Below are positions 1-64,000 of a stretch of DNA of 64,000 bases, one piece after another. Below the pieces are notes generated by a model that saw only the letters and a list, made by a program, of their open reading frames with translations, did not search any database and had not been told where the DNA came from. The translations under genes were made by a program, and so were the position numbers. Numbering within the stretch: position 1 is the first letter of the stretch; each line of letters starts with the position of its first letter. The DNA is from Escherichia coli (GTDB taxonomy: Bacteria > Pseudomonadota > Gammaproteobacteria > Enterobacterales > Enterobacteriaceae): NCBI RefSeq assembly GCF_003334305.1, contig NZ_QOWS01000001.1; one strand, given 5' to 3'.

Positions 1-510
1 CGCAACGTGGTGTTAACACACAATGGTCGTGAAGAACGCATTTCTTTGCAGGCGCTGATGCAAAATGGCGACCTCAATCAGAACCGACTGCTTTACCCCG
101 GCGATATTCTCTATGTGCCGCGTAATGATGATCTGAAAGTATTTGTGATGGGTGAAGTGAAGAAACAGAGCACCCTGAAAATGGACTTTAGCGGCATGAC
201 CCTGACTGAAGCTCTGGGCAATGCCGAAGGTATCGACATGACCACCTCCAACGCCAGCGGCATCTTTGTCATTCGTCCGCTGAAAGGCGAGGGTGGGCGT
301 AACGGCAAGATTGCCAATATCTACCAGCTGGATATGTCCGATGCGACGTCGCTGGTGATGGCGACAGAATTCCGCCTGCAACCTTATGACGTGGTGTATG
401 TCACCACCGCCCCGGTTTCCCGCTGGAACCGTCTGATCAATCAGTTGCTGCCAACTATTAGCGGTGTCCGTTACATGACGGATACAGCCAGCGACATTCA
501 TAACTGGTAA
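1..510 (+). CDS. wza: Wza outer-membrane polysaccharide export lipoprotein, C-terminal part (5' end cut by window edge)
   Basis: ORF track 7..510 is in frame 1 and open to position 1; protein recognised as Wza C-terminus; immediately followed by wzb-wzc. Confidence 0.88.
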
Positions 511-515
511 TCGTC

Positions 516-959
516 ATGTTTAACAACATCTTAGTTGTCTGTGTCGGCAATATTTGCCGTTCCCCGACGGCGGAACGCTTACTGCAACGTTATCACCCGG
601 AACTGAAAGTGGAGTCCGCTGGACTCGGCGCGCTGGTCGGTAAGGGCGCAGATCCTACCGCTATCAGCGTCGCCGCAGAACATCAACTGTCTCTGGAAGG
701 CCACTGTGCACGACAAATCAGCCGTCGCCTGTGTCGCAACTATGACCTGATTTTGACCATGGAAAAGCGCCATATCCAACGCTTATGCGAGATGGCACCG
801 GAGATGCGCGGCAAAGTGATGCTGTTTGGTCACTGGGATAACGAATGTGAAATCCCCGATCCGTATCGCAAAAGCCGGGAAACGTTTGCAGCGGTGTACA
901 CATTACTTGAACGGTCTGCCCGCCAGTGGGCGCAGGCATTGAACGCAGAGCAGGTATAA
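516..959 (+). CDS. wzb: Low-molecular-weight protein-tyrosine phosphatase
   Basis: 147 aa; N-terminal CVGNICRSP (CX5R P-loop) motif; position between wza and wzc. Confidence 0.95.
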   Translation: MFNNILVVCVGNICRSPTAERLLQRYHPELKVESAGLGALVGKGADPTAISVAAEHQLSLEGHCARQISRRLCRNYDLILTMEKRHIQRLCEMAPEMRGKVMLFGHWDNECEIPDPYRKSRETFAAVYTLLERSARQWAQALNAEQV

Positions 960-961
960 GA

Positions 962-3124
962 ATGACAGAAAAAGTAAAACAACATGCCGCTCCGGTAACG
1001 GGCAGTGATGAAATCGATATTGGTCGCCTGGTCGGCACCGTCATTGAAGCGCGCTGGTGGGTGATTGGCATCACCGCCGTATTTGCCCTCTGTGCCGTGG
1101 TTTACACTTTCTTCGCCACGCCGATTTATAGTGCCGACGCACTGGTACAAATCGAGCAAAACAGCGGCAATTCGTTAGTGCAGGACATTGGTTCGGCATT
1201 AGCCAACAAACCGCCAGCATCGGACGCCGAGATCCAGTTGATTCGTTCGCGCCTGGTGCTTGGTAAAACGGTGGACGATCTCGACCTCGATATTGCAGTG
1301 AGCAAAAACACGTTCCCGATTTTCGGGGCGGGCTGGGATCGCCTGATGGGGCGTCAGAACGAGACGGTGAAAGTGACTACCTTTAACCGCCCGAAAGAGA
1401 TGGCGGATCAGGTGTTTACACTTAATGTGCTGGACGATAAAAACTACACTCTGAGCAGCGATGGCGGCTTTAGCGCCCGTGGGCAAGCGGGCCAGATGCT
1501 GACAAAAGAAGGCGTCACGCTGATGGTTGAAGCCATTCACGCCCGCCCGGGCAGTGAGTTTACCGTCACCAAATACTCCACGCTGGGGATGATCAATCAA
1601 CTGCAAAACAGCCTGACGGTAACGGAGAACGGCAAAGACGCAGGCGTACTGAGCCTGACTTATACCGGTGAAGATCGCGAACAGATCCGCGACATTCTTA
1701 ACAGCATCGCCCGTAACTATCAGGAACAAAATATTGAGCGCAAATCGGCGGAAGCGTCGAAAAGCCTCGCTTTCCTTGCGCAACAGTTACCGGAAGTACG
1801 TAGCCGCCTCGATGTTGCCGAAAACAAACTGAATGCCTTCCGTCAGGATAAAGATTCTGTTGATCTGCCGCTGGAAGCGAAAGCGGTGCTCGATTCGATG
1901 GTGAACATCGACGCGCAGTTGAACGAACTGACCTTTAAAGAGGCGGAAATCTCCAAGCTGTACACCAAAGTTCACCCGGCGTACCGCACGCTGCTGGAGA
2001 AACGTCAGGCGCTGGAAGACGAAAAAGCCAAACTTAATGGTCGCGTAACGGCGATGCCGAAAACCCAGCAGGAAATTGTCCGTCTGACCCGCGATGTCGA
2101 GTCTGGTCAGCAGGTCTATATGCAACTGCTGAATAAAGAGCAGGAACTGAAAATCACCGAAGCCAGCACCGTCGGCGATGTGCGCATTGTTGACCCGGCA
2201 ATCACCCAGCCTGGCGTGTTAAAACCGAAGAAAGGGCTGATTATCCTCGGCGCGATTATCCTCGGCCTGATGCTCTCTATCGTGGGTGTGCTGCTGCGCT
2301 CGTTGTTTAATCGCGGCATCGAAAGCCCGCAGGTGCTGGAAGAACACGGTATCAGCGTCTATGCCAGCATCCCGCTGTCGGAATGGCAGAAAGCGCGCGA
2401 TAGCGTCAAAACCATCAAAGGGGTTAAACGCTATAAACAGAGTCAGCTACTGGCGGTAGGGAATCCAACCGATCTGGCGATTGAAGCCATCCGTAGTCTG
2501 CGTACCAGTCTGCACTTCGCGATGATACAGGCGCAGAACAATGTGTTGATGATGACCGGGGTTAGCCCGTCAATCGGTAAAACCTTTGTCTGCGCCAACC
2601 TGGCGGCGGTGATCAGCCAGACCAATAAACGGGTGTTGTTGATCGACTGCGATATGCGCAAAGGTTATACCCACGAGCTGTTGGGCACCAATAACGTTAA
2701 TGGCCTGTCGGAAATTCTGATTGGTCAGGGCGATATTACTACCGCTGCTAAACCGACCTCTATTGCCAAATTTGACCTGATCCCGCGCGGTCAGGTACCG
2801 CCAAATCCTTCTGAACTGTTGATGAGCGAACGCTTTGCCGAACTGGTGAACTGGGCGAGTAAAAACTACGACCTGGTGTTGATTGATACGCCGCCGATTC
2901 TGGCAGTGACCGATGCCGCAATTGTTGGTCGTCATGTCGGAACCACGTTAATGGTGGCGCGTTATGCGGTCAACACCTTGAAAGAAGTGGAAACCAGTCT
3001 GAGCCGCTTTGAGCAAAACGGTATTCCGGTGAAAGGGGTGATTCTGAACTCCATCTTCCGCCGCGCCAGCGCGTATCAGGATTATGGCTATTACGAATAC
3101 GAATATAAGTCGGATGCGAAATAA
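962..3124 (+). CDS. wzc: Tyrosine autokinase / polysaccharide co-polymerase
   Basis: ATG at 962 (MTEKVKQ...) within ORF 926..3124; Walker A GVSPSIGKT; C-terminal tyrosine-rich tail YQDYGYYEYEY. Confidence 0.95.
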   Translation: MTEKVKQHAAPVTGSDEIDIGRLVGTVIEARWWVIGITAVFALCAVVYTFFATPIYSADALVQIEQNSGNSLVQDIGSALANKPPASDAEIQLIRSRLVLGKTVDDLDLDIAVSKNTFPIFGAGWDRLMGRQNETVKVTTFNRPKEMADQVFTLNVLDDKNYTLSSDGGFSARGQAGQMLTKEGVTLMVEAIHARPGSEFTVTKYSTLGMINQLQNSLTVTENGKDAGVLSLTYTGEDREQIRDILNSIARNYQEQNIERKSAEASKSLAFLAQQLPEVRSRLDVAENKLNAFRQDKDSVDLPLEAKAVLDSMVNIDAQLNELTFKEAEISKLYTKVHPAYRTLLEKRQALEDEKAKLNGRVTAMPKTQQEIVRLTRDVESGQQVYMQLLNKEQELKITEASTVGDVRIVDPAITQPGVLKPKKGLIILGAIILGLMLSIVGVLLRSLFNRGIESPQVLEEHGISVYASIPLSEWQKARDSVKTIKGVKRYKQSQLLAVGNPTDLAIEAIRSLRTSLHFAMIQAQNNVLMMTGVSPSIGKTFVCANLAAVISQTNKRVLLIDCDMRKGYTHELLGTNNVNGLSEILIGQGDITTAAKPTSIAKFDLIPRGQVPPNPSELLMSERFAELVNWASKNYDLVLIDTPPILAVTDAAIVGRHVGTTLMVARYAVNTLKEVETSLSRFEQNGIPVKGVILNSIFRRASAYQDYGYYEYEYKSDAK

Positions 3125-3129
3125 CGACA

Positions 3130-3245
3130 TCCGCTGTCGGATGCGATGCTGACGCATCTTATCCGACCTACCTTCACGCCGCATCCGGCAAGCAAACCAG
3201 CTCCGTAGGCCGGATAAGGCGCTCACGCCGCATCCGGCAACAGAA
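3130..3245. repeat. REP/BIME cluster (repetitive extragenic palindromes)
   Basis: Tandem inverted copies of GCCGGATGCGGCG...CTTATCCGGCCTAC-like palindromes in wzc-wcaA intergenic. Confidence 0.7.
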
Positions 3246-3301
3246 CCCGTAAACAAGCTTATAAACCGGCAGAACATCTCGACACTCCGGGAGAACAACC
3301 T

Positions 3302-4141
3302 ATGAAAGACAATCCGCTGATTTCAATCTATATGCCGACCTGGAACCGCCAACAACTGGCGATTCGGGCGATAAAATCGGTCCTGCGCCAGGACTACAGC
3401 AACTGGGAGATGATCATCGTGGATGATTGCTCCACCTCCTGGGAACAACTGCAACAGTACGTCACTGCCCTCAACGATCCGCGTATTACCTACATTCACA
3501 ACGACATTAACAGCGGGGCGTGCGCGGTACGTAACCAGGCGATTATGCTGGCGCAAGGGGAATACATTACCGGGATCGATGACGATGATGAATGGACGCC
3601 CAACCGCCTGAGCGTCTTCCTCGCCCATAAACAGCAACTGGTCACTCACGCCTTTTTGTACGCTAACGACTACGTATGCCAGGGAGAAGTTTATTCCCAA
3701 CCAGCAAGCTTACCACTGTATCCCAAATCGCCGTACTCACGCCGCCTGTTCTATAAACGCAATATCATTGGCAATCAGGTTTTTACCTGGGCGTGGCGTT
3801 TCAAAGAGTGCTTGTTCGATACCGAACTGAAAGCAGCACAGGATTACGACATCTTCCTGCGGATGGTGGTGGAGTATGGCGAACCGTGGAAAGTGGAAGA
3901 GGCGACGCAGATCCTGCATATCAATCACGGTGAAATGCAGATCACCTCGTCACCGAAAAAATTCTCCGGGTACTTCCACTTTTACCGCAAGCACAAAGAT
4001 AAATTTGACCGTGCAAGCAAAAAATATCAGCTGTTTACCCTCTACCAGATCCGCAATAAACGTATGACCTGGCGCACTTTGCTGACGCTGCTGTCGGTGC
4101 GTAACGGCAAACGTCTGGCTGATGGTATTCGGGGGCGCTAA
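3302..4141 (+). CDS. wcaA: Colanic acid glycosyltransferase (GT2)
   Basis: 279 aa; GT2 N-terminal SIYMPTWNR...IVDDCS motif; synteny. Confidence 0.93.
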   Translation: MKDNPLISIYMPTWNRQQLAIRAIKSVLRQDYSNWEMIIVDDCSTSWEQLQQYVTALNDPRITYIHNDINSGACAVRNQAIMLAQGEYITGIDDDDEWTPNRLSVFLAHKQQLVTHAFLYANDYVCQGEVYSQPASLPLYPKSPYSRRLFYKRNIIGNQVFTWAWRFKECLFDTELKAAQDYDIFLRMVVEYGEPWKVEEATQILHINHGEMQITSSPKKFSGYFHFYRKHKDKFDRASKKYQLFTLYQIRNKRMTWRTLLTLLSVRNGKRLADGIRGR

Positions 4142-4143
4142 AG

Positions 4144-4632
4144 ATGCTGGAAGATCTGCGTGCCAACAGCTGGAGTTTACGCCCGTGCTGCATGGTTCTT
4201 GCCTATCGTGTTGCTCATTTTTGTTCGGTGTGGCGCAAAAAGAACGTCCTCAACAATCTGTGGGCGGCCCCGCTGCTGGTGCTGTATCGCATTATCACCG
4301 AATGCTTTTTCGGTTATGAAATCCAGGCCGCCGCGACCATTGGCCGCCGCTTTACTATCCATCACGGTTACGCCGTAGTGATCAATAAAAACGTGGTAGC
4401 GGGGGATGATTTCACCATTCGCCACGGCGTCACTATCGGCAATCGTGGTGCCGATAACATGGCATGTCCACACATTGGCAACGGCGTCGAACTCGGTGCC
4501 AACGTCATTATTCTTGGTGATATCACGCTTGGTAACAACGTCACCGTGGGCGCGGGCAGCGTGGTGCTCGACTCTGTCCCGGACAACGCGCTGGTGGTGG
4601 GAGAAAAAGCGCGAGTGAAGGTAATTAAATGA
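4144..4632 (+). CDS. wcaB: Colanic acid O-acetyltransferase (hexapeptide repeat)
   Basis: 162 aa; left-handed beta-helix hexapeptide repeats; synteny. Confidence 0.93.
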   Translation: MLEDLRANSWSLRPCCMVLAYRVAHFCSVWRKKNVLNNLWAAPLLVLYRIITECFFGYEIQAAATIGRRFTIHHGYAVVINKNVVAGDDFTIRHGVTIGNRGADNMACPHIGNGVELGANVIILGDITLGNNVTVGAGSVVLDSVPDNALVVGEKARVKVIK

Positions 4633-5846
4633 ATATTCTGCAATTTAATGTGCGACTGGCGGAAGGCGGGGCGGCAGGTGTGGCGTTAGATCTCCATCAG
4701 CGTGCGCTGCAACAGGGGCTGGCGTCACATTTTGTCTACGGCTACGGCAAAGGCGGCAAAGAGAGCGTCAGCCATCAGAACTATCCGCAGGTCATCAAAC
4801 ATACGCCGCGGATGACCGCGATGGCGAACATTGCGTTGTTTCGTCTGTTTAATCGCGATCTGTTCGGCAATTTCAATGAGTTATATCGCACCATTACTCG
4901 CACCCCGGGGCCGGTGGTTCTGCATTTTCATGTGCTGCACAGCTACTGGCTAAATCTTAAGAGCGTGGTGCGCTTTTGCGAAAAGGTGAAAAACCATAAA
5001 CCGGATGTCACTCTGGTCTGGACGCTGCACGACCACTGGAGCGTTACCGGGCGCTGCGCCTTTACCGACGGTTGTGAAGGCTGGAAAACGGGCTGCCAGA
5101 AATGCCCGACCTTAAATAACTATCCGCCGGTGAAGATTGATCGCGCGCACCAGCTGGTGGCGGGCAAACGCCAGTTATTTCGTGAGATGCTGGCGCTGGG
5201 CTGTCAGTTTATTTCCCCCAGCCAGCATGTGGCTGACGCTTTCAATAGTCTGTACGGGCCAGGGCGTTGCCGGATTATCAATAATGGTATTGATATGGCA
5301 ACCGAAGCGATTCTGGCGGACTTGCCTCCGGTGCGCGAAACCCAGGGCAAGCCGAAAATCGCGGTGGTGGCGCATGACCTGCGTTACGACGGCAAGACTA
5401 ACCAGCAACTGGTGCGTGAGATGATGGCGCTGGGCGACAAAATTGAACTGCATACCTTCGGTAAGTTCTCGCCGTTCACCGCTGGCAACGTGGTTAATCA
5501 CGGCTTTGAAACCGACAAACGTAAGCTGATGAGCGCGCTCAATCAGATGGATGCGCTGGTGTTCAGTTCTCGCGTCGATAACTACCCGCTGATTTTGTGT
5601 GAGGCGCTATCGATTGGCGTGCCGGTGATTGCCACCCATAGCGATGCGGCGCGTGAAGTGCTGCAAAAATCCGGCGGTAAAACCGTCAGTGAAGAAGAGG
5701 TGCTGCAACTGGTGCAGTTAAGCAAACCGGAAATCGCGCAGGCGATATTTGGTACCACGCTGGCTGAGTTCAGCCAACGCAGCCGCGCCGCCTACAGTGG
5801 ACAACAGATGCTGGAGGAGTATGTCAACTTCTATCAGAATCTGTAG
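4629..5846 (+). CDS. wcaC: Colanic acid glycosyltransferase (GT4-like)
   Basis: 405 aa; start overlaps wcaB stop; synteny. Confidence 0.93.
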   Translation: MNILQFNVRLAEGGAAGVALDLHQRALQQGLASHFVYGYGKGGKESVSHQNYPQVIKHTPRMTAMANIALFRLFNRDLFGNFNELYRTITRTPGPVVLHFHVLHSYWLNLKSVVRFCEKVKNHKPDVTLVWTLHDHWSVTGRCAFTDGCEGWKTGCQKCPTLNNYPPVKIDRAHQLVAGKRQLFREMLALGCQFISPSQHVADAFNSLYGPGRCRIINNGIDMATEAILADLPPVRETQGKPKIAVVAHDLRYDGKTNQQLVREMMALGDKIELHTFGKFSPFTAGNVVNHGFETDKRKLMSALNQMDALVFSSRVDNYPLILCEALSIGVPVIATHSDAAREVLQKSGGKTVSEEEVLQLVQLSKPEIAQAIFGTTLAEFSQRSRAAYSGQQMLEEYVNFYQNL

Positions 5847-7038
5847 CTACCTGCTGCTGCCGCTGATCTACCTGCTGGTTAACGTCAAAATCGCCCAGCT
5901 TGGCGAAAGTTTCCCCATCACTATCGTCACTTTTTTACCTGTCTTGTTACTGCTGTTTTTAGAACGCATCAGCGTTAAAAAATTGATGATTGCCTTAGGG
6001 ATTGGTGCGGGACTCACGGCGTTTAACTACCTGTTTGGTCAGTCGCTGGATGCCGGTAAATACGTCACTTCAACCATGCTGTTTGTCTATATTGTGATCA
6101 TTATTGGCATGGTGTGGAGTATTCGTTTTAAAACAATTTCGCCACACAACCATCGCAAGATATTACGTTTCTTTTATCTGGTGGTCGGGCTGGTGGTGGC
6201 GCTGGCGGCGGTGGAGATGGCGCAAATTATCCTCACCGGCGGCAGCAGTATTATGGAGTCGATTTCGAAATATCTGATTTACAGCAACAGCTATGTACTG
6301 AATTTCATTAAATTCGGCGGTAAGCGTACGACAGCACTTTATTTCGAACCGGCATTTTTCGCTCTGGCATTAATCTCAATTTGGCTCAGCATCAAACAGT
6401 TTGGTATCAAAACGCCTAAAACCGATGCTATGATTCTCGCAGGAATAATATTATCCGGATCGTTTTCAGGGGTTATGACCTTTATCCTGTTTTATTTGCT
6501 GGAGTGGGCATTCCAATATCTGAATAAAGAGGCGATTAAGAAAAAGTTGCCGTTAGCATTGATTTCTCTGGCTGTATTCCTGGTTGGTGTGGTAATCGCG
6601 TTTCCTTATATTTCCACCCGTCTGGGCGATTTAGGTACGGAAGGATCGTCATCGTATTATCGTATTGTCGGTCCGCTGGTAATGGTCGGTTATTCTTTGA
6701 CCCATATTGACGGTGTAGTCAGATTTGGCTCACTTTATGAATATGTCGCATCATTCGGAATATTTAACGGTGCGGATGTCGGAAAAACCATAGACAATGG
6801 TTTGTATCTGCTGATTATTTATTTTTCCTGGTTCGCAGTGTTTTTATCGCTGTGGTACATGGGGAAAGTGATAAAAATGATGATCAACGCTTTTGGTGAT
6901 AACCGCAATTTTCGCGTGCAATTATATCTTTTCACTCCGGTATCGCTGTTTTTTACCGGTTCGATATTTAGCCCGGAATATGCATTTTTAATCGTCTGTC
7001 CGTTTATTTTGCGAAAAGCGTTAAATATTACGAGGTAA
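5821..7038 (+). CDS. wcaD: Colanic acid polymerase (Wzy-type, multi-TM)
   Basis: Internal ATG at 5821 of ORF 5749..7038 gives 405 aa; highly hydrophobic multi-span protein; synteny. Confidence 0.9.
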
Positions 7039-7048
7039 GAATAAGAAC

Positions 7049-7795
7049 ATGTTGCTTAGCATAATCACTGTCGCGTTTCGTAACCTCGAAGGGATAGTCA
7101 AAACACATGCCTCGCTGGCGCATCTGGCGCAGGCGGAAGATATCAGCTTCGAATGGATTGTTGTCGATGGCGGTTCCAACGACGGCACCCGTGAGTATCT
7201 GGAAAATCTCAATGGTATCTTTAACCTACGCTTTGTCAGCGAGCCAGATAACGGTATCTACGACGCCATGAACAAAGGCATTGCGATGGCACAAGGCAAG
7301 TTCGCGTTGTTTCTCAACTCGGGCGATATTTTTCATCAGGATGCCGCAAATTTTGTCCGTAAGTTAAAAATGCAAAAAGATAACGTGATGATCACCGGCG
7401 ATGCGCTGCTGGATTTTGGCGACGGGCATAAAATTAAGCGTAGTGCTAAACCGGGTTGGTATATTTATCACAGCCTGCCCGCCAGCCATCAGGCGATATT
7501 TTTCCCGGTATCCGGCTTGAAAAAATGGCGTTATGACCTGGAATATAAAGTATCTTCCGATTACGCGCTGGCGGCTAAAATGTATAAAGCCGGTTATGCA
7601 TTTAAAAAACTCAATGGCCTGGTGTCTGAATTTTCCATGGGTGGGGTATCAACCACCAATAATATGGAATTGTGTGCTGACGCCAAAAAAGTCCAACGGC
7701 AAATATTACATGTGCCTGGCTTCTGGGCAGAATTATCCTGGCATTTACGCCAACGTACTACCTCAAAGACGAAAGCCTTATATAACAAAAGCTGA
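7049..7795 (+). CDS. wcaE: Colanic acid glycosyltransferase (GT2)
   Basis: 248 aa; synteny. Confidence 0.92.
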
Positions 7796-7810
7796 ATATA
7801 AGGGAAAACG

Positions 7811-8359
7811 ATGCAAGATTTAAGCGGTTTCTCGGTGCCGAAAGGGTTCCGGGGCGGCAACGCTATTAAAGTGCAATTATGGTGGGCAGTACAGGCAACA
7901 ATATTTGCCTGGTCGCCACAAGTATTGTATCGCTGGCGGGCTTTTTTATTACGTTTATTCGGCGCAAAAATAGGAAAAAACGTAGTTATTCGTCCGTCAG
8001 TAAAAATTACCTATCCGTGGAAATTAACCTTAGGTGATTACGCGTGGGTCGGCGATGACGTCAATTTATATACCCTCGGTGAAATAACCATTGGCGCACA
8101 TTCGGTGATATCGCAAAAAAGTTATTTATGCACCGGTAGCCACGACCATGCAAGTCAACATTTCACCATTAACGCCACGCCTATTGTGATTGGCGAGAAA
8201 TGCTGGCTGGCAACCGATGTCTTTGTTGCCCCAGGCGTCACAATCGGCGACGGCACCGTCGTGGGTGCACGAAGCAGTGTTTTTAAATCGCTTCCGGCAA
8301 ATGTGGTTTGCCGGGGGAATCCCGCAGTGGTGATACGCGAACGCGTTGAAACTGAATAA
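7811..8359 (+). CDS. wcaF: Colanic acid O-acetyltransferase (hexapeptide repeat)
   Basis: 182 aa; hexapeptide repeats; synteny. Confidence 0.92.
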   Translation: MQDLSGFSVPKGFRGGNAIKVQLWWAVQATIFAWSPQVLYRWRAFLLRLFGAKIGKNVVIRPSVKITYPWKLTLGDYAWVGDDVNLYTLGEITIGAHSVISQKSYLCTGSHDHASQHFTINATPIVIGEKCWLATDVFVAPGVTIGDGTVVGARSSVFKSLPANVVCRGNPAVVIRERVETE

Positions 8360-8384
8360 ATTCAAAAATACAGAGGAATAAGAC

Positions 8385-9506
8385 ATGTCAAAAGTCGCTC
8401 TCATCACCGGTGTAACCGGACAAGACGGTTCTTACCTGGCAGAGTTTCTGCTGGAAAAAGGTTACGAGGTGCATGGTATTAAGCGTCGCGCATCGTCATT
8501 CAACACCGAGCGCGTGGATCACATTTATCAGGATCCGCACACCTGCAACCCGAAATTCCATCTGCATTATGGCGACCTGAGTGATACCTCCAACCTGACG
8601 CGCATTTTGCGTGAAGTACAGCCGGATGAAGTGTACAACCTGGGCGCAATGAGCCACGTTGCGGTTTCTTTTGAGTCACCGGAATATACCGCAGACGTCG
8701 ATGCGATGGGTACGCTGCGCCTGCTCGAGGCGATCCGCTTCCTCGGTCTGGAAAAGAAAACCCGTTTCTATCAGGCTTCCACCTCTGAACTGTACGGTCT
8801 GGTGCAGGAAATTCCGCAGAAAGAAACCACGCCGTTCTACCCGCGATCTCCGTATGCGGTCGCCAAACTGTACGCCTACTGGATCACCGTTAACTACCGC
8901 GAATCCTACGGCATGTACGCTTGTAACGGAATTCTCTTCAACCATGAATCCCCGCGCCGCGGCGAAACCTTCGTTACCCGCAAAATCACCCGCGCAATCG
9001 CCAACATCGCCCAGGGGCTGGAGTCGTGCCTGTACCTCGGCAATATGGATTCCCTGCGTGACTGGGGCCACGCCAAAGACTACGTAAAAATGCAGTGGAT
9101 GATGCTGCAACAGGAACAGCCGGAAGATTTCGTTATCGCGACCGGCGTTCAGTACTCCGTGCGTCAGTTCGTGGAAATGGCAGCGGCACAGCTGGGCATC
9201 AAACTGCGCTTTGAAGGCACGGGTGTTGAAGAGAAGGGCATTGTGGTTTCCGTCACCGGGCATGACGCGCCGGGCGTTAAACCGGGTGATGTGATTATCG
9301 CCGTTGATCCGCGTTACTTCCGTCCGGCTGAAGTTGAAACGCTGCTCGGCGACCCGACCAAAGCGCACGAAAAACTGGGCTGGAAACCGGAAATCACCCT
9401 CAGAGAGATGGTGTCTGAAATGGTGGCTAATGACCTCGAAGCGGCGAAAAAACACTCTCTGCTGAAATCTCACGGCTACGACGTGGCGATCGCGCTGGAG
9501 TCATAA
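8385..9506 (+). CDS. gmd: GDP-mannose 4,6-dehydratase
   Basis: 373 aa; N-terminal [10 protein letters not shown] Rossmann motif; protein recognised. Confidence 0.96.
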
Positions 9507-9508
9507 GC

Positions 9509-10474
9509 ATGAGTAGACAACGCATTTTTATCGCTGGCCATCGCGGAATGGTCGGTTCTGCCATCAGGCGGCAGCTCGAACAGCGCGGTGATGTGGAACT
9601 GGTATTACGCACCCGCGACGAGCTGAACCTGCTGGACAGCCGCGCGGTGCATGATTTCTTTGCCAGCGAACGCATTGACCAGGTCTATCTGGCGGCGGCG
9701 AAAGTGGGCGGCATTGTTGCCAACAACACCTATCCGGCGGATTTCATCTACCAGAACATGATGATTGAGAGCAACATCATTCACGCCGCGCATCAGAACG
9801 ACGTGAACAAACTGCTGTTTCTCGGATCGTCCTGCATCTACCCGAAACTGGCAAAACAGCCGATGGCAGAAAGCGAGCTGTTGCAGGGCACGCTGGAGCC
9901 GACTAACGAGCCTTATGCCATTGCCAAAATCGCCGGGATCAAACTGTGCGAATCTTACAACCGCCAGTATGGACGCGATTACCGCTCGGTCATGCCAACC
10001 AACCTGTACGGGCCACACGACAACTTCCATCCGAGTAACTCGCATGTGATCCCAGCATTGCTGCGTCGCTTCCACGAGGCGACGGCACAGAATGCACCGG
10101 ACGTGGTGGTGTGGGGCAGCGGTACACCGATGCGTGAATTTCTGCACGTCGATGATATGGCGGCGGCAAGCATTCATGTGATGGAGCTGGCGCACGAAGT
10201 CTGGCTGGAAAACACCCAGCCGATGTTGTCGCACATTAACGTCGGTACGGGCGTTGACTGCACTATCCGCGAGCTGGCGCAAACCATCGCCAAAGTGGTG
10301 GGTTACAAAGGTCGGGTGGTTTTTGATGCCAGTAAACCGGATGGTACGCCGCGCAAACTGCTGGATGTGACGCGCCTGCATCAGCTTGGCTGGTATCACG
10401 AAATCTCACTGGAAGCGGGGCTTGCCAGCACTTACCAGTGGTTCCTTGAGAATCAAGACCGCTTTCGGGGGTAA
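9509..10474 (+). CDS. fcl: GDP-L-fucose synthase
   Basis: 321 aa; SDR-type GHRGMVG motif; follows gmd. Confidence 0.96.
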
Positions 10475-10956
10475 TGATGTTTTTACGTCAGGAAGACTTT
10501 GCCACGGTAGTGCGCTCCACCCCGCTTGTCTCTCTCGACTTTATTGTCGAGAACAGTCGCGGCGAGTTTCTGCTTGGCAAAAGAACCAACCGCCCGGCGC
10601 AGGGTTACTGGTTTGTGCCGGGAGGGCGCGTGCAGAAAGACGAAACGCTGGAAGCCGCATTTGAGCGGCTGACGATGGCGGAACTGGGGCTGCGTCTGCC
10701 GATAACAGCAGGCCAGTTTTACGGTGTCTGGCAGCACTTTTATGACGATAACTTCTCCGGCATGGATTTCACCACTCACTATGTGGTGCTCGGTTTTCGC
10801 TTCAGAGTATCGGAAGAAGAGCTGTTACTGCCGGATGAGCAGCATGACGATTACCGCTGGCTGACGCCGGATGCACTGCTCGCCAGTGACAATGTTCACG
10901 CTAACAGCCGCGCCTATTTTCTCGCTGAGAAGCGTGCCGGAGTACCCGGATTATGA
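10474..10956 (+). CDS. gmm: GDP-mannose mannosyl hydrolase (Nudix)
   Basis: 160 aa; Nudix fold protein; synteny. Confidence 0.92.
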
Positions 10957-12176
10957 AAATACTGGTCTACGGCATTAACTACTCGCCGGAGTTAACCGGC
11001 ATCGGCAAATACACCGGCGAGATGGTGGAATGGCTGGCGGCACAAGGTCATGAGGTGCGGGTCATTACCGCACCGCCTTACTACCCGCAGTGGCAGGTGG
11101 GTGAGAACTATTCCGCCTGGCGGTACAAACGAGAAGAGGGGGCCGCCACGGTGTGGCGCTGCCCGCTGTACGTGCCAAAACAGCCGAGCACCCTGAAACG
11201 CCTGTTGCATCTCAGCAGTTTTGCCGTCAGCAGTTTCTTTCCTCTGATGGCGCAACGTCGCTGGAAGCCGGATCGCATTATTGGCGTGGTGCCAACGCTG
11301 TTTTGCACGCCGGGAATGCGCCTGCTGGCGAAACTCTCTGGCGCGCGTACCGTGCTGCATATTCAGGATTACGAAGTGGACGCCATGCTGGGGCTGGGCC
11401 TTGCCGGAAAAGGCAAAGGCGGCAAAGTGGCACAGCTGGCGACGGCGTTCGAACGTAGCGGACTGCATAACGTCGATAACGTCTCCACGATTTCGCGTTC
11501 GATGATGAATAAAGCCATCGAAAAAGGCGTGGCGGCAGAAAACGTCATCTTCTTCCCCAACTGGTCAGAAATTGCCCGTTTTCAGCATGTTGCAGATGCC
11601 GATGTTGATGCCCTTCGTAACCAGCTTGGCCTGCCGGATAACAAAAAAATCATTCTTTACTCCGGCAATATTGGTGAAAAGCAGGGGCTGGAAAACGTTA
11701 TTGAAGCTGCCGATCGCCTGCGCGATGAACCGCTGATTTTTGCCATTGTCGGGCAGGGCGGCGGCAAAGCGCGGCTGGAAAAAATGGCGCAGCAGCGTGG
11801 ACTGCGCAACATGCAATTTTTTCCGCTGCAATCGTATGACGCTTTACCCGCACTGCTGAAGATGGGCGATTGCCATCTGGTGGTGCAAAAACGCGGCGCG
11901 GCAGATGCCGTATTGCCGTCGAAACTGACCAATATTCTGGCGGTAGGCGGTAACGCGGTGATTACTGCAGAAGCCCACACAGAACTGGGACAGCTTTGCG
12001 AAACCTTTCCGGGCATTGCGGTTTGCGTAGAGCCGGAATCGGTCGAGGCGCTGGTGGCGGGGATCCGTCAGGCGCTCCTGCTGCCCAAACACAACACGGT
12101 GGCACGTGAATATGCCGAACGCACTCTCGATAAAGAGAACGTGTTACGTCAATTTATAAATGATATTCGGGGATAA
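10953..12176 (+). CDS. wcaI: Colanic acid glycosyltransferase (GT4)
   Basis: 407 aa; synteny. Confidence 0.92.
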
Positions 12177-12178
12177 TT

Positions 12179-13615
12179 ATGGCGCAGTCGAAACTCTATC
12201 CAGTTGTGATGGCAGGTGGCTCCGGTAGCCGCTTATGGCCGCTTTCCCGCGTACTTTACCCCAAGCAGTTTTTATGCCTGAAAGGCGATCTCACCATGCT
12301 GCAAACCACCATCTGCCGCCTGAACGGCGTGGAGTGCGAAAGCCCGGTGGTGATTTGCAATGAGCAGCACCGCTTTATTGTCGCGGAACAGCTGCGCCAA
12401 CTGAACAAACTCACCGAGAACATTATTCTCGAACCGGCAGGGCGTAATACTGCACCTGCCATTGCGCTGGCGGCGCTGGCGGCAAAACGTCATAGCCCGG
12501 AGAGCGACCCGTTAATGCTGGTATTGGCGGCGGATCATGTGATTGCCGATGAAGACGCGTTCCGTGCCGCCGTGCGTAATGCCATGCCATATGCCGAAGC
12601 GGGCAAGCTGGTGACCTTCGGCATTGTGCCGGATCTACCAGAAACCGGTTATGGCTATATTCGTCGCGGTGAAGTGTCTGCGGGTGAGCAGGATACGGTG
12701 GCCTTTGAAGTGGCGCAGTTTGTCGAAAAACCAAATCTGGAAACCGCGCAGGCCTATGTGGCAAGCGGCGAATATTACTGGAACAGCGGCATGTTCCTGT
12801 TCCGCGCCGGACGCTATCTCGAAGAACTGAAAAAATATCGCCCGGATATTCTCGATGCCTGCGAAAAAGCGATGAGCGCCGTCGATCCGGATCTCGATTT
12901 TATTCGCGTGGATGAAGAAGCGTTTCTCGCCTGCCCGGAAGAGTCGGTGGATTACGCGGTCATGGAACGTACGGCAGATGCCGTTGTGGTACCGATGGAT
13001 GCGGGCTGGAGCGATGTCGGTTCCTGGTCTTCATTATGGGAGATCAGCGCCCACACCGCCGAGGGCAACGTTTGCCACGGCGATGTAATTAATCACAAAA
13101 CTGAAAACAGCTATGTGTACGCCGAATCTGGCCTGGTCACCACCGTCGGGGTGAAAGATCTGGTGGTGGTGCAGACCAAAGATGCGGTGCTGATTGCCGA
13201 CCGTAACGCGGTGCAGGATGTGAAAAAAGTGGTCGAGCAGATCAAAGCCGATGGTCGCCATGAGCATCGGGTGCATCGCGAAGTCTATCGCCCGTGGGGC
13301 AAATATGACTCTATCGACGCAGGCGACCGCTACCAGGTGAAACGCATCACCGTGAAACCGGGCGAGGGCTTGTCGGTACAGATGCACCATCACCGCGCGG
13401 AACACTGGGTGGTTGTCGCGGGAACGGCAAAAGTCACTATTGACGGTGATATCAAACTGCTTGGTGAAAACGAGTCCATTTATATTCCGCTGGGGGCGAC
13501 GCACTGCCTGGAAAACCCGGGGAAAATTCCGCTCGATTTAATTGAAGTGCGCTCCGGCTCTTATCTCGAAGAGGATGATGTGGTGCGCTTCGCGGATCGC
13601 TACGGACGGGTGTAA
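12179..13615 (+). CDS. cpsB: Mannose-1-phosphate guanylyltransferase (colanic acid copy)
   Basis: 478 aa; N-terminal [11 protein letters not shown] nucleotidyltransferase motif and C-terminal cupin; synteny. Confidence 0.95.
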
Positions 13616-13619
13616 ACGT

Positions 13620-13735
<116 letters not shown>

Positions 13736-13807
13736 ATGTAAATAACGACAAAAACAAAATTGGCCGCTTCGGTCAGGGCCAACTATTGCCTGAAAAAGGG
13801 TAACGAC

Positions 13808-15178
13808 ATGAAAAAATTAACCTGCTTTAAAGCCTATGATATTCGTGGAAAATTAGGCGAAGAACTGAATGAAGATATTGCCTGGCGCATTGGTCGTGCC
13901 TATGGCGAATTTCTCAAACCGAAAACCATTGTGTTAGGCGGTGATGTCCGTCTCACCAGCGAAACCTTAAAACTGGCGCTGGCAAAAGGTTTACAGGATG
14001 CGGGCGTTGATGTGCTGGATATCGGCATGTCCGGCACCGAAGAGATCTATTTCGCCACGTTCCATCTCGGCGTGGATGGCGGTATTGAAGTTACTGCCAG
14101 CCATAATCCGATGGATTACAACGGCATGAAACTGGTGCGCGAAGGGGCTCGCCCGATCAGCGGCGATACCGGACTGCGCGATGTCCAGCGTCTGGCAGAA
14201 GCCAACGACTTTCCTCCCGTTGATGCAACCAAACGCGGTCGCTATCAGCAAATCAATCTGCGTGACGCTTACGTTGATCACCTGTTCGGTTATATCAACG
14301 TCAAAAACCTCACGCCGCTCAAGCTGGTGATCAACTCCGGGAACGGCGCAGCGGGTCCAGTAGTGGACGCCATTGAAGCCCGCTTTAAAGCCCTCGGCGC
14401 GCCCGTGGAATTGATCAAAGAGCACAACACGCCGGACGGTAATTTCCCCAACGGTATTCCTAACCCGCTACTGCCAGAATGCCGCGACGACACCCGCAAT
14501 GCGGTCATCAAACACGGCGCGGATATGGGCATTGCCTTTGACGGTGATTTTGATCGCTGCTTCCTGTTTGACGAAAAAGGGCAGTTTATTGAGGGCTACT
14601 ACATTGTCGGCCTGCTGGCAGAAGCATTCCTCGAAAAAAATCCCGGCGCGAAGATCATCCACGATCCACGTCTCTCCTGGAACACTGTTGATGTGGTGAC
14701 CGCCGCGGGCGGCACGCCGGTAATGTCGAAAACCGGACACGCCTTTATTAAAGAACGTATGCGCAAGGAAGACGCCATCTACGGTGGCGAAATGAGTGCC
14801 CACCATTACTTCCGTGATTTCGCTTACTGCGACAGCGGCATGATCCCGTGGCTGCTGGTAGCCGAACTGGTGTGCCTGAAAGGAAAAACGCTGGGCGAAC
14901 TGGTGCGCGACCGGATGGCGGCATTCCCGGCAAGCGGTGAGATCAACAGCAAACTGGCGCAACCCGTTGAGGCGATTAACCGCGTGGAACAGCATTTTAG
15001 CCGTGAGGCTCTGGCGGTGGATCGCACCGATGGCATCAGCATGACCTTTGCCGACTGGCGCTTTAATCTGCGCACCTCCAATACCGAACCGGTGGTGCGC
15101 CTGAATGTGGAATCGCGCGGTGATGTGCCACTGATGGAAGCGCGAACGCGAACTCTGCTGGCGTTGCTGAACGAGTAA
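13808..15178 (+). CDS. cpsG: Phosphomannomutase (colanic acid copy)
   Basis: ATG at 13808 ([14 protein letters not shown]) inside ORF 13760..15178, 456 aa; phosphohexomutase TASHNP active-site motif. Confidence 0.95.
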
Positions 15179-15232
15179 TGTCGGATCTTCCCTTACCCCA
15201 TTGCGGGTAAGGGGCTAATAACAGGAACAACG

Positions 15233-16627
15233 ATGACAAATCTAAAAAAGCGCGAGCGAGCGAAAACCAATGCATCGTTAATCTCTATGGTGCAACGCTT
15301 TTCAGATATCACCATCATGTTTGCCGGACTATGGCTGGTTTGCGAAGTGAGCGGACTGTCATTCCTCTACATGCACCTGTTGGTGGCGCTGATTACGCTG
15401 GTGGTGTTCCAGATGCTGGGCGGCATCACCGATTTTTATCGCTCATGGCGCGGTGTTCGGGCAGCGACAGAATTTGCCCTGTTGCTACAAAACTGGACCT
15501 TAAGCGTGATTTTCAGCGCCGGACTGGTGGCGTTCAACAATGATTTCGACACGCAACTGAAAATCTGGCTGGCGTGGTATGGGCTGACCAGCATCGGACT
15601 GGTGGTTTGCCGTTCATGTATTCGCATTGGGGCGGGCTGGCTGCGTAATCATGGCTATAACAAGCGCATGGTCGCGGTGGCGGGGGATTTAGCCGCCGGA
15701 CAAATGCTGATGGAGAGCTTCCGTAATCAGCCGTGGTTAGGGTTTGAAGTGGTGGGCGTTTACCACGACCCGAAACCGGGCGGCGTTTCTAACGACTGGG
15801 CGGGCAATCTGCAACAGCTGGTCGAGGATGCTAAAGCGGGTAAGATTCATAACGTCTATATCGCGATGCAAATGTGCGACGGCGCGCGAGTGAAAAAACT
15901 GGTCCATCAACTGGCGGACACCACCTGTTCGGTGCTGCTGATCCCCGATGTCTTTACCTTCAACATTCTCCATTCACGTCTCGAAGAGATGAACGGCGTT
16001 CCGGTGGTGCCGCTGTATGACACGCCGCTTTCCGGGGTTAACCGCCTGCTAAAACGTGCGGAAGACATTGTGCTGGCGACGCTGATCTTGCTGCTGATCT
16101 CCCCGGTGCTGTGCTGTATTGCGCTGGCGGTGAAACTCAGTTCACCAGGGCCGGTTATTTTCCGCCAGACTCGCTACGGCATGGATGGCAAGCCGATCAA
16201 AGTGTGGAAGTTCCGTTCCATGAAAGTGATGGAGAACGACAAAGTGGTGACCCAGGCGACGCAGAACGATCCGCGCGTCACTAAAGTGGGGAACTTTCTG
16301 CGCCGCACCTCGCTGGATGAACTGCCGCAGTTTATCAATGTGCTGACCGGCGGGATGTCGATTGTCGGTCCGCGTCCGCACGCGGTAGCGCATAACGAAC
16401 AGTATCGCCAGCTCATTGAAGGCTACATGCTGCGCCACAAAGTGAAACCGGGCATTACCGGCTGGGCGCAGATTAATGGCTGGCGCGGCGAAACCGACAC
16501 GCTGGAGAAAATGGAAAAACGCGTCGAGTTCGACCTTGAGTACATCCGCGAATGGAGCGTCTGGTTCGATATCAAAATCGTTTTCCTGACGGTATTCAAA
16601 GGTTTCGTTAACAAAGCGGCATATTGA
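15233..16627 (+). CDS. wcaJ: Undecaprenyl-phosphate glucose-1-phosphate transferase (initiating transferase)
   Basis: 464 aa; N-terminal TM segments plus C-terminal sugar-phosphate transferase domain; synteny. Confidence 0.94.
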   Translation: MTNLKKRERAKTNASLISMVQRFSDITIMFAGLWLVCEVSGLSFLYMHLLVALITLVVFQMLGGITDFYRSWRGVRAATEFALLLQNWTLSVIFSAGLVAFNNDFDTQLKIWLAWYGLTSIGLVVCRSCIRIGAGWLRNHGYNKRMVAVAGDLAAGQMLMESFRNQPWLGFEVVGVYHDPKPGGVSNDWAGNLQQLVEDAKAGKIHNVYIAMQMCDGARVKKLVHQLADTTCSVLLIPDVFTFNILHSRLEEMNGVPVVPLYDTPLSGVNRLLKRAEDIVLATLILLLISPVLCCIALAVKLSSPGPVIFRQTRYGMDGKPIKVWKFRSMKVMENDKVVTQATQNDPRVTKVGNFLRRTSLDELPQFINVLTGGMSIVGPRPHAVAHNEQYRQLIEGYMLRHKVKPGITGWAQINGWRGETDTLEKMEKRVEFDLEYIREWSVWFDIKIVFLTVFKGFVNKAAY

Positions 16628-16628
16628 T

Positions 16629-18107
16629 ATGAGCTTACGTGAAAAAACCATCAGCGGCGCGAAGTGGTCGGCGATTGCCACGGTGATCATCATCGGCCTC
16701 GGGCTGGTGCAGATGACCGTGCTGGCGCGGATTATCGACAACCACCAGTTCGGCCTGCTGACTGTGTCGCTGGTGATTATCGCGCTGGCAGATACGCTTT
16801 CTGACTTCGGTATCGCTAACTCGATTATTCAGCGAAAAGAAATCAGCCACCTTGAACTCACCACGCTGTACTGGCTGAACGTCGGGCTGGGGCTTGTGGT
16901 GTGCGTGGCGGTGTTTTTGTTGAGTGATGCCATTGGCGACGTGCTGAATAACCCGGACCTGGCCCCGTTGATTAAAACATTGTCGCTGGCGTTTGTGGTG
17001 ATCCCCCACGGGCAACAGTTCCGCGCGTTGATGCAGAAGGAGCTGGAGTTCAACAAAATCGGCATGATCGAAACCAGCGCGGTACTGGCGGGCTTCACTT
17101 TTACGGTGGTTAGCGCCCATTTCTGGCCGCTGGCGATGACCGCGATCCTCGGTTATCTGGTCAATAGCGCGGTAAGAACGCTGCTGTTTGGCTACTTTGG
17201 CCGCAAAATTTATCGCCCCGGTCTGCACTTCTCGCTGGCGTCGGTGGCACCGAACTTACGCTTTGGTGCCTGGCTGACGGCGGACAGCATCATCAACTAT
17301 CTCAACACCAACCTTTCAACGCTGGTGCTGGCGCGTATTCTCGGCGCGGGCGTGGCAGGGGGATACAACCTGGCGTACAACGTGGCCGTTGTGCCGCCGA
17401 TGAAGCTGAACCCAATCATCACCCGCGTGTTGTTTCCGGCGTTTGCCAAAATTCAGGACGACACCGAAAAGCTGCGCGTCAACTTCTACAAGCTGCTGTC
17501 GGTGGTGGGGATTATCAACTTTCCGGCGCTGCTCGGGCTGATGGTGGTGTCAAATAACTTTGTACCGCTGGTATTTGGTGAGAAGTGGAGCAGCATTATT
17601 CCGGTGCTGCAATTGCTGTGTATTGTGGGTCTGCTGCGCTCCGTGGGTAACCCGATTGGTTCGCTGCTGATGGCGAAAGCGCGGGTCGATATCAGCTTTA
17701 AATTCAACGTATTCAAAACATTTCTGTTTATTCCGGCGATTGTTATTGGTGGGCAGATGGCCGGCGCAATCGGCGTCACGCTTGGCTTCCTGCTGGTGCA
17801 GATTATCAACACCATTCTGAGTTACTTCGTGATGATTAAACCGGTTCTTGGTTCCAGTTATCGCCAGTACATCCTGAGTTTGTGGCTGCCGTTTTATCTC
17901 TCGCTGCCGACGCTGGTGGTCAGTTATGCGCTGGGTATTGTGCTGAAAGGGCAACTGGCGCTGGGGATGCTGCTGGCGGTGCAAATAGCCGCGGGCGTGC
18001 TGGCGTTTGTGGTGATGATTGTGCTGTCGCGCCATCCGCTGGTGGTGGAAGTGAAGCGTCAGTTTTGTCGCAGCGAAAAAATGAAAATGCTTTTACGGGC
18101 GGGGTGA
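16629..18107 (+). CDS. wzxC: Colanic acid repeat-unit flippase
   Basis: 492 aa multi-TM polysaccharide transporter-family protein; synteny. Confidence 0.93.
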   Translation: MSLREKTISGAKWSAIATVIIIGLGLVQMTVLARIIDNHQFGLLTVSLVIIALADTLSDFGIANSIIQRKEISHLELTTLYWLNVGLGLVVCVAVFLLSDAIGDVLNNPDLAPLIKTLSLAFVVIPHGQQFRALMQKELEFNKIGMIETSAVLAGFTFTVVSAHFWPLAMTAILGYLVNSAVRTLLFGYFGRKIYRPGLHFSLASVAPNLRFGAWLTADSIINYLNTNLSTLVLARILGAGVAGGYNLAYNVAVVPPMKLNPIITRVLFPAFAKIQDDTEKLRVNFYKLLSVVGIINFPALLGLMVVSNNFVPLVFGEKWSSIIPVLQLLCIVGLLRSVGNPIGSLLMAKARVDISFKFNVFKTFLFIPAIVIGGQMAGAIGVTLGFLLVQIINTILSYFVMIKPVLGSSYRQYILSLWLPFYLSLPTLVVSYALGIVLKGQLALGMLLAVQIAAGVLAFVVMIVLSRHPLVVEVKRQFCRSEKMKMLLRAG

Positions 18108-18124
18108 GTTGCTGTTTTCGGTTC

Positions 18125-18235
18125 CGACAACGGTTGCCGGGTGCAGCGTAAAACGCCTTATCCATCCTACGGTTCTGTGCTCGGGACCTGTAGGCCTGAT
18201 AAGACGCGCCAGCGTCGCATCAGGCAAAAAGCGGC
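18125..18235. repeat. REP/BIME cluster
   Basis: REP-like palindromes (GCGTAAAACGCCTTATCC...; GTAGGCCTGATAAGACGCG...GCATCAGGC) in wzxC-wcaK intergenic. Confidence 0.7.
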
Positions 18236-18286
18236 AACGAACACAACAAACACAGCCTCACCTGGCATCAAATTTATGAGGAAAAA

Positions 18287-19567
18287 ATGAAATTACTTAT
18301 TCTGGGCAACCACACTTGCGGCAATCGTGGCGACAGTGCCATCTTGCGCGGCTTACTTGATGCCATCAACATCCTCAATCCACAAGCCGAAGTGGACGTG
18401 ATGAGCCGCTATCCGGTCAGTTCTTCCTGGCTGCTCAACCGCCCGGTAATGGGCGATCCGCTGTTCCTGCAAATGAAACAACACAACAGCGCGGCGGGCG
18501 TTGTCGGGCGCGTTAAAAAAGTCCTCCGTCGCCGCTATCAACACCAGGTATTGCTCTCACGCGTCACCGACACTGGCAAGCTGCGTAATATCGCCATCGC
18601 CCAGGGATTCACCGACTTCGTGCGCATGCTCTCAGGTTACGACGCCATTATTCAGGTCGGCGGATCGTTTTTTGTCGATCTCTACGGCGTGCCACAGTTT
18701 GAACATGCACTTTGCACGTTTATGGCGAAAAAGCCGCTGTTTATGATTGGTCACAGTGTTGGCCCGTTCCAGGATGAGCAATTTAACCAACTGGCGAACT
18801 ATGTTTTTGGTCACTGTGACGCGCTGATCCTGCGCGAATCGGTCAGCCTTGATTTGATGAAACGCAGCAATATCACCACTGCAAAAGTGGAACATGGCGT
18901 CGATACTGCGTGGCTGGTCGATCACCACACCGAAGATTTCACCGCCAGCTATGCCGTCCAACACTGGCTGGACGTTGCCGCACAACAGAAAACGGTGGCA
19001 ATTACCCTGCGCGAACTGGCACCGTTCGACAAACGTCTCGGCACCACTCAACAAGCGTATGAAAAAGCCTTTGCCGGGGTGGTCAATCGCATTCTCGATG
19101 AAGGGTATCAGGTGATTGCGCTCTCCACCTGTACGGGCATCGACAGCTATAACAAAGACGACCGCATGGTGGCGCTTAATCTGCGCCAGCACATCAGCGA
19201 TCCTGCCCGTTACCACGTAGTGATGGATGAACTCAACGATCTGGAAATGGGCAAAATTCTGGAGGCCTGTGAACTCACCGTCGGTACGCGCCTGCACTCT
19301 GCCATTATCTCGATGAATTTCTCCACTCCGGCAATTGCCATCAACTACGAACATAAATCCGCCGGGATTATGCAGCAGCTGGGACTGCCAGAGATGGCGA
19401 TTGATATCCGTCATTTACTGGACGGCAGCCTGCAAGCGATGGTTGCGGATACCTTAGGCCAGCTTCCGGCGCTGAACGCACGACTTAACGAAGCTGTCAG
19501 TCGTGAGCGTCAGACGGGAATGCAGATGGTGCAATCTGTGCTTGAGCGCATCGGGGAGGTGAAATGA
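18287..19567 (+). CDS. wcaK: Colanic acid pyruvyl transferase
   Basis: 426 aa; synteny. Confidence 0.92.
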   Translation: MKLLILGNHTCGNRGDSAILRGLLDAINILNPQAEVDVMSRYPVSSSWLLNRPVMGDPLFLQMKQHNSAAGVVGRVKKVLRRRYQHQVLLSRVTDTGKLRNIAIAQGFTDFVRMLSGYDAIIQVGGSFFVDLYGVPQFEHALCTFMAKKPLFMIGHSVGPFQDEQFNQLANYVFGHCDALILRESVSLDLMKRSNITTAKVEHGVDTAWLVDHHTEDFTASYAVQHWLDVAAQQKTVAITLRELAPFDKRLGTTQQAYEKAFAGVVNRILDEGYQVIALSTCTGIDSYNKDDRMVALNLRQHISDPARYHVVMDELNDLEMGKILEACELTVGTRLHSAIISMNFSTPAIAINYEHKSAGIMQQLGLPEMAIDIRHLLDGSLQAMVADTLGQLPALNARLNEAVSRERQTGMQMVQSVLERIGEVK

Positions 19568-20784
19568 AGGTCGGCTTCTTTTTACTGAAATTTCCGTTGT
19601 CGTCAGAAACCTTCGTCCTCAATCAAATTACCGCGTTTATTGATATGGGATTTGAGGTGGAGATTGTCGCGCTGCAAAAAGGCGACACACAAAACACCCA
19701 CGCGGCATGGACGAAATACAACCTTGCCGCCAGAACCCGTTGGTTACAGGACGAACCTACGGGCAAAGTGGCGAAGCTGCGCCACCGCGCCAGCCAGACT
19801 TTACGCGGCATTCATCGTAAAAATACCTGGCAGGCGCTCAACCTCAAACGCTATGGTGCCGAGTCGCGGAATCTGATTTTGTCTGCCATTTGCGGTCAGG
19901 TCGCAACACCATTTCATGCCGATGTCTTTATCGCTCATTTTGGCCCTGCGGGGGTAACCGCAGCAAAACTACGCGAACTGGGTGTCATTCGCGGCAAAAT
20001 TGCCACTATTTTTCACGGCATTGATATTTCCAGTCGGGAAGTGCTCAACCATTACACTCCCGAATATCAACAACTGTTTCGACGTGGCGACCTGATGCTA
20101 CCGATAAGCGATCTGTGGGCCGGAAGGCTGCAAAAAATGGGCTGCCCGAGGGAAAAAATCGCCGTATCGCGTATGGGTGTGGACATGACGCGCTTTAGCC
20201 CGCGTCCCGTGAAAGCGCCCGCAACACCGCTGGAGATTATTTCCGTCGCACGCTTAACCGAGAAAAAAGGCCTGCATGTGGCGATTGAAGCCTGCCGTCA
20301 GTTGAAAGAGCAGGGCGTGGCATTTCGCTATCGCATCCTCGGCATTGGCCCGTGGGAAAGACGCCTGCGCACCCTCATCGAACAATATCAACTGGAAGAT
20401 GTGGTGGAGATGCCGGGCTTTAAACCGAGCCATGAAGTGAAAGCGATGCTCGACAACGCGGATGTTTTCTTGTTGCCATCGGTAACGGGTGCGGATGGCG
20501 ATATGGAAGGTATTCCGGTGGCGCTAATGGAAGCGATGGCGGTCGGTATTCCGGTGGTTTCTACTCTGCATAGCGGAATACCGGAACTGGTGGAGGCCGA
20601 TAAATCCGGCTGGCTGGTGCCTGAGAATGATGCTCGCGCACTGGCGCAACGACTGGCGGCGTTTAGCCAACTGGACACCGACGAACTGGCTCCGGTTATC
20701 AAACGTGCTCGCGAAAAAGTCGAACACGATTTTAACCAGCAGGTGATTAACCGAGAACTCGCCAGCTTGTTGCAGGCTTTATAG
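19564..20784 (+). CDS. wcaL: Colanic acid glycosyltransferase (GT4)
   Basis: 406 aa; GT4-type [18 protein letters not shown] motif; synteny. Confidence 0.92.
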
Positions 20785-20794
20785 AGGAGAACGT

Positions 20795-22189
20795 ATGCCA
20801 TTTAAAAAACTCTCCCGACGCACCTTCCTGACGGCAAGCTCCGCGCTTGCCTTCCTCCATACCCCTTTCGCTCGCGCACTTCCCGCCCGACAAAGCGTTA
20901 ACATTAACGACTACAACCCACACGACTGGATCGCCTCATTTAAACAAGCCTTCGGTGAAGGGCAAACGGTCGTCGTGCCTGCCGGATTGGTTTGCGACAA
21001 TATCAACACCGGCATCTTCATTCCTCCTGGCAAAACGTTACACATCCTTGGAAGCCTGCGCGGCAACGGCAGAGGGCGATTTGTCTTACAGGACGGTAGC
21101 CAGGTGACAGGGGAGGAGGGCGGCAGTATGCATAACATCACCCTGGATGTGCGTGGCTCTGACTGCACCATCAAAGGGCTGGCGATGAGCGGCTTTGGCC
21201 CGGTAACGCAGATTTATATCGGCGGCAAAAACAAACGGGTCATGCGCAACCTGACCATCGATAACCTCACTGTCAGCCACGCTAATTACGCCATCTTACG
21301 CCAGGGATTTCATAACCAGATAATCGGTGCCAACATCACCAATTGTAAGTTCAGCGACTTACAGGGCGATGCCATTGAATGGAACGTGGCGATTAACGAC
21401 CGTGATATTTTGATCTCCGACCATGTCATCGAGCGCATCAACTGTACTAACGGAAAAATCAATTGGGGCATTGGCATAGGCCTTGCGGGGAGTACTTATG
21501 ATAATAATTACCCGGAAGATCAGGCAGTGAAAAACTTTGTCGTGGCGAATATCACGGGATCGGATTGTCGGCAGTTGATCCATGTTGAAAATGGTAAACA
21601 TTTTGTTATTCGTAATATCAAAGCCCGCAATATCACGCCGGATTTCAGTAAGAAAGCAGGTATTGATAACGCCACAGTCGCTATTTACGGTTGTGACAAT
21701 TTCGTGATTGATAATATTGAAATGATTAATAGCGCCGGGATGTTAATCGGCTATGGGGTAATTAAAGGCAAATATCTCTCGATACCGCAAAATTTCCGAG
21801 TGAATAATATTCAACTGGATAATACCCACCTTGCTTACAAATTGCGCGGTATCCAAATCTCCGCCGGGAATGCTGTCTCCTTTGTGGCGCTGACTAACAT
21901 TGAGATGAAGCGTGCGTCGCTTGAGCTACACAATAAACCGCAACACCTTTTTATGCGAAATATCAAGGTGATGCAGGAATCCTCTGTTGGACCAGCATTG
22001 AGCATGAACTTCGACATGCGCAAAGACGTTCGCGGCGTTTTTATGGCAAAGCGTGAAACGCTGCTTTCACTCACGAATATTCATGCCGTGAATGAAAAAG
22101 GGCAAAGCTCCGTCGATATCGACAGGATTAATCACCATATTGTTAATGTGGAAAAGATTAACTTTAGATTGCCGGAACGGAGGGAGTAG
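20795..22189 (+). CDS. wcaM: Colanic acid biosynthesis protein WcaM (secreted, beta-helix-like)
   Basis: 464 aa; signal-peptide-like N-terminus; last gene of the colanic acid operon by synteny. Confidence 0.9.
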
Positions 22190-22346
22190 ATTTGCGACCA
22201 TTCATAAACTTACTGGATATAATGTTCTAAAAGATTATAATCCTTACGCTAACTGTTAAAGCTGGGGCTGGGCAGCATTGACTACTCAGGGAAGGTACTC
22301 ATCTTTATCTTGTGTTTCTTACGTAACAACCAGACTAAAGTGATTT

Positions 22347-23342
22347 ATGAACGATAACGTTTTGCTCATAGGAGCTTCCGGATTCGTAGGAACCCGACTA
22401 CTTGAAACGGCAATTGCTGACTTTAATATCAAGAACCTGGACAAACAGCAGAGCCATTTTTATCCAGAAATTACACAGATTGGCGATGTTCGCGATCAAC
22501 AGGCACTCGACCAGGCGTTAGCTGGTTTTGACACTGTTGTACTGCTGGCAGCGGAACATCGCGATGATGTCAGCCCTACTTCTCTCTATTATGATGTCAA
22601 TGTTCAGGGTACCCGCAACGTGCTGGCAGCCATGGAAAAAAATGGCGTTAAAAATATCATCTTTACCAGTTCCGTTGCTGTTTATGGTTTGAACAAACAC
22701 AATCCTGACGAAAACCATCCACACGATCCTTTCAACCACTACGGCAAAAGTAAGTGGCAGGCAGAGGAAGTGCTGCGTGAATGGTATAACAAAGCACCAA
22801 CAGAACGTTCATTAACTATCATCCGTCCTACCGTTATCTTCGGTGAACGCAACCGCGGTAACGTCTATAACTTGCTGAAACAGATCGCTGGCGGCAAGTT
22901 TATGATGGTGGGTGCAGGAACTAACTATAAGTCCATGGCTTATGTTGGAAACATTGTTGAGTTTATCAAGTACAAACTGAAGAATGTTGCCGCAGGTTAT
23001 GAGGTTTATAACTACGTTGATAAGCCAGATCTGAACATGAACCAGTTGGTTGCGGAAGTTGAACAAAGCCTGAACAAAAAGATCCCTTCTATGCACTTGC
23101 CTTACCCACTAGGAATGCTGGGTGGATATTGCTTTGATATCCTGAGCAAAATTACGGGCAAAAAATACGCAGTCAGCTCTGTGCGCGTGAAAAAATTCTG
23201 CGCAACAACACAGTTTGACGCAACGAAAGTGCATTCTTCAGGTTTTGTGGCACCGTATACGCTGTCGCAAGGTCTGGATCGAACTCTGCAGTATGAATTC
23301 GTCCATGCCAAAAAAGACGACATAACGTTTGTTTCTGAGTAA
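22347..23342 (+). CDS. gne: UDP-N-acetylglucosamine/UDP-hexose 4-epimerase (NAD-dependent SDR)
   Basis: 331 aa; GASGFVG Rossmann motif and YxxxK; position between wcaM and galF as in strains carrying gne. Confidence 0.8.
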   Translation: MNDNVLLIGASGFVGTRLLETAIADFNIKNLDKQQSHFYPEITQIGDVRDQQALDQALAGFDTVVLLAAEHRDDVSPTSLYYDVNVQGTRNVLAAMEKNGVKNIIFTSSVAVYGLNKHNPDENHPHDPFNHYGKSKWQAEEVLREWYNKAPTERSLTIIRPTVIFGERNRGNVYNLLKQIAGGKFMMVGAGTNYKSMAYVGNIVEFIKYKLKNVAAGYEVYNYVDKPDLNMNQLVAEVEQSLNKKIPSMHLPYPLGMLGGYCFDILSKITGKKYAVSSVRVKKFCATTQFDATKVHSSGFVAPYTLSQGLDRTLQYEFVHAKKDDITFVSE

Positions 23343-23584
23343 TGCAGGCGAGTCAGAGAAAAAAGGACCAGGTTGGACTACGATTATTCGGAAAGAGGTA
23401 CTGATTAAATTATCAGTATGCGGAATTCCGAGTAATCCGAGTAACCCAGATGCTGATGGTGTGTAGTGTTATCGTAAGGTTTAATCAAAGTTATGCGGAA
23501 CTAAGCTTTGGTATATAGCCATAACGTTTGGCTAACCAATGGCAATAATTTACGCACTATCAGCCACTTAGAGGTAGGAAAAGA

Positions 23585-24478
23585 ATGACGAATTTAAAAG
23601 CAGTTATACCGGTAGCAGGTCTTGGGATGCATATGTTGCCTGCCACTAAGGCGATTCCCAAAGAGATGCTACCGATCGTCGACAAGCCAATGATTCAGTA
23701 CATTGTTGACGAGATTGTGGCTGCAGGGATCAAAGAAATCCTCCTGGTAACTCACGCGTCCAAGAACGCGGTCGAAAACCACTTCGACACCTCTTATGAA
23801 TTAGAATCTCTCCTTGAACAGCGCGTGAAGCGTCAACTGCTGGCGGAAGTGCAGTCGATCTGTCCACCGGGAGTGACCATTATGAACGTGCGTCAGGGCG
23901 AACCTTTAGGTTTGGGCCACTCCATTTTGTGTGCGCGACCTGCCATTGGTGACAACCCATTTGTCGTGGTACTGCCAGACGTAGTGATCGACGACGCCAG
24001 CGCCGACCCGCTGCGCTACAACCTAGCTGCCATGATTGCGCGCTTCAATGAAACGGGACGCAGCCAGGTGCTGGCAAAACGTATGCCGGGTGATCTCTCT
24101 GAATACTCCGTCATTCAGACCAAAGAACCGCTGGATCGCGAAGGTAAAGTCAGCCGCATTGTTGAATTCATCGAAAAACCGGATCAGCCACAAACGCTGG
24201 ACTCAGACATCATGGCCGTTGGTCGCTATGTGCTTTCTGCCGATATTTGGCCGGAACTTGAACGCACTCAACCTGGTGCATGGGGGCGTATTCAACTGAC
24301 TGATGCCATTGCTGAACTGGCGAAAAAACAGTCCGTTGATGCAATGCTGATGACTGGTGAAAGCTACGACTGCGGTAAAAAAATGGGCTATATGCAGGCG
24401 TTTGTGAAGTATGGCTTACGCAACCTGAAAGAAGGGGCGAAGTTCCGTAAAGGGATTGAGAAGCTGTTAAGCGAATAA
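23585..24478 (+). CDS. galF: UTP-glucose-1-phosphate uridylyltransferase paralog
   Basis: 297 aa; protein recognised; conventional upstream boundary of the O-antigen locus. Confidence 0.95.
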
Positions 24479-24736
24479 TGAAAATCTGACCGGATGTAAC
24501 GGTTGATAAGAAAATTATAACGGCAGTGAGGGTTCGTGGCGAAAGTAATTTGTTGCGAATATTCCTGCCGTTGTTTTATATAAACAATCAGAGTAACAAC
24601 GAGTTAGCAATAGGATTTTAATCAAAGTTTTCCAGGATTTTCCTTGTTTCCAGAGCTGATTGGTAAGACAATTAGCGTTTGAATTTTTCGGGTTTAGCGC
24701 GAGTGGGTAATGCTCGTCACATCGTAGGCATGCATG

Positions 24737-35143: not shown

Positions 35144-35428
35144 ATGAGTCGTTTATCCCACCAGTCGCAACATAACGCCGTCGTCGTGTGCAAAGAGCTG
35201 TCAAGCCCGAACGCGCGCTGCTTCTCTGGCGGCGAATACGATGTCTCTTCTTATCTTTCCTCGTATCGTAAATGCTCCTTTCTGATGGTTGCTGGCATCG
35301 GTAAATCACTTGATTCGTTTTTTTTGATGGCGGTGAGAGCATGTGTTTTGCCCCGCGTAAATGAGAAGGTCCTGATGGTTACTCTGGCGGCAAATGTGGA
35401 AATTGTGGGGCGTTTCGTGGCCTGGTGA
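35144..35428 (+). CDS. Hypothetical small protein (orphan ORF in the wzz-manC junction)
   Basis: 94-aa ORF from ATG 35144 (GAGG just upstream), in frame with a longer ORF from 35120; followed by a strong hairpin terminator; no recognisable domain. Confidence 0.3.
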   Translation: MSRLSHQSQHNAVVVCKELSSPNARCFSGGEYDVSSYLSSYRKCSFLMVAGIGKSLDSFFLMAVRACVLPRVNEKVLMVTLAANVEIVGRFVAW

Positions 35429-35444
35429 GGAACAGATACATATT

Positions 35445-35490
35445 AAAAGCAGAGATATGCCCTGAGACATATCTCTGCTTTTAGGTTTTC
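35445..35490 (+). terminator. Strong stem-loop / putative intrinsic terminator
   Basis: 11-bp near-perfect inverted repeat GCAGAGATATG...CATATCTCTGC followed by TTTTAGGTTTT. Confidence 0.65.
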
Positions 35491-35582
35491 AGGATGCCCG
35501 TTCCGTAAGGATGGTTTTTGAGACCGCTGAGTGAAGGGGCTGCCGACAGTCTGAAGCGAAAGAGGGTGGCGTTTAGCCTGGA

Positions 35583-35624
35583 GCACTACGCATTTTGGTT
35601 GCGATAGCCAATGGCGGTAGCGTA
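35583..35624 (+). promoter_or_regulatory. Degenerate JUMPstart-like element with ops-like site
   Basis: GGCGGTAGCGT at 35613-35623 with partial JUMPstart similarity upstream, about 80 bp before manC. Confidence 0.6.
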
Positions 35625-35701
35625 CCTGAAAAAGGCCATTCAACCCGTTGGTCGATTGATTGATAGTAAAATAAAACAATTATTTATTTAAGGATTTCAT
35701 T

Positions 35702-37117
35702 ATGTTACTTCCTGTAATTATGGCTGGTGGTACCGGCAGTCGTCTCTGGCCGATGTCACGCGAGCTTTATCCGAAACAGTTCCTCCGCCTGTTCGGGCAG
35801 AACTCCATGCTGCAGGAAACCATCACCCGACTCTCGGGTCTTGAAATCCATGAACCGATGGTCATCTGTAACGAAGAGCATCGCTTCCTGGTGGCTGAAC
35901 AGCTGCGCCAGCTAAATAAGCTGTCGAATAACATTATACTTGAGCCAGTCGGGCGCAACACCGCGCCGGCCATCGCCCTGGCGGCCCTTCAGGCCACCCG
36001 CTACGGTGACGACCCGCTGATGCTGGTTCTCGCCGCCGACCACATCATCAATAACCAGTCGGCCTTCCACGACGCTATCCGGGTCGCCGAGCAGTATGCT
36101 GATGAAGGTCATCTGGTCACCTTCGGTATCGTGCCGAATGCCCCGGAAACTGGCTACGGTTACATTCAGCGCGGCGTGGCGCTCACCGATAGTGCCCATT
36201 CCGCGTACCAGGTGGCCCGCTTTGTGGAGAAGCCGGATCGCGAGCGCGCCGAGGCTTACCTCGCCTCCGGGGAGTACTACTGGAACAGCGGCATGTTTAT
36301 GTTCCGCGCCAAGAAATACCTCATCGAGCTGGCCAAATACCGTCCGGATATCCTGGAAGCCTGCCAGGCTGCGGTGAATGCCGCCGATAATGGCAGCGAT
36401 TTCATCAATATCCCACATGATATTTTCTGCGAGTGCCCGGATGAGTCCGTGGACTACGCCGTTATGGAGAAAACCGCTGATGCGGTGGTGGTCGGTCTCG
36501 ATGCTGACTGGAGCGACGTTGGCTCCTGGTCCGCACTATGGGAGGTCAGCCCGAAAGACGAGCAGGGCAACGTCCTTAGTGGCGACGCGTGGGTACACAA
36601 CAGCGAAAACTGCTACATCAACAGCGACGAGAAGCTAGTGGCGGCCATTGGCGTAGAGAATCTGGTGATTGTCAGCACTAAGGACGCCGTGCTGGTGATG
36701 AATCGCGAGCGTTCCCAGGACGTGAAGAAGGCGGTCGAGTTCCTCAAGCAGAACCAGCGCAGCGAGTACAAGCGCCACCGTGAGATTTACCGCCCCTGGG
36801 GCCGTTGCGACGTAGTGGTCCAGACCCCGCGCTTCAACGTCAACCGCATCACGGTGAAACCAGGCGGTGCCTTCTCGATGCAGATGCACCACCATCGCGC
36901 CGAGCATTGGGTTATTCTCGCCGGCACCGGTCAGGTGACGGTCAACGGTAAGCAGTTCCTGCTGTCCGAGAACCAGTCCACCTTTATTCCGATTGGCGCC
37001 GAGCACTGCCTGGAAAACCCTGGCTGTATTCCGCTGGAAGTGCTGGAGATCCAGTCGGGGGCGTACCTTGGCGAGGACGACATTATTCGTATTAAAGACC
37101 AGTATGGTCGTTGCTAA
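35702..37117 (+). CDS. manC: Mannose-1-phosphate guanylyltransferase (O-antigen copy)
   Basis: 471 aa; paralogous to cpsB but clearly divergent at DNA level and more GC-rich; [11 protein letters not shown] motif. Confidence 0.93.
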
Positions 37118-37140
37118 TTATTTTCGGGACAAGATGCAGA

Positions 37141-38517
37141 ATGACACAGTTAACTTGTTTTAAGGCTTATGACATCCGTGGTGAACTGGGTGAGGAACTG
37201 AACGAGGACATCGCCTACCGTATCGGTCGCGCCTACGGCGAATTTCTGAAACCCGGGAAGATAGTGGTGGGGGGCGATGTGCGCCTCACAAGCGAGTCGC
37301 TGAAGCTGGCGCTGGCCCGCGGGTTAATGGACGCCGGTACCGACGTGCTGGACATCGGCCTGAGCGGTACCGAAGAGATTTACTTTGCCACCTTCCACCT
37401 TGGGGTAGATGGTGGCATCGAGGTGACCGCGAGCCACAATCCTATGAACTACAACGGCATGAAGCTGGTGCGCGAGAATGCGAAGCCCATCAGCGGCGAC
37501 ACCGGCCTGCGGGATATCCAGCGCCTGGCGGAGGAAAACCAGTTCCCGCCAGTGGACCCGGCGCGTCGCGGGACCCTGAGCAAGATATCGGTACTGAAGG
37601 AGTATGTTGACCATCTGATGAGCTACGTGGACTTCTCGAACTTCACCCGTCCACTGAAGTTGGTGGTGAACTCCGGAAACGGGGCTGCGGGGCACGTGAT
37701 TGATGAGGTGGAGAAACGCTTCGCGGCGGCTGGGGTGCCGGTAACCTTTATCAAGGTGCATCACCAGCCGGATGGCCATTTCCCTAACGGTATCCCGAAT
37801 CCGCTGCTGCCGGAGTGCCGCCAGGATACCGCCGACGCGGTGCGCGAGCATCAGGCAGACATGGGGATTGCCTTTGACGGCGACTTCGATCGCTGCTTCC
37901 TGTTCGATGACGAAGCTTCGTTTATCGAGGGGTATTACATTGTCGGCCTGCTGGCTGAGGCGTTCCTGCAGAAGCAGCCGGGAGCGAAAATCATTCACGA
38001 CCCGCGCTTGACGTGGAACACGGTAGACATCGTGACCCGCAACGGCGGCCAGCCGGTGATGTCGAAGACGGGGCATGCGTTCATCAAGGAGCGGATGCGT
38101 CAGGAAGACGCTATCTACGGCGGGGAGATGAGTGCGCACCATTACTTCCGCGATTTCGCCTACTGCGATAGCGGGATGATCCCGTGGCTGCTGGTGGCGG
38201 AGCTGCTGTGTCTGAAGAACAGCTCGCTGAAATCGCTGGTGGCGGACCGCCAGAGGGCGTTCCCTGCGTCGGGAGAGATCAACCGCAAGCTAAGGAATGC
38301 GGCTGAGGCGATCGCCCGCATCCGGGCGCAGTATGAGCCGGCGGCTGCACACATCGACACAACGGACGGGATCAGTATTGAATACCCTGAATGGCGCTTT
38401 AACCTGCGCACGTCTAACACCGAGCCGGTGGTGCGTCTGAACGTTGAGTCCAGAGCTGATGTGGCGCTTATGAATGAAAAAACGACCGAGCTGTTACACC
38501 TGTTAAGCGGGGAATAA
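37141..38517 (+). CDS. manB: Phosphomannomutase (O-antigen copy)
   Basis: ATG at 37141 ([14 protein letters not shown]) inside ORF 37111..38517, 458 aa; paralogous to cpsG. Confidence 0.93.
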
Positions 38518-38518
38518 G

Positions 38519-39313
38519 GTGAGAGATTTACTAACGACGATTTATCGTTATCGGGGATTTATCTGGAGCAGTGTTAAACGTGATTTTCAGGCGCGCTATC
38601 AAACTAGTATGCTGGGCGCACTATGGCTCGTTTTACAACCGCTCTCTATGATTCTGGTCTATACCCTGGTTTTTTCCGAGGTGATGAAGGCAAGAATGCC
38701 CGATAATACCGGGTCGTTTGCCTATAGTATTTATCTCTGTTCCGGGGTACTGACCTGGGGATTATTTACTGAGATGCTGGATAAAGGTCAGAGCGTATTT
38801 ATTAACAATGCTAATCTGATCAAGAAACTCAGTTTTCCGAAAATCTGTCTGCCGATCATCGTGACGTTATCGGCGGTGCTAAATTTCGCGATTATTTTCA
38901 GTCTGTTTCTAATTTTTATCATTGTCACCGGTAACTTCCCCGGCTGGCTCTTTCTCTCGGTGATACCGGTCCTGCTTTTGCAAATCCTGTTTGCCGGTGG
39001 GCTGGGGATGATCCTTGGTGTCATGAACGTCTTTTTCAGGGATGTGGGGCAACTGGTTGGCGTTGCGCTGCAATTCTGGTTTTGGTTCACACCCATTGTT
39101 TATGTACTGAATTCATTACCTGCATGGGCAAAAAATCTGATGATGTATAACCCGATGACTCGGATCATGCAATCTTATCAGTCCATCTTCGCCTATCATC
39201 TGGCCCCCAACTGGTATTCGCTATGGCCAGTATTGGCTCTCGCCATTATTTTCTGTGTCATCGGTTTCAGGATGTTCCGCAAGCATGCGGCGGATATGGT
39301 GGATGAATTATAA
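38519..39313 (+). CDS. wzm: ABC-2 type O-antigen exporter permease
   Basis: 264 aa, 6 TM segments; GTG start at 38519 with GGGGAATAAGG upstream; directly precedes wzt. Confidence 0.85.
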   Translation: MRDLLTTIYRYRGFIWSSVKRDFQARYQTSMLGALWLVLQPLSMILVYTLVFSEVMKARMPDNTGSFAYSIYLCSGVLTWGLFTEMLDKGQSVFINNANLIKKLSFPKICLPIIVTLSAVLNFAIIFSLFLIFIIVTGNFPGWLFLSVIPVLLLQILFAGGLGMILGVMNVFFRDVGQLVGVALQFWFWFTPIVYVLNSLPAWAKNLMMYNPMTRIMQSYQSIFAYHLAPNWYSLWPVLALAIIFCVIGFRMFRKHAADMVDEL

Positions 39314-40527
39314 TGAGTTATATCAGAGTAAATAATGTCGGTAAGGCGTATCGCCAGTATCACTCAAAGACCGGGAGACTGATCGAATGGTTATCCCCTC
39401 TGAATACCAAACGCCATAACTTGAAATGGATCCTCCGCGAGATTAATTTCGAAGTCGCTCCGGGCGAGGCTGTCGGTATTATCGGTATCAACGGTGCAGG
39501 CAAGAGTACCCTGCTTAAACTCATAACCGGGACGTCCAGGCCGACGACTGGAGAAATTGAAATCTCCGGACGTGTCGCTGCATTACTCGAATTGGGGATG
39601 GGGTTTCATTCTGATTTCACTGGCCGGCAGAATGTTTATATGTCTGGGCAACTGTTGGGGTTATCGTCAGAGAAAATAACTGAACTGATGCCGCAAATTG
39701 AAGAGTTTGCTGAGATTGGGGACTATATCGATCAGCCTGTGCGCGTCTACTCCAGTGGGATGCAAGTTCGATTAGCTTTTAGTGTAGCGACGGCTATCCG
39801 TCCTGATGTGCTAATTATCGATGAGGCATTATCTGTTGGGGATGCATATTTCCAGCATAAAAGCTTTGAGCGTATTCGAAAATTTCGTCAGGAAGGGACC
39901 ACGCTGTTGCTGGTATCCCATGATAAACAAGCGATCCAAAGCATTTGCGACCGGGCCATTTTATTGAATAAAGGCCAAATTGAAATGGAAGGTGAACCTG
40001 AAGCAGTGATGGATTATTACAATGCGCTTCTGGCCGATAAACAAAATCAGTCCATTAAACAAGTTGAGCATAATGGTAAAACGCAAACTGTTTCAGGCAC
40101 TGGTGAGGTGACTATCTCTGAGGTTCATCTTCTCGATGAACAGGGCAATGTGACTGAATTTGTTTCGGTAGGGCATCGTGTCAGCTTGCAGGTCAACGTT
40201 GAGGTCAAGGACGATATTCCTGAGCTTGTTGTCGGATATATGATTAAGGATCGACTTGGACAGCCGATTTTCGGGACCAATACGTACCATCTCAATCAGA
40301 CACTCACCTCCCTGAAAAAAGGAGAAAAGCGTTCGTTCTTATTTTCTTTCGATGCGAGATTGGGGGTTGGCTCCTATTCTGTCGCTGTCGCGTTGCATAC
40401 TTCCAGTACGCACCTCGGCAAAAACTATGAATGGCGCGATCTGGCCGTGGTATTCAACGTCGTTAACACGGAACAACAAGAGTTTGTCGGCGTGTCCTGG
40501 TTGCCGCCTGAACTGGAGATTTCTTAA
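39313..40527 (+). CDS. wzt: O-antigen ABC exporter ATP-binding protein with C-terminal extension
   Basis: 404 aa; Walker A GINGAGKST, signature YSSGMQVRLAF, Walker B LIIDEA; about 150 aa beyond the nucleotide-binding domain. Confidence 0.88.
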   Translation: MSYIRVNNVGKAYRQYHSKTGRLIEWLSPLNTKRHNLKWILREINFEVAPGEAVGIIGINGAGKSTLLKLITGTSRPTTGEIEISGRVAALLELGMGFHSDFTGRQNVYMSGQLLGLSSEKITELMPQIEEFAEIGDYIDQPVRVYSSGMQVRLAFSVATAIRPDVLIIDEALSVGDAYFQHKSFERIRKFRQEGTTLLLVSHDKQAIQSICDRAILLNKGQIEMEGEPEAVMDYYNALLADKQNQSIKQVEHNGKTQTVSGTGEVTISEVHLLDEQGNVTEFVSVGHRVSLQVNVEVKDDIPELVVGYMIKDRLGQPIFGTNTYHLNQTLTSLKKGEKRSFLFSFDARLGVGSYSVAVALHTSSTHLGKNYEWRDLAVVFNVVNTEQQEFVGVSWLPPELEIS

Positions 40528-41804
40528 TGGGTTCGTCGTTTTATCGTTCATTTGAAGAACGACACAGAGGTTCGGTTGAAGAAATCAAGCGCCGCTTGAG
40601 TTTTTATTTACCTTTTCTTGCAGGTCTGAAGGACATTTATCCTGATGGCGTGATTGCGGATATTGGTTGCGGACGTGGCGAATGGTTGGAGATCCTGACT
40701 GAAAATGGCATTGCGAACATCGGCGTCGATCTCGATGATGGCATGCTGGCGCGCGCCAGGGAGGCCGGACTGAATGTGCAGAAAATGGATTGTCTGCAGT
40801 TTCTGCAAAGTCAGGCGGATCAGAGCCTGATAGCGTTGACCGGTTTTCATATTGCTGAGCATTTGCCTTTTGAGGTCCTGCAGCAGCTCGTCATGCATAC
40901 CCTACGGGTGCTGAAACCAGGTGGTTTGCTGATCCTCGAAACGCCGAACCCGGAGAATGTAAACGTCGGCACCTGTTCATTTTATATGGATCCAACGCAT
41001 AATCATCCTCTGCCACCGCCACTGCTTGAGTTTTTACCTATTCATTATGGTTTTAACAGAGCAATTACCGTTCGTCTGCAGGAAAAAGAGGTTCTTCAAT
41101 CTCCGGATGCAGCCGTTAATTTGGTCGATGTACTCAAAGGGGTGAGCCCCGACTACAGCATCATTGCTCAGAAAGCAGCGCCAACAGATATTCTTGAACG
41201 CTTTGACACCCTGTTTACCCAGCAGTATGGTCTGACGCTGGATGCTCTGAGCAACCGTTACGATGCGATTTTGCGCCAACAGTTTTCGTCCGTTGTCTCA
41301 CGGCTGGAGACGTTGAACCAAACCTATATGCAACAGATAAGCCAAATGTCAGAGACTATTCAGACTTTGCAAGGTGAGGTTGACGATCTGAGTCATGTCA
41401 TCGATCAGAACCATCAGCTTCATCAGCAAATGGCGGATTTACATAACAGTCGTTCATGGCGTATTACTCAACCACTACGCTGGTTGTCTTTGCAACGTCA
41501 ATTATTACGTCAGGAAGGGGCTAAAGTGCGAGCCCGTAGGGCTGCGAAAAAAATATTGCGCAAAGGGATGGCGCTCTCGCTGGTCTTTTTCCATCGTTAC
41601 CCTAAGTCTAAGGTTTATCTGTTTAAGGTTCTGAGAAAAACTGGCTGCTATACATTGCTACAACGTTTGTTCCAACGCGTAATGCTGGTGCAATCTGACA
41701 CGATGATGATGCAGTCCAGAAGATATGATGTGGGTACTGAAGAAATGACAAGTCGCGCGATGAGTATTTATAACGAATTAAAAAATAAAAATACGGAGAA
41801 ATAA
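40527..41804 (+). CDS. wbdD: Chain-terminating SAM-dependent methyltransferase (methyltransferase-only WbdD type)
   Basis: 425 aa; methyltransferase motif DIGCGRGEWL; C-terminal coiled-coil-like region; no kinase motifs seen. Confidence 0.7.
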   Translation: MGSSFYRSFEERHRGSVEEIKRRLSFYLPFLAGLKDIYPDGVIADIGCGRGEWLEILTENGIANIGVDLDDGMLARAREAGLNVQKMDCLQFLQSQADQSLIALTGFHIAEHLPFEVLQQLVMHTLRVLKPGGLLILETPNPENVNVGTCSFYMDPTHNHPLPPPLLEFLPIHYGFNRAITVRLQEKEVLQSPDAAVNLVDVLKGVSPDYSIIAQKAAPTDILERFDTLFTQQYGLTLDALSNRYDAILRQQFSSVVSRLETLNQTYMQQISQMSETIQTLQGEVDDLSHVIDQNHQLHQQMADLHNSRSWRITQPLRWLSLQRQLLRQEGAKVRARRAAKKILRKGMALSLVFFHRYPKSKVYLFKVLRKTGCYTLLQRLFQRVMLVQSDTMMMQSRRYDVGTEEMTSRAMSIYNELKNKNTEK

Positions 41805-41806
41805 CG

Positions 41807-44800
41807 ATGCGTATTGTCATAGATTTACAAGGCGCACAGACGGAAAGCCGCTTTCGTGGCATCGGTCGTTATAGTATCGCAATCGCCAGAGGCATAATCA
41901 GAAATAACAGCCGGCATGAGATTTTCATCGCGCTATCCGCCATGCTGGATGAGTCGATTGCGGATATTAAGGCGCAATTTGCCGATCTCCTGCCGGCAGA
42001 AAATATAGTCGTATGGCATGCCGTAGGCCCTGTTCGTGCGATGGACCAAGGTAATGAATGGCGTCGGGAGAGCGCAGAACTGATTCGGGAAGCGTTTCTT
42101 GAATCATTGTGTCCAGATGTCGTTTTCATTACGAGCTTGTTTGAAGGTCATGTCGACGATGCGGCTACATCGGTACACAAATTTAGTCGTCAGTATAAAG
42201 TAGCCGTACTGCACCACGATCTTATCCCCCTCGTGCAGGCGGAAACCTATCTGCAGGACGATGTATACAAACCCTACTACTTACAGAAAGTTGAGTGGTT
42301 AAAAAACGCTGACCTTTTGTTGACTAACTCTGCTTATACCGCACAGGAAGCGATCGAGCATCTGCATTTACAGGGCGATCATGTGCAGAATATTGCAGCC
42401 GCAGTCGATTCTCAGTTTTGTATGGCGGAGGTGACAGCGAGCGAAAAAGAGACCGTCCTTGGCCATTACGGTATTCAGCGCGAGTTCATGTTGTATGCGC
42501 CCGGAGGATTTGACTCAAGGAAAAACTTTAAACGGTTGATTGAGGCCTATGCCGGGCTCAGTGATGCCTTACGTCGCAGTCATCAACTGGTTATCGTCAG
42601 TAAGCTTTCCATCGGTGATCGTCAGTATCTGGAATCCCTTGCGTCAGGTAATGGTTTACAGCAAGGCGAACTGGTACTCACTGGTTATGTGCCGGAAGAT
42701 GAGCTGATCCAGCTCTATCGCCTATGTAAGCTGTTCATCTTTGCTTCACTACATGAAGGTTTTGGGTTGCCGGTTCTGGAAGCAATGTCGTGCGGTGCGC
42801 CGGTGATTGGCTCAAATGTCACCAGTATTCCTGAAGTCATCGGTAATCCTGAGGCATTATTCGACCCGTATTCTGTCTCTTCCATGAGGGATAAGATCGC
42901 GCAATGTTTGACTGATGATACCTTCCTCGCGCGTCTGAAAGAAATGGCGCAGCAGCAAGCGCGTAATTTCTCTTGGGATAAAGCTGCGGTGACTGCTCTG
43001 GAGGCTTTCGAAAAGATCGCGGTAGAAGACACCGGTACTGCGCAGGTTTTGCCTGAAGCTTTGATTCAGAAGATCCTTGCTATCACACAAGGGCAGCCAG
43101 ATGACCGCGATCTGCGCTTGTGCGCAACGGCCATTGATTACAATCTGAAAACGGCAGAACTTTATCAAATCGACGATAAATCGCTGAACTGGCGTGTGGA
43201 AGGCCCATTCGATAGCTCATATAGTCTGGCGTTGGTCAACCGCGAATTTGCCCGGGCACTCTCAGCCGATGGTGTAGAGGTCTTATTGCATTCCACTGAA
43301 GGACCGGGTGATTTTGCCCCAGATGCCTCCTTTATGGCACAGTCGGAAAATAGTGATCTTCTGGCATTTTATAATCAATGTCAGACCCGCAAGAGTAACG
43401 AAAAGATAGATATTCTTAGCAGAAATATCTATCCACCGCGGGTTACCAAAATGGATGCCAAAGTAAAATTCCTTCATTGTTATGCTTGGGAAGAAACGGG
43501 CTTTCCGCAACCGTGGATCAATGAATTTAATCGGGAACTTGACGGAGTGCTGTGTACTTCGGAACATGTTCGTAAAATATTGATTGATAACGGACTGAAT
43601 GTGCCCGCATTTGTTGTTGGCAATGGCTGTGACCATTGGCTCAATATCCCAGCCGAGACGACAAAAGATGTGGATCACGGAACATTCCGTTTCCTGCACG
43701 TCTCTTCTTGTTTCCCACGCAAAGGGATACAGGCAATGCTTCAGGCTTGGGGGAAGGCGTTCACTCGTCGTGACAATGTTATCTTAATCATTAAGACTTT
43801 TAACAATCCGCACAATGAAATTGACGCATGGCTGGCTCAGGCCCAGGCTCAATTCATAGACTATCCCAAAGTTGAAGTGATCAAAGAGGATATATCAGCC
43901 ACCGAGCTTAAAGGGCTTTATGAAAGCTGTGATGTTTTGGTTGCTCCAGGTTGCGCTGAAGGCTTTGGTTTACCTATTGCTGAAGCAATGCTGAGTGGGC
44001 TACCGGCTATCGTCACCAATTGGAGCGGGCAACTTGATTTTGTTAATTCACAAAATTCATGGCTGGTTGACTATCAGTTCACTCGGGTAAAAACGCACTT
44101 TGGTCTGTTTTCCTCAGCCTGGGCCAGTGTGGATATTGACAACTTAACAGATGCATTAAAAGCGGCAGCCTCAACCGATAAATCAGTGCTGCGTGACATG
44201 GCCAATGCTGGTCGCGAGCTTCTTCTGCAGCAGTTTACCTGGAAAGCGGTGGCTGATCGTTCTTGCCAGGCGGTCAAGACTCTGCGTGCGCATATTGATA
44301 TTGCACAGCATCGGGCGCGCATTGGCTGGTTGACGACCTGGAACACGAAATGTGGGATCGCAACCTATTCCCAGCATCTGGTGGAAAGCGCACCTCATGG
44401 CGCGGATGTTGTTTTTGCTCCCCAGGTCAGCGCTGGCGATCTTGTGTGTGCAGACGAAGAGTTTGTACTTCGCAACTGGATTGTAGGTAAAGAGAGCAAC
44501 TATCTGGAAAACCTCCAGCCACACATTGATGCTCTGAAACTCGATGTCATTGTGATCCAATTCAACTATGGATTCTTTAATCATCGAGAACTGTCGGTGT
44601 TTATTCGTCGCCAGCATGACGCCGGTCGTTCAGTTGTTATGACGATGCACTCAACTGTGGATCCGCTGGAAAAAGAGCCGAGCTGGAATTTCCGTCTTGC
44701 TGAAATGAAAGAGGCGCTGGCACTTTGCGACCGGTTGTTGGTGCATTCGATTGCCGATATGAACCGCCTTAAAGATTTAGGCTTAACTGCGAATGTTGCT

Positions 44801-45448
44801 TTATTCCCGCACGGTGTTATCAACTACTCCGCAGCGAGCGTCACACGTCAACAGCAGTCTTTACCGCTAATTGCGAGCTATGGCTTCTGCTTACCGCATA
44901 AGGGCCTGATGGAACTAGTAGAATCCGTCCATAGACTCAAGCAAGCCGGTAAACCGGTTCGTTTACGACTGGTGAACGCAGAGTATCCTGTTGGGGAGTC
45001 ACGCGATCTGGTGGCAGAGCTTAAAGCTGCTGCTCAGCGGTTAGGTGTTACCGATCTGATTGAGATGCATAATGATTTCCTACCTGATGCGGAGAGTCTG
45101 CGGTTGCTTTCAGAAGCCGATCTTCTGATTTTTGCTTATCAGAATACTGGGGAGTCTGCTAGCGGGGCGGTACGTTATGGTATGGCGACTCAAAAACCTG
45201 TTGCGGTAACGCCCCTGGCGATATTTGATGATTTGGACGATGCCGTCTTTAAATTTGATGGATGCAGCGTCGATGATATCAGTCAGGGGATTGACCGGAT
45301 CCTGAATTCCATCCGTGAACAGAACTCTTGGGCAACCAGGACTCAACAACGTGCCGATGCATGGCGGGAACAACATGATTATCAAGCTGTTTCACGCCGT
45401 CTGGTTAATATGTGTCAAGGCTTAGCTAAAGCTAAATATTTTAAATAA
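41807..45448 (+). CDS. wbdA: Multidomain polymerising mannosyltransferase (GT4 modules)
   Basis: 1213 aa; GT4 signatures EGFGLPVLEAMSCGAPV (about residue 320) and EGFGLPIAEAMLSGLPAI (about residue 725), plus a third C-terminal GT-like region. Confidence 0.75.
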   Translation: MRIVIDLQGAQTESRFRGIGRYSIAIARGIIRNNSRHEIFIALSAMLDESIADIKAQFADLLPAENIVVWHAVGPVRAMDQGNEWRRESAELIREAFLESLCPDVVFITSLFEGHVDDAATSVHKFSRQYKVAVLHHDLIPLVQAETYLQDDVYKPYYLQKVEWLKNADLLLTNSAYTAQEAIEHLHLQGDHVQNIAAAVDSQFCMAEVTASEKETVLGHYGIQREFMLYAPGGFDSRKNFKRLIEAYAGLSDALRRSHQLVIVSKLSIGDRQYLESLASGNGLQQGELVLTGYVPEDELIQLYRLCKLFIFASLHEGFGLPVLEAMSCGAPVIGSNVTSIPEVIGNPEALFDPYSVSSMRDKIAQCLTDDTFLARLKEMAQQQARNFSWDKAAVTALEAFEKIAVEDTGTAQVLPEALIQKILAITQGQPDDRDLRLCATAIDYNLKTAELYQIDDKSLNWRVEGPFDSSYSLALVNREFARALSADGVEVLLHSTEGPGDFAPDASFMAQSENSDLLAFYNQCQTRKSNEKIDILSRNIYPPRVTKMDAKVKFLHCYAWEETGFPQPWINEFNRELDGVLCTSEHVRKILIDNGLNVPAFVVGNGCDHWLNIPAETTKDVDHGTFRFLHVSSCFPRKGIQAMLQAWGKAFTRRDNVILIIKTFNNPHNEIDAWLAQAQAQFIDYPKVEVIKEDISATELKGLYESCDVLVAPGCAEGFGLPIAEAMLSGLPAIVTNWSGQLDFVNSQNSWLVDYQFTRVKTHFGLFSSAWASVDIDNLTDALKAAASTDKSVLRDMANAGRELLLQQFTWKAVADRSCQAVKTLRAHIDIAQHRARIGWLTTWNTKCGIATYSQHLVESAPHGADVVFAPQVSAGDLVCADEEFVLRNWIVGKESNYLENLQPHIDALKLDVIVIQFNYGFFNHRELSVFIRRQHDAGRSVVMTMHSTVDPLEKEPSWNFRLAEMKEALALCDRLLVHSIADMNRLKDLGLTANVALFPHGVINYSAASVTRQQQSLPLIASYGFCLPHKGLMELVESVHRLKQAGKPVRLRLVNAEYPVGESRDLVAELKAAAQRLGVTDLIEMHNDFLPDAESLRLLSEADLLIFAYQNTGESASGAVRYGMATQKPVAVTPLAIFDDLDDAVFKFDGCSVDDISQGIDRILNSIREQNSWATRTQQRADAWREQHDYQAVSRRLVNMCQGLAKAKYFK

Positions 45449-45499
45449 AAATATCTCTCTTGTATTTTTTGCCTTTGAATACAAGAGGGGTTAGATAAT

Positions 45500-64000: not shown

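What the first reader, a model, noticed from the sequence alone, without database searches (positions are those of the whole stretch)
3130..18235. Three REP/BIME blocks punctuate the colanic acid operon at the same gene boundaries as in K-12-like genomes
REP clusters after wzc, cpsB and wzxC can act as mRNA stabilisers or partial terminators and could shape differential expression within the long operon. They are also recombination hotspots.
Basis: partly seen in the sequence, partly recalled or inferred. Interest (0 to 1): 0.2.

Follow-up and report, generated by a model that had tools for sequence, protein, structure and literature searches.

The report
REP/BIME repeats inside colanic acid operon
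The three palindromic blocks are ordinary, already described E. coli REP/BIME repeats in the few roomy gene junctions of the colanic acid operon; their copy number varies widely between strains, and any effect on expression is probably modest and is untested here.

Summary
The window is an E. coli chromosome segment (wza…wcaM, galF, O-antigen, his). Six full REPs and two half-REPs lie in exactly three gaps: wzc|wcaA (3136-3238), cpsB|cpsG (13617-13717) and wzxC|wcaK (18136-18225). Only one other REP occurs in the 64 kb.

All six have the CTAC/GTAG foot and the stem mismatch, and they fold strongly as RNA (z -3.4 to -6.4). None has a U-tract or an IHF site.

"Same as K-12" holds for position only. 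K-12 has 1 REP, a 13-nt remnant, and 4 REPs at the three sites. Across E. coli genomes the arrays run 1-2, 0-6 and 0-12 REPs, in 88-nt and 96-nt tandem units, and empty-site alleles exist.

These sites, their indels and a link to recombination junctions were published by Iguchi et al. 2011.

In about 70 other Enterobacteriaceae species the same junctions, plus cpsG|wcaJ, are the expanded ones. They usually hold strongly structured palindromes, but from different repeat families.

A role as decay barrier or weak Rho-dependent attenuator is plausible from REP literature. It is untested at this locus. K-12 array data show at most a twofold step at wzc|wcaA and none at wzxC|wcaK.

Verdict: known and ordinary; low interest.

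The parts
3136..3171 (+). REP 1a: 36-nt atypical REP (GTCGGATGCGATGC...GCATCTTATCCGACCTAC). It starts 11 nt after the wzc stop codon (3122-3124).
   Evidence: nhmmer E 8e-9; inverted repeat I4; sequence. The same REP is present in the APEC O18 allele and absent in K-12.
3173..3189 (-). Half-REP (Y head, ttcacgccgcatccggc). It is the left copy of a 49-nt partial duplication.
   Evidence: nhmmer partial hit at model positions 1-17; comparison of the window, APEC O18 and K-12 alleles.
3205..3238 (-). REP 1b: canonical Y-type REP. It is the counterpart of the single REP in K-12's wzc|wcaA gap.
   Evidence: 0 mismatches to the degenerate consensus; nhmmer E 4e-10; K-12 sequence.
13617..13629 (-). 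Half Z2 REP (cgtcgcatcaggc) starting 1 nt after the cpsB stop codon. It is the partial extra copy of the 88-nt BIME unit and is all that remains in K-12.
   Evidence: the direct repeat with 13705-13717 defines the 88-nt period (TRF on the D7 and MEI003 alleles).
13637..13670 (+). REP 2a: Y-like REP (GTCGGATGCGGCGTGAACGCCTTATCCGACCTAC).
   Evidence: 1 mismatch to the consensus; nhmmer E 3.5e-10; hairpin in the fold.
13682..13717 (-). REP 2b: Z2-type REP. Together with 2a it forms a BIME-2-like unit with an 11-nt linker.
   Evidence: 0 mismatches; nhmmer E 2.8e-9; fold.
18136..18170 (+). REP 3a: degenerate Y REP (GCCGGGTGCAGCGTAAAACGCCTTATCCATCCTAC) with a weakened stem.
   Evidence: 3 mismatches; nhmmer E 1.4e-8; the K-12 counterpart is intact.
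18190..18225 (-). REP 3b: Z2-type REP. With 3a it forms one 96-nt BIME-2 unit; other strains carry 0 to 6 units.
   Evidence: 0 mismatches; nhmmer E 7e-10; array sizes.
15189..15214 (+). Non-REP 10-bp hairpin (CCCTTACCCC-attgcg-GGGTAAGGGG) in the cpsG|wcaJ gap.
   Evidence: Fold -17.1 kcal/mol, z -2.2. The same junction holds a 135-bp GC-rich palindromic element in strains 2015C-4944 and D7. It holds a >=9-bp hairpin in 70 of 73 other species.

Best explanation
**What they are (shown).** The three blocks are ordinary E. coli REP/BIME elements. These are short, RAYT-associated, non-autonomous palindromic repeats.
- Blocks 2 and 3 are BIME-2-type Y/Z2 pairs.
- Block 1 is an atypical composite.
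- They sit in the only junctions of the colanic acid operon that are neither overlapping nor tightly spaced.
- They are gained, lost and amplified there in whole units.

**How they probably work (inferred).**
- They are co-transcribed in the long Rcs-activated, RfaH-assisted wza-to-wcaM mRNA and fold into very stable hairpins.
- The hairpins most likely block 3'-to-5' exonucleases, so the upstream segments (wza-wzb-wzc, then ...cpsB, then ...wzxC) outlast the downstream ones.
- They probably also cause weak, partly Rho-dependent attenuation, which RfaH largely overrides.
- In this window's allele the first REP starts 11 nt after the wzc stop codon. That is close enough for the reported ribosome-stalling effect of REPs lying fewer than 16 nt from a stop.
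- Effects are expected to be modest and to differ between alleles.
For: **Identity.**
- Sequence and profile matches, the CTAC foot and the stem mismatch.
- High copy number: the REP-containing queries match a median of 10-17 places per E. coli genome.
- Y+Z2 inverted pairs in tandem 88-nt and 96-nt units whose number varies between strains. This fits the BIME-2 definition in PMC3333891.

**Site permissiveness.**
- In 10 E. coli strains every other junction is 28 bp or less, or overlapping, apart from two strain-specific repeat insertions.

**Function, general.**
- REP325 acts as both stabiliser and attenuator, and the upstream bias is seen genome-wide.
- The rule that REPs fewer than 16 nt from a stop lower translation is reported in PMC12306157, citing Liang 2015.

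**Function, locus-specific hints.**
- About a 1 log2 step occurs at wzc|wcaA in K-12.
- A JUMPstart lies upstream of K-12 wza.
- A stem-loop attenuator is predicted after wzc in Klebsiella cps clusters (PMC3438125).
- In about 70 other species, wzc|wcaA, cpsB|cpsG and cpsG|wcaJ are the expanded junctions. They fold far better than shuffles: z<=-2 in 42 of 55, 36 of 72 and 62 of 72 gaps.
Against: - There is no transcript or half-life measurement for this locus.
- The K-12 arrays show no step across the four-REP wzxC|wcaK array, only a gradual decline along the operon.
- Natural alleles with no REP exist at cpsB|cpsG and wzxC|wcaK: strain LR-60, and K-12 at cpsB|cpsG.
- Copy number ranges from 0 to 12 REPs, which argues against strong selection on content.
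- None of the blocks has a U-tract.
- REP 3a is degenerate.
- REP effects are reported to be highly context-dependent, with no general half-life effect.
Confidence: 0.6

Rival explanations
1. **Neutral (selfish) occupancy.** The REPs have no operon-specific role. They accumulate at these three junctions because insertions elsewhere would break overlapping or translationally coupled genes. Array length drifts by slippage or RAYT-mediated recombination.
For: - Empty-site and remnant alleles occur in healthy natural isolates.
- Arrays range from 0 to 12 REPs.
- Other repeat families occupy the same or neighbouring gaps in other strains. BL21 has a GC-rich palindrome at wzxC|wcaK, B2 strains have an ERIC-like element at wcaD|wcaE, and O26 and D7 have a 135-bp element at cpsG|wcaJ.
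- No induction step is seen at wzxC|wcaK in K-12.
- Whenever any junction is expanded in another species, it is filled by structured repeats, including at wcaF|gmd.
Against: - wzc|wcaA and cpsG|wcaJ carry a strongly structured element in most genera despite non-homologous occupants. This looks more like repeated retention than drift.
- The general REP literature shows measurable effects on neighbouring genes.
Confidence: 0.3
2. **DNA-level role.** The BIME-2 arrays act as DNA gyrase binding sites or supercoiling relief points, or as other nucleoid-protein sites, within a 20-kb operon that is very heavily transcribed when induced.
For: - REP-related sequences are cited as binding sites for DNA gyrase, DNA polymerase I and IHF (PMC3158064 discussion).
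- Blocks 2 and 3 are the BIME-2 type. That BIME-2 is the gyrase-associated class is my recollection and was not checked here.
- The K-12 array matches the Rfam naRNA4 model.
Against: - No IHF consensus occurs in any block.
- The 2026 REP325 study found no measurable nucleoid compaction and no REP-REP contacts.
- Alleles lacking REPs exist.
- Nothing in the sequence can test gyrase binding.
Confidence: 0.07
3. **Recombination junctions.** The main significance of the REPs is as breakpoints for exchange of the adjacent O-antigen region.
For: - Iguchi et al. 2011 found that some REP indel positions coincide with changes in sequence similarity at wcaK-wzxC and hisI-wzz.
- Block 1 of the window is a mosaic of the B2-type and K-12-type alleles, joined at the shared 'cacgccgcatccggca'.
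Against: - The per-gene identity of the window against nine strains shows a fine-grained mosaic, with no sharp step at the three REP sites.
- Rows that looked like junctions at REP edges turned out to be longer arrays.
- Iguchi et al. themselves call the cases few.
Confidence: 0.1

Closest known systems
E. coli REP (palindromic unit) / BIME-2 elements
   Same: - 34-36-nt imperfect palindromes with a CTAC/GTAG foot and a stem mismatch.
- Y and Z2 types in inverted pairs with short linkers.
- Tandem units whose number varies between strains.
- Strictly extragenic.
   Different: Nothing essential. Block 1 is an atypical composite: one 36-nt variant REP, one half-REP and one Y REP. REP 3a is degenerate.
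REPs at wcaA-wzc, cpsG-cpsB and wcaK-wzxC described by Iguchi et al. 2011 (PLoS One 6:e23250)
   Same: The same three intergenic sites, the same indel polymorphism and the same suggestion of a link with recombination.
   Different: That study compared six O157 strains. Here the range is extended to 0-12 REPs across about 5,400 genomes, and the sites are compared across genera.
REP325 (yjdM|yjdN), a 12-unit Y/Z2 array
   Same: An alternating Y/Z2 array between tandem genes of one operon. The B2-type wzxC|wcaK allele also has 12 REPs.
   Different: REP325's stabiliser and attenuator activity has been measured. Nothing has been measured for the colanic acid arrays, and this operon is RfaH-dependent.
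Stem-loop attenuator downstream of wzc in group 1 capsule (cps) clusters of Klebsiella and E. coli K30
   Same: A structured element directly after wzc. It separates the export genes from the glycosyltransferase genes in a JUMPstart/RfaH-controlled operon.
   Different: That element is described as a Rho-independent-type stem-loop. The colanic acid blocks here are REPs without a U-tract. Sequence homology between the two was not compared.

Membership tests
REP / palindromic unit (E. coli Y, Z1, Z2) | 30-40-nt imperfect palindrome | tested here: met
   Six units of 34-36 nt; inverted repeats; hairpins in the folds.
REP / palindromic unit (E. coli Y, Z1, Z2) | Conserved GTAG tetranucleotide at the foot (CTAC on the other strand) | tested here: met
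   All six full units end in CCTAC. The requirement is described in PMC3333891.
REP / palindromic unit (E. coli Y, Z1, Z2) | Conserved mismatch or bulge in the stem | tested here: met
   Internal unpaired positions occur in each REP hairpin in the MFE structures. REP 3a has additional mismatches.
REP / palindromic unit (E. coli Y, Z1, Z2) | Sequence match to the Y or Z2 consensus | tested here: met
   0, 0, 0, 1 and 3 mismatches to a degenerate consensus for five units. The sixth unit (3136-3171) is atypical but scores E 8e-9.
REP / palindromic unit (E. coli Y, Z1, Z2) | Extragenic and present in many copies per genome | tested here: met
   All units lie between annotated CDSs. The REP-containing queries match a median of 10-17 places per E. 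coli genome.
BIME-2 | Y and Z2 in inverse orientation with a short linker, in tandem copies whose number varies between strains | tested here: met
   Blocks 2 and 3 are Y(+) Z2(-) with 11-nt and 19-nt linkers. TRF gives periods of 88 and 96 nt. Units number 0-3 at cpsB|cpsG and 0-6 at wzxC|wcaK. Block 1 does not fit and is atypical.
BIME-1 | Z1 plus Y with a long L linker carrying an IHF site | tested here: not met
   No Z1-type unit and no WATCAANNNNTTR match in any block.
Intrinsic (Rho-independent) terminator | GC-rich hairpin followed by a U-tract on the transcribed strand | tested here: not met
   No + strand terminator-like site falls in any of the three gaps.
REP as mRNA decay barrier / partial Rho-dependent attenuator | REP-dependent change in upstream mRNA stability or downstream read-through | not testable with these tools
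   Only indirect data exist: K-12 array log2 ratios and the general REP literature.
REP as translational down-regulator (Liang 2015 rule) | REP begins fewer than 16 nt after the stop codon of the upstream gene | tested here: met
   Met for wzc only: the stop ends at 3124 and the REP starts at 3136, leaving 11 nt. It is not met for cpsB (21 nt to the first full REP) or wzxC (28 nt). The rule is as reported in PMC12306157. The effect itself is untested.
RAYT (TnpA-REP) mobilised element | Cleavage and recombination by TnpA-REP | not testable with these tools
   rayT is annotated in E. coli genomes (row H197). In vitro activity on BIMEs is described.

The most novel reading that the evidence does not exclude
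**Proposed reading.** Structured 'punctuation' at fixed junctions of the colanic acid operon (wzc|wcaA, cpsB|cpsG, cpsG|wcaJ) is maintained by selection across Enterobacteriaceae, even though the occupant is swapped between unrelated repeat families (REP, GC-rich CCCTCTCCC/GGGAGAGGG palindromes, simple hairpins).

**Within E. coli.** REP alleles would act as heritable dials:
- 0-12 REPs before wcaKLM.
- A REP 11 nt versus 25 nt after the wzc stop codon.

These dials would set the ratio of export machinery to late modification enzymes, and so the amount or the pyruvylation and polymerisation of colanic acid in different lineages (for example 8-12 REPs in B2 strains).
Probability: 0.2. Interest if true: 0.4.

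Novelty: already known. Interest (0 to 1): 0.12.

Why it matters
It matters little on its own. REPs at these three sites, their indels and the possible recombination link were published in 2011, and their likely mRNA-level roles are textbook REP biology.

The useful additions are descriptive:
- The three sites are copy-number hypervariable across E. coli, from empty to 12 REPs.
- K-12 is not representative at any of them.
- The same junctions are the structured ones across genera, with different occupants.

If REP number does tune expression, these natural alleles form a ready-made series for testing how REPs act inside an RfaH-dependent operon.

Tried and rejected
- **Fixed-loop pattern.** My first REP pattern, with a fixed 5-nt loop, found nothing. 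This was a pattern error. A variable-loop fuzzy regex and an nhmmer profile replaced it.
- **Apparent junctions at REP edges.** Rows where similarity began exactly at the REP block (query 202-595 and 228-583) looked like recombination junctions. Fetching two of them showed intact flanking genes and simply longer arrays of 6 REPs. That reading was dropped.
- **Identity steps.** The per-gene identity of the window against nine strains showed no sharp step at the REP sites.
- **Narrow profile.** The E. coli REP profile found only 14 hits in 80 loci from other species. It is too narrow for other genera's REPs, so I switched to structure-based measures.
- **Lenient hairpin criterion.** The >=9-bp hairpin criterion is lenient, because shuffles reach about 50%. 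MFE z-scores were therefore added.
- **Heuristic labels.** The family labels 'REP-like' and 'boxC-like' are heuristic. The boxC and ERIC names rest on my memory and could not be confirmed in the library.
- **Papers not held.** Stevenson 1996 and Liang 2015 could not be read.
- **Motifs not found.** No IHF sites and no intrinsic terminators.
Full report
**1. What the window is.**
The ORF map and a megablast of 3000-18400 against 5,426 complete E. coli genomes identify the locus. Several strains, including H15 and A7, are 100% identical. The region is the colanic acid cluster. The window continues through galF, an O-antigen cluster with a JUMPstart at 24737-24775, and the his leader.

With the K-12 annotation as a guide, the genes flanking the three blocks are:
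- wzc, ending at 3124, and wcaA, starting at 3302.
- cpsB, ending at 13615, and cpsG, starting at 13808.
- wzxC, ending at 18107, and wcaK, starting at 18287.

**2.
Reading the three gaps shows textbook REP sequence. A variable-loop consensus search and an nhmmer profile give the following:
- Six full REPs: 3136-3171(+), 3205-3238(-), 13637-13670(+), 13682-13717(-), 18136-18170(+) and 18190-18225(-).
- Two half-REPs: 3173-3189 and 13617-13629.

Only one further REP, at 34615-34650, occurs in the rest of the 64 kb. All six full units end in CCTAC. This is the complement of the GTAG foot that TnpA-REP requires (PMC3333891).

The units fold as hairpins with an internal mismatch. The three blocks fold at -54.2, -66.4 and -47.1 kcal/mol. 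Their z-scores are -5.1, -6.4 and -3.4, and none of 200 shuffles folds as well.

Blocks 2 and 3 are Y(+)/Z2(-) pairs with short linkers, which is the BIME-2 architecture. Block 1 is an atypical composite. No block has an IHF consensus or a hairpin followed by a U-tract on the sense strand.

**3. 'Same boundaries as K-12' is true for position only.**

| Junction | K-12 MG1655 | Window |
|---|---|---|
| wzc\|wcaA | 92-bp gap, one Y REP | 177-bp gap, two REPs plus a half-REP |
| cpsB\|cpsG | 104-bp gap, only the 13-nt half-REP cgtcgcatcaggc | 192-bp gap, one Y/Z2 unit |
| wzxC\|wcaK | 275-bp gap, four REPs | 179-bp gap, two REPs |

The K-12 remnant at cpsB|cpsG is exactly what a deletion of one 88-nt unit between its flanking direct repeats would leave.

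**4. The sites are copy-number hypervariable.**
I sampled 60 evenly spaced rows from about 5,400 genomes for each junction. I also fetched eleven further strains. The results are tabulated.

wzc|wcaA:
- A 177-bp window-type allele, in about 13 of 60 rows.
- A 128-bp B2-type allele carrying the stop-proximal REP plus a half-REP, in about 10 of 60.
- A 92-95-bp K-12-type allele, in about 30 of 60.
- The window allele equals the B2-type allele plus a 49-nt segment that matches the K-12-type allele. The two are joined at the shared 'cacgccgcatccggca'.

cpsB|cpsG:
- 0 REPs (K-12 remnant type, in about 9 of 60 rows).
- 0 REPs, an unrelated 101-bp allele in strain LR-60 (about 5 of 60).
- 2 REPs (the majority, as in the window).
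- 4 REPs (strain D7).
- 6 REPs (strain MEI003).
- The period is 88 nt.

wzxC|wcaK:
- An empty 72-bp site (strain LR-60).
- Arrays of 1, 2, 4, 6, 8, 10 and 12 REPs, with a period of 96-97 nt.
- In BL21, a different GC-rich palindromic element instead of REPs.
- Against the empty allele, the window's insert (18133-18232) is flanked by the imperfect 7-nt direct repeat GACAACG/GGCAACG.

This behaviour is what the BIME-2 definition describes.

**5. Prior knowledge.**
Iguchi et al. 2011 (PMC3158064) reported the following:
- REPs lie precisely at wcaA-wzc, cpsG-cpsB and wcaK-wzxC.
- REPs are inserted or deleted between strains.
- Some indel positions coincide with junctions of sequence similarity.
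- REPs may help drive O-antigen exchange.

**6. Why these junctions.**
In ten E. coli strains every other junction of the operon overlaps or is 28 bp or shorter. The exceptions are two strain-specific insertions:
- An 83-bp ERIC-like element at wcaD|wcaE in B2 strains.
- A 135-bp GC-rich palindromic element at cpsG|wcaJ in strains 2015C-4944 (O26) and D7.

I then fetched colanic acid clusters from 80 other species or MAGs with WcaI as query. I measured all junctions.

| Junction | Median gap (bp) | Gaps >=60 bp | Gaps >=40 bp with MFE z<=-2 |
|---|---|---|---|
| wzc\|wcaA | 109 | 55 of 64 | 42 of 55 |
| cpsB\|cpsG | 110 | 67 of 73 | 36 of 72 |
| cpsG\|wcaJ | 69 | 43 of 73 | 62 of 72 |
| wzxC\|wcaK | 30 | 18 of 72 | 16 of 24 |

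- The remaining junctions stay tight.
- Counts of hairpins with at least 9 bp exceed every dinucleotide shuffle at the first three sites. They do not at the control junctions.
- The occupants are not homologous. Escherichia, Citrobacter, Salmonella and Enterobacter mostly carry REP-type units.
- Many other genera carry one to five copies of a CCCTCTCCC…GGGAGAGGG palindrome.
- C. freundii and Atlantibacter carry simple hairpins.
- So the positions are conserved and the content is not. The species are phylogenetically related, so these counts are descriptive and not independent tests.

**7. Mechanism.**
Shown:
- The elements are REP/BIME units.
- They lie inside a cluster that is co-induced from wza to wcaM. 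In K-12 the 60-min log2 ratios run 7.1 (wza) to 2.7 (wcaM).
- They would form very stable RNA hairpins.

Inferred from REP biology:
- Hairpins block 3' exonucleases and protect upstream mRNA.
- Some REPs attenuate transcription in a partly Rho-dependent way.

Locus-specific hints:
- There is a drop of about 1 log2 from wzc (6.72) to wcaA (5.70) in K-12.
- RfaH is stated to be needed for the genes downstream of wzc (PMC3673037).
- A JUMPstart lies upstream of K-12 wza.
- A stem-loop attenuator is predicted after wzc in Klebsiella cps clusters.

Evidence against a strong role:
- There is no step across K-12's four-REP wzxC|wcaK array (4.45 versus 4.45), and none at cpsB|cpsG, where K-12 lacks REPs.
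- These values are fold-changes and not abundances, so the evidence is weak in either direction.
- REP-free natural alleles exist, and copy number is very variable.

An allele-specific prediction:
- In the window-type and B2-type alleles, a REP begins 11 nt after the wzc stop codon. In K-12 it begins about 25 nt after.
- REPs fewer than 16 nt from a stop are reported to lower translation of the upstream gene (PMC12306157, citing Liang 2015).
- I put about 0.6 on the combined statement of firm identity plus a modest mRNA-level effect. I put about 0.3 on purely neutral occupancy of the only permissive gaps.

**8. Verdict.**
This is a correct but ordinary observation of known elements at known sites. 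The interpretation repeats general REP biology. It is neither shown nor excluded at this locus. Interest is low. The natural allele series, and the pattern of conserved positions with swapped occupants across genera, are the only aspects worth a follow-up experiment.

Noticed in passing
window 13754-13803 (+): A match to the Rfam algC RNA motif (RF02929, 77 bits against a gathering score of 33.8) lies immediately upstream of cpsG (phosphomannomutase), downstream of the BIME in the same gap. K-12 has the same match (L001 14985-15034). The motif sequence is visibly conserved in the cpsB|cpsG gaps of other genera.
   Followed up: partly
window 15189-15214 (+); L007 and L009 cpsG|wcaJ gaps: The cpsG|wcaJ gap holds a 10-bp non-REP hairpin in the window. 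Strains 2015C-4944 (O26) and D7 instead hold a 135-bp GC-rich palindromic element (CCCCCTCACCC…GGGGTGAGGGG) there. In 70 of 73 other species this junction has a hairpin of at least 9 bp.
   Followed up: partly
L002 (APEC O18) 5562-5641 and L006, wcaD|wcaE gap: B2-type strains carry an 83-bp insertion between wcaD and wcaE. It resembles a short (centre-deleted) ERIC/IRU element; that identification is from memory. The window and K-12 have a 10-bp gap at this junction.
   Followed up: no
L005 (BL21(DE3)) 16701-16861, wzxC|wcaK gap: BL21 and about 3 of 60 sampled genomes have no REPs at wzxC|wcaK. They carry a different 161-bp sequence with a CCCCCTCACCCTAACCCTCTCCCC…GGGGCGAGGGG palindrome. The site has therefore been occupied by two unrelated repeat families within E. 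coli.
   Followed up: no
window 18126-18132 and 18233-18239; L004 (LR-60) 16701-16772: The empty-site allele of wzxC|wcaK (72 bp) shows that the window's 100-nt BIME insert is flanked by an imperfect 7-nt direct repeat (GACAACG / GGCAACG). This could be a target-site-like duplication, or the microhomology used for a precise deletion.
   Followed up: partly
window 34575-34690: The only other REP in the window (34615-34650, degenerate) lies just after a terminator-like hairpin with a T-run (about 34584-34612), downstream of the 326-aa ORF at 33581-34561. A second, decayed REP-like sequence (gtaggcacgataa…) follows it.
   Followed up: no
L001 10525-10595 (K-12 wzxC|wcaK array): K-12's four-REP array matches the Rfam naRNA4 model (RF02564, 72.9 bits) on the strand antisense to the operon. 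The window's two-REP allele does not reach the gathering score.
   Followed up: no
window 24737-24775, 54898-55021 (-), 57760-57834: The expected Rfam matches elsewhere in the window are JUMPstart upstream of the O-antigen cluster, the His operon leader, and the sRNA STnc240.
   Followed up: no

Follow-up and report, generated by a model that had tools for sequence, protein, structure and literature searches.

A gnu-type 4-epimerase gene between wcaM and galF in an Escherichia coli genome with O46/O134-type and O8 clusters

The wcaM-galF interval and the neighboring polysaccharide clusters

The window, which is the whole 64,000-nucleotide stretch of Escherichia coli DNA analysed here, contains the end of the colanic acid cluster, galF and two clusters of O-antigen type (Table 1). 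Between wcaM and galF lies the gene that is called gnu below. As the first-pass annotation had described it, this is an epimerase of the SDR family with 331 residues, located between the colanic acid operon and galF: the open reading frame is found at exactly these coordinates, and its product matches the Pfam family PF01370 (Epimerase, NAD-dependent epimerase/dehydratase) with an E-value of 1.2e-30. The boundaries of wcaM, gnu and galF are the same in the RefSeq annotation of near-identical genomes. In an alignment of 112 full-length homologs, with identities down to 33%, Ser108 and Tyr132 are invariant, Lys136 is 99% conserved, and Gly9, Gly12, Gly15 and Asp32 are at least 90% conserved. The protein has the features of an extended SDR, namely the GxxGxxG motif, the Ser...YxxxK triad and a two-domain fold of ~330 residues. 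The frame is a real gene, and a chance open reading frame is excluded.

Table 1. Features of the window around gnu and in the two adjacent polysaccharide clusters
Feature	Coordinates	Strand	Basis or remark
wcaM, last gene of the colanic acid cluster, left flank of gnu	20795..22189	+	ORF and RefSeq
wcaM-gnu intergenic region	22190..22346	+	157 bp, 37% GC; homology to K-12 ends at ~22203
Promoter-like site, TGGATA-16-TATAAT	22214..22241	+	10/12; consensus match only
gnu CDS	22347..23342	+	ORF call; ATG start, 331 aa; called gne in the first-pass annotation
Product of gnu, N-acetyl-alpha-D-glucosaminyl-diphospho-undecaprenol 4-epimerase	22347..23342	+	RefSeq WP_000999466.1
gnu codons G9-G15 (GASGFVG), Rossmann GxxGxxG NAD-binding motif	22371..22391	+	Motif match and conservation
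gnu codon S108, catalytic Ser of the SDR triad	22668..22670	+	Invariant in the homolog alignment; aligns with GalE S124
gnu codons Y132-K136 (YGKSK), catalytic YxxxK	22740..22754	+	Align with GalE Y149/K153
gnu-galF intergenic region	23343..23584	+	242 bp, belongs to the allele with gnu; not homologous to the K-12 spacer apart from the last few bases before galF
galF, right flank of gnu	23585..24478	+	ORF and RefSeq
ops element GGCGGTAG (JUMPStart), downstream of galF and preceding the O-unit genes	24764..24771	+	
O46/O134-type Wzx/Wzy cluster, between galF and gnd	24786..30498	+	ORFs and RefSeq annotation; 28-32% GC
ATP-grasp amidoligase, first O-unit gene	24786..25631		
wzy	27838..28977	+	Intact, 379 aa
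O8 ABC-transporter polymannan cluster, between wzzB and hisIE	35702..47782		Apparently intact
wbdC, Und-PP-GlcNAc 3-alpha-mannosyltransferase	46667..47782	+	RefSeq product name and ORF

The presence of gnu varies between strains. When gnu and its spacers were used as megablast queries against 5426 complete E. coli genomes, 1315 (~24%) proved to carry the gene, in accord with the earlier remark that many lineages have no gene at this site. The same annotation had called the gene 'retained', a term that the comparison with K-12 does not bear out. Homology between the window and K-12 stops 14 nt past the stop codon of wcaM and resumes a few bases before the start of galF, and the 174-bp K-12 spacer is unrelated to the 1.37-kb gnu segment. 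By alignment, the two are alternative, unrelated inserts, so that the ancestral state cannot be read from the window and K-12. In E. coli G6/7 (NZ_CP060061.1, site at 847..2483), an IS1A element lies between a 3'-truncated wcaM pseudogene and galF, and the gnu segment is gone except for its last ~235 bp before galF. This arrangement was rejected as the normal gnu-less allele because it is an IS1-mediated deletion that also truncates wcaM, and K-12 was used instead.

The gnu gene is positioned upstream of the ops element at 24764 and is thus outside the O-unit operon; it would be transcribed from a promoter of its own. A promoter-like site is present in the upstream spacer, in a scan for promoters and terminators that returned no more sites than the shuffled expectation. 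No terminator-like site was found on the + strand of the gnu-galF spacer. The GC content of gnu is 44.5%, compared to 48-53% in the housekeeping flanks and 28-32% in the O-unit cassette.

The cluster downstream of galF is of the O46/O134 type and comprises, in order, genes for an ATP-grasp amidoligase, Wzx, a GT2 glycosyltransferase, Wzy, a beta-1,6-GlcNAc-transferase-like glycosyltransferase and a second GT2 enzyme. Its DNA matches that of STEC005, TUM1887 and DETEC-E601 at 100%. Neither an initiating transferase nor gne is present in the annotated cluster. According to the title of Perepelov 2015, both the O46 and the O134 antigen contain D-glucuronoyl-D-allothreonine, a component that fits the ATP-grasp gene and the downstream ugd. 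The ATP-grasp amidoligase is thus a plausible candidate for joining D-allothreonine to GlcA.

The wzy gene of H15 (25648..26772) is frameshifted according to RefSeq, whereas the gene encodes 379 residues in the window and in STEC005. The alignment of H15 with the window, 41 kb in length, shows 7 mismatches and 10 gap openings. Because wzy is intact in the window and ten such small indels separate the two sequences, the H15 frameshift is probably assembly indel noise. A dead O46/O134-type cluster with a frameshifted wzy was considered for the window and rejected, as its wzy has the same 379 residues as that of STEC005.

The second cluster carries manC, manB, wzm, wzt and genes for a methyltransferase, a 1213-residue glycosyltransferase and a GT4 glycosyltransferase, followed by wbdC, and is preceded by an ops element of its own at 35613. 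The O8 and O46/O134-type clusters occur together in at least 8 of the 17 complete genomes with the latter cluster. In others of the 17, such as FDAARGOS_1372, wzzB directly adjoins hisIE. The spacer between wzzB and manC (34562..35701) contains a small hypothetical ORF, 285 nt long in H15 and STEC005, and in STEC005 there is an additional partial pseudogene fragment. This spacer looks like a junction that arose when the O8 cluster was inserted.

Sequence and structural relationships of Gnu

The window protein does not belong with the GalE/Gne UDP-sugar 4-epimerases. It scores 71.4 bits against the GalE equivalog model TIGR01179 (cutoff 262.3 bits), over residues 5-170 only, and 56 bits against the UDP-glucose 4-epimerase subfamily model NF007956 (cutoff 394 bits), whereas K-12 GalE, used as a control, scores 499.8 and 764.4 bits, respectively. 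BLASTP aligns Gnu to K-12 GalE with 30% identity and 17% gaps, but no further than GalE residue 282. The GalE matches in the PDB span only residues ~45-167 of Gnu. In E. coli GalE, Tyr299 is the gatekeeper that sets the specificity for Glc versus GlcNAc. This residue is beyond the end of the Gnu alignment, and no alignable C-terminal UDP-sugar pocket is found. Judged by these comparisons, Gnu is not a member of the GalE/Gne group.

The top NCBIfam matches are HpnA, LegB and OleD, all of them far below the curated cutoffs; the HpnA model TIGR03466, for instance, gives 95.5 bits against a cutoff of 367.65. The Pfam family PF01073 (3Beta_HSD) matches with an E-value of 4.9e-27. A search of the PDB found no solved structure of a close relative, the best sequence match being at 2e-17; one of the neighbors is NSDHL (6jkg, 2.3e-17). 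An AlphaFold model calculated from the family alignment has a confident extended-SDR fold (pLDDT 96.6, pTM 0.93). The structures that Foldseek matches to this model are extended-SDR epimerases, dehydratases and decarboxylases of nucleotide sugars, with identities of 17-22% and TM scores of 0.73-0.76, values that indicate only the generic extended-SDR fold. Neither a transmembrane segment nor a strongly amphipathic helix, either of which might give access to a lipid substrate, was found in the protein. The top Kyte-Doolittle window is the first beta strand of the Rossmann fold, and no hydrophobic moment stands out.

Among 1.8 billion representative proteins searched, 365 relatives of Gnu were found at E<=1e-30. 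Some of them are fusions, each known as a single metagenomic representative with 39-48% identity to Gnu. P0248 consists of a polyprenyl-phosphate glycosylphosphotransferase domain of the PglC/WbaP type (TIGR03025, 190 bits) and a C-terminal Gnu-like domain. It is a called gene (7834..9777 on a 9.8-kb contig) beside PglD-, DegT- and PglF-like genes, a neighborhood reminiscent of a bacillosamine-type pathway. In P0140, P0147, P0188 and P0189, the Gnu-like domain is fused to GT4 glycosyltransferases. As supporting evidence, these fusions fit an action on lipid-linked intermediates. The residues His71, Asp73, Arg160, Arg280 and Lys283 are conserved and specific to the family, and possibly form a putative binding site for the diphosphate lipid.

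Shortened variants of E. coli Gnu are present in databases, such as P0013-P0017, P0026, P0029 and P0056 (296-305 residues) and P0121 (245 residues). In the last, residues 1-185 are those of Gnu and the remainder differs, a pattern suggestive of a frameshifted allele. In view of these variants, some lineages may carry an inactivated gnu.

The closest characterized protein is that of O157:H7, to which the window protein is 100% identical in amino acid sequence. The two alleles differ at the DNA level by 21 synonymous changes, all in third codon positions, and by no non-synonymous change, which points to strong purifying selection on the gnu reading frame. The RefSeq protein WP_000999466.1 is common to H15, STEC005 and an O157:H7 genome, where it is encoded at the same wcaM-galF site. 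Its RefSeq name in all genomes inspected is 'N-acetyl-alpha-D-glucosaminyl-diphospho-ditrans,octacis-undecaprenol 4-epimerase'.

Assignment of the gene and its role

The enzyme of O157 was originally named gne and was assumed to make UDP-GalNAc for WecA (Cunneen 2013, PMC3682973). Its biochemistry, due to Rush 2010, is taken here from two secondary summaries (PMC3682973 and PMC7685785). As related by Cunneen 2013 (PMC3682973), Rush 2010 found the enzyme inactive on UDP-GlcNAc and able to turn Und-PP-GlcNAc made by WecA into Und-PP-GalNAc. The identical protein of O86, 'Gne1', has been assigned the same role, and is needed there besides a true Gne, 'Gne2' (PMC3682973). The clade of 4-epimerases to which these proteins belong, clade D, was consequently renamed gnu (Cunneen 2013, PMC3682973), and a 2019 review of E. 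coli O antigens makes the same assignment, with gnu located just upstream of galF (PMC7685785). Furthermore, a transposon insertion in gnu of O157:H7 resembles one in wecA in its effect toward phages that depend on the O antigen (preprint 10.64898/2026.07.23.740414). By virtue of the identity of the proteins, activity on Und-PP-GlcNAc and inactivity on UDP-GlcNAc are carried over to the window protein.

The neighboring cluster supplies a likely consumer of the product. According to Table S2 of Cunneen 2013 (PMC3682973), where the composition of the O46 repeat unit is a summary-table entry, the unit has one GalNAc in its main chain and no GlcNAc, and is listed as 'need gnu'; gnu was present by PCR, and no gne is given. 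With one GalNAc in the main chain and neither GlcNAc nor gne, gnu is expected. In agreement with this, gnu is contiguous with the O46/O134-type cluster in all 17 complete genomes bearing its wzx/wzy genes, which represent at least three sequence groups. The O46/O134-type cluster would thus be the consumer of Und-PP-GalNAc.

Taken together, the gene of the window is very probably gnu (EC 5.1.3.26), encoding an Und-PP-GlcNAc 4-epimerase that serves the adjacent O46/O134-type cluster. Such a gene is already known, and is an ordinary and expected neighbor of a cluster of this type. In the proposed pathway, Und-PP-GlcNAc would be formed on the cytoplasmic side of the inner membrane by WecA, which is encoded elsewhere. 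Gnu would be a soluble or peripheral NAD-dependent 4-epimerase of the extended-SDR type that reverses the configuration at C4 of the lipid-linked sugar by way of a short-lived 4-keto intermediate, as GalE does, yielding Und-PP-GalNAc. Tyr132 is predicted to act as the base, assisted by Lys136 and Ser108, with NAD bound at the Rossmann motif of residues 9-15. With Und-PP-GalNAc as the acceptor, the three glycosyltransferases of the O46/O134-type cluster would then assemble the repeat unit, and the finished unit would be flipped by Wzx and polymerized by Wzy.

The assignment has to be weighed against three other readings. The gene could encode a true Gne, in which case a 4-epimerase of UDP-GlcNAc (or UDP-Glc) would provide WecA or a glycosyltransferase with UDP-GalNAc. 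This was the original assignment for the locus, and the titles of Wang 2002 and Guo 2007 claim a UDP-GlcNAc or UDP-hexose 4-epimerase; several orthologs still have database entries named UDP-glucose or UDP-GlcNAc 4-epimerase, and the nearest solved folds are UDP-sugar 4-epimerases. However, the fold matches amount to 17-22% identity at TM scores of ~0.75, the GalE equivalog and subfamily models are failed by a wide margin with only the N-terminal half aligning, and the identical O157 protein is reported to lack UDP-GlcNAc activity (PMC3682973). O86 requires both gne1, whose product is identical to the window protein, and gne2 (PMC3682973), so that the functions of the two must differ. A true Gne is therefore very unlikely. 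It is more improbable still that the protein is an SDR enzyme of another kind, for example a 4-keto reductase, a dehydratase or an enzyme that oxidizes a lipid in the manner of a 3-beta-hydroxysteroid dehydrogenase. The 3Beta_HSD match is nearly equal to the Epimerase match (4.9e-27 and 1.2e-30), HpnA, LegB and OleD are the best NCBIfam matches, and clade C includes a 4-keto reductase (Cunneen 2013, PMC3682973). Nevertheless, the scores for HpnA, LegB and OleD are far under the curated cutoffs, the protein is identical to one characterized as an epimerase, and the distribution of gnu tracks GalNAc as the first sugar.

A different objection concerns not the activity but its use. A functional gnu might be present merely through its linkage to galF and remain unused, for example if the O8 antigen is expressed and the O46/O134-type cluster is silent. 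In 10 cases recorded by Cunneen 2013 (PMC3682973), gnu or gne occurs although it was not predicted to be there, and the same study notes that the galF-linked locus segregates independently. In the window, gnu is outside the ops-controlled operon and has a GC content unlike that of the O-unit cassette, the O8 cluster is complete, and wzy of H15 is annotated as frameshifted. These points are offset by the intact wzy of 379 residues in the window and in the three genomes that are identical over the cluster, by the presence of gnu in 17 out of 17 genomes with the O46/O134-type cluster, by the need of O46 for GalNAc as its first sugar and by the purifying selection on the reading frame. An unused gnu is thus unlikely, and the preferred reading is that of an epimerase acting on Und-PP-GlcNAc on behalf of the adjacent cluster.

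The observation reported in the first-pass annotation is confirmed, and its interpretation is partly supported. The name gne has to be replaced by gnu, following the nomenclature of Cunneen 2013 (PMC3682973) and RefSeq. The suggested need for a 4-epimerised sugar stands insofar as an N-acetylhexosamine, GalNAc, primes the O unit, but the expected product is not the proposed UDP-GalNAc, as the O157 enzyme is reported to make Und-PP-GalNAc. Substrate specificity was said to be beyond what sequence can tell. It can be inferred in this case, because the protein is 100% identical to a characterized enzyme and, as the failure of the GalE and Gne models indicates, far outside the GalE/Gne group. The comparison of specificity-determining residues with GalE and Gne that had been proposed is not applicable, since the alignment stops at GalE residue 282, before Tyr299.

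The practical value of the identification is correct annotation, gnu and not gne, and the two labels have different consequences. The label gne predicts a pool of UDP-GalNAc and the addition of GalNAc by a glycosyltransferase, whereas with gnu, GalNAc is expected to be made on the lipid carrier and to stand first in the repeat unit, at its reducing end. A GalNAc in first position fixes the biological repeat unit, the order of the glycosyltransferases and the linkage formed by Wzy (Cunneen 2013, PMC3682973). The reducing-end GalNAc generated through Gnu is also a property exploited in glycoengineering.

A shared precursor and comparison with known systems

The arrangement of the two clusters in the window is like that in O8 and O9 strains with group 4 K antigens, for example O8:K40. 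O8 strains bear wzx/wzy genes at the galF-gnd locus that direct a capsule (DebRoy 2016). By analogy with the group 4 K antigens, the product of the O46/O134-type cluster is probably a K antigen or a second O antigen. The annotated substrate of WbdC, Und-PP-GlcNAc, is that of Gnu as well, so that the two pathways may compete at this point: in the O8 branch WbdC would mannosylate Und-PP-GlcNAc directly, and the O46/O134-type branch would need Und-PP-GalNAc. A speculative extension, for which the odds are rather against, is that Gnu acts as a metabolic switch at the WecA-made Und-PP-GlcNAc and splits the scarce carrier lipid between the two polymers. If this were so, a gnu promoter separate from the two ops-controlled operons would be of regulatory importance.

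The system closest to that of the window is Gnu of O157:H7 (Z3206, clade D). The protein, its accession and product name and the wcaM-galF locus are the same, and in both cases GalNAc is the first sugar of an O unit whose cluster has no gene for an initiating transferase. The differences are the 21 synonymous changes, the type of the cluster, which is O46/O134 and not O157, and the additional O8 cluster of the window strain. The location of clade D genes in Enterobacteriaceae, immediately upstream of galF and outside the O-unit operon, is also that of the window gene.

GalE and Gne, represented by K-12 GalE, Gne of Y. enterocolitica O8 and Gne2 of E. coli O86, share with Gnu the extended-SDR fold, the NAD motif, the Ser-Tyr-Lys triad and the chemistry of C4 epimerisation. 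However, the reported substrate of Gnu is lipid-linked and not a nucleotide sugar, and gne genes lie within the O-antigen operon, unlike gnu of the window. The UDP-GlcNAcA 4-epimerases of clade B (GnaB, WbpP and WbgU) are likewise SDR 4-epimerases of an N-acetylhexosamine derivative. They too have historically been mislabelled as Gne, and are always accompanied by a gene for the dehydrogenase WbpO/GnaA (PMC3682973). In contrast, gnu adjoins wcaM and galF and no gene for such a UDP-GlcNAc 6-dehydrogenase; the only dehydrogenase gene near it is ugd, for a UDP-Glc 6-dehydrogenase, ~9 kb downstream. WbpP and WbgU are absent from the best 60 PDB sequence matches of Gnu. The best-scoring NCBIfam and PDB neighbors are HpnA and SDR enzymes of the 3-beta-HSD/NSDHL type, which also have membrane-associated substrates. 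Their chemistry and substrates are different, however, and Gnu scores far below the cutoffs of these families. The resemblance may reflect only the shared Rossmann core.

Follow-up and report, generated by a model that had tools for sequence, protein, structure and literature searches.

The window, a 64,000-nucleotide stretch of Escherichia coli contig NZ_QOWS01000001.1, carries a polymannan O-antigen cluster in the canonical order manCB-wzm-wzt-wbdD-wbdA-wbdB-wbdC, which adjoins the his operon and is encoded on the plus strand. The first gene, manC (35702..37117), is a 471-aa ORF for the GDP-mannose pyrophosphorylase/mannose-6-P isomerase that supplies the polymannan precursor; its product is 98% identical to that of E. 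coli HS, and the RefSeq annotation of the syntenic gene in strain IAI1 agrees. The phosphomannomutase gene manB/rfbK (37141..38517) lies in an ORF spanning 37111-38517, residues 11-468 of which are 98% identical to HS RfbK, whose start is MTQLT; its RefSeq name is ‘O9 family phosphomannomutase RfbK’. The permease subunit of the O8 O-antigen ABC exporter, an ABC-2 type permease, is encoded by wzm (38519..39313; 264-aa ORF), which adjoins wzt such that the TAA stop of wzm and the ATG of wzt overlap by 1 nt (TAATG). Wzm is 64% identical to O9 Wzm, carries the RefSeq name ‘O8 family ... permease subunit’ and matches the NCBIfam Wzm and KpsM permeases weakly, under the curated cut-offs. Genes with ABC2_membrane domains also lie upstream in all homologous loci. 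On the other side, the ATG of wbdD (40527..41804) overlaps the wzt stop in the same way (TAATG), placing the gene for the capping enzyme in the same cluster as wzt. This O8-type WbdD is a chain-terminating methyltransferase of 425 aa in which Pfam detects SAM-methyltransferase domains only, at 39-142, and no kinase domain. The polymerising mannosyltransferase WbdA (41807..45448; 1213 aa), described in the literature as the serogroup-defining enzyme with three glycosyltransferase (GT) modules, is only ~30% identical to O9 WbdA (840 aa). The cluster ends with wbdB (45512..46657), encoding the adaptor mannosyltransferase (96% identical to HS WbdB and annotated as such in RefSeq), and wbdC (46667..47782), encoding the first mannosyltransferase, which acts on Und-PP-GlcNAc (assigned from the ORF and the RefSeq annotation of the syntenic gene).

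The ORF at 39313..40527 on the plus strand has 404 codons, from an ATG at 39313 to a TAA at 40525-40527, and faces many stops on the opposite strand. It is the wzt gene from the polymannan O-antigen cluster of E. coli O8 (= Klebsiella pneumoniae O5) and encodes the 404-aa ATP-binding subunit of the exporter. The nucleotide sequence is 100% identical to that of IAI1 and other O8 strains, the protein is the same as RefSeq WP_000120464.1 (‘O8 family O-antigen export ABC transporter ATP-binding subunit’), and K. pneumoniae (O5) Wzt proteins are 97-98% identical to it; we found no difference of substance between the window Wzt and the known E. coli O8 and K. pneumoniae O5 proteins. In IAI1 (O8), the cluster has the same order and sits between gnd/ugd/wzz and his, but only 32491-52527 of the window matches that genome (at 99.2%), and the upstream galF-gnd region differs. 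No NCBIfam model matched Wzt, Wzm or WbdD at the curated cut-off, so the RefSeq ‘O8 family’ names presumably come from elsewhere than these HMMs. Among 5,426 complete E. coli genomes, wzt is present in 302; wbdD, at a coverage of at least 80%, is also present in 302, as is the segment encoding the C-terminal domain of O8 Wzt. A further 25 genomes match only nt 269-1215 of wzt and were suspected to be recombinants able to separate the two Wzt domains; in CRE1493, the only one inspected, wzt is cut short by IS1 and carries a pseudogene annotation.

The N-terminal nucleotide-binding domain (NBD) of Wzt comprises residues 1-241 (39313..40035, plus strand), as delimited by motif scan, Pfam and model secondary structure. 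As expected from the preliminary description, which placed the Walker A, signature and Walker B motifs within about the first 250 residues, all motifs fall at 58-204, and all five characteristic of an ABC NBD are present: Walker A GINGAGKS (58-65), Q-loop LLELG (91-95), signature YSSGM (146-150), Walker B VLIIDE (166-171) and H-loop SHD (202-204). Pfam places ABC_tran at residues 41-173, and PDB entries 6AMX/6M96 match the NBD only (E~1e-68). The NBD closes with a ‘hinge’ helix at residues 229-241 of the AlphaFold model. It is followed by an inter-domain linker at residues 242-258 (40036..40086, plus strand), the lowest-confidence stretch of the full-length model (pLDDT 63 for residues 241-250 and 70 for residues 251-260) and little conserved among relatives; beyond the linker the model is beta-strand throughout. 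Because the NBD ends with the hinge helix, the extension amounts to ~163 aa including the linker, with a folded domain of ~146 aa, in line with the ‘~150-aa’ extension proposed earlier. Full-length Wzt, predicted like its C-terminal domain as a monomer only, has a pLDDT of 86.4. Its best PDB fold match is 8DKU_A, the O-antigen-bound Aquifex aeolicus WzmWzt (TM 0.86/0.88), and by sequence it aligns over its full length with 8DKU/7K2T, structures of A. aeolicus Wzt (E~1e-96).

The folded C-terminal domain (residues 259-404; 40087..40524, plus strand) is a beta-sandwich carbohydrate-binding domain (CBD), delimited by Pfam, PDB sequence matches and the model. Pfam assigns Wzt_C (PF14524), fused behind the NBD, at residues 259-397 (E=1.5e-38; model positions 3-143 of 143), and the extension as a whole is far beyond chance. 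Modelled alone, the domain is ordered and all-beta (pLDDT 91.5), as the preliminary description had anticipated, and superimposes as a beta-sandwich/jelly-roll on solved Wzt CBDs. In PDB sequence searches, 8DKY/6O14 scored E~1e-23, whereas 2R5O reached only E=0.07. The top 17 Foldseek PDB matches of the CBD alone are all Wzt CBDs, from A. aeolicus, O9a (2R5O) and O12 (5HNO), with TM scores of 0.62-0.77 normalised to the query, and the first of them is 8DKY with 3-O-methyl-mannose (3-O-Me-Man) bound. The Pfam match, these fold matches and the pocket residues shared with Aquifex support the earlier proposal that the extension is a cap-recognising carbohydrate-binding module; neither disorder, a fold other than a beta-sandwich nor a lack of similarity to Wzt carbohydrate-binding domains, the outcomes that would have spoken against it, was observed.

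Many ABC ATPases bear beta-rich regulatory domains at their C-terminus, and the extension could in principle be a generic domain for regulation or dimerisation, like those on importer ATPases (MalK, CysA), with no role in glycan binding. MalK-type chains do appear in the full-length fold search, but at rmsd >10 Å and 16-17% identity. Pfam assigns Wzt_C rather than TOBE or a MalK domain; the CBD-only fold search returned the 17 Wzt CBDs first and then lipid-binding sandwiches of the RhoGDI and NPC2 types, with no MalK regulatory domain among the 50 matches listed; and the ligand-contact residues are conserved. Pfam, pocket conservation and the fold search effectively refute a generic regulatory domain, and we give it almost no weight. 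Free-standing natural CBDs were also considered: a CBD-only homology search gave only proteins of ≤284 aa with Wzt_C alone, but this search evidently favours proteins near the query length, so the idea was rejected. One of these proteins, encoded on a 531-kb contig, stems from a wzt split by a frameshift, next to a wzm that is split too.

Since no solved structure of the O8 CBD was found in PDB searches, its cap-binding mode is predicted here by homology to the Aquifex CBD, at 38% identity. The A. aeolicus CBD binds 3-O-methyl-D-mannose, but not mannose, and has been crystallised with it, and its 3-O-methyl cap has been likened to the E. coli O8 cap (Spellmon et al. 2022, PMC9445017). We mapped the residues named for that crystal structure column by column onto the alignment, which yields a predicted pocket spanning 40237..40488 (plus strand) and formed by Y309, M310, R314, N323, A358, A360, H362, H367, W374 and V392. 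Of the eight cap-contacting residues, six are identical in O8 (N313->N323, H350->H362, H355->H367, W362->W374, V380->V392 and A348->A360) and two are conservative replacements (L300->M310 and T346->A358), the threonine being one of two contact positions counted as different from Aquifex. Across 38 O8-like family members, the N, H, H, W, A and R of the pocket are kept in 37-38, and loop positions around them vary. The valine of the FVGV motif, predicted to act in trans in a CBD homodimer with exchanged C-terminal strands, is V (25) or I (10) in 35/38 sequences, flanked by invariant F391 and G393. In the model, the pocket residues lie on four strands (302-312, 318-323, 353-362 and 371-384) that, counted in order, correspond to strands 3, 4, 6 and 7 of the Aquifex ligand-binding sheet. 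The trap loop (residues 363-368, including H367) differs between the two proteins, reading KGMDHA in Aquifex and TSSTHL in O8. The hinge tyrosine Tyr233 of Aquifex, which contacts the second and third sugars, is likewise not kept: the O8 column holds Asn237, which is Asn in 38/38 O8-like sequences, and an invariant Tyr236 lies one residue upstream (Y235-Y236 in O8). This replacement affects a secondary contact and not the cap pocket.

The 38% identity, the loss of Y233 from the hinge helix and the missing O8 structure in PDB searches leave room for a different arrangement, in which the O8 CBD binds the cap elsewhere, for example at the site mapped for O9a, with the conserved residues needed instead for folding or for docking to the NBD. 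We consider this very unlikely: 6/6 cap-contacting or pocket-lining side chains are identical or conservative and near-invariant in the family while the surrounding loops vary, and the conserved residues sit on the strands matching Aquifex ligand-binding strands 3, 4, 6 and 7. An Aquifex-like pocket remains the favoured model of the O8 site.

Comparison of O8 Wzt with its relatives indicates what the CBD follows. Between O8 and O9 Wzt, identity is 64-65% for the NBD and only 21-23% for the CBD, whereas O8 and Aquifex Wzt share 49% in the NBD and 38% in the CBD. O9 is thus nearer in the NBD but farther in the CBD than Aquifex, and the CBD therefore tracks cap chemistry. At the nucleotide level, the segments of O8 and O9 wzt that encode the NBD match each other in blastn, but those for the CBD do not. 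The A. aeolicus protein (7K2T, 8DKU; CBD 6O14, 8DKY) shares the two-domain architecture of O8 Wzt, at 42% identity over 397 aligned columns, its cap ligand 3-O-methyl-D-mannose and the pocket N, H, H, W, V, A and R; the polymers differ, that of Aquifex being a rhamnose-rich rhamnose/mannose heteropolymer and that of O8 a pure mannan. The CBD of O9a/K. pneumoniae O3 (2R5O) shares the O8 fold (TM 0.73), also follows a homologous NBD and belongs, as in O8, to a polymannan system with WbdD-dependent termination, but it is 27 residues longer than the O8 CBD and does not keep the methyl-pocket residues. In O9 Wzt only the Asn of the pocket is kept (H->S, H->P, W->gap, V->W, A->G, R->L). The partner enzymes differ accordingly: O9 WbdD combines methyltransferase and kinase domains and in O9a makes a methyl-phosphate cap, whereas O8 WbdD has no kinase. 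With 23% identity to 2R5O, E=0.07 and a kinase-less WbdD, the O8 CBD falls outside the methyl-phosphate-cap subtype. The O12 Wzt CBD (5HNO/5HNP) is a beta-sandwich like that of O8 (TM 0.72-0.77; 12-15% identity) with the same cap-recognition logic, but it recognises terminal Kdo instead of a methyl group. For the cap site of O8/K. pneumoniae O5, the Aquifex 3-O-methyl-mannose complex, not the O9a structure, offers the nearest structural template. The alignment with O8 and O9a domains suggested in the preliminary description gives 23% CBD identity for O9a and is trivial for O8 (100% identical), because the protein encoded here is itself O8 Wzt. Its proposal that the CBD co-varies with WbdD cap chemistry is borne out by the O8/O9 contrast between NBD (64-65%) and CBD (23%), the WbdD domains and the pocket residues.

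Gene neighbourhoods beyond E. coli bear on whether the cap or the polymer is read. The CBD might instead recognise mainly the O8 repeat-unit backbone, that is, its linkage pattern, in which case its sequence would track the WbdA polymer and not WbdD chemistry. Within E. coli, the O8 CBD, wbdD and wbdA are inherited together, so co-occurrence there cannot separate the two readings, and the Aquifex complex shows additional protein contacts to the second and third sugars, via H355, V380 and Y233 (PMC9445017). However, conservation falls on the residues that make up the methyl pocket and bind the capping sugar, and isolated 3-O-Me-Man monosaccharide binds the Aquifex CBD when mannose does not. In six loci inspected, the O8-type CBD always adjoins a methyltransferase-only WbdD and the O9 type a kinase-methyltransferase. 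Four distant relatives encode a methyltransferase of ~400-460 aa directly downstream of wzm-wzt: Acidovorax ebreus, a genome with a Serratia proteamaculans-type protein and two metagenome contigs, one of them Stutzerimonas-type. The polymerases beside this CBD type (58-60% identity) are quite different, namely a 1260-aa multi-GT4 protein in the Stutzerimonas-type contig, a 616-aa GT2/GT4 protein in Acidovorax and a 968-aa protein in a metagenome, and yet the methyltransferase neighbour is constant. Moreover, the nearest relative of solved structure is the Aquifex CBD, even though the Aquifex polymer is a heteropolymer rich in rhamnose. Backbone recognition is therefore highly improbable in our view, and wzt reports the cap, not the repeat unit. 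On cap recognition, we regard it as somewhat probable that the O8-type CBD, Wzm and a methyltransferase-only terminator form a conserved export module, found in Gamma- and Betaproteobacteria with CBDs 58-60% identical and with a pocket intact as far as Aquifex, in which similarity follows cap chemistry and not ATPase phylogeny.

Taken with the gene identity, domain boundaries, fold, residue conservation and gene linkage observed here, a scheme in which O8 Wzt is an ABC ATPase with a cap-binding beta-sandwich CBD that couples chain termination to export is very probably correct; its binding mode and coupling steps draw on Aquifex homology and on published O8/O9a work. WbdD would methylate O3 of the terminal mannose, at which point WbdA polymerisation would stop. 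The CBD (259-404) would then bind the 3-O-methyl-mannose cap in a pocket on one face of a beta-sheet, where N323 is predicted to contact the ring oxygen, H362 to contact O2 and W374 to stack on the methyl group. A358, A360 and M310 would line the methyl pocket, H367 would contribute from the trap loop and V392 may be supplied by the partner subunit. Residues 1-241 would act as the ABC ATPase powering the Wzm channel, such that only capped, finished chains would be passed to the transporter and termination would be coupled to export. According to the literature, a terminal modification is needed for recognition by the carbohydrate-binding module and the transporters are serotype-specific. Citations report capped-glycan binding by the CBD, and its requirement for export, for O8/O9a and O12, and Cuthbertson et al. 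2005 (J Biol Chem 280:30310) identify, in their title, the C-terminal domain of Wzt as the determinant of substrate specificity in O8 and O9a.

The role of the CBD in O8 substrate specificity has thus been known since 2005, and the observation made at this locus is correct but ordinary. Its earlier presentation as a ‘second, independent’ serotype marker does not hold: wzt is in established use as a standard target for in-silico O-typing, and it both adjoins wbdD and is functionally coupled to it. The discriminating part of wzt is the CBD-coding 3' third, which, unlike the NBD part, shows no O9 cross-hybridisation at blastn sensitivity. With its C-terminal domain, O8 Wzt is a textbook example of glycan chain termination coupled to ABC export, and N323, H362, H367, W374 and V392 are nominated for mutagenesis or inhibitor design. 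If the conserved export module is real, 3-O-methyl capping would be an ancient, horizontally shared ‘export password’, and the transporters of E. coli O8 and K. pneumoniae O5, which are of clinical relevance, could be modelled directly on the Aquifex ligand complex.

The wzt gene is a 404-codon open reading frame on the + strand (39313-40527 in the ORF listing of the window); its translation begins with MSYIRVNNVGKAY, and the opposite strand is full of stops. By megablast it is present in 302 of 5,426 complete E. coli genomes, is 100% identical in IAI1 (O8) and several further strains, and is annotated at all matches as ‘wzt: O8 family O-antigen export ABC transporter ATP-binding subunit’. The surrounding genes form the canonical O8 rfb cluster, flanked by gnd-ugd-wzz and the his operon: manC (35702-37117), manB (37141-38517), wzm (38519-39313), wzt, wbdD (40527-41804), wbdA (41807-45448), wbdB (45512-46657) and wbdC (46667-47782). 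One-base TAATG overlaps at both the wzm/wzt and wzt/wbdD junctions suggest that permease, ATPase and terminator may be translationally coupled. Klebsiella pneumoniae Wzt proteins are 97-98% identical to O8 Wzt, which fits the published finding that E. coli O8 and K. pneumoniae O5 share the same antigen and locus. GC content steps from ~58-59% in manC-manB (35702-38517) to 46-50% in wzm-wzt-wbdD-wbdA (38519-45448), and between O8 and O9 clusters manCB is 98% identical but wzm, wzt, wbdD and wbdA differ strongly; both observations fit a putative mosaic origin, with precursor-supply genes in common and the serotype-specific block exchanged. The window does not represent strain IAI1: its alignment to the IAI1 locus is limited to 32491-52527 (99.2% identity), identity in gnd is 95.7%, and the two galF-gnd clusters are unrelated. 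This pattern indicates recombination breakpoints around gnd.

A motif scan placed every ABC motif of Wzt within the first ~205 residues: Walker A (GINGAGKS, 58-65), Q-loop (LLELG, 91-95), signature (YSSGM, 146-150), Walker B (VLIIDE, 166-171) and H-loop (SHD, 202-204). Pfam assigns ABC_tran to residues 41-173 and Wzt_C (PF14524) to 259-397 (E=1.5e-38, nearly the whole 143-position model). These positions and limits put the end of the nucleotide-binding domain (NBD) near residue 241; it is followed by a short linker and then a separate domain of the last ~146 residues, so that the extra C-terminal domain proposed in the preliminary description is real. An AlphaFold2 model of full-length Wzt, built with a 40-sequence alignment (mean pLDDT 86.4), has a typical alpha/beta NBD whose last helix spans 229-241; beyond a lower-confidence linker, the rest is beta-strand only. 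In the PDB the model is closest to 8DKU chain A (TM 0.86/0.88, 42% identity, 397 columns), the Aquifex aeolicus WzmWzt transporter with native O antigen bound. Residues 245-404 modelled alone are ordered and all-beta (pLDDT 91.5, pTM 0.87), and Foldseek ranks 1-17 against the PDB are all Wzt carbohydrate-binding domains (CBDs), bearing out the predicted beta-sandwich and its kinship. They include the A. aeolicus full-length transporter (8DKU, 8DL0, 7K2T, 8DNE), the A. aeolicus CBD with 3-O-methyl-D-mannose bound (8DKY) or apo (6O14), the E. coli O9a CBD (2R5O; TM 0.73, 21% identity) and the Kdo-cap-binding O12 domain (5HNO/5HNP; TM 0.72-0.77, 12-15% identity); unrelated RhoGDI- and NPC2-type sandwiches rank below. 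The Pfam assignment and the fold search together exclude a MalK-like regulatory domain as the identity of the extension. A CBD-only protein search also returned many short proteins with Wzt_C alone. The single case checked for a free-standing CBD was rejected as a frameshift artefact: on the long metagenome contig ERZ25039527:contig_8173 (locus 3780-5705), wzm is in two pieces, and the ABC_tran and Wzt_C parts of wzt lie on separate ORFs.

Four lines of comparison support the expectation that this domain co-varies with WbdD cap chemistry. First, identity between Wzt of O8 and of O9 is 64-65% in the NBD versus 23% in the C-terminal domain. In ‘distant’ mode blastn, the NBD-coding segment cross-matches 231 genomes at 60-80% identity (the matches listed carry O9-family annotation, plus one O99-family gene and one for an unnamed ABC ATPase), and the CBD-coding segment matches the 302 O8 genomes and nothing else. 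Second, identity to the O8 NBD is 64% for O9 versus 49% for Aquifex, and identity to the O8 CBD is 38% for Aquifex versus 23% for O9; in these sequence comparisons, CBD similarity follows the cap rather than ATPase ancestry. Third, O8 WbdD (425 aa) has a SAM-methyltransferase (39-142) as its sole domain and O9 WbdD (708 aa) has methyltransferase and Pkinase/APH-type kinase domains, matching the published methyl and methyl-phosphate caps. Fourth, the relatives whose CBD is 58-61% identical come from four loci: two on metagenome contigs (one of them encoding a Stutzerimonas stutzeri-group protein), one in Acidovorax ebreus and one in a genome assembly with a Serratia proteamaculans-type protein. 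In each, wzm-wzt is directly followed by a 396-460-aa methyltransferase without kinase, even though the polymerases downstream vary in both size and GT family. Within E. coli, O8 wbdD is found at a coverage of at least 80% in 302 genomes, the same count as for the O8 CBD segment, and the two are adjacent in all matches listed.

The nearest solved relative of the O8 CBD by sequence is the Aquifex domain (E~1e-23), compared with E=0.07 (16.6 bits) for the E. coli O9a domain. Aquifex caps its O antigen with 3-O-methyl-mannose or -rhamnose, analogous to the E. coli O8 cap, and the isolated Aquifex CBD binds 3-O-methyl-D-mannose (Kd ~234 uM) and not mannose (Spellmon et al. 2022, PMC9445017). There, Asn313 contacts the ring oxygen, His350 O2 and the Ile299 backbone O4; Leu300, Thr346, Ala348 and Trp362 form the methyl pocket; residues 352-356, including His355, form a trap loop; Val380 is contributed by the partner protomer; and Tyr233 lies on the NBD hinge helix (PMC9445017). 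In the Aquifex sequence reassembled from the PDB alignment, all named residues fell at these numbers, and they were mapped through the 40-sequence alignment to O8 and to O9 (strain HS). Asn313 corresponds to N323 in O8 and N348 in O9, His350 to H362 and Ser, His355 to H367 and Pro, Trp362 to W374 and a gap, Val380 to V392 and Trp, Ala348 to A360 and Gly, Arg304 to R314 and Leu, Leu300 to M310 and L335, and Thr346 to A358 and S385. Among the 38 O8-like sequences, N323, H367, W374 and R314 are invariant, H362 and A360 are each present in 37, and position 392 is V or I in 35; O9 Wzt keeps only the Asn of the cap-contacting side chains. One clear difference from Aquifex is that Tyr233 aligns with Asn237, invariant in the O8 family and adjacent to an invariant Tyr236. 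Because the pocket residues are kept in the O8 family, the O8 domain very probably uses an Aquifex-type 3-O-methyl pocket, given also its 38% identity to the Aquifex CBD. Binding at another site of this fold is unlikely in view of this conservation pattern. Recognition of the glycan backbone is likewise disfavoured, since the conserved residues surround the capping sugar and the polymerases beside O8-type CBDs vary.

In the published model for capped systems, WbdCBA assembles polymannan on undecaprenyl-PP-GlcNAc. Elongation ends when WbdD caps the non-reducing terminus, and the Wzt carbohydrate-binding module binds the cap so that only capped chains are exported; the CBD is described as essential and able to act in trans. 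In the nucleotide-free Aquifex transporter, the CBD dimer and one NBD hold the cap between them, and ATP binding releases it (PMC9445017). The O8 exporter would, by analogy, hold and release its cap in the same way.

The suggestion that the domain offers a second, independent serotype marker does not hold: wzt is already in routine use, and it is tied to wbdD by a one-base overlap and functional coupling. K. pneumoniae O-typing is built on Wzm/Wzt, with transporter specificity as the stated reason. Moreover, wzt reports the cap and not the repeat unit: only 3% separates two Wzt proteins of the O9 family, O9 and O9a are distinguished by a point change in WbdA, and O8-type CBDs occur beside different polymerases in other organisms. 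Of the 302 E. coli genomes, 25 match over <80% of wzt, and all five such matches listed start at nt 269. One of them, CRE1493 (NZ_CP019071.1, locus 8295-9946), has wzt truncated by IS1 at nt 269 (retaining the part corresponding to 39581-40527), lacks wzm and manCB, carries a Klebsiella-like rfbBADC-ugd block upstream and keeps wbdD-wbdA-wbdB-wbdC. Strains with truncated wzt would score as O8-positive by a CBD-targeted marker, yet are predicted not to export O8 through this transporter.

The window also holds a second, intact-looking O-antigen-type cluster of the Wzx/Wzy kind (24786-30498, +) between galF (23585-24478) and gnd (30617-32023), annotated in identical genomes as O46/O134-family wzx and wzy, two GT2 glycosyltransferases, an ATP-grasp amidoligase and a beta-1,6-GlcNAc transferase. 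Its coverage reaches at least 80% in only 17 complete genomes; among these, TUM1887 and A7 have a 100% identical O8 CBD segment or wbdD as well. The genome in hand would therefore yield two in-silico O-type calls; the galF-gnd cluster may be a K-antigen locus of the kind described in O8/O9 strains. O8- and O9-family wzm-wzt also occur on plasmid-labelled records (2-4 matches; NZ_CP104682.1, 210 kb, and NZ_CP022158.1, 47.9 kb), which could be rfb cluster mobilization or an assembly or labelling artefact. In the O9-family cluster of strain XH989 (NZ_CP102679.1, locus 4228-5895), ltrA, which encodes a group II intron reverse transcriptase/maturase, is inserted between manB (rfbK) and wzm.

The O8 Wzt C-terminal domain is already known; it belongs to a prototype system studied experimentally since 2004-2005. 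The residues of the O8 pocket can now be named explicitly, the discriminating segment of wzt is its CBD-coding third, and the Aquifex 3-O-methyl-mannose complex, rather than the O9a structure, is the template of choice for O8 and K. pneumoniae O5.

Follow-up and report, generated by a model that had tools for sequence, protein, structure and literature searches.

The window analyzed, a stretch of 64,000 nucleotides of Escherichia coli (assembly GCF_003334305.1, contig NZ_QOWS01000001.1), contains a complete O8 cluster, manC-manB-wzm-wzt-wbdD-wbdA-wbdB-wbdC, which adjoins the his operon and has the same order as the annotated locus of E. coli IAI1 (Table 1). In RefSeq, wbdA of IAI1 is flanked by manC, rfbK, O8-family wzm/wzt, a SAM methyltransferase, a GT4 protein, wbdC and hisIE. 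We take IAI1 to be an O8 strain, from the “O8 family” names of its wzm and wzt genes in RefSeq as well as from background knowledge of the strain. The product of wbdD gave NCBIfam methyltransferase matches at aa 34-148. The role of WbdD as chain terminator (PMC11231755) and those of WbdB and WbdC in building the primer-adaptor (PMC7685785) have been previously described.

The open reading frame of wbdA runs uninterrupted from the ATG at 41807 to the TAA at 45446-45448, with a GGAGA ribosome-binding site 8 nt upstream and the stop codon of wbdD ending 2 nt before the ATG. One nucleotide and one amino acid (G625V) distinguish it from the IAI1 sequence (WP_001223552.1), and its 100% megablast matches were annotated as “glycosyltransferase” in O8 genomes, IAI1 included. 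The 3642-nt gene was at least 99% identical in 344 of the 5426 complete E. coli genomes, and 339 complete genomes carried it at a coverage of at least 80%. More than 100 homologues, most of them of about 1205-1230 aa, were aligned across 98-100% of the query with 46-87% identity; they came from Klebsiella, Serratia, Pantoea, Bordetella, Marinobacter, Desulfosporosinus and Thermanaeromonas, representing several phyla. Residue invariance and column conservation were scored over 40 full-length homologues within this identity range (46-87%).

Table 1. Features of the O8 cluster and of the modules of WbdA (positions in the window).
Feature	Position	Strand	Basis
manC-manB (rfbK), GDP-mannose supply	35702..38517	+	RefSeq annotation
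wzm-wzt, O8-family O-antigen ABC exporter	38519..40527	+	RefSeq names, NCBIfam
wbdD(O8), SAM-dependent methyltransferase, chain terminator	40527..41804	+	RefSeq annotation of the IAI1 locus
wbdA(O8), polymerising mannosyltransferase, 1213 aa, whole ORF including stop	41807..45448	+	ORF list, translation
M1, aa 1-400, canonical GT4-type GT-B unit, putative α-(1->2)-mannosyltransferase	41807..43006	+	Pfam, O9 orthology
M1 EX7E motif, E317...E325	42755..42781	+	Both Glu invariant in 40 homologues
Linker 1, aa 401-458	43007..43180	+	Column conservation 0.32-0.39, with gaps
M2, aa 459-820, GT4-type GT-B unit, candidate retaining α-(1->3)-mannosyltransferase	43181..44266	+	Pfam, NCBIfam
M2 EX7E motif, E718...E726	43958..43984	+	Translation, conservation in 40 homologues
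Linker 2, aa 821-838, short	44267..44320	+	Conservation 0.32
M3, aa 839-1213, divergent GT4-like GT-B unit, candidate inverting β-(1->2)-mannosyltransferase	44321..45445	+	
M3 P-H-K-G, aa 1030-1033, counterpart of the R238-K239 / R638-K639 diphosphate-binding pair	44894..44905	+	hhalign register
M3 EX7E variant, E1116-S-A-S-G-A-V-R-Y1124, Tyr at the second Glu position	45152..45178	+	hhalign, conservation
wbdB + wbdC, single-module GT4 α1,3-mannosyltransferases, primer-adaptor	45512..47782	+	RefSeq annotation, NCBIfam

Three glycosyltransferase modules, M1, M2 and M3, were found in this one chain of about 1200 aa; the linkers between them are helical and show little conservation. The Pfam family Glycos_transf_1 matched at aa 228-383, 624-750 and 1019-1181, each match being preceded by one to Glyco_transf_4 in the N-terminal half of the module, weak for M1 (E 5.9e-3) and M3 (E 1.8e-3). 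Three α/β Rossmann pairs were present in the AF2 model of the full-length protein (pLDDT 90.5, pTM 0.83), and conservation fell to minima at aa 401-460 and 821-840. In the model, linker 1 formed helices at 416-424 and 433-453, where the pLDDT dipped to 74-76, and linker 2 consisted of the end of helix 812-828 and a helix at 830-833. BLASTP between modules was nearly uninformative, with M1 and M2 aligning at the EX7E stretch only and the M1-M3 and M2-M3 comparisons being non-significant or off register; profile-profile alignment was therefore used, and hhalign placed the donor domains in register with probabilities of 98.5% (M1-M2), 91% (M1-M3) and 92% (M2-M3). A sequence search of the PDB with WbdA yielded mostly M1 matches, a few weak ones reaching M2 and none for M3, and Foldseek with the whole model of about 1200 residues retrieved GT4 structures, the matching module not being indicated. 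All three modules thus have a GT-B fold, defined boundaries and conserved donor-site residues.

A preliminary description of this DNA had proposed three modules from two GT4 signatures about 400 residues apart and a GT-like C-terminal region of about 450 residues. The signatures, EGFGLPVLEAMSCGAPV in M1 (aa 317-333, nt 42755-42805) and EGFGLPIAEAMLSGLPAI in M2 (aa 718-735, nt 43958-44011), do sit 401 residues apart. The Pfam matches bore out the GT character of the C-terminal region but not its length, since the third unit has about 375 aa and the remainder is the tail of M2 plus a linker. Structure prediction and domain parsing, as suggested there, recovered three GT-B units and not the two folds plus a non-catalytic domain that would have spoken against the proposal, and Pfam, conservation, the AF2 model and hhalign agree with one another and with published work on three modules. 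The boundaries, in turn, had been considered unreadable from sequence, and could be read when sequence and structure were combined.

M1 has the profile match (Glycos_transf_1, E 3e-28), the EX7E motif and the R/K diphosphate-binding pair of CAZy family GT4, with R238-K239-N240, E317 and E325 invariant in the 40 homologues. It shares 38% identity over 400 aa (E 4e-95) with the N-terminal domain of WbdA(O9), of whose α1,2 module it is the orthologue; by this orthology it probably forms the α1,2 bond. Mutations in the N-domain of WbdA(O9) (R55C) alter the number of α1,2 mannoses (PMC7685785; PMC10629545).

M2 likewise has all three GT4 features. Its Pfam matches were Glyco_trans_1_4 at 628-755 (E 7e-12), Glycos_transf_1 at 624-750 (E 3e-11) and Glyco_transf_4 at 478-609 (E 9.4e-5), NCBIfam GT4 families matched it down to E 1e-14, and R638-K639-G640, E718 and E726 are invariant in the 40 homologues. 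This canonical retaining signature, with R-K and EX7E intact, suggests that M2 forms the α1,3 bond.

M3 is more divergent. It consists of two Rossmann-like α/β domains with an inter-domain cleft and matched solved GT-B enzymes over its full length, and its Pfam matches were weak: Glycos_transf_1 at 1019-1181 (E 3.9e-4), Glyco_trans_1_4 at 1030-1166 (E 2.5e-4) and Glyco_transf_4 at 901-1004 (E 1.8e-3). The single NCBIfam match (E 3e-5) was far below the cutoff of that family. The EX7E motif with both Glu residues is absent, E1116 being followed after seven residues by Y1124, a Tyr that is nearly invariant in the 40 homologues; hhalign placed Y1124 in register with E325 and E726, with a 2-residue insertion before E1116 and T1114 opposite the first Glu. 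Invariant residues across the 40 homologues, namely C849-G-I-A, Y854, S855, H948, T950, H980, D984, K1032, G1033, E1116, S1117, R1123 and D1142 (H1031 being nearly so), indicate that M3 is under selection. The family of M3 comprises 731 cluster representatives at E <= 1e-30 with various architectures, some apparently stand-alone, and in other bacteria it is usually fused directly behind an M2-type module. When AFDB50 was searched with M3, all matches were multi-module glycosyltransferases with generic names, which gave no functional clue to stereochemistry. As the module farthest from the GT4 consensus (H-K, E-X7-Y), M3 appears to be the best candidate for an inverting site and may form the β1,2 bond.

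The assignment of α1,3 to M2 and β1,2 to M3 is moderately favored. Fold similarity was dropped as a criterion of retention or inversion for M3: this module is closest to retaining enzymes, yet one of the modules must invert. M3 also retains the GT4-like His-Ser-Thr (H948), and its motif helix still begins with a Glu, so that the similarity of fold gives no support for its being the inverting one. In M2 the EX7E helix is followed by an unusual, conserved β-hairpin insertion (aa 751-775) close to the donor site, and it could be M2 that departs from the other modules. The opposite arrangement of the same three modules, with M2 as an inverting β-(1->2)-mannosyltransferase and M3 as a retaining α-(1->3)-mannosyltransferase, is less likely. 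Against it, M2 scores as an ordinary GT4 in Pfam and NCBIfam (E 1e-11 to 1e-14) and keeps both EX7E Glu residues and the R-K pair, whereas the best E-values of M3 are 2.5e-4 (Pfam) and 3e-5 (NCBIfam), and in it neither the second Glu nor the Arg is retained; to our knowledge, moreover, CAZy family GT4 is uniformly retaining.

It is very improbable that M3 is a catalytically dead GT-B scaffold, used for example for docking to WbdD or the membrane, with M1 and M2 making all three linkages. Its weak Pfam matches and the Tyr in place of the second EX7E Glu would fit such a scaffold, and WbdA(O9a) is recruited by WbdD (PMC11231755), so that some interaction surface must exist. However, its donor-position residues (K1032, G1033, E1116, S1117, R1123, D1142, C849-G-I-A and H948) are invariant, its family is large and partly stand-alone, two retaining GT4 modules would lack the inverting site that a β linkage from GDP-α-Man requires, and published accounts give a GT module to each of the three linkages (PMC7685785; PMC11231755). 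The frameshift or misassembly joining two or three adjacent glycosyltransferase genes that the preliminary description had kept in view is practically excluded by the identical wbdA in the 339 complete genomes, the same coordinates in RefSeq, the full-length homologues from distant bacteria and an AF2 model that is confident through both linkers. Nothing was found in favor of such an artefact.

The reading frame is thus wbdA, encoding the O8 (= Klebsiella pneumoniae O5) polymannose polymerase with three tandem GT-B units, with a probability of about 0.93. WbdA would act in the cytoplasm, drawing on GDP-mannose, as the polymerase of the ABC-transporter-dependent pathway of the polymannose O-antigen, in which WbdC and WbdB would first make a mannose adaptor on GlcNAc-PP-undecaprenol. 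The three modules would then take turns at the non-reducing end, adding one mannose each, to give the trisaccharide repeat ->3)-β-Man-(1->2)-α-Man-(1->2)-α-Man-(1->, and the chain end would be methylated by WbdD before export via Wzm/Wzt. The three-module design is already known and of textbook standing: WbdA(O8) polymerises a repeat of α1,3-, α1,2- and β1,2-linked mannose from GDP-Man (PMC7685785; PMC11231755), and three GT modules, one for each of these linkages, have been described for it and for Klebsiella O5 (Greenfield et al. 2012, J Biol Chem 287:38135, as cited in PMC7685785; PMC11231755). Searches of the literature for more recent work assigning structures or linkages to the modules of O8 gave nothing beyond PMC11231755. 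The additions made here are the module boundaries, the orthology of M1 to the O9 α1,2 module, and the divergence of M3 and its fusion after M2-type modules.

The protein, cluster, three-module organization and predicted product do not differ substantively from those of WbdA of E. coli O8 and K. pneumoniae O5, the Klebsiella orthologues being 87% identical to the query over the full length. WbdA(O9/O9a; Klebsiella O3), of 840 aa, shares the pathway, the donor and the position between wbdD and wbdB. It has two GT4 modules, which each contribute two or three residues in a single type of linkage, and makes no β linkage (PMC11231755). It lacks an equivalent of M3, and M2 of O8 is not an orthologue of its C-terminal α1,3 module, the EX7E stretch alone aligning (E 3e-5). 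Identity to the solved retaining GT4 GT-B enzymes PimA, sucrose-phosphate synthase and BshA was 11-18%, and where these carry R-x-x-x-x-x-K/RK and E-X7-E, M3 has H-K-G and E-X7-Y. A GDP-α-mannose GT-B pair giving α and β products within one pathway is known from xanthan synthesis, namely GumH (GT4, retaining) and GumI (GT94, inverting) (PMC13104830). GumI has neither EX7E nor an obvious catalytic base (PMC13104830); GumH and GumI differ from WbdA in being separate polypeptides that act once per repeat on hetero-oligosaccharide acceptors. The S-layer poly-rhamnan of Geobacillus stearothermophilus, made by WsaE/WsaF, also has an α1,2, α1,3, β1,2 repeat, multidomain GTs, an ABC-transporter-type pathway and a methyl cap, but the polymer consists of rhamnose, a protein of its own makes the β1,2 linkage and the methyltransferase is fused to a two-GT protein (PMC2943079).

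As a tentative reading, given slightly less than even odds, M3 may represent a distinct and widespread GT-B subfamily, a GT4-like scaffold turned into an inverting GDP-mannose β-(1->2)-mannosyltransferase, within an obligate M2-M3 “α-then-β” two-module cassette that would be extended by additional modules, M1 being one example. The marks of this subfamily would be H-K-G, T-G-E-S-x-S-x-A-x-R-Y and an N-terminal loop W-N-T-K-C-G-I-A-x-Y-S. This reading may already have been stated in Greenfield et al. 2012.

O-antigen assembly that depends on an ABC transporter has WbdA(O8) among its model polymerases, and the antigen itself (Klebsiella O5 / E. coli O8) is a target for vaccines and antibodies. 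Finding the three-module enzyme again adds no new biology, the design being already in reviews. Chemical synthesis of β-mannosides is difficult, and the inverting mannosyltransferases of the GT-B type have been little characterised. The residual question is one of enzymology, namely which of the GT4-like modules inverts to yield the β-mannoside, and how, and the module boundaries and invariant residues given here allow the direct design of an experiment on the inverting module.

The wbdA(O8) gene is one unbroken open reading frame in the translated window. A GGAGA ribosome-binding site was located 8 nt 5' of the start codon, which lies 2 nt past the stop codon of the preceding gene, the spacing expected of genes that are translationally coupled in an operon. 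The RefSeq annotation gave the same coordinates for this gene, and it was found at a coverage of at least 80% in 339 complete E. coli genomes. In a database search, more than 100 cluster representatives matched 98-100% of the WbdA(O8) length with 46-87% identity. Most of the full-length homologues had ~1205-1230 aa, some with extra domains reaching up to ~1700 aa, and their sources were Klebsiella (87%), Serratia (65%), Rouxiella, Pantoea (~55%), Gallibacterium, Bordetella, Marinobacter, Desulfosporosinus and Thermanaeromonas. These three lines of evidence exclude a fusion caused by frameshift or misassembly and bear out the single polypeptide of the preliminary description. An identity of at least 99% to the 3642-nt gene was detected in 344 of 5426 complete E. 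coli genomes; the copies were annotated throughout as plain "glycosyltransferase" and were nearly always chromosomal (2 of 348 matches were plasmid-borne). Only one nucleotide differs from the copy of the O8 strain IAI1 (G625V), at the start of the M2 donor domain and within a stretch of lowered model pLDDT.

Positions of features in the window and in WbdA(O8); domain matches are from Pfam
Feature	Window (nt)	Residues	Details
galF	23585-24478		flanks Wzx/Wzy-type cluster
Wzx/Wzy-type cluster	24786-30498		usual galF-gnd site
gnd	30617-32023		flanks Wzx/Wzy-type cluster
wzzB to manC	34565-35428		short ORFs only, 93-127 aa
manC, manB	35500-38500		GC 55-60%
wzm, wzt, wbdD, wbdA	38500-45500		GC 46-49%
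wbdA(O8)	41807-45448 (+)	1-1213	ATG 41807, TAA 45446-45448
M1 N-half		18-202	E 5.9e-3
M1 C-domain		228-383	E 3e-28
M2 N-half		478-609	E 9.4e-5
M2 C-domain		624-755	E 3e-11 / 7e-12
M3 N-half		901-1004	E 1.8e-3
M3 C-domain		1019-1181	E 3.9e-4 / 2.5e-4
Codon 625	43679-43681	625	Gly here, Val in IAI1
wbdA-wbdB hairpin	45453-45491		perfect, 15 bp

The gene order around wbdA(O8) is that of IAI1, annotated in RefSeq as ugd, wzzB, manC, rfbK (manB), "O8 family" wzm and wzt, a class I SAM methyltransferase, wbdA(O8), a GT4 protein, wbdC and hisIE; the transporter, methyltransferase and GT4 neighbours were also confirmed by NCBIfam. The locus is an O8 ABC-transporter-dependent polymannose cluster, and the gene is therefore wbdA(O8). 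The GC step within this cluster agrees with a mosaic, horizontally acquired origin. The interval between wzzB and manC is probably a leftover at the acquired cluster's junction; in IAI1, its counterpart has annotations for a hypothetical protein of 94 aa and a truncated pseudogene. The hairpin in the wbdA-wbdB intergenic region lies directly 3' of the wbdA stop and has no T-run after it. Its folding energy is -18.5 kcal/mol (z -3.9 relative to shuffled sequences, none of 200 of which was as stable), and within the operon it may act in mRNA stabilisation or processing. O9-type clusters, where wbdA and wbdD have been replaced, share the wbdB-wbdC pair (~93-95% identity), and an IS1 insertion was observed in the wbdB/wbdC region of at least one E. 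coli genome (strain 1-62).

Additionally, the strain carries a Wzx/Wzy-type O-antigen cluster between galF and gnd, unlike IAI1, which has a different cluster at this site. Annotation in 100%-identical genomes comprises O46/O134-family wzx and wzy, two GT2 genes, an ATP-grasp amidoligase and a β-1,6-GlcNAc transferase. Its GC is ~0.38, and at least 80% of the stretch was found in only 17 of 5426 genomes.

The Pfam search, which covered residues 1-1200, detected three C-terminal "group 1" glycosyltransferase domains, each preceded by a Glyco_transf_4 N-terminal half. The two GT4 signatures noticed previously were exact (EGFGLPVLEAMSCGAPV, residues 317-333; EGFGLPIAEAMLSGLPAI, residues 718-735; 401 residues apart). 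The alignment of full-length proteins (n = 40, mean column identity 60%) showed conservation troughs, with gaps, at residues ~401-460 and ~821-840. The AlphaFold2 model obtained from it (mean pLDDT 90.5, pTM 0.83) consisted of three consecutive pairs of Rossmann-like α/β domains, with connecting helices at 416-424 and 433-453 (M1 to M2) and at 812-828 and 830-833 (M2 to M3). Based on the Pfam matches, the troughs and this model, the predicted limits of the modules were set at 1-400 (M1), 459-820 (M2) and 839-1213 (M3); the boundaries, previously held to be unreadable from sequence, could instead be read by adding structure prediction.

M3 modelled alone (alignment of 21 sequences) reached a pLDDT of 92.7 and a pTM of 0.89, and its fold neighbours included HepE, PimB', PglH and GlgM. 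From these neighbours and the confident model, M3 is predicted to be a complete glycosyltransferase fold rather than a non-catalytic appendage of another kind, in line with the GT-like character and Pfam matches of this region. The module is under strong selection: invariant residues in the alignments included the first-strand loop W841...C849-G-I-A-x-Y854-S855, H948-x-T950, H980, D984, N986, K989, K1032-G1033, T1114-x-E1116-S1117-x-S1119-x-A1121-x-R1123 and D1142. M3 alone, searched against the full library, matched 2713 cluster representatives with E <= 1e-3, of which 731 had E <= 1e-30. When the best 150 matches were scored with profiles of the three modules, the architecture was M1-M2-M3 in 57, M2-M3 in 43, M3 only in 24 (several of them probably fragments) and M1-M3 in 16. 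In these 150, M3 mostly stood directly after an M2-type module, separated from it by a linker of ~18 residues; proteins with this arrangement were 700-2200 aa long and spread over many phyla. The AFDB50 matches, generically named throughout, had the same arrangement, including Aquifex aeolicus O67173, with a few stand-alone proteins of ~350-385 aa. This distribution suggests that M2-M3 is a conserved two-module cassette and M1 an add-on.

Sequence comparison indicates that the three modules are ancient paralogues rather than recent duplicates. BLASTP aligned M1 with M2 only in the EX7E stretch and gave no reliable alignment of M3 with the other modules. Profile-profile alignment placed the three donor-binding domains in register (probabilities 98.5%, 91% and 92%), with R238-K239-N240 (M1), R638-K639-G640 (M2) and H1031-K1032-G1033 (M3) equivalent and Y1124 of M3 opposite the second EX7E glutamate (E325 in M1, E726 in M2). 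Since M3 has two more residues than M1 and M2 in the loop that precedes the motif helix, the M3 motif is E1116-X7-Y1124.

The comparison with WbdA(O9), the two-module relative, used the O9-type cluster of a different E. coli genome. M1 and the N-terminal domain of WbdA(O9) were 38% identical across all 400 residues (E 4e-95), and no orthologues of M2 and M3 were found in this one cluster. According to reviews, changes in WbdA(O9) such as R55C alter how many residues are added by the "α1,2-Man-specific GT module" (PMC7685785, PMC10629545). Residue 55 lies within that N-terminal domain and, given the orthology, M1 is most probably an α-(1->2)-mannosyltransferase. Formation of a β-mannoside from GDP-α-mannose requires an inverting site, and family GT4 is retaining. 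Besides α1,2, the linkages of the O8 repeat are one α1,3 and one β1,2 (PMC7685785). M2 scored as a normal GT4 with every profile (Pfam, NCBIfam) and retains both glutamates and the Arg-Lys pair, and M3 is the outlier among the three modules. On these grounds, we favour, with a probability of roughly 0.6, M2 making the α1,3 and M3 the β1,2 bond. Confidence in this assignment is limited: the enzymes closest to M3 in fold are retaining, and M2 for its part has an unusual, conserved insertion, a β-hairpin at residues ~751-775.

Two reviews describing the WbdA(O8) modules, PMC7685785 and PMC11231755, each refer to Greenfield et al. 2012 (J Biol Chem 287:38135). The three-module WbdA(O8) is a correct rediscovery of this already known model enzyme; the observation in the preliminary description is confirmed and its interpretation supported.
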